The notes under the pieces were generated by a model, which searched no databases, was not told where the DNA came from, and saw nothing but the letters and a program-made list of their open reading frames with translations. The translations under genes were made by a program, and so were the position numbers. DNA of 64,000 nucleotides from positions 192,001 through 256,000 of the forward strand of contig CAWCTR010000004.1 in NCBI GenBank assembly GCA_963798485.1, written 5' to 3'. Below, piece after piece: positions 1 through 64,000 of this stretch; within the stretch, counting starts at the first letter, position 1; each line of letters starts with the position of its first letter. The stretch comes from an uncultured delta proteobacterium. GTDB lineage: Bacteria; Desulfobacterota; Desulfomonilia; UBA1062.

Positions 1-1
1 C

Positions 2-862
<861 letters not shown>

Positions 863-999
863 CATAAACGTCTTCGAGGGTTTCTGACAGGGCGACTGAA
901 AAAATAGTCATATAATACTTATTTTTATTAATTAGATGAATCACGCCATTGTTTAGATGGAATGATGAACGACTGTTAATAAATGAAAGGAGCTTGGTT

Positions 1000-1719
1000 A
1001 TGCCTGAAGAAATCAAGGCAGGATGTGCAAGACCTACAGGTGGGCCTGTGGGCGAGGAACCCAAGACAGCACCTCCCGAGGAGGAGGGTATCAGAAAGGA
1101 GGCAAAGGTTATGATCAAGGTCGGAGGCAAGGCCCCTGATTTCACTGCCCCAGCGTATCTTAAGGGCAAGTTCGTACAGATCAAACTATCGGAGTACCTC
1201 GGCAAGTGGGTGGTTCTCTGCTTCTATCCGGGTGACTTCACCTTTGTCTGAGCCACCGAGATCTCGGCAGTTGCCGAGAAATATGGAGAGTTCCAAAAGC
1301 TGGGCGTTGAAGTCTTTTCCATGAGCATCGACAGCGTGTTCGTCCATAAGATGTGGAACGACCATGAGCTTTCCAAGATGGTCAAGGATGGCGTACCCTT
1401 TACCATGCTCTCCGACGGCGGTGGCAGAGTGGGCAGCGTGTACGGTGTGTATGATCCGGATGCAGGGGTGGAGATGCGGGGCCGGTTCCTCATCGACCCA
1501 GACGGTGTGATACAAGGGTATGAGGTACTTACCCCACCTGTTGGTCGGAACGTGAGCGAAACGCTTCGCCAGATCCAGGCCTTCCAGCTTGTAAGAAACA
1601 GCAAAGGAACCGAAGCAACTCCATCTGGGTGGAGGCCGGGCAAAATCACGCTCAAGCCGGGACCGGATCTCGTGGGCAAGGTCTGGGAGGTATGGAAGAC
1701 CTCCATGGCATTTGACTGA
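1000..1719 (+). CDS. prxU: Selenocysteine-containing peroxiredoxin (AhpC/Prx1 family)
   Basis: ORFs 949-1251 and 1321-1719 share a frame; TGA at 1249-1251 sits at the peroxidatic Cys position ([13 protein letters not shown] vs FYPxDFTFVCPTE); RBS AAGGAG before ATG 1000. Confidence 0.92.
1262..1279 (+). promoter_or_regulatory. Bacterial SECIS-like hairpin
   Basis: TCTCGGCA-GT-TGCCGAGA perfect stem starting 10 nt after the in-frame UGA. Confidence 0.75.
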
Positions 1720-1744
1720 TTCAGATTTTTGTTCGTTTCATGTG

Positions 1745-1775
1745 AAGGCAGGGACGATATTGCCCCTGCCTTTTT
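1745..1775 (+). terminator. Rho-independent terminator after prxU
   Basis: AAGGCAGGG...CCCTGCCTT followed by a T run. Confidence 0.8.
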
Positions 1776-2077
1776 ATATGTGCGCCCTAACAATCAAACT
1801 ATACATTCCTATGAAAGAATGTCACGCTTAAGACACAAAAATATTATGACCCAAGTACAGGCCCAATTAAAGGATAGCATCCACATTTATCCTCCCATTG
1901 GAACTACTCCCGCCTCAAGGGATCTCCAACAGGTTGGATAAAGGGAATCATGTATAATTGTATAATAATCTTTCATTGATCGGGGTGGAAGACCATTACA
2001 TGTGGGATTACTTCGATAAAAACTCACTAAGCTAAAACACTGATGCGGTTTCTCAGGCGCTTACGAATCTGCACTGT

Positions 2078-2183
2078 AGATTATGTTCATAACTATACAT
2101 ATTGGCTAAAGTGTAGGTTATGCAATATAATCATCACGTCCATGCATACAAACTCGACCAGAGATTATGAAACATAATCTCTG
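2078..2183. repeat. Three related palindromes (TTATG-n-YATAA core), res-site/operator-like
   Basis: AGATTATGTTCATAACT (2078-2094), GGTTATGCAATATAATC (2116-2132), CAGAGATTATG-AAA-CATAATCTCTG (2159-2183). Confidence 0.45.
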
Positions 2184-2245
2184 ATTGCTAATCATGTCCC
2201 AAGATCGGCTGCAGGAGATTTTTCTTGGGCTAGTTCTTCACTGTC

Positions 2246-2521
2246 CTACTTATTCACCACATCCTTGAAAGCTTTCCCTGCCTTGAATCGAGGAGCCTTG
2301 CTTGCCTTGATCTTTATCTTCTGTCTGGTCTGGGGATTTACTCCTTCTCTGGCTGCCCTTTTAGCTATATCGAAGGTCCCAAAACCTATCAGGGTAACCT
2401 TATCACCCTTCTTGAGAGCACCAGTTATTGACTCTGTGAGAGCATCTACGGCGTCCAGTGCAGCTGACTTTGATATCTTTACTTTGCCTGCAATAACATC
2501 AACCAGATTTGTTTTTGTCAT
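2246..2521 (-). CDS. hup: HU family DNA-binding protein (copy 1)
   Basis: MTKTNLVDVIA...GDKVTLIGFGTF...REGVNPQT...PRFKAGKAFKD; RBS GAGGAGG before ATG 2521. Confidence 0.93.
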   Translation of the reverse strand: MTKTNLVDVIAGKVKISKSAALDAVDALTESITGALKKGDKVTLIGFGTFDIAKRAAREGVNPQTRQKIKIKASKAPRFKAGKAFKDVVNK

Positions 2522-2681
2522 GACTTCCTCCTCGTATTTACCAAACCACCTATTATCATGCTCTGTCCCTATTAAAGAGATGTGTTCATGAAGAATGGCT
2601 CTTACTGTGGTTTGAGCATTATCATCTCTATAATATATCAACAGGACAATGTCATCTCTATCATGAATAGGATGACAGATT

Positions 2682-3023
2682 TTATCTCCGTCCTGCTCCT
2701 GATACTCTGCCAGTCTTTCTCTTGCCTGGAGCCCCCTGTTCCTGGATTGATCTCATTTCCTTTTCAACCCTCTCAGCTAGAAAGCTCTTCAAAAGTGTCT
2801 GATAGGGTATATCTCTCTTGTTAGCCAAGGACTTAACATTGGCTATCAACAGCTCAGGCAGCCTCAATGATATTGATCTGAGCGATGGTTTCAGGTCTGG
2901 GAATATAGATCTTTTTGCTTTATTCCAATCTATGTACCTGGTGGAATCGGCAGTTGCCCAGAATTCACGTTCGTCTTCTTCAGAGGTAAACTTCGGGACT
3001 GGGATCTTAGAGGTCTTTTTCAT
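2682..3023 (-). CDS. brnA: BrnA-like/CopG antitoxin
   Basis: PKFTSEEDEREFW...ISLRLPE...IPYQTLLK; directly downstream of brnT. Confidence 0.8.
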   Translation of the reverse strand: MKKTSKIPVPKFTSEEDEREFWATADSTRYIDWNKAKRSIFPDLKPSLRSISLRLPELLIANVKSLANKRDIPYQTLLKSFLAERVEKEMRSIQEQGAPGKRKTGRVSGAGRR

Positions 3024-3030
3024 GACTGCA

Positions 3031-3342
3031 TCACTCTCCTTGTAATCTCTCAAATTCTCTTTTCTCGTTTCTGTTCATGTCCCTTGCCGATATGATCCTG
3101 ATGAGTTGATTCCGTATGGTGTAAACAACGAATAACCTTCTTCCTGAATCTGTTTTCCCCAGTGCATAGTACCTGGGCTCATCATGTGAGTGACGTACAT
3201 CCGATCCACTGATAAACGGTTGATTAAAGAATACCTGCTCACATTCACTGTCCGAAACCTTATGTTTTGTTAGGTTCTTGTTGCTGTTCCCATCATCCCA
3301 TTCAAACCCTATGCAATCCAATACCTCATCGGCAACTTTCAT
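3031..3342 (-). CDS. brnT: BrnT family ribonuclease toxin
   Basis: FEWDDGNSNKNLTKH...HSHDEPRY...LFVVYTIR...IRIISAR. Confidence 0.9.
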   Translation of the reverse strand: MKVADEVLDCIGFEWDDGNSNKNLTKHKVSDSECEQVFFNQPFISGSDVRHSHDEPRYYALGKTDSGRRLFVVYTIRNQLIRIISARDMNRNEKREFERLQGE

Positions 3343-3569
3343 AGTAACTGTATATAGATGACATATACATTAGTCAAGTGATTCATGAGACAGTCTTGAG
3401 ATATTGGCACCTAAAGTTAGCATATTGATTCATGATAACAATGCCTTCAAACTCTCATGTAATCTCCTATCTCTCCGATACAATTCTATAATAAGAGCTA
3501 CCAGATTCAATACAGACCGGCTTATCCATATATATCCATTTACAACTTAGACATCAGGAGAGAGGTTGC

Positions 3570-3833
3570 ATGAAAAAAGTCGATGCTATAAAAGAGTTGT
3601 GCTTGGATCTGCTGTACGATTCGGGAATCCATAACCAGGAGATCATGAAGCACCTGACTTTCTCTACAGGTCTGATTGAGAATGATATTACCCAAGAAGG
3701 GTGTGATGACTGGTTTGAACGGAGTATGAATGAAACTGCCAGGTATATCAGGGGAAAAGTGTGTTTATGCAGTAATAAGACTCTTGATGATGTACATTTC
3801 CTGCTGTTGGAGATATCAGGAATAGTGCATTGA
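3570..3833 (+). CDS. Hypothetical protein
   Basis: 87-aa ORF with GAGAGG RBS; no recognised motif. Confidence 0.5.
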   Translation: MKKVDAIKELCLDLLYDSGIHNQEIMKHLTFSTGLIENDITQEGCDDWFERSMNETARYIRGKVCLCSNKTLDDVHFLLLEISGIVH

Positions 3834-4094
3834 ATCATCCATTGTACTGATTCCATTGATCACTGTTGGCATCCAACCAATGAATCACATGCAGAAATAC
3901 TCTCTCACGCTGTGTCGTATGGATGTTCCCCTATACCCTCATGTTTGAATTCTGAGTGTCACTATAGATGCGGGAACGATTCTGATAACTTCGAAAATTA
4001 ATATATTGAATAAAGACTAGTTGGTGTGGAAGAGCATGGGAATTTAACCCATGAATGTATGGGAGCATTAGCACCATCATTCTGCAAAGCAAAA

Positions 4095-4126
4095 ATCCCC
4101 GGTACACCAAACGGTACACCGGGGAT
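4095..4126. repeat. Hairpin with tandem CGGTACACC repeats just 3' of tRNA-Glu (terminator and/or integrase arm sites)
   Basis: ATCCCCGGT...ACCGGGGAT inverted repeat; CGGTACACC at 4100-4108 and 4112-4120. Confidence 0.5.
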
Positions 4127-4147
4127 CTTCTGAAAACCTGTAAGTCC

Positions 4148-4223
4148 TGGTAGTCCCAAGGGGAATTGAACCCCTGTTTACGGCGTGAGAGGCCGTTGTC
4201 CTAGGCCACTAGACGATGGGACC
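4148..4223 (-). tRNA. tRNA-Glu(CTC)
   Basis: GGTCCCATCGTCTAGTGG...ACGGC-CTCTCAC-GCCGT...GGTTCAATTCCCC...ACCA, 76 nt. Confidence 0.96.
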
Positions 4224-4231
4224 GCAAAATC

Positions 4232-4305
4232 TGACTGGGGGACTAGGATTCGAACCTAGATAAACGGAGTCAGAGTCCGCTGTCTTACCATTGGACGATC
4301 CCCCA
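4232..4305 (-). tRNA. tRNA-Gln(CTG), CCA not encoded
   Basis: TGGGGGATCGTCCAATGG...GCGGA-CTCTGAC-TCCGT...GGTTCGAATCC; ends in TCA. Confidence 0.95.
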
Positions 4306-4508
4306 GTGCATCTAGTTCTTCTAACGGCTGAACAAAGGCTTGTCAAGGTGTTTTTCTCTTGTCGTGATCCCGGGTGGAGCATGCCCTGGAGCGGGTTTAA
4401 AGACATTGTAGGGCTGGGGTATGCAAGGTGATAGGAACCGGTTAGTCCCCATTTTTGATATGAGCAAAAGGCCTTGTATTGCTCATTCGCGAATGTTATT
4501 CAACTTAT

Positions 4509-5729
4509 ATGACCATCAAGGACGACAAGCTCTATATTGTGATGGTGGGCCTGCCTTCCCAGGGCAAGTCCACCGTGGCCTTTCGGATGCAGGACATCTT
4601 CAAGAAGAACTCCATCCCCACCATGATCTACAACAATGGGGAGTTGCGGAGGAAGTACGCACCCGCAGACACCTGGATGTCGGACTTCTACAACCCCCAG
4701 AACAAAGAGGCCATGGAATTGAGAAAACAGTTTGCCCTTATGAATATCAAACGCGCAAGGCAATACCTGAGAAATAAAGGCCAGGTGGCCATACTGGATG
4801 CAACGAACGTCAGCCGGACCAGGCGCGAGCTCATCGAGGAGAACCTGAAGGAACACCCTATACTCTATATCGAATGTATCAACAATGATGATGATATCGT
4901 GGATGTAAGCATCAGCCACAAGGTGCGCGCACCCGAATTTTCATCGCTCAGCGAAGAGCTGGCGATCAAGGAGTTCAAGAAGAGGATTGAATATTACCGG
5001 ATGATCTACAAGCCCCTTCATGTGGAGCGGAACTTTATCACCATGGACTCCCTGCACAACCGGGTCCTGTCCGAGCAGATCGAAGACCAGCTTCCGCTCT
5101 ATTCCCGCATCAGGGACTGCCTGGTGACCGACGTGGTGAAAAGCCTCTTCCTCATCCGTCACACCGAGACCTTCTTCAATGTGGAAGACCGCATCGGGGG
5201 CGATCCCGACCTCACCCCCAGGGGAAGGGAACAGGCAAATGCGCTGGGCCGGTTCTTTAAGAACAAGAAGATAGCCTATATCTTCACCAGCGAGATGAAG
5301 CGGACATTCCAGACGGCCAAGGCCATCAAGGCCCTCCAGCATGATTGCACTATCGTACGTTTGAAAGAGTTTAACGAGATCCATGCCGGTAACTGCGAGG
5401 GCATGACCTATGACGAGATCCAGCGTTTCAAGCCTGATATCCACTCTGCACGCAAGGCGGACAAGTACAACTATATCTACCCCGGCGGCGAGGGTTACGG
5501 TACCATGAAGGAGCGGATCAAGATCGGCATTAAAAAGGCCTTCTACCTGAACCAGAGGCCTGACAAAATCATGATTATTGGGCATAGGGCCGTTAACCGC
5601 ATGATCCTCTCGCACTTTCTTTACCGCAGGGAAGAGGATGTGCCCTACATCTACATACCCCAGGACAAGTTCTACCATATTGTGGCGACCCAGGATCGCA
5701 AGGTGTTCGAGCTGAAAAAGTACGAGTAG
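4509..5729 (+). CDS. Bifunctional 6-phosphofructo-2-kinase/fructose-2,6-bisphosphatase-like protein
   Basis: N-terminal IVMVGLPSQGKS P-loop and ILDATN; C-terminal His-phosphatase LIRHTET...RIGGDPDLT...EFNEIHAG...YPGGEGY...IIGH; start codon uncertain. Confidence 0.88.
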   Translation: MTIKDDKLYIVMVGLPSQGKSTVAFRMQDIFKKNSIPTMIYNNGELRRKYAPADTWMSDFYNPQNKEAMELRKQFALMNIKRARQYLRNKGQVAILDATNVSRTRRELIEENLKEHPILYIECINNDDDIVDVSISHKVRAPEFSSLSEELAIKEFKKRIEYYRMIYKPLHVERNFITMDSLHNRVLSEQIEDQLPLYSRIRDCLVTDVVKSLFLIRHTETFFNVEDRIGGDPDLTPRGREQANALGRFFKNKKIAYIFTSEMKRTFQTAKAIKALQHDCTIVRLKEFNEIHAGNCEGMTYDEIQRFKPDIHSARKADKYNYIYPGGEGYGTMKERIKIGIKKAFYLNQRPDKIMIIGHRAVNRMILSHFLYRREEDVPYIYIPQDKFYHIVATQDRKVFELKKYE

Positions 5730-5739
5730 GTGCTTGGGC

Positions 5740-6769
5740 TCAGGGCGCCTTTTCCATGGATTCAAGCGTCTTCACCATGGTGGCTGCCGTCTCAAAATCA
5801 GGATTGATTTTCAGGGCTTTAATAAAGCATTCCTTTGCCAGAAGGGTTTGGCCCATTTCGAGATAGGCCCTGCCCATGTTGAAGTGGATATTCTCATCTT
5901 TCGGATCGATCTTCACGGCCTTCTGATAAACCTTCACGGCATCCGCATGCCGGTTCTGCCTCCGATAGATAATCCCTAAGCTGTTGTATACGTTCGTGGT
6001 GTCGGGGTTCAGCGAGATGATCTCATTAAAGATGCCCTCCGCCTTTTCATGCATGTCGCGCTCCAGGAATATCTCACCCGCCATATTGAGATATCTTTCA
6101 GCCATATGCGTTGTTGCCCATTTTTATAAAGACTTCAGCCATGGCCTGGTAAGCCTTGGCGAAGAGCTGGTTGATCTGGGTAGCCTTCCTGAAGGCTGCA
6201 AGGGCTTCATCATATTCAGATTTTGCCGTATGGATATACCCGATGTTGTAATAGACCTCAGCCGACTCCAGAACCGCCAGGACGCTTTGATATTCCTTTA
6301 TTGCGAGGTCGAACAGACCTGCCTTTGTATAGGTATCGCCCTTCTCCAGGTAGGCCTTTGCCTTTTTGGTTGACGGGGTCATGTCGAATTCCAGGATCAG
6401 GCTTATCTTTTTCTCAAGGATATCCATACTGAGCGGTTCCACAAGGATGGCGTTCACCCCTGACTCACCTGCCTTGATGACATCGCTTTTGGTTATCTCG
6501 GCAGTCCAGAGGACAACGGGCGTATCCGAATATTGTGAATCCGAACGGATAAGTCTGAGCAGGGCCATGCCGTTCATCTCAGGCATATGCCACTGGGCAA
6601 TGACAATGCCGGGGTTGATCCTTTTCTTCATGAGCTCCCATCCGCGTGGTCCGTCATCGGCATGCTCCATATTGGTGAAGCCGAGCTTTGCCAGCATGGT
6701 TGATACGTTCTTGTGGTAGAAGGTATTGGGTCCGATGATGAGGATTCGAACCCCCGGGGCAATGGCCAT
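5740..6769 (-). pseudogene. Response regulator receiver + TPR protein split by a frameshift near 6105
   Basis: REC domain then TPRs; one TPR continues across ORFs 6098-6769 and 5740-6105 if one base is removed (…KMGNN/MAERYL…). Confidence 0.7.
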
Positions 6770-6786
6770 ATACGATCCTCCTTAGC

Positions 6787-7824
6787 CTAAAAACGCCTGG
6801 TTAAGCCAATGCCGGCATCAGAGCACTCCTGTTTGATCTTTGCCTTGATGGATATACTGTCACCTGTATCGTTACCGGTAGTGCCAGGGTCGTCTCCATA
6901 CCAGTACTGATCCTCATGGCCGTCCGTAGCGATCCTGATAAAGGAGTACCGGGAGGAGATGAACCAGTTGCCGGTGATCTTAAAGAGGCTTGAAATAGAG
7001 GCTTGATAGCCTCCCCCTGAAGCGGACGTGTGTGAGACCCTGTTGCGTTCGAGGTGTATGTCCTCATCCTTTGCATAAACAAGGGGGAGAGCAGAGGCTT
7101 CAAGGGTGATGATTAAAGTGTCTTCGACCCTGGACTGCAGTGCAAGGCCTAGGGAGAATATATTATAGTTTACCGTGTAGGTAGAGGTAAGCCCTGATAG
7201 TGAACTTGTCTGGTTCTGCCAGGGGCCATACCCGATCTGGCGTGTATTATAAGCCCTGTAATCGAACTTCTCATACTGGTAGCCGGCTGTAAAACCCGCA
7301 GAGATGAACCTCGTGCGCAATGGGAAGATACGAGATTGAAGTGCAAAGACAAGTGCCTTGGAATCGAGGTCACTCTCCGAATAGATATCAACACCATCAT
7401 GCTGGATTTGCGCACCGGTTTCATCGAGGTAATCGTAATCCTTCATGGGATTGTGATTTGACTCCCAGGGCGATGCCGCGATGTTGAACTCAGCTTCAAA
7501 GATGTCTTGGGCCGACAGACCGAGCCTTATGCCGATGGTCCTTGCATCGATGGGCCACTCCAGTTTGCTGCGTCCGCCATCGAAGGTCGTTAGAATAGAG
7601 TTATTCCCTGTTATGTCGAGGGCCTCAAGTGAGCCTGTTCCGTGATAGTCAAAGGCATGAACAGTTGAATCTAAAGATGCAACCGCGAGCACCGAGGAAA
7701 CCAGGACAAGGATTGAAAGCGAGAAGGCCGTTCGCACCTTGAATAGTATGAGTCTTCCAATGTTATCAGAAGGGATGGATTTGGTCCTCGTGGTAATGGG
7801 TCCCGATGGAGAATTTTGATTCAA
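6787..7824 (-). CDS. Omptin family outer-membrane protease
   Basis: RSKLEWP, MKDYDY and DEDIHLER omptin-like motifs; alternating beta-strands; C-terminal Phe; start uncertain. Confidence 0.75.
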   Translation of the reverse strand: MNQNSPSGPITTRTKSIPSDNIGRLILFKVRTAFSLSILVLVSSVLAVASLDSTVHAFDYHGTGSLEALDITGNNSILTTFDGGRSKLEWPIDARTIGIRLGLSAQDIFEAEFNIAASPWESNHNPMKDYDYLDETGAQIQHDGVDIYSESDLDSKALVFALQSRIFPLRTRFISAGFTAGYQYEKFDYRAYNTRQIGYGPWQNQTSSLSGLTSTYTVNYNIFSLGLALQSRVEDTLIITLEASALPLVYAKDEDIHLERNRVSHTSASGGGYQASISSLFKITGNWFISSRYSFIRIATDGHEDQYWYGDDPGTTGNDTGDSISIKAKIKQECSDAGIGLTRRF

Positions 7825-7931
7825 GTCGGATTCCGTTTTACTTTTTTATACCAGGGTTAGCATGATCGGTTTTTGTCAGGCAAGAAAATTCAGGTTCTTC
7901 TTAAGTACTCTGATGTCAATCGATCAAGGAT

Positions 7932-10376
7932 TTGATTTTTATGTGCCGGATTCCGAGAAGAACCATAGTGAATACTTACCGGGCAGACACAATAACAATG
8001 GATCATATTCGACAGCTCATAGCCTCCTGTCGGGATGGATGTTCCGGGCTCTCTGAAGGATTTGCCTTGAGCGGCCTGGAGAGACTCCTTATCCAGCTTG
8101 TTGACTGCCAGCCTGATGCCTCCTTTGCCATTGATACCAAAGGTAGGATTATTGCGTGGAACAGGGCAATGGAAGACCTTACCGGTTTAAGGAAATCCGA
8201 AATCCTGGGCAAGGCCGGTTATGAATATGCAGTGCCTTTCTATAAAGACAGGAGGCCTATACTCATTGACTATGTGGTAAGCAGGGATGAGGAGATCATG
8301 AAGCACTACCCCCAGGCAGAGCTTGAGGGCAATGCAGTGGTTGCGGAGATAGAAGCCACGCTCAAGCATGACAAACAGGTGGTGTTGTGGATCAAGGCAC
8401 AGCCCGTGTACGACTTTGACGGGAATATTATCGGCTCCATCGAGTCGGTCAGGGACATCACTGCATACAGAAAGACCCAGAAAGAGTTCAGGGAGGTCGA
8501 GGATCGGTATCGGGCACTCTTCGATCGATCTCTTTTTTGTGTCTATGTGCATGACTTCGAGGGTAATTATATTGATGCAAACAGGGCCACATTGGATGCC
8601 CTGGGCTATACCCTCGACGAGCTCAAGGGGCTTCAGTTCAGATCGCTCATCACAAAGGATCAGTATCCCCTCGCGCTCAAAGTCCGTGAAGAGATTATGA
8701 ACAACGGCACCCAGGAGGGGTTGAGCGAGTTTATTCTTACCAGGAAAGACGGGACAACGCTTACGATCGAATCCAATGGCGCGCTGATCTTCCGTGACGG
8801 CAAGCCCTATGCCATCCAGGGTATGGCAAGGGATATCACCGAGCGCAAGCTGGCTGAAGAGGCCCTGCTGGAGAGCGAGAACAGGTACCGCACCGTGTTC
8901 GAAAACGTCAGCGACTTCCTCATCATCCATGGACTGGACGGCACCATCATGGAGACCAATAGTGCATCGATCAGGCGCAGTGGATACACGTCCGATGACC
9001 TCAAGGGCATGAACATACGGGACCTCATCCCGGGGAAGTACCGTGAGGGGTTTGATGAATACCTGCACAGGATTGTGAAGAACGGCCGTGACGACGGGCT
9101 CCTGCGCGTCAGGACAAAAGACGGTGACGACAGGGTTGTAGAATACAAGAACGTCCTTATCCGCCGTACGGACGGGACCCCGTGGTATATCCAGGGGTCG
9201 GCCAGGGACATCACGGAACAGGTCAAGGCACAGAAGGCCCTCAAGGAGAGCACCGAAAAGTACCGGAATATCCTTGAAAACATGCAGGAGGGCTATTTCG
9301 AGGTGGATCTGGCCGGCAGCTTCACCTTCTTCAACCATGTGATATGCGACAACCTCGGATATACCGAAGATGAGCTCTCCAGTATGAATTACCAGGACTA
9401 CATGGATGAGGAGAATGCCCGGAAGGTCTTCGAGCAGTTTCACCAGGTCTTCCAGACGGGTAAGTCCACCAAGGCCTTTGAGTGGGAGCAGATACGAAAG
9501 AACGGCAACCCCATGTATGTTGAGGCATCCATCATGCTCATCAGGAATGCACAGGGAGAGCCGGTCGGCTTCCAGGGCATTGTCCGCGACATCACCGAGC
9601 GTAAGGAGGCGGAGAATGAGCGGGTCCGTCAGGAGATACGCCTTATGCAGGCCCAGAAGATGGAGGCCATCGGTACGCTGTCCAGCGGCATAGCCCATGA
9701 CTTCAATAACATGCTCTCGGGCATCCTGGGCTACGGCGAGCTCCTCAAGCGTGAACTGGAAGATGGCAGCCGTACACGGGCATACTGCGAGCAGATACTC
9801 AGTGCGAGTATGCGGGCACGGGACCTTGTTTCGCAGATCCTCTCGTTCAGCCGCTCCTATAAGGCCACCAGAGAGCCCATAGAGGTTTATCCCCTTGTCG
9901 AGGATGCACTCAAGCTCCTTCAGGCAAGCATACCCACGACCATTGAAATAGTGAGCTCCATTGATGCCCATGCAGGAATGGTTTGCGGCGATCCTACGGA
10001 GATCCACCAGATCGTCATGAATCTCTGCACGAACGCCTTCCATTCCATGGAAACCAGAGGGGGGATTTTAAGCGTGGGTTTGTATCCTTTAACCCTTGAT
10101 GGGCATTTTACTGCCCGCTATCCCAGGCTTAATCCCGGTCCCCATGTGGTGCTCTCGGTGAGTGACACGGGATGCGGTATTGATGAGGAGACCAGCAAGC
10201 ATATCTTCGAGCCGTTTTTCACCACCAAGGAGCAGGGAAAAGGCACGGGGCTCGGCCTGGCGACGGTGCAACGCATCGTGAGCGCCCTCAATGGGGAGAT
10301 CACCCTTGAGAGCGCCTTGAACAAAGGGAGCACCTTCACCATATACCTGCCGTGCGTGGGGAATGGGCACAAATAG
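7932..10376 (+). CDS. Cytoplasmic multi-PAS sensor histidine kinase
   Basis: Four PAS/PAC repeats (RDITER-type ends), H-box GIAHDFNN, QIVMNLCTNA, DTGCGI, FEPFFTTK, GTGLGL; start uncertain. Confidence 0.93.
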   Translation: MIFMCRIPRRTIVNTYRADTITMDHIRQLIASCRDGCSGLSEGFALSGLERLLIQLVDCQPDASFAIDTKGRIIAWNRAMEDLTGLRKSEILGKAGYEYAVPFYKDRRPILIDYVVSRDEEIMKHYPQAELEGNAVVAEIEATLKHDKQVVLWIKAQPVYDFDGNIIGSIESVRDITAYRKTQKEFREVEDRYRALFDRSLFCVYVHDFEGNYIDANRATLDALGYTLDELKGLQFRSLITKDQYPLALKVREEIMNNGTQEGLSEFILTRKDGTTLTIESNGALIFRDGKPYAIQGMARDITERKLAEEALLESENRYRTVFENVSDFLIIHGLDGTIMETNSASIRRSGYTSDDLKGMNIRDLIPGKYREGFDEYLHRIVKNGRDDGLLRVRTKDGDDRVVEYKNVLIRRTDGTPWYIQGSARDITEQVKAQKALKESTEKYRNILENMQEGYFEVDLAGSFTFFNHVICDNLGYTEDELSSMNYQDYMDEENARKVFEQFHQVFQTGKSTKAFEWEQIRKNGNPMYVEASIMLIRNAQGEPVGFQGIVRDITERKEAENERVRQEIRLMQAQKMEAIGTLSSGIAHDFNNMLSGILGYGELLKRELEDGSRTRAYCEQILSASMRARDLVSQILSFSRSYKATREPIEVYPLVEDALKLLQASIPTTIEIVSSIDAHAGMVCGDPTEIHQIVMNLCTNAFHSMETRGGILSVGLYPLTLDGHFTARYPRLNPGPHVVLSVSDTGCGIDEETSKHIFEPFFTTKEQGKGTGLGLATVQRIVSALNGEITLESALNKGSTFTIYLPCVGNGHK

Positions 10377-10419
10377 GTTTCAGGCTCCAAACGAAATAGT
10401 CTGATTGCGCGCTTCAATC

Positions 10420-11265
10420 TCAGTCGGTCTTGTTCACTGCGACTGAGGGAAAGCTGATGATCTTTTTCCCATTAATCAGATCCTCTGGTTTCCGGGAATA
10501 TCCGAAGGTGTCTGTTTCATGTTCATGGATAATATTGGCCCGGTGGAGAAGTTCATGATCAGAAATAACTTCGGCGGGTGTCCCGTCGGCGATGATACCA
10601 TGGTCTTCGCCCAGCACGATTACCCGTGATGAGATCTGTTTCACCAGGGAGATGTCGTGGGTTGTAGTGATGATGGTCTTGCCCGCCTTTCTGATTTCGC
10701 TCATGAGCCCTATCAGCCAGTGGCGGGTTCTCAGGTCAAGGGAGCTGGTGGGCTCATCTAGGAGCAGGACTTGTGGGTTCAATGATAATACCGATCCTAT
10801 GGCGACCCGTTTTTTTTCCCCACCCGAGAGCTGGTTGGGGGTGCGGTCCTTGAGGGAAGAGATACCGAGCATGTCAAGGACATCATCAACCCGTTTTATC
10901 ACCTCTCCTTCAGGCAGGCCGAGCTGCAACGGGCCGAATGCGATCTCATCATAGACCTTGGGACAAAAGAGCTGGATGTCCGGGTTCTGGAATACGAATC
11001 CCACCCTGCTCCGGAAGAAATGGCGGAAGATATCCGTTTCGAGCTTGTCTTCCGTCAGGACCTCGCCGAATGCCGTGATGGCCCCTGAGCTCGGGAAGAT
11101 GAGTCCGTCCAGCATATGCAGAAGGGTTGATTTGCCAGAACCATTGGCACCAAGTATCGCCAGGGATTCACCAGTGTGGATTGAAAGGCTGATCCTGTCG
11201 ATGGCCGGGATGGAGGCATGGTAGCGGTAACTTACAGCCGATAGCTCGTAGATGGAGTTTCTCAT
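10420..11265 (-). CDS. cbiO: ECF Ni/Co transporter ATPase (NikO/CbiO), copy 1
   Basis: GANGSGKST, LSGGEKKR, LLLDEPT. Confidence 0.92.
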   Translation of the reverse strand: MRNSIYELSAVSYRYHASIPAIDRISLSIHTGESLAILGANGSGKSTLLHMLDGLIFPSSGAITAFGEVLTEDKLETDIFRHFFRSRVGFVFQNPDIQLFCPKVYDEIAFGPLQLGLPEGEVIKRVDDVLDMLGISSLKDRTPNQLSGGEKKRVAIGSVLSLNPQVLLLDEPTSSLDLRTRHWLIGLMSEIRKAGKTIITTTHDISLVKQISSRVIVLGEDHGIIADGTPAEVISDHELLHRANIIHEHETDTFGYSRKPEDLINGKKIISFPSVAVNKTD

Positions 11266-11275
11266 TTACACTCCC

Positions 11276-12214
11276 TTACCAAGTAACCACGGTACGGTCG
11301 ATGACAAGCGCAACTGCACAGATGAATATGACGAACAACGACCACGCATAATCGTAGCCTCTTATCGTGGATGCATTGAGCGTTCTCACATCCCCGGAAA
11401 ACCCCCTGGATAGCATGGCGTCGTGCACGTCTTGGCTCATCATATAGGTTCTTTTCAAGAGGTAACCCATTCTCGAAGCAACCCAGCGCTGCTCGCTCCC
11501 GGTAGGGCCGTAATGGAGGGTCCTGCTCTTCCGGGCCACGTGGATATCATAGACCGTATGCACCAGGAGGATGATATACCGGTATGTCATGCCGAGGATA
11601 AGGATGAATATCCTCGGGACTCTTAAGACCCTGAGCGCCTGTAACAGGTCGCTCCACAGGGTTGTGAGCGTCAGCAGCACCGCCAGAGAGACCGAGGCAG
11701 AGACCCTGCCGATGAATGTGACCGCAGTGAGCACGCCCTGGCGGGTGACGGTGATCGTGTCGGGGATGTGGTATGGGCCGAGGTCATAGCTGTGTGCAAG
11801 ATGAAACACGGTCCAGATAGGAACTCCTGGCGTCACCACATTGAACAGTGCCGGGATGACGATGACGGCCGAGAACAACGGGATAAAGAGCCATACCCGC
11901 TTGATGAAGAATATGAGGGGAATGGATGAGGCAACAGCAAGCAGAAGCGTGAACACATAAACGCCCCAGATGGTAATCGAAGACCTCATGATGCTCACAC
12001 TGACAATGATGACGAGAAGGGTTATGAGCTTTATTCGTGGGTCTATAGCCTGCAGGAGACCGCTGTGCCTGGCAACGGACTCGGACACCATGGTATCCCT
12101 GAGAAAGTGCGCAGCATTACCTATAGTCTTTTCCACAAAACCGGACCTGCCCTTATGGTGCGGGGCAGGCAGCGGTACTGAAAATGAGTCTTGTGCAAGC
12201 CAGTCTGGAATCAT
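11276..12214 (-). CDS. cbiQ: ECF Ni/Co transporter T component (NikQ/CbiQ), copy 1
   Basis: IDPRIKL, TYRYI, AMLSRGF. Confidence 0.92.
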   Translation of the reverse strand: MIPDWLAQDSFSVPLPAPHHKGRSGFVEKTIGNAAHFLRDTMVSESVARHSGLLQAIDPRIKLITLLVIIVSVSIMRSSITIWGVYVFTLLLAVASSIPLIFFIKRVWLFIPLFSAVIVIPALFNVVTPGVPIWTVFHLAHSYDLGPYHIPDTITVTRQGVLTAVTFIGRVSASVSLAVLLTLTTLWSDLLQALRVLRVPRIFILILGMTYRYIILLVHTVYDIHVARKSRTLHYGPTGSEQRWVASRMGYLLKRTYMMSQDVHDAMLSRGFSGDVRTLNASTIRGYDYAWSLFVIFICAVALVIDRTVVTW

Positions 12215-12559
12215 CTATTCCTTCTTATTCACGATCTTTCCGAAGAGCAGGGTAATAGCTGAGATGATACCTATACCCACGGCTGCCGAGATAACGTAAG
12301 CCAGGCTCAGCATGCCGAGGCCCTTCTCTTCCCAGCCCTTGAAGGCGTAATCCGGCATGGGGGCCTGCCAGATATCTGCGAGTTTCTGCATGCCCTGGGG
12401 GACAAAGCCCACCATCTTCTGGATCTCATCCGTACCCCATTCCCCCCAGGCGGAGCCGGCCTTCAGCTTATCAGGGATGATGATGCCCACAGGGGACAAA
12501 AGGGCAAGGACAATAAGACCTATCCACAGTTTTTTCGTTGTAGACATTTCGTTGCTCAT
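12215..12559 (-). CDS. ECF Ni/Co transporter NikN-like subunit, copy 1
   Basis: Two TM helices, AWGEW and APMPDY motifs, located between cbiM and cbiQ. Confidence 0.85.
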   Translation of the reverse strand: MSNEMSTTKKLWIGLIVLALLSPVGIIIPDKLKAGSAWGEWGTDEIQKMVGFVPQGMQKLADIWQAPMPDYAFKGWEEKGLGMLSLAYVISAAVGIGIISAITLLFGKIVNKKE

Positions 12560-13242
12560 CCGGCGCCTCCGTAGATGGTGAGGAGGGATTGATCAGACTT
12601 TTGGAGATACTTGATAATCAACGCGGTGACCAGTGCCTCCACCAGCCCGAAGAGGATAAGATGCTCTATGGCCATGGCCGGTACGGCGACGGAGAGCGGG
12701 TACGGTGCATAAAGCGGATGGCCGTCAGGACCGGAGGCTATCATGGGCTGGATGCCGAATTCAACCCCGGCCAGAACCGCAGCCACGTTAATCCCTATGT
12801 ACCCAGCTATGGCACCCGCCACCCAGCGGCGAGGTGATGTTATTTCCGAGCTGCCGGAGATAAGCTTGTAAATGTAGTATCCGACAAAGGGTATGACAAC
12901 ACCCATGTTGAAGCAGTTTGCGCCGATGGCCGTGATGCCTCCATCACCGAACAGGAGTGCCTGAACGATCAGTGCGATGGACACGGCTATGCTAGCGGCC
13001 CAGGGACCGAGGATAATAGCCACTATCACGGCACCTACGGCATGGCCGGTGGTGCCGCCGGGGATGGGGACATTAAACATCATGATTACAAAGGAGAATG
13101 CCGCGCCCAAAGCCAGAAGCGGCACATAACGCGAACGGATGGATTTACTGACCTTCCGGGCTGCTATGCCCAGGTAGGGGATGATAAAGGCATAAAAGGG
13201 CACATAGGTTTGCGGGGATAGGTAGCCATCCGGGATGTGCAT
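12556..13242 (-). CDS. cbiM: ECF Ni/Co transporter S component (NikM/CbiM), copy 1
   Basis: N-terminal MHIPDGYL, GGTTGH, QALLFGDGG. Confidence 0.95.
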   Translation of the reverse strand: MHIPDGYLSPQTYVPFYAFIIPYLGIAARKVSKSIRSRYVPLLALGAAFSFVIMMFNVPIPGGTTGHAVGAVIVAIILGPWAASIAVSIALIVQALLFGDGGITAIGANCFNMGVVIPFVGYYIYKLISGSSEITSPRRWVAGAIAGYIGINVAAVLAGVEFGIQPMIASGPDGHPLYAPYPLSVAVPAMAIEHLILFGLVEALVTALIIKYLQKSDQSLLTIYGGAG

Positions 13243-13280
13243 AGCAGTCTAACTCCTCTCTTATAAGATTTATTCCGCAT

Positions 13281-13307
13281 GTAGCACAAATATAAATATT
13301 GTGCTAC
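13281..13307. promoter_or_regulatory. Putative NikR operator between cbiM and the divergent porin
   Basis: Palindrome GTAGCAC-N13-GTGCTAC; extra half-site GTAACAC at 13332. Confidence 0.75.
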
Positions 13308-13470
13308 TATAAAATAATGAAAATACAATTCGTAACACTGTTATTTTATCATAATTTGTGCGGGTTGGATAGAAAGCATTTTCAGATAGGTAGGAGAAGT
13401 CCAAGGGATATCATGGTCCAGAATCTATGGGTTAGGGCATAGCATTATAAAACAATAATGGGAGAATAGA

Positions 13471-14619
13471 ATGAGGGGTGTATTAATCTTGGTAATAGCC
13501 GTAGGGCTTATCTTTGCCGGTTCCGTTCCAGCACCGGCTGCTGAAAAGACGGTTGAAGAACGGATAAAGGCGTTAGAGGACACCATAGGCGTTTGGTCGT
13601 TCTATGGGAGTGCACGGTTTGCAACCTTTTATGAGAAATCAGATAGCAATGCCTTCAATGATACTGATGGCATTACGGATCTTAACGGACCTCACCAGAA
13701 AACAACAAGATGGGGTATAAGTGATTCATACGTAGGTGCAACGGCTACAAAAGGTGATTTCGGAGGCAAGATTGAGATCGAGTTTGAGGAAAATCAGACG
13801 CTTGAAACACGCTTGATGTATGGCACCTATACCTCTCATGATGTCATCCTTTTTCTGGGGCAGGATTATACACCACTTGGAGACTGGAGTTACAGCAACC
13901 AGGTATTTGCCGAAGACAACGCCATGCAAGGTTGGGGCATGATCTATGAAGACACCATTCCTCAACTTAAGCTTAAATGGAAGGGACTCCAGGTGGCATT
14001 TGTCGAAAATATGCGTGTGAATACCGCGGGCTTGAATGCATCAGACGTAAGGACCGAGATTGTGCTGCCGCATCTTGAGATGAAGTACCACTTTGAGGCG
14101 GATAAGTTCTTCGGTGATGTATTCGGCGGAGCCAATACCTATAAGGTCAAAGTGGCCAGTTTGAATATCGACAAGACCATAAATTCCTATGCACTGGGTG
14201 CCGGATGCGGAGTCACTATTGACCCGGTCTATGCAAACACGATGGTGTGGATGGCCCGCAACGGGATGCAGATGGGCCTGCACCAGGCTGATGCCCAGGG
14301 TGCCCAGATCGATCCTGAGACAGGCAGGCTCACCAATGACAATGATCTGGGATGGGTCTTCATCGTCGGCGCACATATCACCAAGGTGACCCTTGAGGCA
14401 GGGTATGGTTATGTAAAATCGAAACTTGATGCAAGCGGCGCCAGGAAAGATGATGCGCAGAACTGCTATCTGCAGGCTGTCATTCCTGTTGCACAGACGG
14501 ATTCAGCGAAATTCAGCCTCACCCCTGAAATAGGGGTTGTTGATTATAAGAGGGATTCGAAGGGTGACTATCAGGGAAAGGCGATATATGCAGGGGCCAG
14601 GTGGCAGATCGACTTCTAG
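13471..14619 (+). CDS. Outer-membrane porin-like beta-barrel protein
   Basis: Signal peptide, short coiled coil, SFYGSARF, amphipathic strands, C-terminal WQIDF. Confidence 0.75.
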   Translation: MRGVLILVIAVGLIFAGSVPAPAAEKTVEERIKALEDTIGVWSFYGSARFATFYEKSDSNAFNDTDGITDLNGPHQKTTRWGISDSYVGATATKGDFGGKIEIEFEENQTLETRLMYGTYTSHDVILFLGQDYTPLGDWSYSNQVFAEDNAMQGWGMIYEDTIPQLKLKWKGLQVAFVENMRVNTAGLNASDVRTEIVLPHLEMKYHFEADKFFGDVFGGANTYKVKVASLNIDKTINSYALGAGCGVTIDPVYANTMVWMARNGMQMGLHQADAQGAQIDPETGRLTNDNDLGWVFIVGAHITKVTLEAGYGYVKSKLDASGARKDDAQNCYLQAVIPVAQTDSAKFSLTPEIGVVDYKRDSKGDYQGKAIYAGARWQIDF

Positions 14620-14647
14620 AACTTCTTAATCGAGGGCACGGGCTCTC

Positions 14648-15064
14648 TTATTCGATGTCTTTGCCCGTGCTGGTCATGCTGAGAGCCCCGTGGCGCACGC
14701 CCTTGACTGACTTTAGGGCATTTGCAAGATTCTGCACTTTACTGGCTTTACTTTTTACAGCCACGATCTCCAGGCAGTTGTGATGGTCGAGGTGGATATG
14801 CTGGGTAGAGATGATGGTATCCTGGTGATCATGCTGGAGGTCTGTGAGCTGGCTTGACAGTCCACGGGTATGATGGTCGTAGATGAAGGTGATGGTTCCG
14901 GCAACTTCCTGGTCCTCCTCCCATTCCTTTTTGACCAGTTCCTGGCGGATAAGGTCTCGCAATGCCTCGGAACGGGTCGAATAACCCCTTTTGCCGATAA
15001 GCCGGTCGAATTTTTTGAGCAGACTGTCTTCAAGCGATACACCGAATCTCACGAGTTCTGACAT
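14648..15064 (-). CDS. nikR: Nickel-responsive regulator NikR, copy 1
   Basis: RFGVSL RHH, RSEALRDLIR, HIHLDHHNCLE. Confidence 0.96.
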   Translation of the reverse strand: MSELVRFGVSLEDSLLKKFDRLIGKRGYSTRSEALRDLIRQELVKKEWEEDQEVAGTITFIYDHHTRGLSSQLTDLQHDHQDTIISTQHIHLDHHNCLEIVAVKSKASKVQNLANALKSVKGVRHGALSMTSTGKDIE

Positions 15065-15193
15065 AACCCACCTATAGTTTATCTTTGCTGCATGGTGCCA
15101 CAGTGAGCAGGGGGAGTCAAACGCTATTCAAACCCAACTCATGCTTATGAAAACAGGTATCATCATCCGATAGAGAGAGAAGCAAACGAGGGC

Positions 15194-16684
15194 ATGAAAG
15201 GATCAACAAAGGCCATGTCTCCAGAGAATAGTGAGGATAGACGGCTGCAAATAAGGAGCGGGCTGTCATTGAGGACCAAGGGCCTGCTCTTGGCGGCTTT
15301 ACTCAATATAATCTCGACGATTATCTTCTCGGCATATTGCTATCAGATCCAGAAATCCTCTATTATGAGGGATATCGACGATAGGCTCCTTTCAAGCGCA
15401 CATGCAATCAGGTATCTTCTCCCCGAGGGATTCCATGGGAATATCAGCTCCGAGGCTTCCGTCTCCCCCAAAGAGTATGAGCGTAACCTGAGAAAGCTCT
15501 CGGAGTATGCAAGGTATGCCGGGGTGACCTATCTCTATACCATGATGGAGTCAGGGAATAAAATTGTATTCACCTCCACGAGCGCCACAACTGAGGAGTT
15601 CAAGAAGGGTACGTTTGATCATTTCTTTTCCGTCTGCGAAGATGCCTCCCCGAAGCTGAAACAGGTCTTTCGTGACCATAAGGTTTTCTTTGAAGAATCC
15701 CATGATAAATATGGAGACTACAGAACTCTCATCGTGCCGGTGATAATGCCTTCCGGAAAGGTCTATCTAATGGGGGCCGACCTCGACATCCGTTTTATCA
15801 AGGCCTTGCTAAACCAGGGTTTGTATCGCTCGCTCATGATAGGCGGCGTACTGTTCATACTAACCATGACTGTGTCTTTCCTTTTCCTCAGGCGGCTCAC
15901 AGGCCCCTTTATCACAAGGGATATTATAGCCGGGGTGATGGATTCATCCGGCAAAATCATAAAGACTTCCCAAGACCTTGTGGGTAACTGCGCCGAACTG
16001 GCCTCCTACGCCCAGGATCAAAACGAGGTAGTAAGTGAGACATCAAAGACCCTTGAAGACCTTGCCTTGGTTATCGGACAGGGCACTGAAGGTTCCGTAT
16101 CTGTTGAAACAGAGCTCAAGTCCTTCAATGATACCGTTTGCGCCCGGATGAGTCTTATCAATGAGATGAACGATTCCATGAAAGAGATCGACATATCGAG
16201 CGTTCAGATCGAAAAGATCATTGGTGTTATGAATGAGATTGCATTCCAGACAAACCTGCTTGAATTGAATGCCTCAGTAGAGGTTGACAGGGCGGGTAAT
16301 GCCGGGAAGGGCTTTTCTGTTGTGGCCGAAGAGGTGCGAAATCTTGCCCGCAAGACGGCCGAATCTTCACGGGACATAGAGCGGATTGTCCATAAGAACA
16401 TAAACGTCACCAGGAGGGGCCTGGAGTCTGTTATTGACACATCCGATTTCTTCCGGGTGATTATTGAGCGGATCAAGGAAATCGCCTCAAGGATATCTGA
16501 AATAACCGAAAGCAGCAAAGAACAGAGCGCCGGCATCGAATATATCAACGGGGCCATAGCAAGGACAAAGGATATACTTGAACACAATACCGACTTTGCA
16601 GGGATACTTTCTGAAAGCTCCAGGGAGCTCCAGGCGAGCGTGTCTTCTCTGGAGGAGATCCTAGAGCCTTTCAAGGGTAAATGA
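15194..16684 (+). CDS. Methyl-accepting chemotaxis protein with degenerate signalling tip
   Basis: Two TM helices, periplasmic domain, IAFQTNLLELNASVEVDRAGNAGKGFSVVAEEVRNLA. Confidence 0.88.
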   Translation: MKGSTKAMSPENSEDRRLQIRSGLSLRTKGLLLAALLNIISTIIFSAYCYQIQKSSIMRDIDDRLLSSAHAIRYLLPEGFHGNISSEASVSPKEYERNLRKLSEYARYAGVTYLYTMMESGNKIVFTSTSATTEEFKKGTFDHFFSVCEDASPKLKQVFRDHKVFFEESHDKYGDYRTLIVPVIMPSGKVYLMGADLDIRFIKALLNQGLYRSLMIGGVLFILTMTVSFLFLRRLTGPFITRDIIAGVMDSSGKIIKTSQDLVGNCAELASYAQDQNEVVSETSKTLEDLALVIGQGTEGSVSVETELKSFNDTVCARMSLINEMNDSMKEIDISSVQIEKIIGVMNEIAFQTNLLELNASVEVDRAGNAGKGFSVVAEEVRNLARKTAESSRDIERIVHKNINVTRRGLESVIDTSDFFRVIIERIKEIASRISEITESSKEQSAGIEYINGAIARTKDILEHNTDFAGILSESSRELQASVSSLEEILEPFKGK

Positions 16685-16772
16685 AGAATAGCCCTCTGAT
16701 CTTTTAAAAGAAATTGTGGTATCTTCTCTGGAGATCAAAAAGGGCACCATGAGGACATGGTGCTTGAATCCC

Positions 16773-17012
16773 TTAATCTCTCTTTGGGATTGTTTTCAAT
16801 CTGAGAAGATTAATTTCAGTCATGGGCTGATACTTTTTTATGAGCTCGCCAATGGCCTCATTCACCAAGAGTGACAGCTCTTTCCCCGTCAATGCGGAGA
16901 GTACGGTGAGCGCCCTTGCATGACCCTCTTCGATGTAGTAATTCCTTTTCACCAATACACCGGCCGGGTTATTTTTCCTTAATTCGAGTGGCTTTCTTCC
17001 TCTTTCCCCCAT
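16773..17012 (-). CDS. Small hypothetical, possibly ribbon-helix-helix protein
   Basis: KRNYYIEE strand followed by two helices (ELSLLVNEAI); RBS GAGAGGG. Confidence 0.5.
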   Translation of the reverse strand: MGERGRKPLELRKNNPAGVLVKRNYYIEEGHARALTVLSALTGKELSLLVNEAIGELIKKYQPMTEINLLRLKTIPKRD

Positions 17013-17119
17013 GCATCCCTCTCTGATAATTTATTTTACTGCTGGTTAATAATTACTTTTAATAATTTAACCAAGTTCATAACAAACCTTTTTACTCGTA
17101 AAGGGAATGGCTCAAAAAC

Positions 17120-17169
17120 TGGAGGCGGCAACCGGATTTGAACCGGTGAATAACGGTTTTGCAGACCGT
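17120..17169 (-). repeat. att site: 3' fragment of tRNA-Cys(GCA)
   Basis: Reverse strand ACGGT-CTGCAAA-ACCGT...CCGGTTCAAATCCGG...CCA; D-arm and 5' acceptor strand missing; abuts integrase. Confidence 0.9.
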
Positions 17170-17202
17170 ATATCTAACTTAATATCCTTTATAATCAATA
17201 TA

Positions 17203-18438
17203 TTAGTTATTGCCGCTAGAGACATTCTCTACCATATTTTCAGGTTTATTCTCTAGTAATTCTCTAGTAGGTTTTTTATCCAGCTCGTCTATATTACTCG
17301 TACTCATCTGGGGTATCCAGTGGTAGTAAGTCTTGTATGTGATCATTGGTGAGCTATGTCCCAACTCTTTTGATACCTCATGGATTGGATGTCCAATACT
17401 GAGTCTAAATGTTGCATAGCTGTGTCTCATGTCATGCGGGGTTCTGTGAGAGAGCTTTGATTTCTCCATGCAGAAATTCCATACACGATCAAGAAAATTG
17501 CCATAGTTAATCCTATTCCCTGTTTCCCCTATGAATACCAACTCTGGTGTTTTCTTCCAGCCCTTGCGCAATGTTTCTTCCTTAACAGCTGCAATCTGCT
17601 TATGTATGATGGCTTTAAGGTCGTTTGTCAAGCGCACTTTACGCCTACTCGATTCACTCTTGGGAGTAGTTTTTCTCCCCCTTGTAATATTGTTTCTCAC
17701 GCTGATATAGTTGTTGACAAAATCTATGTCTGATACTTTCAGCCCGATGATCTCGCCAATACGGAGGCCAGACCTAAATCCCATTGCCACAAGGGCATAA
17801 TATCTTGGCCTATGCTCCTTAACTTTAGATTCAAAAGTTGATCTATCTTCCCAGGTAAAAGGATTCATATCGTCATGGTTCTCATCAGGATTATCTTTGG
17901 GAATAATACTTCCATGAATGGGATTTGATTCAATATACTTGGGTACTGCGGATTCAAGTATGCCTGAAAGGCAATTTTTAATATTGGCAAGAGTATTGTA
18001 TTTTAGCCCCTTTGGCTTTAACTCTGAAAGCTCAAAGAGATAGTTTTCAAACTCTTCCTTGTCAAATTGATCAAGTGGCTTGTCTCCATACTTTGGTATA
18101 AGCCTCTGATTGATAAGATTCTCATACCCCTTATAGGTGCTGTATTTGAGGCGTTTCTTGTTTTTTATAAGCCAGCCTGGATTATCATCAAACCCATTTA
18201 GATATTGCTCGAGAGTGGGTGCCTGTGATTTGATCTCAAAGAGCCTGTTGAGAGCCTTATGTCCTTGCTCTTTGATCTTCTGATTGATTAGCTCTTTCTT
18301 CTGGTTTGCGATAACACGGTTTACCTTTGTGTTCTTGCCAACATGGATGTACTTTTTCTTGTATTGATGGCAGACCAATAAATATAATTCACCAGAGCCC
18401 TTCGGATGTTCAACAACGCTTACGCCCATTTTACGCAT
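17203..18438 (-). CDS. int: Tyrosine recombinase/integrase
   Basis: SGLRIGE, TPKS, HDMRHSYAT, LGHSSPMITYKTY catalytic motifs. Confidence 0.95.
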   Translation of the reverse strand: MRKMGVSVVEHPKGSGELYLLVCHQYKKKYIHVGKNTKVNRVIANQKKELINQKIKEQGHKALNRLFEIKSQAPTLEQYLNGFDDNPGWLIKNKKRLKYSTYKGYENLINQRLIPKYGDKPLDQFDKEEFENYLFELSELKPKGLKYNTLANIKNCLSGILESAVPKYIESNPIHGSIIPKDNPDENHDDMNPFTWEDRSTFESKVKEHRPRYYALVAMGFRSGLRIGEIIGLKVSDIDFVNNYISVRNNITRGRKTTPKSESSRRKVRLTNDLKAIIHKQIAAVKEETLRKGWKKTPELVFIGETGNRINYGNFLDRVWNFCMEKSKLSHRTPHDMRHSYATFRLSIGHPIHEVSKELGHSSPMITYKTYYHWIPQMSTSNIDELDKKPTRELLENKPENMVENVSSGNN

Positions 18439-18679
18439 TAAAAACGTCCTTCAAGATATTGTCAATCTTATTGTCTAAAACAGCTCCACCCTTTACTTCC
18501 CTGCTCTCAAGATATTCATCTATCCATTCCTTCTTGGTGACCATCTGTCCAAGGTCAGGCTTAGAGTATCGCATCAAGCCCCTTGCCCATAATTCACGGA
18601 TATACTTCTCGTTGATACCACCCGCATAGTCGGATGCTTGCTTTGCTGTGAGCCATACTGATGAGCTAAGGGAAGCCAA
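18431..18679 (-). CDS. Excisionase-like HTH protein
   Basis: WLTAKQASDY...KYIRELW...WIDEYL; overlaps the integrase start; TTG start with AAAGGAG RBS. Confidence 0.75.
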   Translation of the reverse strand: MASLSSSVWLTAKQASDYAGGINEKYIRELWARGLMRYSKPDLGQMVTKKEWIDEYLESREVKGGAVLDNKIDNILKDVFNA

Positions 18680-18829
18680 GTCTTTTTCTCCTTTGTCCTT
18701 AATAAATAAAAACCAACTTTTCCTCCCTTGCCCCTTTCACAAACGACTGAAGGGGAAGGGAGGAACGACCGGAGAAAGGAAAGCCTGGAAGGCTCACCAT
18801 ATAGAAGTGGTCTCATTTGAGACCACAGG

Positions 18830-18909
18830 AGACACCCGAAGCTCTGCAAGCAGCATGACAACATGCTCACATGTTGGCGTGCTGCTTTCGGAGCAAGCGG
18901 AGGGGGTCT
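18830..18909 (-). promoter_or_regulatory. Conserved upstream hairpin copy A (before xis-int)
   Basis: Sense strand AAGCAGCACGCCA-14nt-TGTCATGCTGCTTGCA. Confidence 0.65.
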
Positions 18910-19270
18910 TTTATATCCTGTGGTTTTCAGTCTTGGTTATTGGTTAGATATGAACCGATCTTCAAAAGAGTTACATTTCGCCAGTGCCATCTGTGGCGAT
19001 TTACTCTTTTTGAAGGTTTCATTTAAAAATCCCTACTCAGGGATTTGGCTATCTCTGCAAGCCAGCAGAACGCCCCTTCTGCTCGCCCTCTGCAATAATC
19101 ATCGTTCAACAATATTGCTGAAAGGGTTGGTACTTCATCATCGATTGGTATTGGAGTAAGATTACCATCGAGTTCATGCCTCAGAGCATCAGTTTTATTG
19201 ACAGGTTGAAAACTTGACAATATATATGGTTATGGCTATATGGATATGTATCCCCTAGGAGGTGATGTTC

Positions 19271-19507
19271 ATGCACCGAACAACTATCATGCTTCCGGAC
19301 GATCTCAAAGCAAAGGCAGAAGATGTGTCGAGGAAAAAGGGGTTTTCTCTGAGTGAATTTGTGAGAGAGGCGATGAAAGATATGCTGAAGAAGTATGAGG
19401 GCAGCAAAGGAGATTCTTTCTTCACAGATACAGTGGTATATACTGGGTCGGCACCCAAAGACATATCTAAAAATCATGATGATTATCTTTATGGAAGCAA
19501 GGCATGA
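19271..19507 (+). CDS. vapB: CopG/RHH antitoxin (VapB-like)
   Basis: MHRTTIMLPDDL...SLSEFVREAM; overlaps the PIN toxin; TTGACA promoter at 19214. Confidence 0.8.
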   Translation: MHRTTIMLPDDLKAKAEDVSRKKGFSLSEFVREAMKDMLKKYEGSKGDSFFTDTVVYTGSAPKDISKNHDDYLYGSKA

Positions 19508-19905
19508 TCTATATTGATACAGGAGCACTGATAGCAAGATATATTGCCAAGGACGATTATCACACTGAAGCAAAATCTAGCTGGAAAGCCCTTGAGAAGA
19601 ACAAAGACAGGCTCTTTACCAGTAACTTTGTTTTGGATGAAACGTTCACCCTTTTAGGCAGAAGGGCCGGATATAAATTTGCCGCCGAGAGAGCAAGAGC
19701 CATATATTCATCGGAGGCACTCACCATCTTAAGACCCGATAAATCAAACGAGCTTGAAGCACTACGTTTTTTCGAAAAATACTCAGACCAAATGGTAAGC
19801 TATACGGATTGCATTTCCTTTGCCTTAATGCGGGAACACAAGATTAAGAGGGTGTTTACTTTCGATAAGCATTTCGATCTGGCCGGGTTTCAAATAATAC
19901 CTTAG
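19504..19905 (+). CDS. vapC: PIN-domain toxin (VapC-like)
   Basis: IYIDTGA, VLDET, SYTDCISF, FTFDKHF. Confidence 0.9.
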   Translation: MIYIDTGALIARYIAKDDYHTEAKSSWKALEKNKDRLFTSNFVLDETFTLLGRRAGYKFAAERARAIYSSEALTILRPDKSNELEALRFFEKYSDQMVSYTDCISFALMREHKIKRVFTFDKHFDLAGFQIIP

Positions 19906-20139
19906 CATTTCCCAGTTCCAATAGATGATCTGGTTGCATTGGTCTCCTATGCAAATCGGGTCCATATATACCAACAAAGGATGCCCTGACTGCCATCAGA
20001 TTACTGTGATTGGAATACCCAGAACATTCTCAAGGCATTTCATAAAAGCTGGGACAATATTATTTTAATTGCACAATATTAACATCGGTTATGCACAGTA
20101 ACATCCATAATGTTAGTTAGCGAAATTTTCAAAATAAGC

Positions 20140-20213
20140 GCCCTCTCCGCTCGTCTTCTAAGCGTCCCGCCATGCTGATAAGCCTGTCATGCCGCTTGCA
20201 GCGCTGCAAGGGC
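20140..20213 (+). promoter_or_regulatory. Conserved upstream hairpin copy B (before DUF2958 gene)
   Basis: GCCCT...AAGCGTCCCGCCA-12nt-TGTCATGCCGCTTGCA...AGGGC. Confidence 0.65.
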
Positions 20214-20343
20214 TTCTTTAAGGAAGAAAATAAAACCTTCCTTTCTTTCGGTCGTTCCTCCCTCCCCCTTCAATCTCTGGTGAAAGGGGGAGGGAGGAAA
20301 AATTGTTTTTTACACACATCAGACCAAATCAAAGGAGGGCTTT

Positions 20344-20661
20344 ATGAAGCTTTTAACAGTTGAGTTGATCAATCAGTTTCCGAGGCTTTACGAGACCGAT
20401 GGTAAACCGAAGGACCAGGTGAAAATAGTCGCCAAGTTTTTTCACCCTATGTCCGCTGCCACTTGGTACGCAATCGAGTATGATCCGGAGGAAAGGATGT
20501 TCTTTGGCTTCGTGAATCTGGGTAATCCCTTGTACGCTGAACTGGGATATTTCTCTCTTGATGAACTTGAAAGTGTAAAGGTGATGGGACTCGGCATTGA
20601 GAGAGATCTGCATTACGGAGAGCATTACTTATCCGAGGTTCTTGAAAGTAAAAATATTTGA
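20344..20661 (+). CDS. DUF2958 family protein
   Basis: [11 protein letters not shown]...YDPE...[10 protein letters not shown]...IERDLHY. Confidence 0.85.
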
Positions 20662-20665
20662 TAAC

Positions 20666-20699
20666 GCCCGCGTCCGCCGGGCAACCGGCGGACGCGGGC
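20666..20699 (+). terminator. Strong GC hairpin (GCAA tetraloop) after DUF2958
   Basis: GCCCGCGTCCGCCGG-GCAA-CCGGCGGACGCGGGC, 15-bp perfect stem. Confidence 0.7.
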
Positions 20700-20762
20700 T
20701 TAAAAACATACAGGACGTATACCGAACAATTGAGTCTCCAAGACCTTTCATAAGCAATTCGC

Positions 20763-20836
20763 GCCCCTTTCTCTCGCTTTATAAGCATCGTGCCAACAAA
20801 AACACGTTGTCACGCTGCTTGCAACGTTCCAGGGGC
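20763..20836 (+). promoter_or_regulatory. Conserved upstream hairpin copy C (before ardC)
   Basis: GCCCCT...AAGCATCGTGCCA-12nt-TGTCACGCTGCTTGCA...AGGGGC. Confidence 0.65.
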
Positions 20837-20940
20837 TTTCTACAAGGAGGCTTCGCGGTCTTTTATCTCCGATTTTTCTCAACCCATGAATCAGGGGTGA
20901 ACGGGTTGAAAAAATTAATTTATTAGAGGAGGAAAGACCA

Positions 20941-21822
20941 ATGGCAAACGTATTCGAGATCGTGACTGAGCAGATTTTAAATCATTTATGTGCTGGTGTT
21001 ATCCCCTGGAGAAAACCCTGGACCAGCAAAATCCTGCTTCCCCTTAACCTGGTGACAGGCAAGAAGTATAGAGGCATCAATGTATGGTTGCTCCTTGCTT
21101 CCAGTTATGCCTCTCCCTACTGGCTCACCTTCAACCAGGTCAAGACCCTCGGGGGGACCATCAAGAAGGGTGAGAAAAGCTCTATCGTGGTTTTCTGGAA
21201 CTTCAAGGAAGTAGACGAGCTCAACGAGGCAACAGGTGCGATGGAAAAGAAAAATATACCTTTCTTGAAGTACTATCGGGTATTCAATGCCGTTCAGTGT
21301 GAAGGGATAACCTGCCCTGACCAGCCGGAAGAGGCTCACGCGGACCCCATAGCCGAAGCGGAGGCAATTATAGAAGGATACAAGGGAAGACCTGAAATAA
21401 AGCATGGTTTTGTCAAGGCATGCTATAATCTGGCAGAGGATCTGATAAAGATGCCCAACAAGGCTGCATTTGTGAACCAGGAAAATTATTTCAGTACCAT
21501 TTACCATGAGCTAACCCACGCCACTGGCGCAATATCCAGGCTCAACCGTGAAACACTCACGACACCAGCGGCTTTCGGATCGAAGAACTACGCAAGAGAA
21601 GAGCTTATAGCCGAGATGGGGGCTGCCTACCTGTGCGCGATCACCGGCATTGCCCATGCCACCATTGAGAACTCAGCGGCATATATTCAGGGATGGAGGG
21701 ACACTATCAGCAAGGACTCTAAGCTTGTCGTCCTGGCCGCAGCCCAAGCACAGAAGGCAGTCAATCACATCATCGGTCAGCAAGATGATGATTACCACGA
21801 GGATAAAGAGGGGCAGGGGTAA
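20941..21822 (+). CDS. ardC: ArdC family antirestriction/ssDNA-binding protein with zincin-like domain
   Basis: IPWRKPW, YRGIN, WLTFNQ, VFNAVQ, HELTHATG, YAREELIAE, YIQGW. Confidence 0.93.
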   Translation: MANVFEIVTEQILNHLCAGVIPWRKPWTSKILLPLNLVTGKKYRGINVWLLLASSYASPYWLTFNQVKTLGGTIKKGEKSSIVVFWNFKEVDELNEATGAMEKKNIPFLKYYRVFNAVQCEGITCPDQPEEAHADPIAEAEAIIEGYKGRPEIKHGFVKACYNLAEDLIKMPNKAAFVNQENYFSTIYHELTHATGAISRLNRETLTTPAAFGSKNYAREELIAEMGAAYLCAITGIAHATIENSAAYIQGWRDTISKDSKLVVLAAAQAQKAVNHIIGQQDDDYHEDKEGQG

Positions 21823-21981
21823 TATCCTGCCCCCCGGGCCGCCGGGCTTCGCCCGGTTTATGGGAAAACTGAACAACCAGGGAAAAAATCCCCATAGGAT
21901 TTTTATCAATAGGCCTTTATCATACCGTCACATGCCGGTAAATCTTGGAGGGAATACCGGCATGTGACACGAGGAGGGTTG

Positions 21982-22254
21982 TCATTTTACGGCATCCTTT
22001 AAAGCTTTCCCAGCCTTGAATCTTGGGGTCTTGCTGGCTTTGATCTTTATCTTCTGTCTGGTCTGTGGGTTCACGCCCTCACGGGCCGCTCGATTGGCCA
22101 CATCAAAAGTACCGAACCCTACCAAGGTGACCTTGTCGCCTTTCTTGACTGCGCCCTGAATCGCATCCGTAAGTGCATCGATTGCTTCTGAGACTTTTGC
22201 CTTTGGGAGTCCTGCTTTGTTAGAAACTACATCAACCAATTCAGTTTTCGTCAT
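21982..22254 (-). CDS. hup: HU family DNA-binding protein (copy 2)
   Basis: MTKTELV...GDKVTLVGFGTF...REGVNPQT...RFKAGKALKD. Confidence 0.94.
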   Translation of the reverse strand: MTKTELVDVVSNKAGLPKAKVSEAIDALTDAIQGAVKKGDKVTLVGFGTFDVANRAAREGVNPQTRQKIKIKASKTPRFKAGKALKDAVK

Positions 22255-22700
22255 GATAGATCCTCCTCATTTATATACCGGCATCCTTGCTGTAGGCTGA
22301 CCGGTTTGTATTTCTGAATATATCGATAGCGAAAAGATGTCATCTGTTTCTTTCAACTGATGAGATGGGGTCAATACCCTGTTATTGATTATCGATTTAT
22401 CATTATGATGATATCAATAACGATATTTCGCGAGTTTGCCTTCTATACAGCTTCACTGGAGCAAGCCCTAAATGATAATCGCCTGGACAGGAGGATTGTT
22501 TTTCCCGACCAGGCGATGAAGATATGAAATTAAGTTTATGGCTTGATCTTTTATTTGGGGTAAATCTCTTCTCGCCTTAATGGGCCATGCGGCTGTGTCA
22601 TTTGAACAAGAACCTACGGTTGTGTCATTTTTTAATTCTTAACTGTAGGTTCTTGTACGCTCGCTCCCGCTAGTCAACTAGGGTCGTTTCTTCGTTGGGC

Positions 22701-22934
22701 TCATTTTGGTTTTTTGCTATCTGCCGCAGCTTTCTTACTTCCCTTTTCCACCACATCTTTAGAAACTGTTTTTGCTGAGGAAGCCTTTTTTGCCTTAACT
22801 GAAACGGCAGGCGCAAGCCTGGAATGCACTATCTTTTCAGCTTCCAACCAATGCTCTATTTCACGGCCAGAAACGCAGCCACCCTTCTCATAAAGCTCAT
22901 AAGCAGTTTTCTCGATCTCTTGCCTCTTGTCCAT
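22701..22934 (-). CDS. DUF2934 family protein
   Basis: IEKTAYELYEK.G...GREIEHWLEAE with a Lys/Ala-rich tail; AGGAGG RBS. Confidence 0.8.
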   Translation of the reverse strand: MDKRQEIEKTAYELYEKGGCVSGREIEHWLEAEKIVHSRLAPAVSVKAKKASSAKTVSKDVVEKGSKKAAADSKKPK

Positions 22935-22949
22935 TTGAAAACCTCCTTT

Positions 22950-23180
22950 TCATAAAATTACTGTCCTAGATCCTTCCATCCGCTTTCTCTCAATCCATTG
23001 AAGTGCATCCTGAGGACTGTCAAACTCCTTCCCCGTATTCTCTTCTTTTCCGTCCTTATCAACCAACGCTAGATATTTATCTCCGGACAAACCTTTCTGC
23101 TTCCGGATATGCCCTATGAGCTTGTCATCATCGTAGACATGAAAAGTGGAACCACCATCACGAGAGTTTAATGCGATCAT
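22950..23180 (-). CDS. Hypothetical protein
   Basis: Compact ORF with AAGGGA RBS upstream of DUF2934. Confidence 0.55.
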   Translation of the reverse strand: MIALNSRDGGSTFHVYDDDKLIGHIRKQKGLSGDKYLALVDKDGKEENTGKEFDSPQDALQWIERKRMEGSRTVIL

Positions 23181-23787
23181 TATTTCCCTTTCAGCAGAAT
23201 ATCTATCTGCTCTGCATTGCATCAATCACGTACCTGGGCGCAATGTGCCTGAGATACCTGTTCGTAGGCTGCAGGGACATATGCCCACTCATTTGACATG
23301 ACCTTCTGAAATATTAACAGTAGGTTTCCAGATTCTCCAAACAACCTGTTTCTATAAGAATAGACGAAACTAAAGAACAGACGATACAGAAACAAGGCAA
23401 ATAATTCTACCATTGCAGCAATCCCGTACACCGTCTGGAAAAGATAATGATAAGACGATGAGAGATTTTGCTGGTGTTGGGTTGAGATCTTTTTCATATT
23501 TTAGGTTCTGCTACCTATGTCTTTATAAAGGGAATTGGATTCATCCGTGATTTTCATATGCTCGTCAAGGCCGCTTCTTCAAAGAGTCGGCATAGTTTTG
23601 CTGATTTCAGCTCGTGAGAGTAACACAATGAAGAACTCATCCATCTCATCGATCTTCTGATTCTGTTGATCAAGAATGGTTTCGTGACTCTCCTTGCGGA
23701 AGTATATCTCCTGCATGTCACTGATCAGGGCAGATCTTATATCTTACCGTATAATCTCACTCACCTGAGACGATAATTCCTGCTCAT

Positions 23788-24051
23788 TCATGAGGCATCA
23801 CCCTTTGGTGGTAGGTTAAAGAGAGCCCGGTCAATATCACGGACAAGGAAGCCGTCTATAAGCTTTACCAGTTCATCTTCTTTGTCTTTGTACTTCACAT
23901 CCAGGAAGTAAGCGCCCACAAGGATCTTCTTCCGAGTGTCCTCGGCCCGTTCCTTCTTCTTCACGCGGGATTTAGCGCTGGCAATCTGTTGTTCGAGCTT
24001 TTCTTTTTTCTGCAGAAGTTTACTGAGAGAATCTGATTTTTTCGGTTGCAT
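23788..24051 (-). CDS. Relaxosome accessory mobilization protein (MobC/MobS/TraD-like)
   Basis: KKERAEDTRKKILVGA...DRALFNL; divergent from the relaxase across oriT. Confidence 0.8.
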   Translation of the reverse strand: MQPKKSDSLSKLLQKKEKLEQQIASAKSRVKKKERAEDTRKKILVGAYFLDVKYKDKEDELVKLIDGFLVRDIDRALFNLPPKGDAS

Positions 24052-24230
24052 TCTGCCCTCACTAGTATTAAATTCATAACAGTTTGATATGTAATACCTT
24101 ATGAGAGGTTAGAAGTCAATGATAAGAAAACCAACGCCCTCCTTTACAACTCGGACGCGAAATTTACGAACGAACCGTAAGGACTAAAACCAACGTGAGA
24201 ATGAGCACTGAGCTAAAACTGAGTGAAGCG

Positions 24231-24267
24231 AAAGGCGCACATACATGTCGCAAGCGACATATGCGCT
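24231..24267 (-). other. MOBQ-type oriT
   Basis: Bottom strand has inverted repeat ATGTCGC-TT-GCGACAT then TATGTGCG^CCT, resembling the RSF1010 nic TAAGTGCG^CCCT. Confidence 0.75.
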
Positions 24268-24296
24268 TAGTGCAGAAGCTGAGGAAGTGGCAATAA

Positions 24297-27215
24297 ATGG
24301 CGTGTTATCATATCCAGGTTAAAATAATCAGCAGAGGAGGAGGCAAATGCGCCATCTCCGCCGCCGCATACCGCTCGCGGGATAAACTCTATGATGAACG
24401 CCTGGACATGACATTCGATTATACGAAGAAGAAGGACCTCGCCTATGAAGAGATCCTCCTTCCGGAAAACGCACCGGAAAGACTGAAAGACCGGCAGACT
24501 CTCTGGAATGAAGTTGAAAGAGTCGAGAAGAGAAAAGACGCACGCCTCTCCCGGGAAGTCGAGTTAGCTCTTCCCAAAGAGTTAAACTTCGAACAACAGG
24601 TAGCTCTCGTAAAAGAATATGCACAGTCCCAATTCGTGGATAAAGGCATGATAGCCGACATCTGCATTCACAAGAGCGATAAAAATCCTCATGTTCATAT
24701 CATGCTTACCACAAGAGAAGTCACCAGGGATGGCTTCGGGAAAAAAGTAACCGCCTGGAATGATAAAGCAGAACTACTGAAATGGCGGGAAGAGTGGGCG
24801 AATATCCAGAACAGGAAATTGCTGGAAGCAGGTCATGATATCCAGGTTGACCATAGGAGCTTTGCAGATAGAGGCATTGACCTTGAGCCTACATCGAAGA
24901 TCGGGATCGCAGCAAAATACCTGCCCAAAGGCTACCTCCATCTGCAAGAAACCCGAGGACTTGATCGCCTCGAAGAGTACCAGAGGATATGCAGAGAGAA
25001 TGGGGAACGGATTATCAACGATCCGGCAAAAGCCTTGAAGCTTGTTGGGCATTACGATGCAGTATTCAAGCGGGAAGACATCATGGATTTTGCTTTCCGG
25101 CACAGTGCGGATGCAGATCAGTTCAACCGGGTTTTCTCTGCCCTTGAGAACAGTCCCGAGCTTATCAAGATCGGGAAGAACGAGAAGGGAGAAGACCTGT
25201 TCTCCACCCGAACCATGATGATAAGCGAGAAGACCATGCTCGATAATGCAAGGGCTATGAAATCTTCAAACGAACACGTCCTGGAGCAGGCTATCATCAA
25301 CCAGACAGCGAAGAACTACACCATGAGCGAGGAGCAGGAAAAGGCATTCAGAAACATTGCAGAGGGCGGCGATATCTCCGTCATGATCGGTCGTGCGGGA
25401 ACAGGAAAAAGCTATACTCTCGGAGCTGTCAAAGAAGCATATGAAGCAGGAGGATATCGGGTAAGAGGCCTTGCACTTTCAGGCATCGCAGCAGAGGGAC
25501 TTCAGAATGAAAGCGGCATCGAAAGCACAACCATCTTCAGGCAGTTGGATGACTGGGAAAATGAGAGAAATGTACTGAGCAAAGACCTGATCCTGGTGAT
25601 AGATGAAGCCGGTATGGTTGGCACCCGGCAGATGCATAAGATCTTGGAACAAGCCCATGAAGTAGGATCAAAAGTGATCCTTGTGGGAGACAATGAACAG
25701 CTTCAGTCAATCGAGGCAGGAGGATCATTCAGAGGTATCATCCAGAGAACCGGATACGTGGAACTTGCAGAAGTGAGAAGACAACATATCGATTGGCAGA
25801 AACAGGCAACCGTAGAATTCTCCGGCAACAAAGAACAATCAGAGAAAGCCCTGGAAATGTACCACGACCATGGTCATATCCATGAACTCCAGACCAGGCA
25901 GGATGCCAAGGATAAGATGCTCAAAGAGTGGGCGGATCAACAACAACTCTCAAAACAGAAACACGAAACCAGCCTCATGATGGCTTACACGAATAGGGAT
26001 GTAAATGAACTGAACCAGGGGGCGAGAGAACACAGAAAAATGCACGGAGAACTTCGAGGCTACGAACACACATTCATGACAGAAAAAGGAGAGAGAAAAT
26101 TCTGCACCGGAGACAGGATTATCTTCCTCAGGAATGAGCATTCTTTAGGAGTAAGAAATGGTTCTCTCGGCACAGTAGAGATCATCAACCGGGGAGCCAT
26201 ATCCGTCAAACTCGATAAAGGAGACAGAGTCGCTATCGATACTTCCATGTACAAAGATTTCGATCACGGTTATGCAGCCACCGTGCATAAAACTCAAGGC
26301 TCAACCCTTGACCATACCTTTGTGCTCGGCTCACGTCATTTTGATAAGCATACAGCGTACGTTGCCATGAGCAGACAGAGAGAGAATGTGACCATGTACT
26401 ATGGCAAGGATGAGTTCAGGAATTTTGAAGACCTGCAGAGGGTCATGAGCAGAGAACGGCCTAAGAGTCTGGTCGTGGATTATGGGCTACCGAGAGGCAT
26501 TGAGGTAGATAACAGAGTCATCGAGGCTGAGAAAGTTCTGACTCATGAAGAAAGACGCATCCAGGCCCAGGAATGGCAACAGCAAAGAGACCAGGAACAG
26601 TATGTCAAACAAATGAAGGAAAGGGGCATTCAAGTTGAATTCCCCAAGGATAAATCTGTATCCGGATATTTTGAGAGAGTGAAAGAAGTCGGAGGTAAGA
26701 GTTATGCTGTTATCGATACGCACGCCAATCCGACTAAGGGAATTCGTTACCTGATACCCTACGAGAAGCAATACGATCAAATGCAGAGGCACCACTATGT
26801 AGCCTATGATGGGAAGGAAATGGGATATGCTAAAAAGAGCAGAACTCCTGAGAAGGAAATACAACAGCAAGTTTCTCAGGAGAAGCAGGGAGAAAAAGGC
26901 ATATCGACACCTGACCGGAAGCTTACTCCGGAAGAATTTAATTACTGCCAGCGAATGCAGGATAGAGGGCTTAAGGTTGACTTTCCAAGAGAAAGTGCTG
27001 TGGAAGGCTATTACACAAAAATAGAAGAACTCGGCGGCAATAAATATGCAGTGATTGAATCGAAGGGTGTTCGCTACATGGTGTCCTATGACAAGCAATA
27101 CGATCAGATGCAGATGCACCGGTATGTTTCATATGACGGGCAAACGATACATTCTGCAAAGGCCCCCTCGATAAAAATAGAAAAAAATCAGGGGCTGGAA
27201 CTTGGAAAGAAGTAA
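24297..27215 (+). CDS. traA: Ti-type TraA relaxase-helicase (MobA/MobL + RecD-like helicase)
   Basis: SAAAYRS, NPHVHIMLTTR, GRAGTGKS, VIDEAGMV, LVGDNEQL, YAATVHKTQG. Confidence 0.95.
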   Translation: MACYHIQVKIISRGGGKCAISAAAYRSRDKLYDERLDMTFDYTKKKDLAYEEILLPENAPERLKDRQTLWNEVERVEKRKDARLSREVELALPKELNFEQQVALVKEYAQSQFVDKGMIADICIHKSDKNPHVHIMLTTREVTRDGFGKKVTAWNDKAELLKWREEWANIQNRKLLEAGHDIQVDHRSFADRGIDLEPTSKIGIAAKYLPKGYLHLQETRGLDRLEEYQRICRENGERIINDPAKALKLVGHYDAVFKREDIMDFAFRHSADADQFNRVFSALENSPELIKIGKNEKGEDLFSTRTMMISEKTMLDNARAMKSSNEHVLEQAIINQTAKNYTMSEEQEKAFRNIAEGGDISVMIGRAGTGKSYTLGAVKEAYEAGGYRVRGLALSGIAAEGLQNESGIESTTIFRQLDDWENERNVLSKDLILVIDEAGMVGTRQMHKILEQAHEVGSKVILVGDNEQLQSIEAGGSFRGIIQRTGYVELAEVRRQHIDWQKQATVEFSGNKEQSEKALEMYHDHGHIHELQTRQDAKDKMLKEWADQQQLSKQKHETSLMMAYTNRDVNELNQGAREHRKMHGELRGYEHTFMTEKGERKFCTGDRIIFLRNEHSLGVRNGSLGTVEIINRGAISVKLDKGDRVAIDTSMYKDFDHGYAATVHKTQGSTLDHTFVLGSRHFDKHTAYVAMSRQRENVTMYYGKDEFRNFEDLQRVMSRERPKSLVVDYGLPRGIEVDNRVIEAEKVLTHEERRIQAQEWQQQRDQEQYVKQMKERGIQVEFPKDKSVSGYFERVKEVGGKSYAVIDTHANPTKGIRYLIPYEKQYDQMQRHHYVAYDGKEMGYAKKSRTPEKEIQQQVSQEKQGEKGISTPDRKLTPEEFNYCQRMQDRGLKVDFPRESAVEGYYTKIEELGGNKYAVIESKGVRYMVSYDKQYDQMQMHRYVSYDGQTIHSAKAPSIKIEKNQGLELGKK

Positions 27216-27325
27216 GTCGGAGAGGTTTAACTGAAGATCGTATCTGGTGGCACAAGATCATCACTTTCTCCGGGCTTTTGGAAGCGATGATTTTATTGCA
27301 TAATTTTCATTATATTTATTAGGAG

Positions 27326-27354
27326 CATTCGTGAATAAGTTTTGAAACACGTTC
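27326..27354. repeat. 29-bp direct repeat, copy 1 (copy 2 at 45320-45348)
   Basis: CATTCGTGAATAAGTTTTGAAACACGTTC exact at both positions. Confidence 0.85.
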
Positions 27355-27547
27355 AAGTAAAAGTAATCAACCATTGAAGAATTGGTTATATGAAAGTCCT
27401 ATATAGGACTCTTATGAAGCTGGGGACAAACACCAGTATAGTTTATGTCTTACATTTCAATAACTTTTTGTAAAATTCTGATTTTTCTCGATTATTACTA
27501 GGGTCTTCCTAGAGACAATCTGGTGAAAGTTATGTATAGGACCATGC

Positions 27548-28156
27548 ATGAAACATCGGATATCTCTCTGTGCCAGTGTGATATGTTTCGCATTTTTTCT
27601 TTTTGTGCCCTTCGCATGGTCCCATCCCCATGTCTTTCTTGATGCCACTGCGAGGATGGTCTTTGATAATAAAGGACTTGCAGGGTTCCGTATCCAGTGG
27701 GTTTTCGATGAAATGTTCAGCAGCATGATCATCCTTGATTTCGACAAGAACGGAACTGGACGTTTTGATCCTCAGGAGATGGCACGTTTGCAGAAAGACG
27801 TCTTCATGAAGCTGCGGGATCTCGACTTCTTCACCCATATCAAGATAGACGGAAAGGCCTTCAAGATAAGCTCCGTAAATGATTTCACCGCTGAAATCAG
27901 AGACGGCACAGTGGTCTACCGTTTCTTTGTACCTTGCCATGTTCCAGCGAGTGGTTCGTTCCACGAGGTGAAGCTGTCCCTCTATGACCTGTCGTACTAT
28001 CACAGTGTGACCCTGGGAAAAGATCCCGTCACCTATGAAAACAATCTCTTGTATGATATAACCCAGCGAATCGAAACGAACAAGAATGAGGCATATTATT
28101 ACGACCAGATCTATCCAGAAGAGATCACACTGAGGTTCAGGAAAAAAAATGGTTAG
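27548..28156 (+). CDS. DUF1007 family periplasmic metal-binding protein
   Basis: Signal peptide, HPHVF, WVFDEMFS. Confidence 0.85.
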   Translation: MKHRISLCASVICFAFFLFVPFAWSHPHVFLDATARMVFDNKGLAGFRIQWVFDEMFSSMIILDFDKNGTGRFDPQEMARLQKDVFMKLRDLDFFTHIKIDGKAFKISSVNDFTAEIRDGTVVYRFFVPCHVPASGSFHEVKLSLYDLSYYHSVTLGKDPVTYENNLLYDITQRIETNKNEAYYYDQIYPEEITLRFRKKNG

Positions 28157-29048
28157 GCCTGTCATCTACCTGCTGTGCCTCATTTTCCTGATCCTGTCGG
28201 TTCAGCAGGGCATGGCCAGGTACCCTTTTCATCATCCCGGGGCCACTGAACAGCTTGTCTCCAGCAATTCGCCTCAGAGTTCATTTTTAGAGACGATCAT
28301 CCACTGGCAACAGCAACTAAAGGAGAAGATGGTACCCATGATCCGGGGCGCCAGAACAACGCATAATGTCGGACCGCTGCTGGTGGCATTCATGATAGCC
28401 TTCGTATACGGTGTTCTCCACGCGGCTGGTCCCGGACACGGCAAGGTGGTGACGATGTCGTACGTCCTGTCAAGGAACGCATCCATGGTTAGTGGGCTTT
28501 TGTTTGGGACCTTGACCGCTTTTTCCCATGGATTTTCTGCTGTGATCTGCGTCTTTGGGATACGATACGTTCTTCAGAAAGGATTTTTTGGGACATTCGA
28601 GACTATTTCCCACACAACACAGATCGTGAGTTTCAGCCTCATTGCCCTTATCGGGTTTGGTATACTCCTAAAGAGCGGCTATTCGCTGTTCGGTAAGGCC
28701 GGACAAGGGGCAAGACTCGATGAAATAAAACCGGCTGAACCTAAAAGGGCATTCGTGCCATGGGCCGTTACAATAGGCTTGGTGCCCTGTCCTGCGGTAG
28801 TGATGGTACTCCTCTTCTGTCTTTCCATGAACATGCTGTCCCTCGGTATTCTCTTGGCCGGATTCATCTCTCTCGGTATGGCATGCACGATCTCAGCAGT
28901 GGTCATTGCAGTAATCATGGGGAAGGATTTCTCTCTGAACAGGTTCCCGGAGAAACGGGTGAAAACGGTTGAAGGAATCCTTAGTATGGGCTCAGGGATA
29001 GCGATGATGGCCCTTGGGCTGCTCTTTCTCGGTGCGGTCATAGTGTGA
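28149..29048 (+). CDS. Ni/Co transporter (NicO/RcnA/HoxN-like)
   Basis: YGVLHAAGPGHGK, GLVPCP. Confidence 0.88.
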   Translation: MVRPVIYLLCLIFLILSVQQGMARYPFHHPGATEQLVSSNSPQSSFLETIIHWQQQLKEKMVPMIRGARTTHNVGPLLVAFMIAFVYGVLHAAGPGHGKVVTMSYVLSRNASMVSGLLFGTLTAFSHGFSAVICVFGIRYVLQKGFFGTFETISHTTQIVSFSLIALIGFGILLKSGYSLFGKAGQGARLDEIKPAEPKRAFVPWAVTIGLVPCPAVVMVLLFCLSMNMLSLGILLAGFISLGMACTISAVVIAVIMGKDFSLNRFPEKRVKTVEGILSMGSGIAMMALGLLFLGAVIV

Positions 29049-29361
29049 AACCGATGCCGGATAATACGACAGGGTTGCATACATACCCGCCCAGGATAAG
29101 ACGTCGAGGATGAAAACCCCTGAACAGAGGGCGGTGATAGCCCGACATATGGCCCCTCATTGCAGGAGGGTTGGGGTTAGGCCAATAGCTATATATCCCT
29201 CAAGGTATTCCTGATCGATCTAACCGTTAGATTATGCCATGTGTCACAATGCTGAGCTGGTCCGATCTTTTCATATATCTTATGTCGATATCACCAGTTT
29301 TAGGCATTTCAAAAGCACTCATCTATGGAAGATTATATACTGATAGCTTCTGACTGGTGGA

Positions 29362-30699
29362 TCACAGCGTATTGGCGATCTCGAATTTGTCCTGGACATT
29401 GTCTCTGATCCAGTGGGGGTCCCACCACTCCTTGGGATCAACAAAGACTCCCCCGACGAGTATACTGAAGTGAAGATGGTCGCCCCCGGCAAACCCCGTT
29501 ACTCCAGTATTACCTATGATCTGACCTTTCGTAACCTGTTGCCCTTCTTTCACGGCAATCGAGCTCATGTGGCCGTACTGGCTGGATATCCCCTGGCCGT
29601 GGTCGATGATCACACAATTGCCATAGATCCCCATGTTGTCAGCATACAGGACAATCCCGCTGTTAGCCGCCTCTATGGGGGCCTGGGCGGTGGATGCGAG
29701 ATCAATTCCGAGATGCACGCTGGTCCCCATGGATTTTCCCTGGTATTGATAGGTCCGCTGGTCGCCGAAGAGTGCCTTGGGTGCCCCGTTTTTCAATCTA
29801 AGAAAAGTCCCCTGCCAGAGCTGTTTGCTGCTGGTCTTCGCACAGACTGTTTGTATCTTTTTATCGTTATCTGTACGAAGCTGGGTATTTACGTAGGTAA
29901 AGACCTCTTCAGCGGATTTACCGACCAATTTTGAAACCTGTTCCTGAAATTCTACTGCCTTTTGCTGTACAAAAGAATCACTCACCTTAACCGTGTCCCT
30001 GCGGAAAGGTCTTACGCTGCGGATATAGAAGGGGATACCGACAATAGCATGATTCCCTGCCTTGTCCTCAACAGTTACTGCCATGGGCGTGCTGGTACTC
30101 ACCTCCATTGGTATTGCAAAAAAGCATACATAGTATGGCTTGGACTTCCCTTGTACGAGGTAGCCGGGGAAGAATGTATTACCACACTTTACCCCGCTTA
30201 CCTGGACTGTCTTGGTTACCCGGTATACAGTCAGGCATGTCCCTCCGGGATTTATATTATGTGCCCTCGTCAATAGAGCTATGCGTGGAGGGATGGAGTC
30301 GATGGTGACCTTGGCCTGCAATAAAGACGAATTTCTCAAAGGGGAGAAGTCCGTGACCTTTATCTTGAAGAGAGCCTCGCCATCTTTGATCTTGAGGTCT
30401 TTGGGTATGATTTTTACTACGACCAACTTCTCAAGGGTCCCCTTCGCGGGAATCTGCTCGGAGGCTAATACGAATTCATGTTTGTTCTGTTCAATGGTCA
30501 CAGTATAATTCCTGATGCCGATCCGGCCATCCCTCAGGGTTATGGTTACATCCTTTTCCTTTCCAATGGTGTCAAAGGGTTTATCCTGGCTGATCGTCGG
30601 TTTCTCCCATTCAAGGTAATGGTACACTGCTCCAATGATCGACACAACAAGCACAAACAAGAGTACAAGCTGGATAGTTGTCCTTTTTGAACCTTTCAT
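29362..30699 (-). CDS. M23 family peptidase
   Basis: N-terminal TM helix, HLGID, YGNCVIIDHG, YGHMS, GDHLHF. Confidence 0.92.
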   Translation of the reverse strand: MKGSKRTTIQLVLLFVLVVSIIGAVYHYLEWEKPTISQDKPFDTIGKEKDVTITLRDGRIGIRNYTVTIEQNKHEFVLASEQIPAKGTLEKLVVVKIIPKDLKIKDGEALFKIKVTDFSPLRNSSLLQAKVTIDSIPPRIALLTRAHNINPGGTCLTVYRVTKTVQVSGVKCGNTFFPGYLVQGKSKPYYVCFFAIPMEVSTSTPMAVTVEDKAGNHAIVGIPFYIRSVRPFRRDTVKVSDSFVQQKAVEFQEQVSKLVGKSAEEVFTYVNTQLRTDNDKKIQTVCAKTSSKQLWQGTFLRLKNGAPKALFGDQRTYQYQGKSMGTSVHLGIDLASTAQAPIEAANSGIVLYADNMGIYGNCVIIDHGQGISSQYGHMSSIAVKEGQQVTKGQIIGNTGVTGFAGGDHLHFSILVGGVFVDPKEWWDPHWIRDNVQDKFEIANTL

Positions 30700-30967
30700 G
30701 AATTCCTTCCTCTGTTGGAACTTCCCCGGAACATGCGTACTAAAAGCGGAAAGAATATTCAAGGGGATTAACAATTAATACCCATGCACATTAGATCAAG
30801 GTTGATGAGCTTGAGTCGAATAGCTACTTACCCATGATTGTAGAGGCAAGAAGGATACTTGAGAATCAACAATGATCGAATGCTGTATCGGATCATACAT
30901 CCCAAGAAGTATGAATCTTTAGAAGGCCTCGAATAACAAGAACATCTGAGGCAATCAGTTATTTCCG

Positions 30968-31190
30968 TTATTGTTCACGCTGTTCGTCGGGATGGGTGGA
31001 CAACAAACGCCACAAAAGAATCAGAGACGACAAGATTTCTATCAGGGTGTCAACACCAAATCCGACGAGTGCAATACTCCCGGCAACAATTCCAGCTCCA
31101 AGAGCAACGCCCGCCTCGATAAGATTCCAGCCAATCGTTAAATATTCGAGCTTTCGCGCGTGACGGGTGTCATCCAGTAGATTCTTTCAT
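30968..31190 (-). pseudogene. Truncated, frameshifted cation-efflux-type transporter N-terminus
   Basis: Manual translation RKLEYLTIGWNLIEAGVALGAGIVAGSIALVGFGVDTLIEILSSLILLWR then early stop. Confidence 0.7.
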
Positions 31191-31497
31191 AGACTTTTCC
31201 TTAAGCGTTTTTTTAAAAAAGCGGATAAGCCAAATCCGAGATTGCTTATTGTAAGCCTATTTCAAGCGGGTCGTCCTAAATCTTTACTCCGGTGATGCCT
31301 CTTTTATAGGCATGCTTGGCAGGTATCCGTCAATGAGAGGATTGAACTCTGCTATTGGGCTGATTTTACGATTCCTGGGGATGGAGAATAATAGTGATAA
31401 TGGATTTCATAATATCTTCTTTTGTGTTTTTAATACCCCAAATAAGCAATTGATAAAGCTTTAGCGTGAGAAATCATACCCAATGCTCATAGTACAC

Positions 31498-33501
31498 TTA
31501 CAGCAGGATTCTTAAGATATGCGCCAGACCACCGGCAATAACGAGAGCCACAGTCGTGTTCAACGCTATTGAATACAGGGCGACCTTCCATCCACCTTCT
31601 TTCCAGAGTGTGGAGATAGTTGCTATGCACGGGATATACAGAACTGTAAATACCACAAGCACGAGGATCTGAACGTGTGTAAGGACAGATCCGACATCCG
31701 ATGTTCCAAGAGCCTGGTTGAGCATCACAAGCGTGAGCTCTTTCCTGAAGATGCCAAGAAACAGGGTAATGCCTGTCTGGCTGGGAAGCTTCAGGATGCC
31801 TGAAGTCAGGGGCGCGAGCATGCTGTTCACTATCCTGTCGATCCCAACATGGTTAAGGAATGCAAGAGCTAAGCTCGAAATAACGATCACCGGCCATGCG
31901 AACATGAGGAACTCCCGCAGCCTCCACCACACCTTATTTGCGACAAGGTGCAGATATGGCTTTCTGAGGGGAGGCACATCCATTATGATGCCCGGAGCCA
32001 TGTCAGCCTGAAACCGGGACAATGCAAAAGAGACGAGGAGTGCGACTATTATATTGCCGAAATAAATAGCGGTTGTGTAGACGGTGCCTAGGTATTTCCC
32101 TGCCAGTGCCAGGATTACGACTGTTCTTGCCGAGCAGGCGATGAATGGAATGATGAGCATGGTGAGGACCCTGTCGCGCTCGGTTTCGAGGCCCCGGACG
32201 GCCATAATCGCTGGCACGTTGCATCCGTAGCCGAGGATTATTGGTATTACTGATTTCCCGTGCAGGCCGAACCGGTGAAGGATGCCGTCCACCATGAAGG
32301 CTATTCTGGGCAGGAGCCCTGAATCCTCCAGAATGGCGAGTAGGATGAGCAGAGGGATAAGGTAAGGCAGCACGATCCCGATACCCGCGACCATTCCATC
32401 ATAGAGCCCCGAAATTGCTACCCCGGTGATCCCGCCGGCCAGACCATTCACTATCCGCCCAAGTGCGGAAAGTGGTTTGTCTATCAGACTCGAAATGATG
32501 TCTCCCATAAAGAACGAGGCATAGAACATGAAAAACAGCAGGCCTATGATGGTGATAAAACCACCGATCGGGTTGATGATGAAATAATCAATCTTTTCCC
32601 TGAGCATCATCTTTTTTCTGTGACTTACCTTTGCGACCTGTTCGAAAAGATCGAACACGATCGCATGGCGGTGCGAAGAAAAAACACCGGACTCCGGCCA
32701 ATTGTGAATTTCGGCCAGAAGCCGTCTTTTCTCCATGACAAACTGCAGGAAAGATGCATCTATATTTCCTGTCATACGTTCGAATTCTTCATCCATCTCC
32801 AGAAGCCTGATGATAACGAACCGTTCATCCATGGACAGGGCTTTTCTCAGAGCATCTGGATACCGGCTTGTAATATCGGCGATGCATTCCTCCACGTCCC
32901 TGTCATAAATAGGCTTTACCGGGGTGAAACGCCCCTTGGCGACCCTGATTGCGGCCTCAAAGAGCTCACGCACTCCGCTCCCCTCCACTGCAATAACCGG
33001 GTAGGCTTCCGCTCCGGTCAGGCTGATGAGTTTTGGCAGATCGATTTCGTGGCCTTTTTTCTGCGCTTCATCAAACATGTTAAGGCCCAACACCATGGGA
33101 ATATTCATCTCGAGAATCTGTATAGTAAGCTCAAGTGAGCGGGAGAGAAGGGATGCATCAAGTACGTTTATGATGACATCCACATTGCCCGAAAGGAGGT
33201 AATCACGGGCAACCTTCTCTGCAATATCGTGTGATGATATTGAGTAGGTGCCGGGGAGATCGATAAGCCTTATGGTTCTTCCTTCAAACAACACTTTGGT
33301 CTCAGTAAAAGATACCGTGGTGCCGGCAAAATTCCCGGTATTGACCTTGAATCCTGCAACTGCATTGAAGAGTGTTGACTTGCCGCAGTTGGGCTGGCCC
33401 GCCAGAGCAATGACGAGTTCATCATCGGATTTTTTTATCGTGGATATTTCCTGACGTAACACCATTTCTGCACCTTGGCCAGGCAACTCACAGCCTATCA
33501 T
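31498..33501 (-). CDS. feoB: Ferrous iron transporter FeoB
   Basis: GQPNCGKST, DLPGTYS, GYGCNVP, CSAR, LYIPCIAT. Confidence 0.95.
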   Translation of the reverse strand: MIGCELPGQGAEMVLRQEISTIKKSDDELVIALAGQPNCGKSTLFNAVAGFKVNTGNFAGTTVSFTETKVLFEGRTIRLIDLPGTYSISSHDIAEKVARDYLLSGNVDVIINVLDASLLSRSLELTIQILEMNIPMVLGLNMFDEAQKKGHEIDLPKLISLTGAEAYPVIAVEGSGVRELFEAAIRVAKGRFTPVKPIYDRDVEECIADITSRYPDALRKALSMDERFVIIRLLEMDEEFERMTGNIDASFLQFVMEKRRLLAEIHNWPESGVFSSHRHAIVFDLFEQVAKVSHRKKMMLREKIDYFIINPIGGFITIIGLLFFMFYASFFMGDIISSLIDKPLSALGRIVNGLAGGITGVAISGLYDGMVAGIGIVLPYLIPLLILLAILEDSGLLPRIAFMVDGILHRFGLHGKSVIPIILGYGCNVPAIMAVRGLETERDRVLTMLIIPFIACSARTVVILALAGKYLGTVYTTAIYFGNIIVALLVSFALSRFQADMAPGIIMDVPPLRKPYLHLVANKVWWRLREFLMFAWPVIVISSLALAFLNHVGIDRIVNSMLAPLTSGILKLPSQTGITLFLGIFRKELTLVMLNQALGTSDVGSVLTHVQILVLVVFTVLYIPCIATISTLWKEGGWKVALYSIALNTTVALVIAGGLAHILRILL

Positions 33502-33776
33502 AGGGTTTCACTACGGTTTACCTCAACATGTGACGCCATCTCCCGGCTGATCATCATCCTGGCTCCGGATGATACATCTTCAACGAGCAACGGGCCGTTA
33601 AAAGGCGCAGCCTTGATCATTCGGATTTGTGTTCCTTCATGAATGCCGAACCCAGACATGCGAGCATTGGTATTCTTATCGCCATTGAGCTTGTCTATAA
33701 CTGCGGTGTCGCCTTGTTTCAGGTCTAATAATTTCAATGGAACCTTCTCTCGATGATTGTTATCGCTAATGTTCAT
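33498..33776 (-). CDS. feoA: FeoA
   Basis: RMSGFGIHEG...APFNGP, directly upstream of feoB. Confidence 0.85.
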   Translation of the reverse strand: MNISDNNHREKVPLKLLDLKQGDTAVIDKLNGDKNTNARMSGFGIHEGTQIRMIKAAPFNGPLLVEDVSSGARMMISREMASHVEVNRSETL

Positions 33777-33799
33777 ATAATGATTTTATCAGCAAAGTA

Positions 33800-34306
33800 T
33801 CATGCTTCGCCGCCATTCCTCTTATTCCTGCATTCTGCACAGAGACCGATGAGCTCCAGATGGTGGCTCTCCAGGGTGAACCCATATTCTTTTGCTACTG
33901 CTTCCTGAAGTATTTCAATGGCAGGATAGGTGAATTCAACTTTCCTGCTGCAGCTTGAACAGATGAGATGATCGTGGTGCTCATGGTCCCAGATATGTTC
34001 ATACCACGCACCTCCTGTCTGGGCTTCTTCCTGAATGCATGACCTGCGGATGATTCCAGCTTGAACTAGCAGGGCCAAGTTGCGATATACAGTGGTCAGG
34101 GACAAATTATATCCCTGGGCCTTGAGGAGATCCAGCAGATGATAAGGGTTAAAATGCCCTTCAATATCGCATATTGTTCTCAATAAATAGAGTCTTTCTT
34201 TTGTAAGCCTACCCCCACTTGATTTCACTATTGAATTGAATTTAATTACACAATAACCATTCGGCGCACAATTCGCGCAAGTGGGTTTTAAGTATTCTTG
34301 TTGCAT
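33800..34306 (-). CDS. Fur family transcriptional regulator
   Basis: RLTKER, SLTTVYRNL, HHDHLICSSC, HHLELIGLCAEC. Confidence 0.9.
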   Translation of the reverse strand: MQQEYLKPTCANCAPNGYCVIKFNSIVKSSGGRLTKERLYLLRTICDIEGHFNPYHLLDLLKAQGYNLSLTTVYRNLALLVQAGIIRRSCIQEEAQTGGAWYEHIWDHEHHDHLICSSCSRKVEFTYPAIEILQEAVAKEYGFTLESHHLELIGLCAECRNKRNGGEA

Positions 34307-34493
34307 ATTGTTACCAATAGCAACCTAGTTACAATCTGTCAAGCCTTATATGGGGTGTAAGCCCAAACCGCCGAAAAGTTTCATAGGAAAGTATCGTCAT
34401 TATAGAGCCTAGCTCAACATGTGATTGAGGCGATATCGGAAAAAGTCAGTCATTGTAAGGCCGATCATAAAAAAATCCACAATCAATCTTCTT

Positions 34494-35818
34494 CACTACT
34501 GTCCCAACGTTAATCGAATAAAGTCAACTGGTTGCCATGCATTAACTTTAAAGTCTGGCCATATGAATCTGTAAGTGCTTGTATAATGGGCGTCTTCTCG
34601 AAAAGAGTAACACTCAGAATCTGTAGAATTGTGTAAAGGCTGCTGTCGATTTTCAGGGTTTTCTTGACGATTGCCACAAGAACATAAACCGAGATGGCGA
34701 TCCAGATCTGAGTCTTCACGGAATTCTCTGTGGTGCCGTAGAAAGCCTTGATCCTGAGGTACTGTTTGATCCACTTGAAAAACAGCTCGATCTGCCATCG
34801 ACATCGGTACAGCTCGGCAATGGTCAGTGCCGGCAGGGTGAAGTTGTTGTTCAAAAATACCAGTCGTCTGTTGTTGTCCTTGTCGAAGAACCGAATCCGG
34901 CGAAGCTTTTCCGAATAGTCCTTTCGGGCATAGAAATTCTTCGTGGTGACGACCTGGTCGCACTGCATCCCAGCGGACTTGTCGACGGGTAGAGAATAGA
35001 GACGCTTGAACCGGAAGTTGTCTTTGGCCCTGATGACGAAGAAGGCACCTGCCTGATGAATCATATGAAGTCTGGTAAAGTCGATATAGCCCCGATCCAT
35101 GATGTAGATGGCCCCTGCCTCGATGGTGAGCTGATCGAGGATGTTCACCTCGTGAACCTTGCCGTGGGTGACAATCACCACCGTTGGTATGCTTCCCCGG
35201 AGATCCAGAAGGGTATGGAGCTTTATTGCCCCTTTGTGTTTCCTGAACTCCGCCCAGGGAAAGAGTGACAGGCAGAGGTCGATGATGGTGGCATCCAGTG
35301 CATACACCGTCTGATCCAGTTCCACGCCGAAGGACTCGCCGGTGTAGAGTCTCCTTGCCTTGGCTATGAGAATCTGGGCGAAATCGGCATAGATCCTCCA
35401 GCCCCTTCCCTGATTGGCGTTGGCCAGGGTGTTCCTTGAGACTTTGCCCCGTATGCCCAGGTGATACAGCTTGGCCTGTGCTGCTCTCAGACACGCCTGG
35501 ATATCCCGCAGGCTTTCCCGGTAGGTTAACTGGGCAAAGGCCATACATAGGTATTGATCCCAGCAGGAGAAGCTCTTGATCTTGTAGTTGCCGTTGTAAC
35601 GTTTTACGCATTGGCGAAAATCGTGGATAGGCACAAAGTCCATCAACAGGGAGAACATGGTACGACCAGAGTTCATCTGCCATCTCCTTCTGCTGGAATG
35701 CAGAAGTATGGCCTTCTTCTGAAATTATTTTCAAATCGATTACAACCATATCTCCCCGATAACCTTCTTCATGCCTTGGTCTACAGCCTTTGATCTGTTA
35801 AACGTTGGGACAGCAGTG
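34494..35818 (-). mobile_element. IS4 family insertion sequence, intact
   Basis: IRs CACTACTGTCCCAACGTT / AACGTTGGGACAGCAGTG; 9-bp target duplication AATCTTCTT at 34485-34493 and 35819-35827. Confidence 0.93.
34510..35676 (-). CDS. IS4 family transposase
   Basis: ALDATII, MDRGY, YRCRWQIELFFKWIKQ (Y-R-E-K motif). Confidence 0.93.
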   Translation of the reverse strand: MNSGRTMFSLLMDFVPIHDFRQCVKRYNGNYKIKSFSCWDQYLCMAFAQLTYRESLRDIQACLRAAQAKLYHLGIRGKVSRNTLANANQGRGWRIYADFAQILIAKARRLYTGESFGVELDQTVYALDATIIDLCLSLFPWAEFRKHKGAIKLHTLLDLRGSIPTVVIVTHGKVHEVNILDQLTIEAGAIYIMDRGYIDFTRLHMIHQAGAFFVIRAKDNFRFKRLYSLPVDKSAGMQCDQVVTTKNFYARKDYSEKLRRIRFFDKDNNRRLVFLNNNFTLPALTIAELYRCRWQIELFFKWIKQYLRIKAFYGTTENSVKTQIWIAISVYVLVAIVKKTLKIDSSLYTILQILSVTLFEKTPIIQALTDSYGQTLKLMHGNQLTLFD

Positions 35819-35931
35819 AATCTTCTTAATAAAATTTCATGATTATCTTTCATCCTTAGATTGTAAGCTCCTCAATTTCAACGGCGTTGCCTTGTTGAAA
35901 AACACCCTGAATTGAGCAATGTCTTAATATA

Positions 35932-37218
35932 GGGTACCTCTAATAATTCTCCCAGCCCAGCGCAGATATAAAGTGCTTAACTTATTGAATATGTTATATA
36001 ATTGATAGATTGAATGGAGCTAAGGAGGGGGATGATGAAGCAACTGGGATTATTCGACTGGGAAAATCGTTATACCAGGATCGATAAAGGTGGAGACCCT
36101 CTGATGAAGCTGAATAAGGTCATTGACTGGGAGGCCTTCCGTCCGTTGCTCATGAAAGTGAGGGAGAAAGAGCGCAAGAACAATGCAGGAGCGAGGCCAT
36201 ACGATGTGGTGTTGATGTTCAAGAGTCTGGTGATCCAATCGCTGTATAACCTTTCTGATGATGAGTTGGAGTATCAGATATTGGATCGTCTGACGTTCAT
36301 GCGGTTTTTAGGCCTTGGTCCTGGGGAAAGGGTCCCGGATGCTAAGACGGTCTGGTTGTTCAGGGAGCAGCTGAAGGAGGCCGGGCTTGTGGAGGAGCTG
36401 TTCAGGAACTTTGATCGGTATCTGCAGGAGAGCGGGTTTGTAGCACGAAAGGGGCAGATTGTGGATGCCAGCATTGTGTCCGTACCAAAACAGAGGAACA
36501 CCCGTGAAGAGAATGGACTGATAAAGGAAGGTGGTAAGCCCGAAGACTGGAATGAACCCAAGAGTCGCCAGAAGGACACAGATGCCCGGTGGCTCAAAAA
36601 GAACGGCAAGAATTATTATGGGTACAAGAACCATGTCAGCGTTGACGTGAAGAACAAGCTTATCCGAGGTTATACTGTTACTGATGCCAGGGTGCATGAC
36701 TCTCAGGTGTTTGGGGATCTCCTGCAAGATGGAAACAAGAGCAGGGATGTGTATGCAGATTCTGCGTATCGATCTGAGGAAATCCTGGAGATGCTGCACA
36801 AGCAAGGATATCGTGAGCATATACAGCGTAAGGGGTATCGGAACCGGAAGCTTACGGAATGGGAGAAGAAAGGGAATCACACACGCTCAAAGATACGATC
36901 CCGCATCGAGCATGTATTCGGAGTGCAGGCCATGATGGCAGGATATCTGCTATTGAGGACGATTGGGATTGCTCGAGCGTGGGTCAAAATAGGGCTGAGG
37001 AACCTTGCCTACAACATGTTTCGTTTCCAGACACTCGTGACTGCCAGGTGAGATATGCCTGAATGGATTAAATCATGTTCCTGGGAGGTAATAAACCATG
37101 GGTGAGGCCGTCAAAACCCGATAATTGCACACCCCAACAGGCAGATTCCATGAGTAATGCTTAGGTGAATCAACTCCAACATGATGCTTCCAGAAAAAGT
37201 GAATTATTCGAGGTGGCC
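35932..37218 (+). mobile_element. IS5 family insertion sequence, intact
   Basis: IRs GGGTACCTCTAATAATTC / GAATTATTCGAGGTGGCC; TATA target duplication. Confidence 0.9.
36032..37051 (+). CDS. IS5 family transposase
   Basis: YNLSD, VPDAKT, VDASIV, YGYKNH, ADSAY, RIEHVFG. Confidence 0.93.
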   Translation: MMKQLGLFDWENRYTRIDKGGDPLMKLNKVIDWEAFRPLLMKVREKERKNNAGARPYDVVLMFKSLVIQSLYNLSDDELEYQILDRLTFMRFLGLGPGERVPDAKTVWLFREQLKEAGLVEELFRNFDRYLQESGFVARKGQIVDASIVSVPKQRNTREENGLIKEGGKPEDWNEPKSRQKDTDARWLKKNGKNYYGYKNHVSVDVKNKLIRGYTVTDARVHDSQVFGDLLQDGNKSRDVYADSAYRSEEILEMLHKQGYREHIQRKGYRNRKLTEWEKKGNHTRSKIRSRIEHVFGVQAMMAGYLLLRTIGIARAWVKIGLRNLAYNMFRFQTLVTAR

Positions 37219-37431
37219 TATATCATATTTCATCTACTTTATGGGCTTTTTAAGGATTAATGACCTGTTGATCTCTGCGCTGTAGTGACAGTTTCTAGAA
37301 GTCCGAAAACCGTTGATCTCGGGTTAAAACATACGCAGAGAAGGGCTTCACATCTGACCGTGAGAGGTGGCACGTTATCAACAGTTTCTATTTTTATTAA
37401 CTATTAAATCAAGCAGTTCGGCTTAGCCCCC

Positions 37432-38967
37432 CTACATCACCATTTGTATAAGATTTGGTCCTTGGTCCCTTAGAGCCTTTCCGAGCTCTTTTGAAAGCTC
37501 CTCTGCAGAAGTTACTTTTACTGACGGCACGCCCATTCCCTTACCCAGATTCACCCAGTCAATACCTGTAAGGTCTGTGAGGTGAGATGCACACTTGTCT
37601 GGTAAAACTCCGAGTCTGCCATACTCAAGCTTCAGTATATCATAACTCCGATTTGAGCAGATAAGCGTGGTGATATTCAGCCCCTCTTTTGCCTCTGTCC
37701 AGAGTGCCTGTAGAGTATACATACCTGCTCCGTCTGCCTGGAAATTGATCACAGGTCTGTCAGGACAGGCGATAGCAGCTCCCACTGCACAAGGTGCGCC
37801 CTGACCAATCGCTCCTCCTGTGAGCGTAAGCAGGCTGAAAGGCGGAACGCTTGAAGTGATGGGATAGTACATAAGGCCAGTTGTGATTGCCTCCTCAACC
37901 ACAATTGATCCCTCAGGCTGAAGAGCAGCTATGATTGAGCAAATCTTGTCACCTGTGAGGGCTCCTGTGGGAGTTTCAGGTCTTCTTGACGAGGTAAGTA
38001 TGCCCGCTTCGAGACTTTTAGATGCATTAAGCTCATCTGCAATAATATCCAAAACCTCCATTAGGTCCTGACCATGCGTGGGAATGTGAACCTTCGTCTG
38101 CTCTTCTCTTAAAAAGGTTGCCGGAATGCCTTCATACCCGAAAAAGGCCACTGGCTCATTTGCTCCTACAAAAACAAACCCCTCATACTTTGACAGCATG
38201 TCCAGCGCTATCTCAGGAAGGTAAGGTATGCGGCTCACGTCAGGCAAACCGGCACCACGTTCGATATGTGCGGGGAAATTCTCGATAATGAGATCACAGC
38301 CACATGCCTGTTTTATCCTTGCAGCAACCATCAGCTCTTTTTTACCGATATAGTTGTTGCCTAGAACAAGGGCAGCCTTTTTGTTGCCTCTCAAAAAGGA
38401 TACTGCTAATTCAACAGCGTCTTTGCTTACGGATTCTTTCTCCTGCTTAAATGGTATGAAACTACTGTCATCGCAATCCCTCATCTGTAGATCAAATGGG
38501 ACGATGAGAGTTGCGACCTGCCCTAATTTAGCTGCTTCAACTGCATTTACCATATCCCACCCAAGAAGATCTGGAGAGCTACAAGTGCGTTGCCATCCGG
38601 AGACCGTACGGGACAAAGACTCAATATCCATAGTAAGGGGCGGGTCGAACTGACGGTGCCATGTGGAATGCTCTCCCACCACAGTTACAACCCTGCTGTG
38701 AGCCCTCTTGGCATTATGGAGATTTGCTATTCCGTTTGCCAATCCAGGCCCCAGATGGAGAAGCACCATGGCGGGCTTCTGGAGCATCCTTGCATAACCA
38801 TCCGCAGCTCCGGTACATACTCCTTCAAACAGTCCCAGAACCGGCCGTACACCCCCAACTGTATCCAGGGCAACCACAAGCGGAAGCTCGGTCGTGCCCG
38901 GATTGGCAAAACATACTTCTATCCCAAAGTCCTTTGCAGCCTTTATAATACAACTTGCTCCATTCAT
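37432..38967 (-). CDS. ThDP-dependent acetolactate synthase-like enzyme
   Basis: CFANPGTTE, GAADGYAR, LHLGPGLANG, QADGAGMYT...N. Confidence 0.88.
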   Translation of the reverse strand: MNGASCIIKAAKDFGIEVCFANPGTTELPLVVALDTVGGVRPVLGLFEGVCTGAADGYARMLQKPAMVLLHLGPGLANGIANLHNAKRAHSRVVTVVGEHSTWHRQFDPPLTMDIESLSRTVSGWQRTCSSPDLLGWDMVNAVEAAKLGQVATLIVPFDLQMRDCDDSSFIPFKQEKESVSKDAVELAVSFLRGNKKAALVLGNNYIGKKELMVAARIKQACGCDLIIENFPAHIERGAGLPDVSRIPYLPEIALDMLSKYEGFVFVGANEPVAFFGYEGIPATFLREEQTKVHIPTHGQDLMEVLDIIADELNASKSLEAGILTSSRRPETPTGALTGDKICSIIAALQPEGSIVVEEAITTGLMYYPITSSVPPFSLLTLTGGAIGQGAPCAVGAAIACPDRPVINFQADGAGMYTLQALWTEAKEGLNITTLICSNRSYDILKLEYGRLGVLPDKCASHLTDLTGIDWVNLGKGMGVPSVKVTSAEELSKELGKALRDQGPNLIQMVM

Positions 38968-39012
38968 GATTATCTCCTTTGTTCTGTAGATGGATTAAAG
39001 ATAATATTTATT

Positions 39013-40014
39013 TTAAATAGTATTTACCAATGACGACGGAACATTACCTTTGAGTACCCAAGCAATGTTTGTCGTGGCCATATTAATGATTCTCGCTGCT
39101 GCCTCATCGGTCACACCAGCAATATGGGGTGAAAGAAGCACTTTGTCGTTGTCCAAGCTCAGAAGTAGATTCCCAATCCTTACAGGCTCTTCTGAAAAGA
39201 CATCAATGCCTGCTCCGGCGATCTTTCCACTTATAAGTGCTTCTGCTAGGGCTCTTTCGTCAACCAGCTCCGCCCGGGCAACATTGATAAGATAAGCGCC
39301 ATTTTTCATGGCCTTGAAAGCTGTATCATCTATCATGTTCCTGGTAGCCTCAGTTAACGGAGCATGAAGACTTATGATGTCGGATTGACTCAATACAGTT
39401 TTCAGATCACAGTATTCAACGCCTAACTCCTGTTCCAATGCTAGATCATATCGATGTGAGTCAAAATATAAAATCCTGCTCAGCTCGAAAGGCTTTAATC
39501 TACTGACTACAGCCTGGCCGATTCTTCCGAAACCAATAAGGCCCCATACCTTAGCTTTAAGCTCAGCAGGTTTAATGCTCATCTGCTCCCACTTACCCTG
39601 CTTGGTGGTTTTATCTGCATGGAGCATATTCTTGAGAAGGCAAAGCCCCCAGGCAATAGTATGCTCGGCTACACTGACGGTATTGGCGCCTGCGGTGTTC
39701 GCTACATTGATTCCTTTGGCTGTGCAAGCCGCCACATCAATATGCTGATACCCCACACTCGGCTGCTGGATGAGCCTTAGCTTCTGTGCACTCATCACCA
39801 GATCAGAAGTTATCTTATGCTTAAATGTGTAATCACCAAGCACCACATCCGCTTCCATAAAGTATTTCTTGACCTCTTCATCAGACATCTCATAACCTGC
39901 AATAACTTCAAAATCGGGCACTCCTGGTGTCTGCTGGATAAGGAGCTTAACTATCTCAGCCTGTAAAGGGGCTAATGAAAGTACTATATATTTCATTTTA
40001 TTCCTCCAACTCAT
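39013..40014 (-). CDS. D-2-hydroxyacid dehydrogenase
   Basis: VAEH, GFGRIG, LHAPLT, INVAR, DVFSEEP, SPHIAG. Confidence 0.9.
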   Translation of the reverse strand: MSWRNKMKYIVLSLAPLQAEIVKLLIQQTPGVPDFEVIAGYEMSDEEVKKYFMEADVVLGDYTFKHKITSDLVMSAQKLRLIQQPSVGYQHIDVAACTAKGINVANTAGANTVSVAEHTIAWGLCLLKNMLHADKTTKQGKWEQMSIKPAELKAKVWGLIGFGRIGQAVVSRLKPFELSRILYFDSHRYDLALEQELGVEYCDLKTVLSQSDIISLHAPLTEATRNMIDDTAFKAMKNGAYLINVARAELVDERALAEALISGKIAGAGIDVFSEEPVRIGNLLLSLDNDKVLLSPHIAGVTDEAAARIINMATTNIAWVLKGNVPSSLVNTI

Positions 40015-40101
40015 AATTATTTAGTCAGAAAGTGATGCTTAGATTACTCCGCAGTTTGCTGTGAGATAGGCGAAACACAAAAAACTGCACAAATATAAAA
40101 T

Positions 40102-40171
40102 GATATTTGATCATGATCAAATATCTATACCCAAAAATCATTCCTGTCAACATTAATTTGATCATGATCAA
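40102..40171. promoter_or_regulatory. Two palindromic operators, probably bound by the adjacent TetR
   Basis: Perfect 24-bp GATATTTGATCATGATCAAATATC (40102-40125) and TTGATCATGATCAA (40158-40171) in the divergent intergenic region. Confidence 0.8.
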
Positions 40172-40267
40172 TATTTATTGATGTGTGACTGCATTTGTGT
40201 TATGGATTGGAATCAAAATTAATTAAGAGACAAAATTGAATTTATCTTGATAAATAAGAAGGCCTAA

Positions 40268-40915
40268 ATGAAACGTGAAGAAAAAAGTAATTATATAAAG
40301 GAAAAGATTCTTGATGTAACTTCCAAGCTGATAATTAAACAAGGATATAAGAAAACAACAACAAGACAGATCATCAAAGAAGCTGGAGTTAATTATGGCA
40401 CATTGTACCATTTCTTTCGCGACAAGGAAGAGATACTCCTCCATATTTCTATGAAAATTTATAGTGATACCATAGATGCAGCCGGTACTCTTGCGGAAAA
40501 AGAGAAAGACCCTGTCATGAGATATGTCCTAACGAGAGCATTAGAGATGAAGGCTGTTGAGAGATATGACAGAATAGCAGAGCTGTACCTTGAGGCCTAT
40601 AGTTCCTGGCGTATAACACAGGCAATGCTGCCTATGAATATTGAAATGTACATAACCTATTTTCACAAATATTGTGAAAACTTTACTGACCAGGATTATT
40701 ATAATAGGGCTCTGGCCGCAAGAGCAATTCGGTTTATTTTTATTTCAGATAGGGTTTATTCAGGAGCCGGAAAATTTGAATCATATTTCCCTTTTATTAT
40801 AGAAACAACACTTTCATTATTCAAAGTCCCTGATAATAAAATAAAAAAGACAATTAATAAAGCTCTGCGCATTATAAAAGAAGATTCAATAACAATACAG
40901 GATTTCAGATTGTAA
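40268..40915 (+). CDS. TetR/AcrR family regulator
   Basis: KILDV...GYKKTTTRQI...GTLYHFFRDKEE. Confidence 0.9.
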   Translation: MKREEKSNYIKEKILDVTSKLIIKQGYKKTTTRQIIKEAGVNYGTLYHFFRDKEEILLHISMKIYSDTIDAAGTLAEKEKDPVMRYVLTRALEMKAVERYDRIAELYLEAYSSWRITQAMLPMNIEMYITYFHKYCENFTDQDYYNRALAARAIRFIFISDRVYSGAGKFESYFPFIIETTLSLFKVPDNKIKKTINKALRIIKEDSITIQDFRL

Positions 40916-41220
40916 GGCCGGTAAAGCAGAATCTATTTGTGTGCATGACAGCTACAAGTGCTTGCGCTAACGGTTTAGATGGTTATCATATCGATAGTCC
41001 GTTGAATGGGAGTGTTTATCAAGGTGCGCAAAACTCTTTTCTTATTCCCACGAATACTAGTTCCGTTATTAAATCGATATTATACTTTCCCTTGGATGTT
41101 GGCTATTTTTGCCCATCCCCTCGAAAAGGTAAAAATTTATGTCCTAGACAGGCTAACCCGGCCCGTAATAATTATTGGCATGGGTGTAACCCATGATCGA
41201 TGAGACATCCTATCCATGAG

Positions 41221-41517
41221 CTATGCCGATGCATGTTCCTGAAATCGTGTTACCTTGATGCTGTCTGCACGTTGTTCGGCTTGCCAAAGATCATATTGCA
41301 TTTGCAGTTGTAGCCAGGTTTCTGGTCTGCCCCCAAAAGCCTTTGACAGGCGTATCGCCATTTCCGGCGAAACGCCGCTATGTCCGTTCACCAACTCGGA
41401 TAACGCTTTGCGTGTGACCCCTAGTCCCTTGGCTGCTGCTGTGATCGTCAGACCAAGTGGTTCAAGGCACTGGTCGTGGATGATTTCTCCTGGGTGCGGC
41501 GGGTTATGCATCTTCAT
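41221..41517 (-). CDS. higA: HigA antitoxin
   Basis: PPHPGEI...SPEMAIRL...[10 protein letters not shown]. Confidence 0.93.
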
Positions 41518-41537
41518 AATGTCCTCCTTGCTCGCGG

Positions 41538-41816
41538 TCAGTGGTAGTCGATCAAATCAACGTTTGTGACATTCTCGCCATTGAATTCGAATACGACCCG
41601 TAAATTACCGGATACGGATACTGACCATTGTCCTTTACGTTCGCCTTTCAAGGGATGGAGCCGGAACCCAGGTAATCTGATATCGTTGGGCTCTTGGCTT
41701 ACATTCAGAACGGCAAGTATTTGTATAAGTTTACGCACTTGTTGTGCAGATACTCCGCTTAAATCCCCCGTTGAGAATAACCGCTCTAAGCCCGTATGAC
41801 GAAAGCGAAGGATCAT
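41538..41816 (-). CDS. higB: HigB/RelE toxin
   Basis: [10 protein letters not shown]...LHPLKG...[13 protein letters not shown]...DYH. Confidence 0.9.
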
Positions 41817-41965
41817 ATGTCACCTATAACGTAACAGGTTGCATCAGTCAAGAAATTTCATATGCATCTTCTGACTTGCCATAGACCAGCTAGGATATTT
41901 ATGGCTACTCGTTCAAGCCCTCTATCCTTATTGACAAGTTCTGCATTATTTGGTTCATAACAAAT

Positions 41966-42820
41966 ATGAAGAGGTATAGAAGATATATTTGTATCGCAAG
42001 TATAATTATTGTTTTCGTCCCATTAATATTTTTAGCCGAGCAATATCATGAGTTAAATAAATCAGGAATAGTTGTGCTTTTATATCATAGGATTATACCT
42101 CATAGTTGTAACAATAAATATTGTATTGGATTAGATAAATTTGAAGAACAGATGATATATTTAAAAAACCAGGGATATAAAACGATAACACCATATGGTG
42201 TTTTTCGGGATAAATTAAGAAACAATCCACCGAAAACCATTATTTTATCCTTTGATGATGGAACCATGGATCATTATAACTCTGTGTATCCAATATTGAA
42301 AAGATATGGTTATCAAGGAGTATTTTTTATAATAACAAAATTTATAAATTCTCCTGGAAGTCTTAGTACCAGTCAAATTCAAGAGATGTGCAGAGATAAT
42401 ATGGAAATAGCCTCGCATACATGCTCTCATAGAATATTGGATCAACTTGATCCTAGAGAAGTTTTTATCGAGTTGGAAAAATCAAAGAATGATCTGGAGA
42501 AGATTTGCGGAAGAGATGTTCTCTCTTTTGCTCCACCTGGCGGTTGGTATAATGATGACGTCGTTAAGACCGCTAGATTTACAGGATATAAAGCCTTTTT
42601 CAGTTGTGAGATTGGGACAAATGACCTTAGAGAAAACCCATTTGTATACAAACGGATTGAAGTTCTGAGCGATATGTCCATTAATGAGTTCAAAAGACTG
42701 CTGAACCCACAAGAAATACTATTATATAAAATTGAACAGACATCAAAGTTTGTAATACATTACATTCTTGGATCAAGAAATTATTCACGTCTTGCCCCAA
42801 TTATAAACTCTCAGAATTGA
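41966..42820 (+). CDS. Polysaccharide deacetylase (CE4), AT-rich
   Basis: LLYHRI, LSFDDG, SHTCSH, FAPPGG. Confidence 0.88.
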   Translation: MKRYRRYICIASIIIVFVPLIFLAEQYHELNKSGIVVLLYHRIIPHSCNNKYCIGLDKFEEQMIYLKNQGYKTITPYGVFRDKLRNNPPKTIILSFDDGTMDHYNSVYPILKRYGYQGVFFIITKFINSPGSLSTSQIQEMCRDNMEIASHTCSHRILDQLDPREVFIELEKSKNDLEKICGRDVLSFAPPGGWYNDDVVKTARFTGYKAFFSCEIGTNDLRENPFVYKRIEVLSDMSINEFKRLLNPQEILLYKIEQTSKFVIHYILGSRNYSRLAPIINSQN

Positions 42821-43298
42821 GAAGAGACATTCATCGGGAAGCTCAAGGACCTCTTCAGAAGAAGGTTCTCAAGGGGACCGTTGGCTTTTGCTGAAGAACT
42901 CAAAACGGCTTGATCCCAAACGCAAGGAAAAAGAGACCTTGGATGAAGCCTTGAAGCTGAACGAGCCTCTGGCTCTTGCCTACTACATGAAGGAGTATCT
43001 TCGGGAGATCTGGAAGCAACCGAACAAGATAGAGGCTGGCAAATGCTTGGATGACTGGATAAGCAAGGCCCTTTCATCAGGGATAAGGAGGCTTATTCAC
43101 TTTGCAAACACTCTTCTCGTACATCGCCGGGGGATATTAGCTTATTATGATTACCCCATATCGACTGGCCCTCTGGAGGGCACAAACAACATAATCAAAA
43201 CGCTTCAAAAACAGGCTTATGGCTACAGGGATAAAGAATTCCTTAAACTGAAAATCTATGCCCTGCATGAGTCCAGTTACGCTTTAGTGGGATGAGCC
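42815..43298 (+). pseudogene. ISL3 family transposase 3' fragment
   Basis: STGPLEGTNNIIKTLQKQAYGYRD; ends GGGATGAGCC; 5' part missing. Confidence 0.85.
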
Positions 43299-43385
43299 AG
43301 TAAAAGCAATCAACTACAAATAAATTGATAAATCGTAAGGTTGTCTTAGAGATTTTCAGTTATGGAAATACTTCAATCACGGCGG

Positions 43386-43472
43386 GTATATTCCCCGCAG
43401 CTTGCGGCGAATGGCCTATTCAAAATAGCAAGGTCCTAAATACACCGCAGCGTGCGGCGGGGATGCTTTATT
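43386..43472. repeat. Short paired palindromic element (MITE/REP-like)
   Basis: CCCCGCAGCTTGCGGCG ... CCGCAGCGTGCGGCGGGG about 50 bp apart. Confidence 0.45.
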
Positions 43473-43722
43473 TCCTAAAGAGTTTACACCGCTTACTGCA
43501 ACAATAATTAAAAATTGAGCCACCTGAAGTAAAGAAAGCCTTGCAAAGGAATACACTATATAGCAACCTGTTTATAGCTCTTTTGCTGTGAATCAGGGCT
43601 TAAGCTACTACACAAGCGTATGAAACTTAATAAGAGAATAGAATTTCCATACTAATAAATTAGGAGGTTTCGTGCAGGGATTTCAAGAACTTTATAACTG
43701 GTTCACTCCACTCAAAGATATA

Positions 43723-45288
43723 TTATACTCCGAGCAGATTGACGCTAATAAGAGCATAGCTGAAAGTTAAAAGGGTAACAATCAGGATTAAGAGTGATAC
43801 AAAAGATGCCTTAAACTGACTGGACATCATCATAGTGTTTTTCAAATCAATCATGGCGCCATAAACAAGGAATGCCACTATTGACCCTGTTGAAAACGAA
43901 GATGACATTGCCCTTGCTACAAACGCATCTGCACTTGAACAGATCGATAGTCCAAAACCGAATAGCATCATCACAGGGATAGACAAAACCTTTCCATGCC
44001 CCACGCTTGCTATTGCGCTTCTTGGAATGACGACCTGGACAAGGGAGGCAAGAAAAGCACCGATGATAAAATACATGCCCATGTTAAAAAACTCATTGCT
44101 GGTATGCAAGAGAACATCATTGAGCTTGGCAGGCAATGACTTAGCGTTGTGGTTATCATGGTGATCGCAACAATCATAGTGGTTATGGTTGTCGCAGGTA
44201 TCTTCTCTTAAGATGTTTTGAGTACCGAAGTGCAAGTTAACCATCAGACCGGCAAAGACCGCCACAATAAATGTCCCGACCATCCTGTAAACAGCCATTG
44301 AACCTGTAGGGAAAGCTATTATTGTAGAAATCAAAGCTACCGGGTTGATAACCGGAGCGGCCAGCATAAACGTAATGGCGATATGAAGGGGTACCCCCTT
44401 CCTTATGAGACGACTTGCTACCATGACAATTCCACATTCACATATAGGGAAGATCATCCCCATGAATGCTGCTGCGATAAGACCTGGAAGAGTCCTCTTT
44501 GGCAAGAACCTAGCTATTGTCTCTTCGGAAATAAACACCTCTATTACTGCAGAGACAAATGCCCCGATGAGGAGAAAGGGTAGTGATTCCAGTATGACAC
44601 TTAAGAAGAGGGTCTCAAGGCTGCTCACTAGCGCATAGTTAATCCTGCTGAATGCGGGAATCCCATATCCAGCAGCCCATAGGTAAATCATAACAAAAAA
44701 GGAAACGATGATTAACCCTATTGAGAATTTCTGCAGCCTCGATGCAGGAGCATGAAGGTAACGAAAATCCAGTTCCTGAACAAAAGTCCCCTTAACTCTC
44801 TTAGAAATAAACATATACGGAACCCAAATTAAACATGTTAACAAAGCGGTACTGATATTCCTCATAAAGGCAAGGTTAACTACTGGTTTTCCAGGCAGGA
44901 TCAATTTAATTGCAAAGGTGTCTGCAATTATTATGAGTAAAGACAAGACAGATATTGCCATGAACCACTTTGGAAATCTTTTTGATTTCTTGAAGAATAA
45001 AAGAATCATATACGAAGAAGCTACAAACAAACCGATGTTGGTAATGACTTCCGATAGAATATACGGACCCCATAGCGGGTGATATGCATTACTGGTTGGG
45101 TCGGTTAATATAGCCCACATTCCATGAGAAAAAATTGGGAGAAATGAATTTATTAAAATGGCACCTGTCTTGAATGGAGCAACAAGTACACCTATTCCAA
45201 CAAGGATTAGCCAGCCTCCTAATCCGCTGAATTCCTTGTTTTCTTGATTTAGTTGCATTCTTTGCTTCCTGTAGCAGTTACATTCCAT
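43723..45288 (-). CDS. DUF2569-like membrane domain fused to DUF318/ArsP-like permease
   Basis: N-terminal GLGGWLIL...FFKKSKRFP...YMFISKRVKGTF; C-terminal PICECG, APVINP, ICSSADAF; His/Cys-rich loop. Confidence 0.75.
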   Translation of the reverse strand: MECNCYRKQRMQLNQENKEFSGLGGWLILVGIGVLVAPFKTGAILINSFLPIFSHGMWAILTDPTSNAYHPLWGPYILSEVITNIGLFVASSYMILLFFKKSKRFPKWFMAISVLSLLIIIADTFAIKLILPGKPVVNLAFMRNISTALLTCLIWVPYMFISKRVKGTFVQELDFRYLHAPASRLQKFSIGLIIVSFFVMIYLWAAGYGIPAFSRINYALVSSLETLFLSVILESLPFLLIGAFVSAVIEVFISEETIARFLPKRTLPGLIAAAFMGMIFPICECGIVMVASRLIRKGVPLHIAITFMLAAPVINPVALISTIIAFPTGSMAVYRMVGTFIVAVFAGLMVNLHFGTQNILREDTCDNHNHYDCCDHHDNHNAKSLPAKLNDVLLHTSNEFFNMGMYFIIGAFLASLVQVVIPRSAIASVGHGKVLSIPVMMLFGFGLSICSSADAFVARAMSSSFSTGSIVAFLVYGAMIDLKNTMMMSSQFKASFVSLLILIVTLLTFSYALISVNLLGV

Positions 45289-45318
45289 TCAGTTTAATTT
45301 GTTTAAGACACCTAACCA

Positions 45319-46425
45319 TCATTCGTGAATAAGTTTTGAAACACGTTCGAGAGTTATCCCTTCAGCTTTGAGCTTGGGAACCTCCCTCTGTAATACAGCG
45401 ATAGTCTCAGGATGTGGGTGGCAGATGCCAATAGCGCTTAAATGCTTTACAGCTTTTCTTTTCAGCTCTTCAAGCTGGGCCAGGATGTAGGCTTCATTCT
45501 GCTCATCATCAAGAAACACATCACGTTTATTCCATGGAAGGCCAATCTCCTGGGCAACCTTAAATCCCACGGATTTACCCGAAGTAAGGCTATCGATATA
45601 GAAAAGCCCCTTGTTTTTAAGCTCTGTTTCAACAAGGATCATGATCTCCCGATCCTGGGTCACTTCGGAACCCATGTGATTGTTCACCCCAGATATGTAT
45701 GGTACTGCCCTGATATCACCCAGCAGGATGGTCCGGATCTGATCAGGAGCCATGCCCTTGAAGATCGCTCCCTCACCGGGATCATGACCGGCAGCACCTT
45801 GCATAGGCAGATGTAACATGACCTCATGGCCCTTTGTATGGAGATATTGTGCAACCTCTTGTGAGTGCGGTCGCAGAGGCATGACCGAGAAGGTAAGCTC
45901 ACCATCGATTGCGGCAAGCTGTTTCGCAGGTTTCATATCCGGTCCCATATCATCCACGATGATGGCCATACGAACTTCTGGAAGAGTAGGAATGATTGGC
46001 TTGGGAGGAATAACTGCGGCTACTTCCTTTTTCGGGTAAATGAAATCAATCACCCAGGTCTCATCACCAACTTTTATTATTGCATGACCGATATCCTTGA
46101 TCTCTAGGCTGCCGTATTTCTCGACTGGTTTGAATGCGGATGACAACTTATCACGAGTGAACTTTTCACGGGACTCCACCTTGATTGTGTGATTGCGAAT
46201 CGTTGTCTGGTCTTTATGAATTCCGAGATTGAACAGACAGCCCTTGATGATCAATTCTGTTTCAACCAACTTCTGGGCAACAGTAGGTATTTTTGGTGCT
46301 TCCTTTCTGTGCATACCCTTTTCCAGATATATTACAGTCCCTATCAGGACCAGTATGATTGCACATATAACAATCATGGTGGTCTGGTTGATCTTGATCT
46401 TTGATTTTCTCGTTCGCTTCTTCAT
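45319..46425 (-). CDS. Divergent polysaccharide deacetylase
   Basis: AIIVDDMG, LHLPM, NNHMGS, DSLT, RDVFLD, IGICHP. Confidence 0.9.
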   Translation of the reverse strand: MKKRTRKSKIKINQTTMIVICAIILVLIGTVIYLEKGMHRKEAPKIPTVAQKLVETELIIKGCLFNLGIHKDQTTIRNHTIKVESREKFTRDKLSSAFKPVEKYGSLEIKDIGHAIIKVGDETWVIDFIYPKKEVAAVIPPKPIIPTLPEVRMAIIVDDMGPDMKPAKQLAAIDGELTFSVMPLRPHSQEVAQYLHTKGHEVMLHLPMQGAAGHDPGEGAIFKGMAPDQIRTILLGDIRAVPYISGVNNHMGSEVTQDREIMILVETELKNKGLFYIDSLTSGKSVGFKVAQEIGLPWNKRDVFLDDEQNEAYILAQLEELKRKAVKHLSAIGICHPHPETIAVLQREVPKLKAEGITLERVSKLIHE

Positions 46426-47900
46426 CCCTTTGTCTTTCTTTTCCTTCTATGGCTTGATGAGTTACCGCTTGCCGCCTTGACTCCTGGGTTTGCCTCGTTA
46501 TCGGCATAGGCATTGACCCCCTTTATGATGCCCTCAATGATGCTGTTCTGATAGGATTCTTTCTGCAGGAGCTTACATTCGCTGGGGTTGGTAATGAACC
46601 CGGTCTCGATCGGGATGGCAGGCATCTGTGCGCCAACCAATACATAGAAAAGGGCCTGCTTGACACCATGATTCTGACAAGGATGGTTCAATTGTCCATG
46701 GGTTGTGATAATGGCATTCTGGACATATGTGGCAAACTTGGACGATTCGTTTATTTTGCTGTTGAGCTCCAGGTCCTGGAGGATGAACTGGAGATCGCTT
46801 ATAGATTTAGTAGTTGTCTCATTCTCCTTCGCCGCCACCTTAATGGCATAGTCATCTTTGGTCATGTTGAGGAAGTACGTCTCGACTCCATTTAAAGACT
46901 TTTTAGGATTTGAGTTTACATGGATGGAAATGAAGAGATCTGCTTTCTTCTTATTTGCAAAGGTCGTTCTCTCTTCAAGGGGAATAAACGTGTCATCATC
47001 TCTGGTAAGGTAGACCTCAAATCCTTTTTCTCTGAGTAATTTTGCGAGCCGGCTGGCTATTGACAGGGTGATATTCTTCTCTTCCTCTCCATGAGGTCCT
47101 ATTGCTCCTGGGTCCTTTCCGCCATGCCCTGGGTCAATCACAATCTTCGATATCTTGTGTGATATTTGTTTGTTAAGCGATGGTTTATCTTGTGATGCCT
47201 CTTGAGAAGAGGTTTCCTTAGTCAAGTTGTAGCCTGTTGCTCCCTGTAAAACAGCTGTATCATCATGGGATGTTGTAGCTTGGTTCCCCTTGTTTTCCTC
47301 CTGATCGTTTTCCTTGGGAGTATTCTGGACTTCTTTAACTCCACTCTTGTCCACGTTACTAGCAGTACAGGTTTTAAGATTGTCCTTGGCCTGTTGGGCA
47401 GCAGTACTCTTGGGATACCCTACTATAATCTCGTGATAAAGTCCTTTGGCTTTCTCTTTCTCCCCGAGCCTTACTTCATATACTTTGGCCTCCTTGTAGA
47501 GGGCGTCTGCAGAGACTGGGGAATCCGGGTATTTACTGGACACCTTCTTATACTCCTTGATGGCCTCTTCAAGGTCAGATTTTTTTGAGAAGTGACCATA
47601 GATCTGCTCGTAGAGTTTTCCTTCCATGTATAAGGCTTTCGGGGCAAAAGACGATTCAGGGTATCCTGTTGCGACATTATCAAACTTTTGCACAACCTTC
47701 ATCCAGTTGGCTTTATCCTTCCGCAGGCTTGCATCTCTTGATAGCTCAATGTATGCCGTATTAGCTTCCCTGTATGTTTCTTTTGCACCAGAGGTGGCGG
47801 CAAAAACAGTCTTCTGCATGACCGGGAGGAAAAGAAGTATGCCAATTGTAACTATTACGGGTATGATTCTGGCTCTAGTCATATTCATGGCGTCTACCAA
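46422..47900 (-). CDS. N-acetylmuramoyl-L-alanine amidase (Amidase_3) with N-terminal TPRs
   Basis: IDPGHGGKDPGA, EEKNI, FISIHVN, IETGFITN. Confidence 0.92.
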   Translation of the reverse strand: MVDAMNMTRARIIPVIVTIGILLFLPVMQKTVFAATSGAKETYREANTAYIELSRDASLRKDKANWMKVVQKFDNVATGYPESSFAPKALYMEGKLYEQIYGHFSKKSDLEEAIKEYKKVSSKYPDSPVSADALYKEAKVYEVRLGEKEKAKGLYHEIIVGYPKSTAAQQAKDNLKTCTASNVDKSGVKEVQNTPKENDQEENKGNQATTSHDDTAVLQGATGYNLTKETSSQEASQDKPSLNKQISHKISKIVIDPGHGGKDPGAIGPHGEEEKNITLSIASRLAKLLREKGFEVYLTRDDDTFIPLEERTTFANKKKADLFISIHVNSNPKKSLNGVETYFLNMTKDDYAIKVAAKENETTTKSISDLQFILQDLELNSKINESSKFATYVQNAIITTHGQLNHPCQNHGVKQALFYVLVGAQMPAIPIETGFITNPSECKLLQKESYQNSIIEGIIKGVNAYADNEANPGVKAASGNSSSHRRKRKTKG

Positions 47901-47946
47901 TGTCTCTTGTAATATACTCTTATTGTCGATCCGAGAGGAGGGAGCC

Positions 47947-48813
47947 CTACTTGAACCGGCTTCCTGTGGGGGCTGCCTTCACTTTTGAATTAGCTGCATT
48001 GGAAGTGTCCCCCTTGGTAGAGGCCTTGAGGATTGCACTTGAGATCATTCGCCAATTTTCTTTCTCGTGGTCTCTCCAGATCATGTAGCGGGGAAGTTCA
48101 TAGCGGTCTTTATTCAGGCTCAAAGGAGAGAGAACAGGTCCCCAGTTGATTGTAAAGGCGTAAGAATATCCGGCCTCTTTGAGTGTCTTTTTCGTAATCT
48201 CGGCTCGCACTCCGTTCGGGTATACAAAGACCGTGATCTTCTTCTTCAGGTTATTCTCCAGGGTCTCTTTAGAGTCGTAGATCTCCTTGAGAAAGCCTTT
48301 CTTATCTTTATCATAGAATTTTTGGTTCATGAGCTGATGGTAGTACCCATGTGCAGCAATATCGCACCCATCTTTCGAGAGTTCCTTCAATTGATTCCAC
48401 GTTAGGGCATAGGTCTTTTTCCCGATAATGGATGGATAAATAGCCAGAATGGGCTTGATATGCCGGGGCTTGAAAATCTCCTGATAGGCAGGGTAGACAC
48501 TCTGATTCCCATCGTCAATAACGAGAAGCAGGTTCTGTGTCCCTGTGACCTTGTTATGGAGCAGGTCTGAGTATGACACGAAATGGAAACCCTTGCTCTG
48601 GAAATAATCCATTTGAGAGCGGAGCTCCTGCATGGAAATATCGCCTGCAAATTTCTTGTTCCCAATGAAAGAATGATAACAGAGTACGAACACCTTCTGA
48701 TCTGCTGCGTATGCTGGATTCCATACTCCAGTAAGGCAAAGCAAGATCACAAGCACCAGGGCCGAAATATTGGTTACTAGTTTAAGTCTGTTCATAGCTC
48801 GATCATTAAGCAC
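47947..48813 (-). CDS. Polysaccharide deacetylase (CE4), secreted
   Basis: LCYHSF, VIDDG, AHGYYH, VYPNG. Confidence 0.85.
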   Translation of the reverse strand: MLNDRAMNRLKLVTNISALVLVILLCLTGVWNPAYAADQKVFVLCYHSFIGNKKFAGDISMQELRSQMDYFQSKGFHFVSYSDLLHNKVTGTQNLLLVIDDGNQSVYPAYQEIFKPRHIKPILAIYPSIIGKKTYALTWNQLKELSKDGCDIAAHGYYHQLMNQKFYDKDKKGFLKEIYDSKETLENNLKKKITVFVYPNGVRAEITKKTLKEAGYSYAFTINWGPVLSPLSLNKDRYELPRYMIWRDHEKENWRMISSAILKASTKGDTSNAANSKVKAAPTGSRFK

Positions 48814-48858
48814 GAAGCTGGAAACGATGCAAGAGATAGGAACGCTTGAAATCCTGAC

Positions 48859-49860
48859 ATGTCCAGTATAAGAATTGCCATTATGAAGACATCTATGACA
48901 TGGTACACCGCAATCACAACGATAATCCTTACACTCAATCTTGTTTCATGTGCATATATCAATAAGAATCAGGTACAAAGGCCATCGGTCCCGGCTCAAA
49001 CTACAGTGAATTATCCGCCTGTATCTGAACAGCTGAATGACACTGTATCCCGAGCATTAGTGGAGGATCTCCTCGTTCAAAAAGGGATCGACCAGGGAAA
49101 AATCCACAGTATGATCTATGACCCCAGAATTGTCATCAATCCCCAGTTCATTCTCAATAGCCTGTTTTACACGACACCCGGGGTATCGACATCCAAACCC
49201 GATTACATGTATTATGACCCAAGATTCATCCCAAAAGGACGGGACTTCATCAATGAGAATCGTGTATTGTTCGATCGTATCAAGGAGCATTATAATATCT
49301 CTCCGGAGATCATTACTTCTATCCTCATAATAGAAACCAAGCTTGGCACCTACACCGGCGAGTATCATGCATTTCAGGTGTACACCAACCTCGCCCTTGC
49401 CAATGATCCGTATGTGCTCGCTCTTCTGAAGGTATCTCAGGGTGTAAAATATCCCGGCTTATACGATGCGGAGCTAATCAAGAAGGCTCAGGTAAGAGGA
49501 AAATGGGCACTGGAAGAGCTGTATAATCTCATCCTTCTTGCTGACAAGCTCCACTACGATCCCATTGCTCTCAAGAGCTCCAATGCCGGTGCATTGGGGC
49601 CTGCCCAATTTATTCCCTCCACATTCATGAAATTCGGGGTAGCCAGTGATCCCGATGGGAGGATCGACCCCTTCTATATGCCCGATGCCATAGCGAGCAT
49701 TGCCAATTATCTGAAAGAATCTGGATGGACAGAGACGGGACCCGAAGACAAAAGGCGCACTGCCATATGGCTATACAATCACAGTGAGATTTATGTGAAC
49801 ACCATTTTAAAGATATACCGGGAACTTGAGATCGCCGGAACCACCGCCCCCGGGAGTTAA
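48859..49860 (+). CDS. MltB-like lytic murein transglycosylase (lipoprotein)
   Basis: LVSC lipobox, IETKLG, SSNAGALGPAQFIPS, SIANYL, YNHSEIY. Confidence 0.88.
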   Translation: MSSIRIAIMKTSMTWYTAITTIILTLNLVSCAYINKNQVQRPSVPAQTTVNYPPVSEQLNDTVSRALVEDLLVQKGIDQGKIHSMIYDPRIVINPQFILNSLFYTTPGVSTSKPDYMYYDPRFIPKGRDFINENRVLFDRIKEHYNISPEIITSILIIETKLGTYTGEYHAFQVYTNLALANDPYVLALLKVSQGVKYPGLYDAELIKKAQVRGKWALEELYNLILLADKLHYDPIALKSSNAGALGPAQFIPSTFMKFGVASDPDGRIDPFYMPDAIASIANYLKESGWTETGPEDKRRTAIWLYNHSEIYVNTILKIYRELEIAGTTAPGS

Positions 49861-50123
49861 GGCCTTCTTAAATGTAGGCAACGATTCGGGAGAAACTATC
49901 TGATTTTGTGTCTCGACCATCGGCGACCCTTATCGTATACGCCCAGAAGCTAAACTGCTATAGGACAAATGTTCCCCAGTTTTTAGTGGATATATTTAAA
50001 AAATCGGTTTATCTGGAAAGGCCTTTTGCATAATTACGACTCCATACATTTTGAGCATCGACTAGAAACATTCATAGATGTATATAACGGAGTTAGATAG
50101 GGAATAATAAATTAGGTGGTCTC

Positions 50124-51362
50124 ATGCAGGAATATAAAGAAATATATAATTGGTTCTCTCCACTTAAAGAGGTTTTGCATGCCATCCCTATTGCCAGTAC
50201 CCTTCCATCTCCGACCTTTATCATTGGCGGAAGAGAATTTATTTCATTCAGCTCTAATAATTATCTGGGGCTGGCATCACACCCACGCATGATAAGAAAA
50301 GCCAGGGAAGGCCTTGAGAAATATGGCATCGCTAATTGTGAATCAAGGCTACTTGGCGGCGATATGGATTTATATCTGAATTTGGAGGCAAAGATCGCCC
50401 GGCTTAAGCACAAAGAATCGGCAATGCTCTTTGCCACAGGATATCTCACGAATCTCGGCGTCCTCTCTGCTCTGGTAAATTCGGGAAAGATGGCTCGCTT
50501 TTTCGGCCACACCCCATCAAAAATCTATAAATATACGTATTTTACTGACCAATATAATCATGTGAGTATTCGTGAAGGTATTGCATTGTCCGGAATACAC
50601 AGTGTAAAATACAGGCATTGCGATATGAATGACCTGGAGCATAAGTTAAAAACCTATAACGAAAATATACCGATTATTGTGAGCGACGGTGTTTTCAGTA
50701 TGGATGGAGATATAATTCCTTTGCCGGATATGCTTCAACTGGCGGAACGTTACGGAGCCATGATCTATATCGATGATGCGCATGGAACCGGCATCCTTGG
50801 AAAAACCGGTGCTGGGACAACGGAATACTTCGATATCGACAGTCCATGCATAATATCCATGGGTACTCTGAGCAAGGCATATGGCGCAATAGGGGGCTTT
50901 ATTGCTGCTGATTCATGTATCACGGAGGCCCTACGATTTTCCTGCAAATCATATGGGTTCACCTCGACCCTCCCGCCGGATCAGGCTTGTGCTGTATCTG
51001 AAGCTATTGATATTGTACATGATGAGCCGGAATTGCGACAACAGATTTGGGGAAATCAACGCTATTTTGTAGCTGGTGTTGAATCCCTTGGCTACAATGT
51101 TATGAGCAAGGAATGCTGCATAATCCCGGTGGAGATTGGTGATGAGATTCAGTGTGAGTCAATGGCTCGGATATTAGGGAATGACTTTGGTATACATGTT
51201 GATGCTATAATGTTCCCCGCTGTTCCACGGAATAAGGCAAGATTACGTTTTAGTATGAACGCCAAGCATACACCTGATCATCTTGACTGTGCACTGAATG
51301 CGCTTAAGCAATTATCAACCGGGATGAATAACGAAAACAGGGAAATAGGGCTATACAAATAA
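50124..51362 (+). CDS. PLP-dependent alpha-oxoamine synthase (BioF/Kbl/SPT family)
   Basis: SNNYLGL, GVFSMDGD, DDAHGTG, GTLSKA. Confidence 0.88.
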   Translation: MQEYKEIYNWFSPLKEVLHAIPIASTLPSPTFIIGGREFISFSSNNYLGLASHPRMIRKAREGLEKYGIANCESRLLGGDMDLYLNLEAKIARLKHKESAMLFATGYLTNLGVLSALVNSGKMARFFGHTPSKIYKYTYFTDQYNHVSIREGIALSGIHSVKYRHCDMNDLEHKLKTYNENIPIIVSDGVFSMDGDIIPLPDMLQLAERYGAMIYIDDAHGTGILGKTGAGTTEYFDIDSPCIISMGTLSKAYGAIGGFIAADSCITEALRFSCKSYGFTSTLPPDQACAVSEAIDIVHDEPELRQQIWGNQRYFVAGVESLGYNVMSKECCIIPVEIGDEIQCESMARILGNDFGIHVDAIMFPAVPRNKARLRFSMNAKHTPDHLDCALNALKQLSTGMNNENREIGLYK

Positions 51363-51390
51363 TTATCATATCCTCTGAACCCGTTAATTG

Positions 51391-51421
51391 ATCGGGGCGT
51401 GCAATGTATGCACGCCCCGAT
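51391..51421. terminator. Hairpin between convergent genes
   Basis: ATCGGGGCGTGCA-ATGTA-TGCACGCCCCGAT. Confidence 0.7.
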
Positions 51422-51452
51422 GTAAGTGAGCTGTCAATAAATCAAGAAGAAC

Positions 51453-53375
51453 TTAACTCTTCGTGAGGTTTATCTGGAGGTAATAAGCTGAAAAAGTTAC
51501 ACTGCGGCCATTGAAAGTGCCCCACCCATACAGGTGTTGTATCTTGGCACCAGCAGTGCACGCAGTGTTGAGGGCGTTGATGAAATCTGCATAAGTATCG
51601 TATATAGTTAAGGTTCCTGCCTGATCTATGCAGAACTTGTCAGTGCTCGCGCCATCAGGCTGGACTATCGGGTTTGTCCCAGCATAATTGAGCACAAAAT
51701 CTGTTATATCATTCTCCCTGTTCACTCTGTGGCATTTTCCAACAGTGCTCATGGTACTCCCATTCAGTGTAAGGCCTGCCGTCGTTGATATGCTGATGAA
51801 GGCATCACTCTCCGGTTCCCCTTTACCACCCCATCCTACATTCAAGAAAGCCTTAGTATTGGAAAGATTCATGATGCTCTGTGCATCGAAGTCCTCAGGG
51901 GCAGAACCGAATGGGGCCATAAACCCTTTCATCCTGAGCGGCATCTTGTTCGTAGTCAGGGTTGAGGTGTTAAGACCTGCCGCAGGGTTTATCGCGTAAT
52001 CCAATATCGTTGCATCGTTGGAAGAATTTGTTCCCGTTCCTGCAAAATCGAATGGAGTTGTATCATTGACTATTTGTATCCCGTCGATTTTCTCCAGGGA
52101 CATGGACAGCCATCCGTTCGTATTTTCGATGGCAGAGGCTGGATAATTCAGTTCCCCCAGGATGGTGGTGATATCCAAACGGGCAAAACCGTTCGTTGCA
52201 TCCAAGGTGCTAGTGCTGGAATTATATGTCCCGATTACATCGATGTGCTGTCCTACAGAGATGCTACTTATCGTGAAAGCACCTTTAGAGAATTGCTTGC
52301 TCACCTTGGTGGTGGAGGCAAGCATAACGGTCATGGTGGGGTTGAACGTGACCATTCCCGTTGCCCTGGTCAGGGTCGCACCTTTCATGATCAGTGTGTT
52401 GCCTGTACGGCTGAGCACCGTACCACCGGCAGCATCCAAGGTTCCTCCCGGCACACTCGACCCGGCTAGGACTTCAGATGCAGTAAAGTTGAGGCTTGAA
52501 TCGAAAGTGCCATGGGCAATGACTGCCGTATATGCAGGCTGTGCTGCAAGCGTCTGGAGTCCTGCGGTTGTGTAGGTTACACCGTCTATATTAAAAGCGG
52601 TGCTGCTAGTGACATTGACCGTCATGGTGCCGAACGATGTGTCATGAGAAAGGGCATTGGCAAAGGGTCGCAGGATCATAACGAACGAATTGCCGCTCAC
52701 GTTCACACTCTGTAGCGACCCTCTGAAGCGTTGGATCTTGTCGGTATCAGGAGTCAGGGAGGCATCGAGAACCGGAGATACTTCCAGAGATGGTACGTCC
52801 CCTGAGAACGTCACAACATTCGTGTTGCCAAGGTTGAAGTCAAGTGCCATATGCACAGGGCCACCAACAGCAACGTTAAGATTGGAGCTAAGATCGACGG
52901 TAAGATCAATGGGCGATGTTATCGCATTCCCCTCATTATCAGTAATGTTAGCTACAGGTATCGGTATTACACTCCCATTGTTGTCATACACTTCAATGTC
53001 GGCATTGGAATAATCAAGAGTCATGACGACCTTGTTATAGGTTCCGACTTCAACTGTTCCCGATGTCAGGAATTCGGTCATGTTGGTTAATTGGGCGAAG
53101 TCGACCATGGTTGTCCCGGTAGGGGGAAGAGCATCGACAAATGTTCCGTCTTTCTTATAAAGTTTAATGGCTGTTACATTAACCGCATACCGGACGAAAT
53201 CACCTGGCGCATCCGTAAGACCGATCAACGCCTGGCCGGAGCTCGAAGAAGTACCTCCGCTACTACTGCTTGAGCTCGATCCGCCGCCGCCTCCGCACCC
53301 CTGGATGATAAAGATCAGGGACAGAAACAGGATAAAACTAATTCCCTTCCATGCTGTAGATAAACTCTTTTTCAT
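51453..53375 (-). CDS. Lipoprotein, DUF4382/DUF5666-like
   Basis: IQGC lipobox, Gly/Ser linker, LTDAP, LDFNL; Thr/Ser-rich beta repeats. Confidence 0.7.
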   Translation of the reverse strand: MKKSLSTAWKGISFILFLSLIFIIQGCGGGGGSSSSSSSGGTSSSSGQALIGLTDAPGDFVRYAVNVTAIKLYKKDGTFVDALPPTGTTMVDFAQLTNMTEFLTSGTVEVGTYNKVVMTLDYSNADIEVYDNNGSVIPIPVANITDNEGNAITSPIDLTVDLSSNLNVAVGGPVHMALDFNLGNTNVVTFSGDVPSLEVSPVLDASLTPDTDKIQRFRGSLQSVNVSGNSFVMILRPFANALSHDTSFGTMTVNVTSSTAFNIDGVTYTTAGLQTLAAQPAYTAVIAHGTFDSSLNFTASEVLAGSSVPGGTLDAAGGTVLSRTGNTLIMKGATLTRATGMVTFNPTMTVMLASTTKVSKQFSKGAFTISSISVGQHIDVIGTYNSSTSTLDATNGFARLDITTILGELNYPASAIENTNGWLSMSLEKIDGIQIVNDTTPFDFAGTGTNSSNDATILDYAINPAAGLNTSTLTTNKMPLRMKGFMAPFGSAPEDFDAQSIMNLSNTKAFLNVGWGGKGEPESDAFISISTTAGLTLNGSTMSTVGKCHRVNRENDITDFVLNYAGTNPIVQPDGASTDKFCIDQAGTLTIYDTYADFINALNTACTAGAKIQHLYGWGTFNGRSVTFSAYYLQINLTKS

Positions 53376-53599
53376 GCAGAGATCCTCCTGCTGGGGAATA
53401 TTTTTATTTTTGGTTCATTATGGTCATTCATTAATTGTTCTCGTATCGGTTAACCCACAGAGCTGCTTAAGCAATGTAGGACTGATTACGATTGGGAACT
53501 GCTTTCCCTATTGCTCATATATGCTCTTAAAAACTGTAATATTGATTAAGACGGCTGAAGCATGGAATTAGTTTACAGATATGCTGGATGATGTTCATT

Positions 53600-54043
53600 T
53601 TATTTACTAGTCTTGACTCCAGTATTGGATTTATTGACCAATCCCAAGAAACGGAGCTTTTCCACATTATTTATAACCACATATATTCGTATATTATTGC
53701 TATAGGGGTCTACTGGTAATAAGAAAAACCCGGGACGCTGCGGGTCATAGCCCAAAGCAGAGCCTTGAAGCACTTCCCCATCCTTAAAAGTAATTTCTAT
53801 CCTGCGACCTTGAGGATGATCATCCTCATTAAACAATTTCCGCTCATTGTATTCTCTGTTACCTGCAAGAGTCTTCACAAAGAACAAAGCCTTGAGGTCT
53901 ACTGTCTTAACCAGAATTGGTTTAGTGCCCGGTGCAGTATCCTTAAGGAGATGGAAAATTGGGGTTAATGGATTGAAATCTTGTACATAGCCTTTAAGAA
54001 GGCTGCCATCTAAAAAATGCGCAACAACCTTGATCGGCTCCAC
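53600..54043 (-). CDS. Conserved hypothetical protein
   Basis: KVVAHFLDG...LKALFFVK...GFFLLPVDP.SNN; GTG start with RBS. Confidence 0.7.
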   Translation of the reverse strand: MEPIKVVAHFLDGSLLKGYVQDFNPLTPIFHLLKDTAPGTKPILVKTVDLKALFFVKTLAGNREYNERKLFNEDDHPQGRRIEITFKDGEVLQGSALGYDPQRPGFFLLPVDPYSNNIRIYVVINNVEKLRFLGLVNKSNTGVKTSK

Positions 54044-54295
54044 ATTTTCCCCTTAAGATTATTTAAGATATAAGACGTATGAAGTACAGCATTTGTTTAC
54101 AGAGGCTCTGGAAGATGTGTATTTCTTGTTATTAGAAATGTATTCAGCAATACATAGGTACGGCTCCTATATTGAGATCAGATATGAATAGGTGAAGAAT
54201 GATACGAAGAAATAAGGAAATTTTATCAATGCTATGCATGAGACCAAGAGAGGTAGTCTATCAATCTGTACATAGATTATGATACAGAACCGATC

Positions 54296-55189
54296 TTGAC
54301 AAACGGAGGGTTAACCTTGAATTTTATTTTTTCAGTCGTGATTTTGGCAATCATCCAAGGCCTGGCAGAACTACTTCCCATATCAAGCTCTGCCCATGTC
54401 ATCATTGCAGAGAAGCTCCTTGGGTTAGATCCTACCACACCGGAAATGACTCTGCTTCTGGTGATGCTGCATACAGGCACGATGCTGGCAGTTATTGTCT
54501 ATTTCTGGAAATCCTGGAAGCAAACCTACTTTTCTTCATGGAGAGAGACATGGCTCAATGCAAGGCTGCTCTTTCTTGCAACCATGATGACCGGTATTTT
54601 GGGGATAACTATCAAGACCGCCATTGAGCGATATTTCTTTCATAATGCCCCTAAGGCTGAGCTTGAGCAGCTGTTCGGAAATCTCCCGCTTATTGCTATC
54701 GCACTGGCTGCCGCAGGAATTTTAATCGTGTACTCGGGGCTACGGTACCACAGGGTTATGAATGATCAGGAAACCCCGGTCCAAACAAAAAATGCATTCT
54801 GGATAGGTATGATACAGGGTTTGTGTCTGCCGTTCCGTGGATTTTCCCGCTCGGGTGCTACTATTTCATCCGGGTTATTAACAGGAGCATCGAAACGGCC
54901 AGTTGAGGAATTCAGTTTTGCACTGGCTGTCATTCTCACGCCTCCCGTGCTTGTTCACGAAGCCATGAGGCTGGTTAAATCACTTCCGGTTCAAGCAGTT
55001 TCCGCAACTTCCCCGATGATGGGTCTCTTCTTACCTGGTTTGTTTGGTATGATCTGTAGTTTCCTTGCAGGTCTCCTGGCATTACGTTGGCTGTCTCGCT
55101 GGCTTGAGAAAGGAAAATGGCATTACTTCGGCTACTACTGTCTATTCGCATCTGCAATTGTACTGTTGTTGCATTACTTGGGATATTGA
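54296..55189 (+). CDS. uppP: Undecaprenyl-diphosphate phosphatase
   Basis: QGLAELLPISSSAH, HTGT, GFSRSGATI. Confidence 0.92.
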   Translation: MTNGGLTLNFIFSVVILAIIQGLAELLPISSSAHVIIAEKLLGLDPTTPEMTLLLVMLHTGTMLAVIVYFWKSWKQTYFSSWRETWLNARLLFLATMMTGILGITIKTAIERYFFHNAPKAELEQLFGNLPLIAIALAAAGILIVYSGLRYHRVMNDQETPVQTKNAFWIGMIQGLCLPFRGFSRSGATISSGLLTGASKRPVEEFSFALAVILTPPVLVHEAMRLVKSLPVQAVSATSPMMGLFLPGLFGMICSFLAGLLALRWLSRWLEKGKWHYFGYYCLFASAIVLLLHYLGY

Positions 55190-55388
55190 ACATAGTATGT
55201 AATATCTCGCACATTATTTCATATTATCTTGAAGGTAAAAATGTTTATTCTTCTCCAAGAAAGTCCTCATTGCTTTTCCCTTATCTTGACATACTTCACC
55301 TTGGGTAGGTATAAATGAATTCCCAGATGGCCTAATATCTTGGCCCGAATAAATGGATGTTAAATTGTGATTGAGGGAGTTTGTCATT

Positions 55389-56237
55389 ATGAGGAGATTC
55401 ATTTTAGGTCCAATTATATGTGCATTAGTCCTTGGGTTTATGTTGGCAGATTTTGGGCAGGTTGCTCAAGCCCAGACAAGCAGCAAGAAGGAGATCAAAT
55501 CTGTAGCTGCAAAGAATCACAAACACCCTAAGAAGGCAGCTAACAATGTGCAGGCAAGACTCTCAAGCAAGAAATCGAATGCTTCCAAGAAAAAGACTAA
55601 AGCCAAGCATGCATCAGCAGGCGACGGCAATAAGAACCATAAGAAAACCATACACGCAAAGCATACGAAAAAGGCCAAAGCACATAAACACAATTATACT
55701 CAGTCATCAAATTCAAACACAGATATAAAATCAGCTCTAGACTACGAGCTTCCAACTATGCCGCCTTCAGACCTTTGGCTGGCAAAAGATTCTCCTGATC
55801 TATACAAAAAGGTTATGTATGATGGGCAACTGGACGAGCGGACCGTCAAGATCCTTGAGTCGGCATACAACTATCTTGGAACTCCATACCGTTGGGGAGG
55901 AACAACGCCGAGTGGGTTTGATTGTTCCGGGTTCGTAAAGTATGTGTTCAATGAGAATGGTATACCATTGGGCAGGGCATCGAGAGTACAGGCACAGGAG
56001 GGGGAATCAGTCCGTCTGTCTGATCTGAGACCGGGGGACCTCATCTTCTTCAAAATGCACCACAGGATCAGGGACCACTACCGTGTCAACCATGTTGGGC
56101 TCTATGTCGGGAATGGTCAATTTATCCATGCCTCCTGTAATTCACGTACACATGTGATTACAGTCGAAGACCTTGAGTCGGAGCACTACTTTCCCAGGAT
56201 CGTGGAAGTCCGGAGAGTTCTCGAAAACATGAATTAA
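55389..56237 (+). CDS. NlpC/P60 (C40) peptidase with basic linker
   Basis: GTPYRWGG, FDCSGF, PGDLIFF, HVGLY, FIHAS. Confidence 0.93.
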   Translation: MRRFILGPIICALVLGFMLADFGQVAQAQTSSKKEIKSVAAKNHKHPKKAANNVQARLSSKKSNASKKKTKAKHASAGDGNKNHKKTIHAKHTKKAKAHKHNYTQSSNSNTDIKSALDYELPTMPPSDLWLAKDSPDLYKKVMYDGQLDERTVKILESAYNYLGTPYRWGGTTPSGFDCSGFVKYVFNENGIPLGRASRVQAQEGESVRLSDLRPGDLIFFKMHHRIRDHYRVNHVGLYVGNGQFIHASCNSRTHVITVEDLESEHYFPRIVEVRRVLENMN

Positions 56238-56354
56238 CAAAACAAAATGGTGTGAACGGTCCCCCGTACTATTTAAAAACCTATCTTGAGAGGTGAATAA
56301 GCGGTGCGGGCAACAGCCCGCTACCACCTGTATCTACTTGTCAGCTGACAAGTC

Positions 56355-56444
56355 TTATTTCATTTTGGTTACCTGGCTCAGCGGGATTCCCAGTGCTTCA
56401 GCAACCCCTTTGCCATAAGCCGGATCAGCCTTTAAACAGTTAAC
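56355..56444 (-). pseudogene. Remnant of monofunctional catalase C-terminus
   Basis: Manual translation VNCLKADPAYGKGVAEALGIPL..., typical KatA C-terminal helix. Confidence 0.65.
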
Positions 56445-56717
56445 AAGGGGTAACCCCAACACCAACTGTTATTTCATCGAGCCGGTTCATTTTTGAGAAA
56501 TCGTTTTTAATGCAAATTATTTCATATCAACCCTGTTTATTAGTACCGCCCCATGGCCCTCCTTGAGGCCAATCTTTTTACTCTCTTGCGGACATTTCTA
56601 TCGAGATCACAGGGTGGCATTATCAAATAGTCGGGACAAGATACACACTTTCTCCTCGACAAGGACAGATACAGTCTTATTCTAACAAAATAGAATACTA
56701 TAAAAGTAGCTTGGTAT

Positions 56718-56897
56718 ATGGAAGGGAAACATGAACACAAACATACTCATGAGCACGAGCATAAGCATGTGCATGATCATGAACACTCTCATGAAGGCAA
56801 GAAACATATGCATGAACATGAGCATAAGGGAGAACATGGTGCGCATGACCATGAACAAACGGGGCACGAGAAAGAACCTCATACCCACGATCATTGA
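56718..56897 (+). CDS. 59-aa histidine-rich mini-protein (not in ORF track)
   Basis: MEGKHEHKHTHEHEHKHVHDHEHSHEGKKHMHEHEHKGEHGAHDHEQTGHEKEPHTHDH; 22 His. Confidence 0.75.
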   Translation: MEGKHEHKHTHEHEHKHVHDHEHSHEGKKHMHEHEHKGEHGAHDHEQTGHEKEPHTHDH

Positions 56898-56909
56898 TGG
56901 ATAAAGAGA

Positions 56910-57608
56910 TTACTTTCTGCTGCCGAGCAGCATGAGCATCCAGCTTTTAAGGTTCATGCCCATACCGACCCTCATTTCAGGAGTCATGCCAGGGTATTTC
57001 TCAGGGTGGAGAACGGCATCGAAGCCATAGTCGATGGCTTGTTCCATAAGTTCACGCCCCTTCTTTACACCCCCATAGACATAGATGGTAGTGATGAGGC
57101 GCCAATTAAGCATTTGAAATATGTCGTTGCCGATGGTTTCCTTTAAATCATAAAATGGCCCGTGTGTAACAGGATCGAGGCAGGAGAGGATGTCTGCCAG
57201 GATTATAACCAGTTCCATACGGTCACCCGTTTTAAACCCTGAGTATTCCCGTGCAAGATCGATACTGGTTTGGTTCCCTTTGATGATGTGTTCCATGAGC
57301 GATGCAATGAAATGGCCAAGCTCAAATGCCTTTTCTCTCACTACCTGCAGGAAATCTTCCTGTTTGTGCCATATCCTCAGTGTACCTGTTGGCACGTCCA
57401 GAACTGTGGAGAAATCCCTGAGGTGAAAGATATTCGGATACAGGGCCAAGAGGATTGCTGCACGAAGCTTATTCCTGGAAAATCGCACGGCAGAGCCCTT
57501 GCCGTTGTTCCTGGGCTTTCCATCCAGACAGGCCGAGGCCCAGCACGAAACAAATGAGATGGCCGCACCCTGGATGTGTTTGGAGATCTCTGTCTTCTTA
57601 TTCTTCAT
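56910..57608 (-). CDS. Hypothetical protein with possible HTH
   Basis: 232-aa ORF; DFSTVLDVPTGTLRIW looks HTH-like. Confidence 0.55.
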   Translation of the reverse strand: MKNKKTEISKHIQGAAISFVSCWASACLDGKPRNNGKGSAVRFSRNKLRAAILLALYPNIFHLRDFSTVLDVPTGTLRIWHKQEDFLQVVREKAFELGHFIASLMEHIIKGNQTSIDLAREYSGFKTGDRMELVIILADILSCLDPVTHGPFYDLKETIGNDIFQMLNWRLITTIYVYGGVKKGRELMEQAIDYGFDAVLHPEKYPGMTPEMRVGMGMNLKSWMLMLLGSRK

Positions 57609-57697
57609 ATCAAAGACAATTATATAACATCAAAAGATGGGGGTGGGGCACCACCCTCCAGGGCTGAAGGAGGGAGGATGATGCCCCATCGGGGTAC

Positions 57698-58357
57698 TCA
57701 CAGTTCTTTCGAAACGGAGACGATCTCCTGATGAACCCATAATGGAGCTACCTCATGGGCCTCTTCATACGGTATCTTTCCGTGGAGGAACATGGCCTTG
57801 AAGTCATGGAACATGTAGATACCCAGGAATACGTGGACCAGCAGGAACAGGGTGAGGAACAAACCGGCGAACAGGTGGATATACCCGAAGGTACTGGCCA
57901 GTCCGTGGGGGATGATGTGGGGGAATACCCACAGCGCCCACCCGGTCCCGATGAGCAGGATGCCTCCTATCAGAATACAGACCCCGAAGAGCTTCTGGCC
58001 GGAATTATATTTGCCCATGGGCGGTACTTTCACCTTCTTCCCCAACAGAAATTTCTGCGGGTATCCGCCCAGTACGGCAAACCATTTGACGTCGTTCACC
58101 CCAAAGGTGAATGCCCGTTTGGTAAAGAGCACGACCCGGTCGAGTGCCATGACAAAGAATGAAATGGCACTCAGTGTCAGGACCACCCCGGCGGTGACGT
58201 GGACCCTCATGAGGAGGTTCATGATTTCTTCGTTATAAGGTTTGAGGAACAGGAAGATCCCGGTGATTGCCAGGGGTATGAAACTCAAGACTAATAAATA
58301 ATGAAACATCCTTACCCGTAACGGGTGCTTCACTATCATCATGTCATGGCTTTCCAT
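57698..58357 (-). CDS. Cytochrome b membrane anchor (FdnI/HydC-like)
   Basis: RMFH, RVH, GKYNSGQK, YIH, LVHV; four TM helices. Confidence 0.88.
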   Translation of the reverse strand: MESHDMMIVKHPLRVRMFHYLLVLSFIPLAITGIFLFLKPYNEEIMNLLMRVHVTAGVVLTLSAISFFVMALDRVVLFTKRAFTFGVNDVKWFAVLGGYPQKFLLGKKVKVPPMGKYNSGQKLFGVCILIGGILLIGTGWALWVFPHIIPHGLASTFGYIHLFAGLFLTLFLLVHVFLGIYMFHDFKAMFLHGKIPYEEAHEVAPLWVHQEIVSVSKEL

Positions 58358-58378
58358 GGTGATGCCTCCTTGTTTATA

Positions 58379-58711
58379 TTAGGCCAGGGCCTTGCTTCTG
58401 TCGATGTAGCGGGTATGTAACAGCTCCTCGGAGATCTCACCCACCGGCTCTATAAGGAAGTCCTTATACAGGGTAGTGACCCCCTTGTTGGCATGGCTCA
58501 CCCTGATTTTGGCCATCATATCATCCTTGTATAAGCCTGCGGTCCGGGACCTGATATAGTCGGTCCTTTTCACCGCCATCCGCTTCACAAAAACGGCCGG
58601 GATAGCGGTAAAGGCTACCAGGGCGCCGCTGATGGAGAGAAATTGTCTGCGAGAGACCTTGCAGGGGTCCTCGATATAGTATTCTATTTTCTTATCCTCA
58701 TGTCCGCACAT
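58379..58711 (-). CDS. hydB: [FeFe]-hydrogenase small subunit with Tat signal
   Basis: SRRQFL twin-arginine motif; R...LYKDD...RVSHAN...LY...LLHTRY. Confidence 0.9.
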   Translation of the reverse strand: MCGHEDKKIEYYIEDPCKVSRRQFLSISGALVAFTAIPAVFVKRMAVKRTDYIRSRTAGLYKDDMMAKIRVSHANKGVTTLYKDFLIEPVGEISEELLHTRYIDRSKALA

Positions 58712-58770
58712 TGTTTCCCCCGTTATTTTGTATTCTACCTTTATCCCGATCCGGATCCGCCGATAGGGTC

Positions 58771-60051
58771 CTATTTCCATGCCATCAGGGGCGACATGGT
58801 CCCGAGCCATCCGGTGCCGTCGGCCTGTATGGGCTGGCCACCGCCGTTGATGCAGCCGCCCGGGCAGTTCATGACCTCTATGAAATGGTATTTCGACCTG
58901 CCTGCAAGGATCTCCTCCAATACCGGCGCGATGTTCTCCCTCAACCCGTGAACCACCGCCACATTGACCGTTGCGGTCTTGTTGTACTTCGTATCCATGA
59001 GGGTGACCGAGGCGCTCTTCACCCCCTTGAGGCCCCGAACCGGCTTGAATTCGAGCGGTTCAAGCTCCTTGCCGGTAAGAACGGTGTGCACCGTGCGGAC
59101 AGCAGCCTCCATGACTCCCCCTGTGTTCCCGAAGATCGTTCCTGCGCCGCTGTACTCGGCCAGGATGCTGTCGCCCTCTTTGCTTTCTTCTTTCATGAGG
59201 TCGATGTCCATCTTCTTGAGGAGCCTGGCCAGGTCTCTGGTGGTGAGTACGGCATCGATATCGGGGTAGGGCTTTGTCGAACCTGCCGCATTCTCCTTTT
59301 TCAGGTAATCGAATGCGCTTGTGAACTCGGGCCTGCTCGCCTCAAATTTCTTTGCCGTACAGGGCATGACCCCTACGGTGTAGACGTTTTCAGGTTTTTT
59401 ATCCCAGACCTTGGACGCCCCGTAGGTCTTTGCCACTGCGCCAGCCATCTGCTGCGGGGATTTTGCGGACGAGAGGTTCGGGACCAGGGATGGGTAGTTG
59501 AGCTCCACATACCTTACCCAGGCGGGGCAGCAGGAGGTGAACTGGGGCAGGGGACCTGTCTTACGGCCAGGGATTACCTCTCCGAACAGTGCGGCACGTG
59601 CCCTCTGGATGAACTCCGTACCCTCCTCCATGATGGTAAGGTCCGCTGCATAGTTGTTGTCAAAGATCTTGAAACCCGCTTTCTGCATAGCCCCGTACAT
59701 CCGGCCCGTCACTAGTTCGCCCGGGTCCGATCCGAACTCTTCCCCTATGGCCACCCGTACGGCGGGTGCAATGATGCCCACCACTGTAATGTTTCTATCC
59801 TTGAGCTTGGCCATGACCGCATCCACGGCGTCAACATTCTCATAAGGGGCACCGAAGGGGCAGTTTACCAGACACTGACCGCAATTGATGCATTTCTCGG
59901 TATCGATGCTATGGACGGCCCCGAACATCCCCTTGATGGCCTTGGTTGAGCAGTGGCGTTTGCACGTATCGCAGCCCTTGCACTTATCTGCATTGATGGC
60001 TATGACGCCCTGCACCTCTCCTTCCTGAAATGTCTTTATGACCTTTTCCAA
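58771..60051 (-). CDS. hydA: [FeFe]-hydrogenase large subunit (2x[4Fe-4S] + H-cluster)
   Basis: CKGCDTC, CINCGQC, TSCCPAW, MPCTAKKFE, EVMNCPGGCINGGGQP; TTG start at 60051 preferred because of GAGGAGG RBS (ORF track starts at 60105). Confidence 0.95.
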   Translation of the reverse strand: MEKVIKTFQEGEVQGVIAINADKCKGCDTCKRHCSTKAIKGMFGAVHSIDTEKCINCGQCLVNCPFGAPYENVDAVDAVMAKLKDRNITVVGIIAPAVRVAIGEEFGSDPGELVTGRMYGAMQKAGFKIFDNNYAADLTIMEEGTEFIQRARAALFGEVIPGRKTGPLPQFTSCCPAWVRYVELNYPSLVPNLSSAKSPQQMAGAVAKTYGASKVWDKKPENVYTVGVMPCTAKKFEASRPEFTSAFDYLKKENAAGSTKPYPDIDAVLTTRDLARLLKKMDIDLMKEESKEGDSILAEYSGAGTIFGNTGGVMEAAVRTVHTVLTGKELEPLEFKPVRGLKGVKSASVTLMDTKYNKTATVNVAVVHGLRENIAPVLEEILAGRSKYHFIEVMNCPGGCINGGGQPIQADGTGWLGTMSPLMAWK

Positions 60052-60103
60052 TGTGCCCACCTCCTCGCGGTTCATATCCCCATGGTGAATTATTATTCTC
60101 GTC

Positions 60104-60130
60104 ATAACACAATTATGATAATCGTGCTAC
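60104..60130. promoter_or_regulatory. Putative NikR operator upstream of hydA
   Basis: ATAACAC-N13-GTGCTAC, same geometry as 13281-13307. Confidence 0.65.
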
Positions 60131-60421
60131 ATAAATAATGAATAATCAATTCTCCTTTCTGGAAGCACAGGCAATTCACTGGAAGTTTGATCACAAATAG
60201 GGTTTTCCCTTATCTCATGGGGAAGAGAAGTGATTTCAAAACCCAAGCAGCTCAATATGAATTATCTTTTTCAATTTTCTTTTCCAATCTGAATGAGGGC
60301 GTAGGATTCACGGTACGGAATATTATAATTTAAGTCCCATTTTCCTTCGCAGGAGAAAGACTCTGTTGAGGGATGAATACACAGGTAAGAAAGACAAAGA
60401 GAGAGCTAAGGTTGCTGATTT

Positions 60422-61267
60422 TTAATCGTTCTTATTCGCCGAGCCAAGGGGAAAGCTGATGATCTTATTCCCATTGATCAGATCTTCTGGTTTACGTGAA
60501 TATCCAAAGTTATCTGTTTCATGCTCATGGATAATATTGGCCCTGTGTAGAAGTTCATGGTCTGCGATAACCTCAGGGGGTATACCGTCGGCGATGACAC
60601 CATGGTCTTCACCCAGCACGATGACCCGTGAGGAGATCTGCTTCACCAGGGAGATGTCGTGTGTTGTGGTGATAATGGTCTTTCCCGCCTTTCTGAGTTC
60701 GCTGATGAGCCTTATCAGCCAGTGGCGCGTTCTCATGTCAAGGGAACTGGTGGGTTCATCCAGGAGAAGGACCTGTGGGTTCAGCGATAATACCGATGCA
60801 ATGGCCACCCGCTTTTTTTCGCCTCCTGAGAGTTGGTTGGGGGTGCGGTCCTTGAGAGAAGAGATGTCGAGCATATCGAGAACATCATCAACCCGTTTCA
60901 TTACCTCTCCTTCTGGCAGGCCGAGTTGAAGGGGACCGAATGCGATCTCGTCATAGACCTTGGGACAGAAGAGCTGGATATCTGGGTTCTGGAAGACAAA
61001 TCCTACTCTGCTCCGGAAGAAATGACGGAACATATCCGTTTCAAGCTTATCTTCTGTCAGGACCTCGCCGAATGCCGTGATGGTCCCTGAGCTCGGAAAG
61101 ATAAGACCGTCCAGCATATGCAGGAGTGTGGATTTTCCCGATCCGTTGGCCCCGAGTATTGCCAGGGACTCTCCAGGGGATATCGAAAGGCTGATCGATT
61201 CGATGGCCGGGATGGCGGCATGATAGCGGTAGCTCACTGCTGAGAGATCAAAGATGGGCTCTTTCAT
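60422..61267 (-). CDS. cbiO: ECF Ni/Co ATPase, copy 2
   Basis: Close paralogue of 10420-11265; start at MKEPIF. Confidence 0.92.
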   Translation of the reverse strand: MKEPIFDLSAVSYRYHAAIPAIESISLSISPGESLAILGANGSGKSTLLHMLDGLIFPSSGTITAFGEVLTEDKLETDMFRHFFRSRVGFVFQNPDIQLFCPKVYDEIAFGPLQLGLPEGEVMKRVDDVLDMLDISSLKDRTPNQLSGGEKKRVAIASVLSLNPQVLLLDEPTSSLDMRTRHWLIRLISELRKAGKTIITTTHDISLVKQISSRVIVLGEDHGVIADGIPPEVIADHELLHRANIIHEHETDNFGYSRKPEDLINGNKIISFPLGSANKND

Positions 61268-61277
61268 GCTTATACCT

Positions 61278-62216
61278 TTACCATGGAGCAATAGCATGGT
61301 CGAGGATAAGCGAAAAGGCGCATGTGAACATGACAAATATGCACCACGCATAATCGTAGCCCCGTATCCTGGATGGGGCAAGAGTTCTGACATCCCCGGA
61401 GAATCCTCGCGATAGCATGGCGTTGTGCACATCCTGGCTCATCATATAGGTTCTTTTCAGAAGATAGCCCATGCGTGAGGCAACCCAGCGCTGCTCGCTC
61501 CCGGTAGGGCCGTAACGCAGTGTCCTGCTCTTCCGGGCTACATGGATATCATAGACCGTATGCACCAGGAGGGTAATATACCGGTATGTCATGCCGAGGA
61601 TGAGGATGAATATCCTCGGGACCTTTAAGACCCTGAGGGCCTGTAACAGATCACTCCACAGGGTTGTAAGTGTCAGCAGCACAGCCAAAGAGACCGAGGC
61701 CGTGACCCGGCCGATGAATGTGATGGCAGTGAGCATACCCTGGTGGGTGACCGCAATGGTATCGGGGATGTGGTAAGGTCCGATATCGTAGCTCCGTGCA
61801 AGATGGAACACGGTCCAGATAGGTTCTCCCAAAGTAACCACATTAAACAGTGCCGGAATGACGATGACTGCCGAGAACAATGGAATAAACAGCCAGACCC
61901 GCTTAATGAAGAACAGGAGAGAGACAGATGAAGCGACTGCCAGCAGAAGTGTAAAACCATAGACCCCCCAGATAGTGAAAGGAGACCTCATGATACTCAC
62001 GCTGACAATGATGGCGAGGAGGGTTATGAGCTTTACTCGTGGGTCTATAGTCTGCAGGAGACCGCTACGTCTGGCAACAGACTCGGACACCATGGTATCC
62101 CTGAGAAAGTGTGCGGCATTGCCTATGGTCTTTTCTACAAAACCGGCACTGCCCCGATGGGACGGGACAGGCAGCGGTACTGAAGATGAGTCTTGTGTAA
62201 GCCAATCAGGGATCAT
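61278..62216 (-). CDS. cbiQ: ECF Ni/Co T component, copy 2
   Basis: Same length (312 aa) and motifs as copy 1. Confidence 0.92.
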   Translation of the reverse strand: MIPDWLTQDSSSVPLPVPSHRGSAGFVEKTIGNAAHFLRDTMVSESVARRSGLLQTIDPRVKLITLLAIIVSVSIMRSPFTIWGVYGFTLLLAVASSVSLLFFIKRVWLFIPLFSAVIVIPALFNVVTLGEPIWTVFHLARSYDIGPYHIPDTIAVTHQGMLTAITFIGRVTASVSLAVLLTLTTLWSDLLQALRVLKVPRIFILILGMTYRYITLLVHTVYDIHVARKSRTLRYGPTGSEQRWVASRMGYLLKRTYMMSQDVHNAMLSRGFSGDVRTLAPSRIRGYDYAWCIFVMFTCAFSLILDHAIAPW

Positions 62217-62561
62217 CTATTCCTTCTGATGCACGATTTTTCCAAAGAGCAGGGCAATCCCTGCGATAATGCCCATGCCCACAACTGCTGAAATTACGTA
62301 ACCCAGGCTCTGCATTCTGAGCCCCTTTTCTTCCCAGCCCTTGAAGGAGTAATCCGGCATGGGGGCCTGCCAGAGATCGGCAAGATTTTTCATACCCTGG
62401 GGGACATATCCGACCATCTTTCCGATCTCGTCAGGACCCCATTCTCCCCAGGCGGAACCGGCCTTGAACATATCGGGAAGGATGACACCCACAGGAGACA
62501 GAAGGGCGAGAACCACAAGCCCGAGCAACATCTTTTTCATGGTGGAATTACCGTTACTCAT
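62217..62561 (-). CDS. NikN-like subunit, copy 2
   Basis: AWGEW, APMPDY; 114 aa as in copy 1. Confidence 0.85.
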   Translation of the reverse strand: MSNGNSTMKKMLLGLVVLALLSPVGVILPDMFKAGSAWGEWGPDEIGKMVGYVPQGMKNLADLWQAPMPDYSFKGWEEKGLRMQSLGYVISAVVGMGIIAGIALLFGKIVHQKE

Positions 62562-63244
62562 CTGGCACCTCCGTAGATGGTGAGGAGTTCCTTATCCGAT
62601 TTCTGGAGATAGATGATGATCAATGCGGTGACCAGGGCCTCGACAATGCCGAAGAGCATGAGATGTTCAATGGCCATGGCGGGAACGGCTACAGAAAGCG
62701 GGTATGGTGAATACAGCGGATGGCCGTCAGGGGCTGTAGCTATGAGTGGTTGTATGCCGAACTCGATACCTGCAATAACAGCAGCCACGTTAATCCCTAC
62801 GTACCCTCCTATGGCACCCGCCACCCAGCGACGGGGCGAGGTTATTTCGGAGCTGCCGGAAATGAGCTTATAGGTGTAGTAGCCTACAAAGGGTATGACA
62901 ACCCCCATATTGAAGCAATTAGCTCCTATGGCGGTTATCCCCCCGTCTCCGAACAGGAGTGCCTGGACGATCAGTGCGATGGACACGGCAATGCTCGCTG
63001 CCCAGGGACCGAGGATGATGGCGACGATGACAGCCCCAACTGCATGACCGGTGGTTCCGCCCGGGATGGGGACGTTGAACATCATGATCACAAAAGAGAA
63101 CGCCGCGCCCAAAGCGAGGAGGGGTACATGCCGGGATCGGAGAACTTTACTGACCTTCCGGGCGGCAAAGCCCAGGTAAGGGATCATAACGGCATAAAAA
63201 GGCACATAGGTTTGTGGGGACAAGTATCCATCCGGGATGTGCAT
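62558..63244 (-). CDS. cbiM: ECF Ni/Co S component, copy 2
   Basis: MHIPDGYL; 228 aa as in copy 1. Confidence 0.95.
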   Translation of the reverse strand: MHIPDGYLSPQTYVPFYAVMIPYLGFAARKVSKVLRSRHVPLLALGAAFSFVIMMFNVPIPGGTTGHAVGAVIVAIILGPWAASIAVSIALIVQALLFGDGGITAIGANCFNMGVVIPFVGYYTYKLISGSSEITSPRRWVAGAIGGYVGINVAAVIAGIEFGIQPLIATAPDGHPLYSPYPLSVAVPAMAIEHLMLFGIVEALVTALIIIYLQKSDKELLTIYGGAR

Positions 63245-63315
63245 AATAATCTATCTCCTCTCTTGTAATTATTTGCATCCAATAACGCAGCGAGCCAGAG
63301 ACACTGATGAGATAG

Positions 63316-63342
63316 ATAACACAATAATCTAAATGGTGCCAT
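63316..63342. promoter_or_regulatory. Putative NikR operator upstream of cbiM copy 2
   Basis: ATAACAC-N13-GTGCCAT; extra GTGCTAC half-site at 63366. Confidence 0.55.
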
Positions 63343-63422
63343 TATAAATGATGATTGTACGGATTGTGCTACGCAGTAAGGATTGTGATATTTAAGAGCC
63401 TTGTGTGGACTTCAATGATATT

Positions 63423-63839
63423 CTATTCGATTGCCTTGCCGGTGCTGGTCATGCTCAGTGCACCATGGCGCACACCCTTGACTGACTTTAGGGCATTGGC
63501 AAGCTCTTGGACCTCGCTGGCCGTGCCCTTCACGGCCACGATCTCAAGGCAGTTGTGATGGTCAAGGTGGATGTGCTGGGTGGAGATGATGGTGTCCTGA
63601 TGGTCGTGCTGAAGGTCCGTAAGTTTGCTCGAAAGGCCTCGCATATGATGGTCATAAATGAAGGTGATAGTTCCTGCAACCTCCTGGTCCTCTTCCCATT
63701 CCTTTTTGACCAGTTCCTGGCGGATAAGGTCCCGCAAGGCCTCGGAACGAGTCGAATAACCCCTATTGCTGATAAGCCTATCGAACTTTTTGAGCAAATT
63801 GTCTTCAATTGATACACCGAATCTCACAAGCTCTGCCAT
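63423..63839 (-). CDS. nikR: NikR, copy 2
   Basis: 138 aa, near-identical to 14648-15064. Confidence 0.96.
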   Translation of the reverse strand: MAELVRFGVSIEDNLLKKFDRLISNRGYSTRSEALRDLIRQELVKKEWEEDQEVAGTITFIYDHHMRGLSSKLTDLQHDHQDTIISTQHIHLDHHNCLEIVAVKGTASEVQELANALKSVKGVRHGALSMTSTGKAIE

Positions 63840-64000
63840 AACCCACCAGATGTTACTTTTTCAGAGCATCGTGCCACAGATAGCAAGGGTTTGTCAATTC
63901 TTTGATTCATACCCATAATCTTTATGTAGTTCGCCCTCAATAGTTCATTTCTTTGTCAGAAGATAGTATCACATATATTATTTATATAAATGTAACTTGC

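Follow-up and report, generated by a model that had tools for sequence, protein, structure and literature searches.

The three hairpins found in the window (the whole 64,000-nt stretch of DNA that was analysed) are real and homologous, and they belong to a family, hairpin 1, of 38 distinct copies, 11 of them in the host genome; the hairpin, its preference for the template strand, the asymmetry conserved between its arms and its gene context are all observed. Each copy heads a promoter-leader cassette of ∼200 nt placed before ardC, DUF2958, DUF4942, genes of no known function, or the xis-int genes of integrative mobilisable elements, and the leader is homologous across all cassette types. Judging from these features, the hairpin is likely a promoter of the type used from single-stranded DNA (ssDNA), and its use by sigma54 is plausible. 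The full reading, a portable cassette whose hairpin promoter forms on the single-stranded template, is read by sigma54 and is off in double-stranded DNA (dsDNA), is tentative, with a serious chance of being right; the promoter role, the need for ssDNA and the reading by sigma54 are what we infer from the observations.

As for the copies in the window, the motif TGTCAYG-N4-TTGCA, noticed when the letters alone were read, is exact at 18845-18860 (minus strand), 20185-20200 (plus) and 20808-20823 (plus), and the hairpins around it are homologous by model match; with up to one mismatch there are 4 matches vs 0.62 expected, a number that 1 of 100 shuffles reached. Copy A (18826..18914, minus; X class; model match 89.3 bits) points to a xis-like small ORF of 82 aa with a TTG start (18431..18679, minus) and no Pfam match, a homologue of which (L015:1739-1984) has a weak HTH_17 match with an E of 0.03; the tyrosine integrase lies at 17203..18438 on the minus strand (Phage_integrase, E 5.5e-20). 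The best fold of copy A is that of the plus strand, the template, at -28.2 kcal/mol (z -6.4), vs -20.7 for the sense strand; its sigma54-like proximal arm (18845-18860) would set a start at ∼18834 if it is of sigma54 type, and its leader (18680..18825, minus) has a second hairpin at ∼18722-18763, then an A-run/TTG/T-run and the RBS. Copy B (20134..20219, plus; L class; 94.2 bits) is upstream of the DUF2958 gene (20344..20661, plus; PF11171, E 3.4e-16) and folds on the minus, template, strand at -20.3 kcal/mol, the hairpin being absent from the sense-strand minimum free energy (MFE) fold; the start predicted from its proximal arm (20185-20200, plus) is ∼20211, and its leader hairpin 2 (20257..20297, plus) reads CCTCCCTCCCCC...GGGGGAGGGAGG, then AAAAATTGTTTTTT. 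A GC-rich inverted repeat 3' of DUF2958 (20655..20710, plus; 26-nt arms, 81% complementary) looks like a terminator, so that each cassette gene is apparently its own transcription unit. Copy C (20757..20842, plus; L class; 97.3 bits) is upstream of ardC (20941..21822, plus), which has ArdcN and zincin-like metallopeptidase domains (PF08401, 1.2e-32; PF18818, 1.5e-34); it folds on the minus, template, strand at -18.8 kcal/mol, vs -13.6 for the sense strand, the start predicted from its proximal arm (20808-20823, plus) is ∼20834, and its leader hairpin 2 (20877..20909, plus) reads CTCAACCC...GGGTTGA with T-run and A-run flanks. The placement of the hairpins before the xis-like ORF and integrase, DUF2958 and ArdC thus holds in the ORF and Pfam context.

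Further along the window there is a relaxase with a helicase part (24297..27215, plus; MobA_MobL PF03389, 1.5e-71; AAA_30 PF13604, 4e-55). A candidate oriT region (24052..24296, no strand assigned) lies between it and a divergent 87-aa gene (23788-24051, minus), and a conserved inverted repeat at ∼24236-24268 is kept in all four aligned relaxase upstream regions. A tRNA-like fragment adjoins the integrase, and no second copy of it occurs in the window that would mark the right end of the element.

Regarding the fold, paired cells make up 90.7% of the hairpin 1 consensus across the 38 distinct copies, vs 29-45% with slid partners, and compensatory changes occur at 15 of 27 pairs, values reached by none of 500 shuffles; the alignments behind these figures were fitted to the covariance model. 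The basal stem, already proposed by the sequence-only reading, has compensatory changes at 6 of its 6 pairs. When both strands are folded with DNA parameters, the template strand is the stabler in all three window copies and in 38/38 overall (mean -18.75 vs -13.58 kcal/mol), and the G.T cells (66, vs 9 A.C cells, in 29 copies) favour the same strand. These data support a nucleic-acid hairpin under selection on the template strand, the strand on which it had been supposed to act. The leader hairpin 2 has no such strand bias (G.T 22 vs A.C 19); it was also considered as an intrinsic terminator and rejected, given that its T-run begins 8-9 nt past the stem and that strand bias is lacking.

It is quite improbable that the hairpin acts as RNA, within either an antisense RNA or a 5' UTR, to regulate how the cassette genes are translated or how stable their transcripts are. 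The hairpin does sit between any upstream promoter and the gene, its best-folding strand is antisense to the gene, as in the antisense RNA control of FinP type, and a second conserved hairpin follows in the leader; however, the scan for sigma70-like promoters gave none that could drive an antisense RNA, the L-class template strand has no T-run 3' of the hairpin, and a sense RNA would bear the A.C mismatches. Rfam covariance models over 14000-30000 gave chance-level miRNA and lncRNA matches alone (E up to 1), and the conserved unpaired A.G and the bulge resemble features recognized by proteins.

The interior of the stem is where the asymmetry resides. The second G of TGGC faces an A in every copy, and this A.G mismatch is flanked by pairs that are invariant in 38/38, in agreement with the constant mismatch at -24 and the distal-arm TGGC first noticed in three copies. 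In the MFE folds and in the consensus, the non-template arm has a bulge directly 3' of GCTT; of the 38 copies, 34 parsed, and among these the bulge measures 5 nt (29 copies), 6 nt (4 copies) or 4 nt (a single copy). Beyond it, a conserved GC(G/A)AG pairs with the template TGC, and the fold goes on through a 2x1 loop, 2 bp, of which 1 covaries, and a 3x3 loop to the 6-bp basal stem. The positions from about -11 to +3 are hence weakly paired (3 bp, 2x1 loop, 2 bp, 3x3 loop, 6-bp stem), and the largely unpaired bubble of 10-15 nt described earlier has to be given up, this region being mostly paired once the non-template bulge is taken into account. The pairs that restore GC at -12 are invariant, and covariation cannot prove them because they never vary. 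The apical loop ranges from ∼4 to >25 nt across copies (7-14 nt in the L class), and GTTG/CAAC boxes lie at the apex of the hairpin.

The attC sites, too, are imperfect single-stranded hairpins with conserved extrahelical bases, and this likeness, together with the adjacent tyrosine integrase and relaxase and a basal stem that often reads GCGCCCT, which we take to be reminiscent of an IncQ-type nic core, could suggest a recombination or transfer site, either an attC-like fold for a tyrosine recombinase or an extra oriT/nic hairpin. Such a role is very improbable: the hairpins lie 5' of genes, in fixed orientation and with a leader, rather than 3' of cassettes; their GTTG/CAAC boxes sit at the apex and not at the base; the basal stem covaries, unlike a fixed nic sequence; and a separate conserved inverted repeat is found directly upstream of the relaxase.

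As for the likeness to sigma54 promoters, exact matches to TGGCAY-N5-TTGCW number 37 in the host genome (35 distinct sites), and the host consensus is canonical. On a host sigma54 matrix that is partly circular, having been seeded with exact core matches, the mean score of the gene-proximal arms is 8.1 bits, which places them among the top 1e-4 of the 28-mers of the genome, and it would be 14.2 bits with GG restored. GT in place of GG on the sense arm, together with TGGC on the distal arm, holds in 38/38 copies, and GG occurs on the sense arm in none of the 38, this arm being otherwise a near-consensus host sigma54 promoter; the change of GG to GT pointed out in the three window copies is thereby a property of the whole family. 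Read on the other strand, the distal arm has TGGCGTG, TGGCGGG and TGGCACG in the three window copies, and in family 1 it is interrupted by 4-6 nt in 34/34 parsed copies, so neither strand of the linear DNA has GG and GC at sigma54 spacing, as anticipated by the claim that dsDNA has no complete promoter. In the folded form, GG at -24 and GC at -12 lie 10 bp apart on one duplex: the -12 described as broken (TTTC/TTAG/TTAT) is so in the linear sequence, whereas in the fold TT^GC is restored. Omitting the bulge lifts the top-strand score from -4.0 to +3.6 bits, and among 16 offsets at which 5 nt were removed, the real position of the bulge scores highest. The positions of TGGC, TT and GC are invariant or almost so, and the spacer pairs covary.

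Of 96 genomes from another order, 14 contain a diverged sister family. Model R2 does not detect this family, which came to light by way of an ArdC homologue and a search at the DNA level. The sister family retains template CATGAC and top-strand GGCGTG, including the A.G mismatch, and its G.T pairs likewise favour one strand. In 12 of the 14 copies that parsed, its top strand, the distal arm, reads GG-N10-GC with no bulge; the other 2 lack this spacing, and its sense, gene-proximal, arm has it in 1 of the 14. The exact sigma54 spacing attributed to the gene-proximal arm thus stands for family 1 and fails in the sister family. Two sister copies, TGGCAGGTGGCTTGCG and TGGCAGGTGACTTGCG, are canonical TGGCA-N6-TTGC. 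The main sister group has the top strand CGGC...GTGCA, with a poor score on the host matrix (-1.6 bits, p ∼3e-3 per position).

These figures also bear on an ordinary dsDNA regulatory region, which would be either a weak or unusual sigma54 promoter, TGTCAY-N5-TTGCA, with a regulator binding to an inverted repeat upstream of it, or a distal-arm sigma54 promoter that fires away from the gene. The sense arm is one base off the host consensus, the sister distal arm is a complete GG-N10-GC in linear DNA, and the host uses sigma54 widely; nevertheless, such a region is improbable. All 38 copies keep the GT defect, and so do 12 of the 14 sister copies that parsed; in 12 of the 14 sister copies the sense arm departs from the spacing by +1 or +2, and the family 1 distal arm carries its 4-6-nt interruption. 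The stem covaries among copies within one genome, which a protein operator does not need, the loop length varies from ∼4 to >25 nt, and G.T pairs favour one strand; finally, an outward promoter would yield mere antisense RNA to the preceding gene.

Rather unlikely, though less so than the dsDNA region, is a single-stranded hairpin signal that sigma54 does not read: sigma70 holoenzyme or core RNA polymerase would use it through its shape, in the manner of bubble templates, or a primase or primosome would, and the sigma54-like letters would be kept for another protein or by descent. The fold and the strand preference, both solid, suit this alternative equally, copies on both strands suit two-strand priming, the main sister group matches the sigma54 matrix weakly, and Frpo/ssp hairpins also prime and stall DNA synthesis, according to passages of bioRxiv 10.64898/2026.01.09.698686. 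On the other side, 2-4 copies per element at ∼90-150 nt from the start codon, each with its own leader and RBS, are promoter-like and not origin-like, both of the diverged families keep GG and GC one helical turn apart, and canonical TGGCA-N6-TTGC occurs in two copies. On both strands, the three hairpins and their immediate flanks lack a sigma70-like -35/-10 pair, and the 3 such pairs in 18600-21000 (4.2 expected) are all outside them. A sigma70 reading of the arms was rejected: the -35-like TTGGCR/TTGTCA has no -10-like hexamer at 16-18 nt on either arm, TTGGCR being followed there, by eye, by GCGGAG or GAGAAA.

Returning to the sigma54 reading, the host has one rpoN, with a normal activator-interacting domain (AID) and with CBD and DBD domains, and rpoN is present in 5 of 5 carrier genomes checked (the host and four others). 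The host genome has more than 20 sigma54 activator genes, and none was seen among the scanned ORFs of the element. Passages of PMC4551910 report that activator-independent sigma54 transcription in vitro is favoured by a destroyed -12 fork junction and pre-opened DNA, and that bypass of the activator is rare in vivo. Points that weigh against the sigma54 reading are the activator requirement with a normal host AID, the partly paired region downstream of -12, the poor matrix score of the sister group, the strand of the X class and the narrowness of the family.

Concerning distribution, 7 of the class's 122 genomes searched contain hairpin 1, the 7 belonging to a single family, and the hairpin 1 model matched none of 150 other sampled genomes of the phylum; many of the copies are recent relatives. 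The blastn search of cassette C against a plasmid collection gave no match. A scan of a genome contig collection with the pattern CGYTGCAAGCNNNRTGACA, too unspecific for finding hairpin copies, gave a true hairpin in 2 of 80 among the matches listed (L044, L056). All 7 loci of ArdC relatives with at least 64% identity carry the hairpin upstream, and none of 73 metagenome loci of distant relatives (at most 52% identity) matches model R2; the distant loci have other upstream elements, some with plain TTGACA...TATAAT-like promoters by eye. Another conserved fold-back class upstream of distant ArdC was set aside, its TGGC not being invariant by eye.

The elements carry 2-4 cassettes, each with its own leader and RBS and a start codon ∼90-150 nt downstream. 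L-class copies are co-oriented with the relaxase in 15/15 cases, and so are 2 further copies ∼30 kb from a relaxase; in all 9 elements, window included, the xis-int (X class) cassettes occupy the strand opposite that of the ardC-side ones, with the same template-strand preference and leader. By the convention described in passages of PMC11541004, the relaxase belongs to the lagging region, and the orientation of the L class fits a leading-region position. The sequence-only reading of a leading-region promoter is therefore consistent with the ardC-side copies and not with the xis-int copies, and one transferred strand would be unable to activate both classes, these being on opposite strands. 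Two answers to this strand problem were discarded: cruciform extrusion from duplex DNA is unlikely, given the 7-14-nt L-class loops with several mismatches and the loops of more than 20 nt in the sister-family X class, and fork exposure from an origin between divergent copies would, by reasoning, expose the wrong strands.

In the proposed mechanism, the cassette core would be an imperfect hairpin of ∼86 nt that forms on the template strand when this is single-stranded, and folding would create one duplex that reads as a sigma54 promoter directed into the gene. The non-template, distal, arm would supply TGGC at -24, its second G opposite the invariant template A; the bulge of 4-6 nt would loop out of this arm, so that the conserved GC could pair with the template and restore TTGC at -12, one helical turn from TGGC. 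In dsDNA, the gene-facing arm would offer GT and not GG, and the other arm would be broken by the bulge bases and directed away from the gene; for these reasons the promoter is expected to be off. The ardC-side cassettes (ardC, DUF2958, DUF4942 and genes of no known function) would resemble the Frpo/ssp of F-type plasmids, with early expression from the incoming strand by sigma54 holoenzyme in place of sigma70. The mismatch, the bulge and the weak pairing may also relieve the activator requirement. A bolder version, which we consider doubtful, would make these the first natural sigma54 promoters that exist only in folded ssDNA, start without an ATPase and drive different gene sets in donor and recipient: the -24 mismatch, the -13 bulge and the weak start pairing would let wild-type sigma54 start without an enhancer-binding ATPase, the establishment genes would sense the single-stranded transferred strand in the recipient, and xis-int the retained or displaced strand in the donor; since cassettes are on both strands, they would thus read out the single-strandedness of both. 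Overall, the earlier observation is partly confirmed and its interpretation partly supported.

The known ssDNA promoters come from a handful of enterobacterial plasmids and are all described as sigma70-type; if correct, the present reading would add a new kind, the same trick reinvented with the other sigma family in elements of anaerobic Desulfobacterota. It would also provide a natural test case for a long-standing question, whether wild-type sigma54 can work without its ATPase activator, and a covariance-model signature with which integrative elements of non-model organisms could be searched for leading regions and early genes. Proteins of 160-183 aa, 189 aa and 69 aa, DUF4942 and DUF2958 are likely establishment or anti-defence genes, because they carry hairpin cassettes. 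A new question comes from the opposite orientation of the xis-int copies, namely when the other strand of the element is single-stranded.

Among known systems, the closest are the Frpo/ssi/ssp hairpins of F and IncI1 leading regions, reported in passages of PMC11541004 and bioRxiv 10.64898/2026.01.09.698686 to drive early-gene expression from ssDNA. Like these, the hairpins described here are long and imperfect, form on the template strand of establishment or anti-restriction genes, occur several per element, each upstream of a gene, and would be on when single-stranded and off when double-stranded; their L-class copies are on the side of the candidate oriT away from the relaxase and co-oriented with it. 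Unlike them, they have no -35/-10 pair, their conserved letters fitting sigma54 -24/-12, whereas the stem of the known hairpins contains sigma70 -35/-10 (and UP) elements, according to the same passages of PMC11541004; moreover, compared by description, they are far shorter, at ∼86 nt, and they also precede xis-int on the other strand.

With canonical sigma54 (RpoN) promoters, including the host consensus, they share TGGC and TTGC one helical turn apart, and the mismatch near -24, the bulge near -13 and the weak pairing at about -11 to +3 recall heteroduplex early-melted or late-melted templates. Activator bypass has been studied on artificial pre-opened sigma54 templates (passages of PMC4551910 and PMC5095919). 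Wild-type sigma54 is reported to remain activator-dependent on pre-opened DNA. The literature search returned no paper linking ssDNA promoters with sigma54 or RpoN. Here, unlike in canonical promoters, no linear family 1 strand has GG and GC at the right spacing and an enhancer or activator is not evident, and unlike in heteroduplex templates, the distortion is a bulge upstream of GC instead of a fork immediately downstream of it.

A template-strand DNA hairpin is also the promoter of the phage N4 virion RNA polymerase, as proposed here; the N4 hairpins are tiny by contrast, having 5-7 bp, and are extruded from supercoiled duplex with SSB and read by the single-subunit polymerase of the phage. 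Rolling-circle single-strand origins and IncQ ssiA/ssiB are folded single-stranded signals read by RNA polymerase or primase; they occur 1-2 per replicon, uncoupled from a downstream gene, leader or RBS, unlike the 2-4 hairpins per element found here, each with a conserved leader, an RBS and a gene ∼90-150 nt downstream. In IncQ plasmids, ssiA and ssiB are on opposite strands, and so are the X and L classes.

Regarding the extent of the hairpins, the three sites named in the sequence-only reading, before xis-int, DUF2958 and ardC, match TGTCAYG-N4-TTGCA exactly and can be aligned as one element of about 86 nt, here called family 1. A covariance model seeded with the three copies of the window found 11 copies in the host genome, and searches with it detected carriers among the genomes of the order (6 of 52) and of the class (7 of 122). 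Every carrier belongs to one of the two families of the class, with 0 of 70 genomes positive in the other, and the hairpin was absent from 150 genomes sampled elsewhere in the phylum. In metagenomes, it lay upstream of ArdC in all seven loci with at least 64% ArdC identity, and in none of the 73 with 52% or less. The hairpin observation is real and extends much further than three copies.

Across the 38 distinct copies, standard pairs filled 90.7% of the cells (29-45% with the partners slid), compensatory changes occurred at 15 of 27 pairs, including all six of the basal stem, and 0 of 500 shuffles matched the observed pairing and covariation values; these figures are biased towards structure because the copies had been aligned by fitting them to the model. 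Independently of that model, simple fold prediction with DNA parameters favoured the template strand, which is antisense to the gene that follows, over the sense strand in 38/38 copies, with mean energies of -18.75 and -13.58 kcal/mol, respectively. In addition, G.T cells outnumbered A.C cells by 66 to 9 in 29 copies. Covariation, fold stability and the excess of G.T therefore indicate that the element is selected as a template-strand fold, and the same three lines of evidence speak against its being a protein operator or a structure of the sense RNA.

As for the anatomy of this fold, the upper stem joins the template arm, which is the complement of TGTCAYG-NNGC-TT, to the distal, non-template top arm, TGGCRNG-NNGC-TT, and the second G of the top-arm TGGC faces an invariant template A. 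Immediately 3' of GCTT, a bulge interrupts the top arm; it measures 5 nt in 29 copies, 6 nt in four and 4 nt in one (34 of the 38 copies parsed, 4 unparsed). Past the bulge, a conserved GC(G/A)AG pairs with the template TGC, and below the restored GC there follow a 2x1 loop, 2 bp (one covarying), a 3x3 loop and the basal stem. The bulge and the GC(G/A)AG pairing therefore make the open bubble of 10-15 nt proposed earlier wrong in detail, since the bulge, pairs and small loops occupy its place. The -12 of the distal arm had likewise been described as broken: its GC is indeed out of position, displaced by the bulge, but it is not lost, and folding restores it.

The host encodes a single rpoN, whose product contains all three domains, alongside more than 20 sigma54 activator genes, and it has 37 exact TGGCAY-N5-TTGCW sites; its sigma54 consensus is therefore canonical. 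On a matrix built from these 37 sites, which is partly circular because its core is fixed, the gene-proximal arms scored a mean of 8.1 bits, within the top 1e-4 of the genome 28-mers, and would reach 14.2 if GG were present. On the top arm, omitting the bulge raised the score from -4.0 to +3.6 bits, and the true bulge position was the best among the 16 tried for omission. The positions matching TGGC, TT and GC are invariant, and the spacer pairs covary. The asymmetry between GT and GG noted in the three original copies holds throughout, with GG in the sense arm of 0/38 copies and TGGC in the top arm of all. No sigma70-like pair was found in or beside the hairpins; a plain TTGACA-N17-TATATA precedes the nearby RHH-PIN operon (19190-19218, by eye), so the sigma70 promoters of the host look ordinary. 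Sigma54 is the best candidate reader of the cassette, although unproven; if it acts, transcription would be predicted to begin near 18834 (minus), 20211 (plus) and 20834 (plus), some 12 nt beyond the paired GC.

A diverged copy of the entire cassette occurs in another order, upstream of an ArdC homologue with 54% identity, and, used as a DNA query, it gave 34 matches, distributed over 14 of the 96 genomes of that order. In this sister family, template CATGAC faces top GGCGTG, which is the same A.G mismatch as in family 1, and the preference for the template strand recurs (G.T 28 vs A.C 4). The top arm reads [C/T]GGC-N9-[G/T]TGC and is bulge-free; two copies are TGGCAGGTGGCTTGCG and TGGCAGGTGACTTGCG, and the main group, CGGCGTG-N4-GTGCA, has a low score on the host matrix. 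On the top arm, GG and GC have sigma54 spacing in 12 of 14 parsed copies, against only 1/14 on the gene-proximal sense arm, where most are one base too long. The -24/-12 geometry thus resides, across both families, in the distal arm as read on the template strand, which fits a folded promoter aimed into the gene. A duplex promoter on the sense arm is contradicted by the retention of the geometry on the distal arm; one on the distal arm would face away from the gene, and in family 1 the bulge bases break it.

A homologous leader lies 3' of every hairpin copy and consists of a second hairpin, whose loop ends in TTGTGAA, an A-run/TTG/T-run and an RBS. The second hairpin (18722-18763, minus; 20257-20297, plus; 20877-20909, plus; also in all related loci) is not a canonical terminator; its stems covary, differing by gene type while remaining paired, and it has no strand bias (G.T 22, A.C 19). 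The genes downstream of family 1 encode ArdC, DUF2958, DUF4942, unknown proteins of 160-183 and 189 aa, and a xis-like HTH protein followed by an integrase. Those of the sister family appear to encode ArdC, a 69-aa protein, excisionase-like HTH proteins and a 137-aa protein that is RadC/JAB-like by eye. Eight metagenome loci (L169, L176, L177, L182, L196, L208, L209 and L227), with ArdC homologues about 50% identical, have before ardC a further long, conserved fold-back element rich in GC, …CGTCCTCACCCGCCCGC…GCGGGC…GGTGAAGGACGACAGAC, unrelated in sequence to family 1; it may be a different single-strand signal of leading regions.

The window contains a small integrative mobilisable element. 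Adjoining its tyrosine integrase (17203-18438, minus) is a tRNA-like fragment (17131-17185, minus; positions 9-63 of the Rfam tRNA model, 32.5 bits) that was not called by ARAGORN and whose 3' part has no second copy within the window; it is likely an attachment-site remnant. The xis-like ORF (18431-18679, minus) follows, and the RHH antitoxin and PIN toxin pair (19262-19905), the cargo of the element, lies between the divergent hairpins. Then come the genes for DUF2958 (20344-20661) and ArdC (20941-21822), followed by five small genes on the minus strand, one of them HU-like, and by the MobA/MobL-helicase relaxase (24297-27215). Between ardC and the HU-like gene, at 21927-21968, is a perfect 14-nt inverted repeat, GTCACATGCCGGTA / TACCGGCATGTGAC, with arms 14 nt apart. 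Towards its 3' end, the relaxase gene holds a 78-nt direct repeat (26736-26813 / 27063-27140, 78% identity, 327 nt apart), which suggests internal duplication of a C-terminal module.

The candidate oriT region, 24052-24296, is upstream of the relaxase, with an 87-aa gene divergently transcribed. An inverted repeat at about 24236-24268, 30-60 nt before the start of the relaxase gene, recurs before the relaxases on host contigs C24, C4 (158 kb) and C7, and the differences between elements preserve the complementarity of its arms; together, repeat and gene likely represent an oriT and its accessory gene. Among the genes scanned in the element and the following stretch, none belonged to a type IV secretion system. 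Metal-transport genes lie downstream, as does, amid metabolic genes, an IS-type DDE transposase gene (DDE_Tnp_1 and DUF772, 36014-37051). The host genome (G000) has at least five more related elements or remnants (C4:155-162 kb, C8:1-5.4 kb, C24:17.7-22.9 kb, C7:628-635 kb and C8:118.5-120 kb); several are decayed, their defects including a relaxase in fragments, an ardC that carries a frameshift and an in-frame TGA, and a truncated accessory gene, and one related host locus has a tandem pair of relaxase genes.

With the relaxase as reference, the copies on the ardC side are co-oriented with it in 15/15 cases, plus two at about 30 kb, and those before xis-int are opposite in 9/9. Under the usual convention, as PMC11541004 words it, the lagging region includes the relaxase, so that the ardC-side copies would be part of the leading region and have the transferred strand as their template. 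The xis-int copies share the fold, the strand preference and the leader but sit on the opposite strand, and one transferred strand thus cannot serve both classes. Cruciform extrusion is an unlikely way out because the hairpins contain loops and mismatches and, in the xis-int copies of the sister family, the loops are large. Possibly, the donor reads the retained strand while the transferred strand departs; replication of the excised element might instead make both strands single-stranded; or the xis-int hairpin could be a barrier or primer on the transferred strand, roles demonstrated for an F ssp (bioRxiv 10.64898/2026.01.09.698686).

In conclusion, the hairpin is likely a single-strand-dependent promoter cassette; the xis-int strand problem and the activator question limit confidence in the reading as a whole to moderate at best. 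The known ssDNA promoters have sigma70 elements in the descriptions consulted (PMC11541004), and our literature search found no paper combining the term with sigma54 or RpoN. On the same convention for the lagging region, the ardC-side copies resemble Frpo in their leading-region position and in having the transferred strand as template. As for the activator, the relevant passages of PMC4551910 and PMC5095919 state that sigma54 Region I blocks opening, and that bypass, rare in vivo, is aided in vitro by pre-opened DNA and by destruction of the fork junction near -12; the predicted hairpin fold is distorted at precisely those places, which might be enough for wild-type sigma54.
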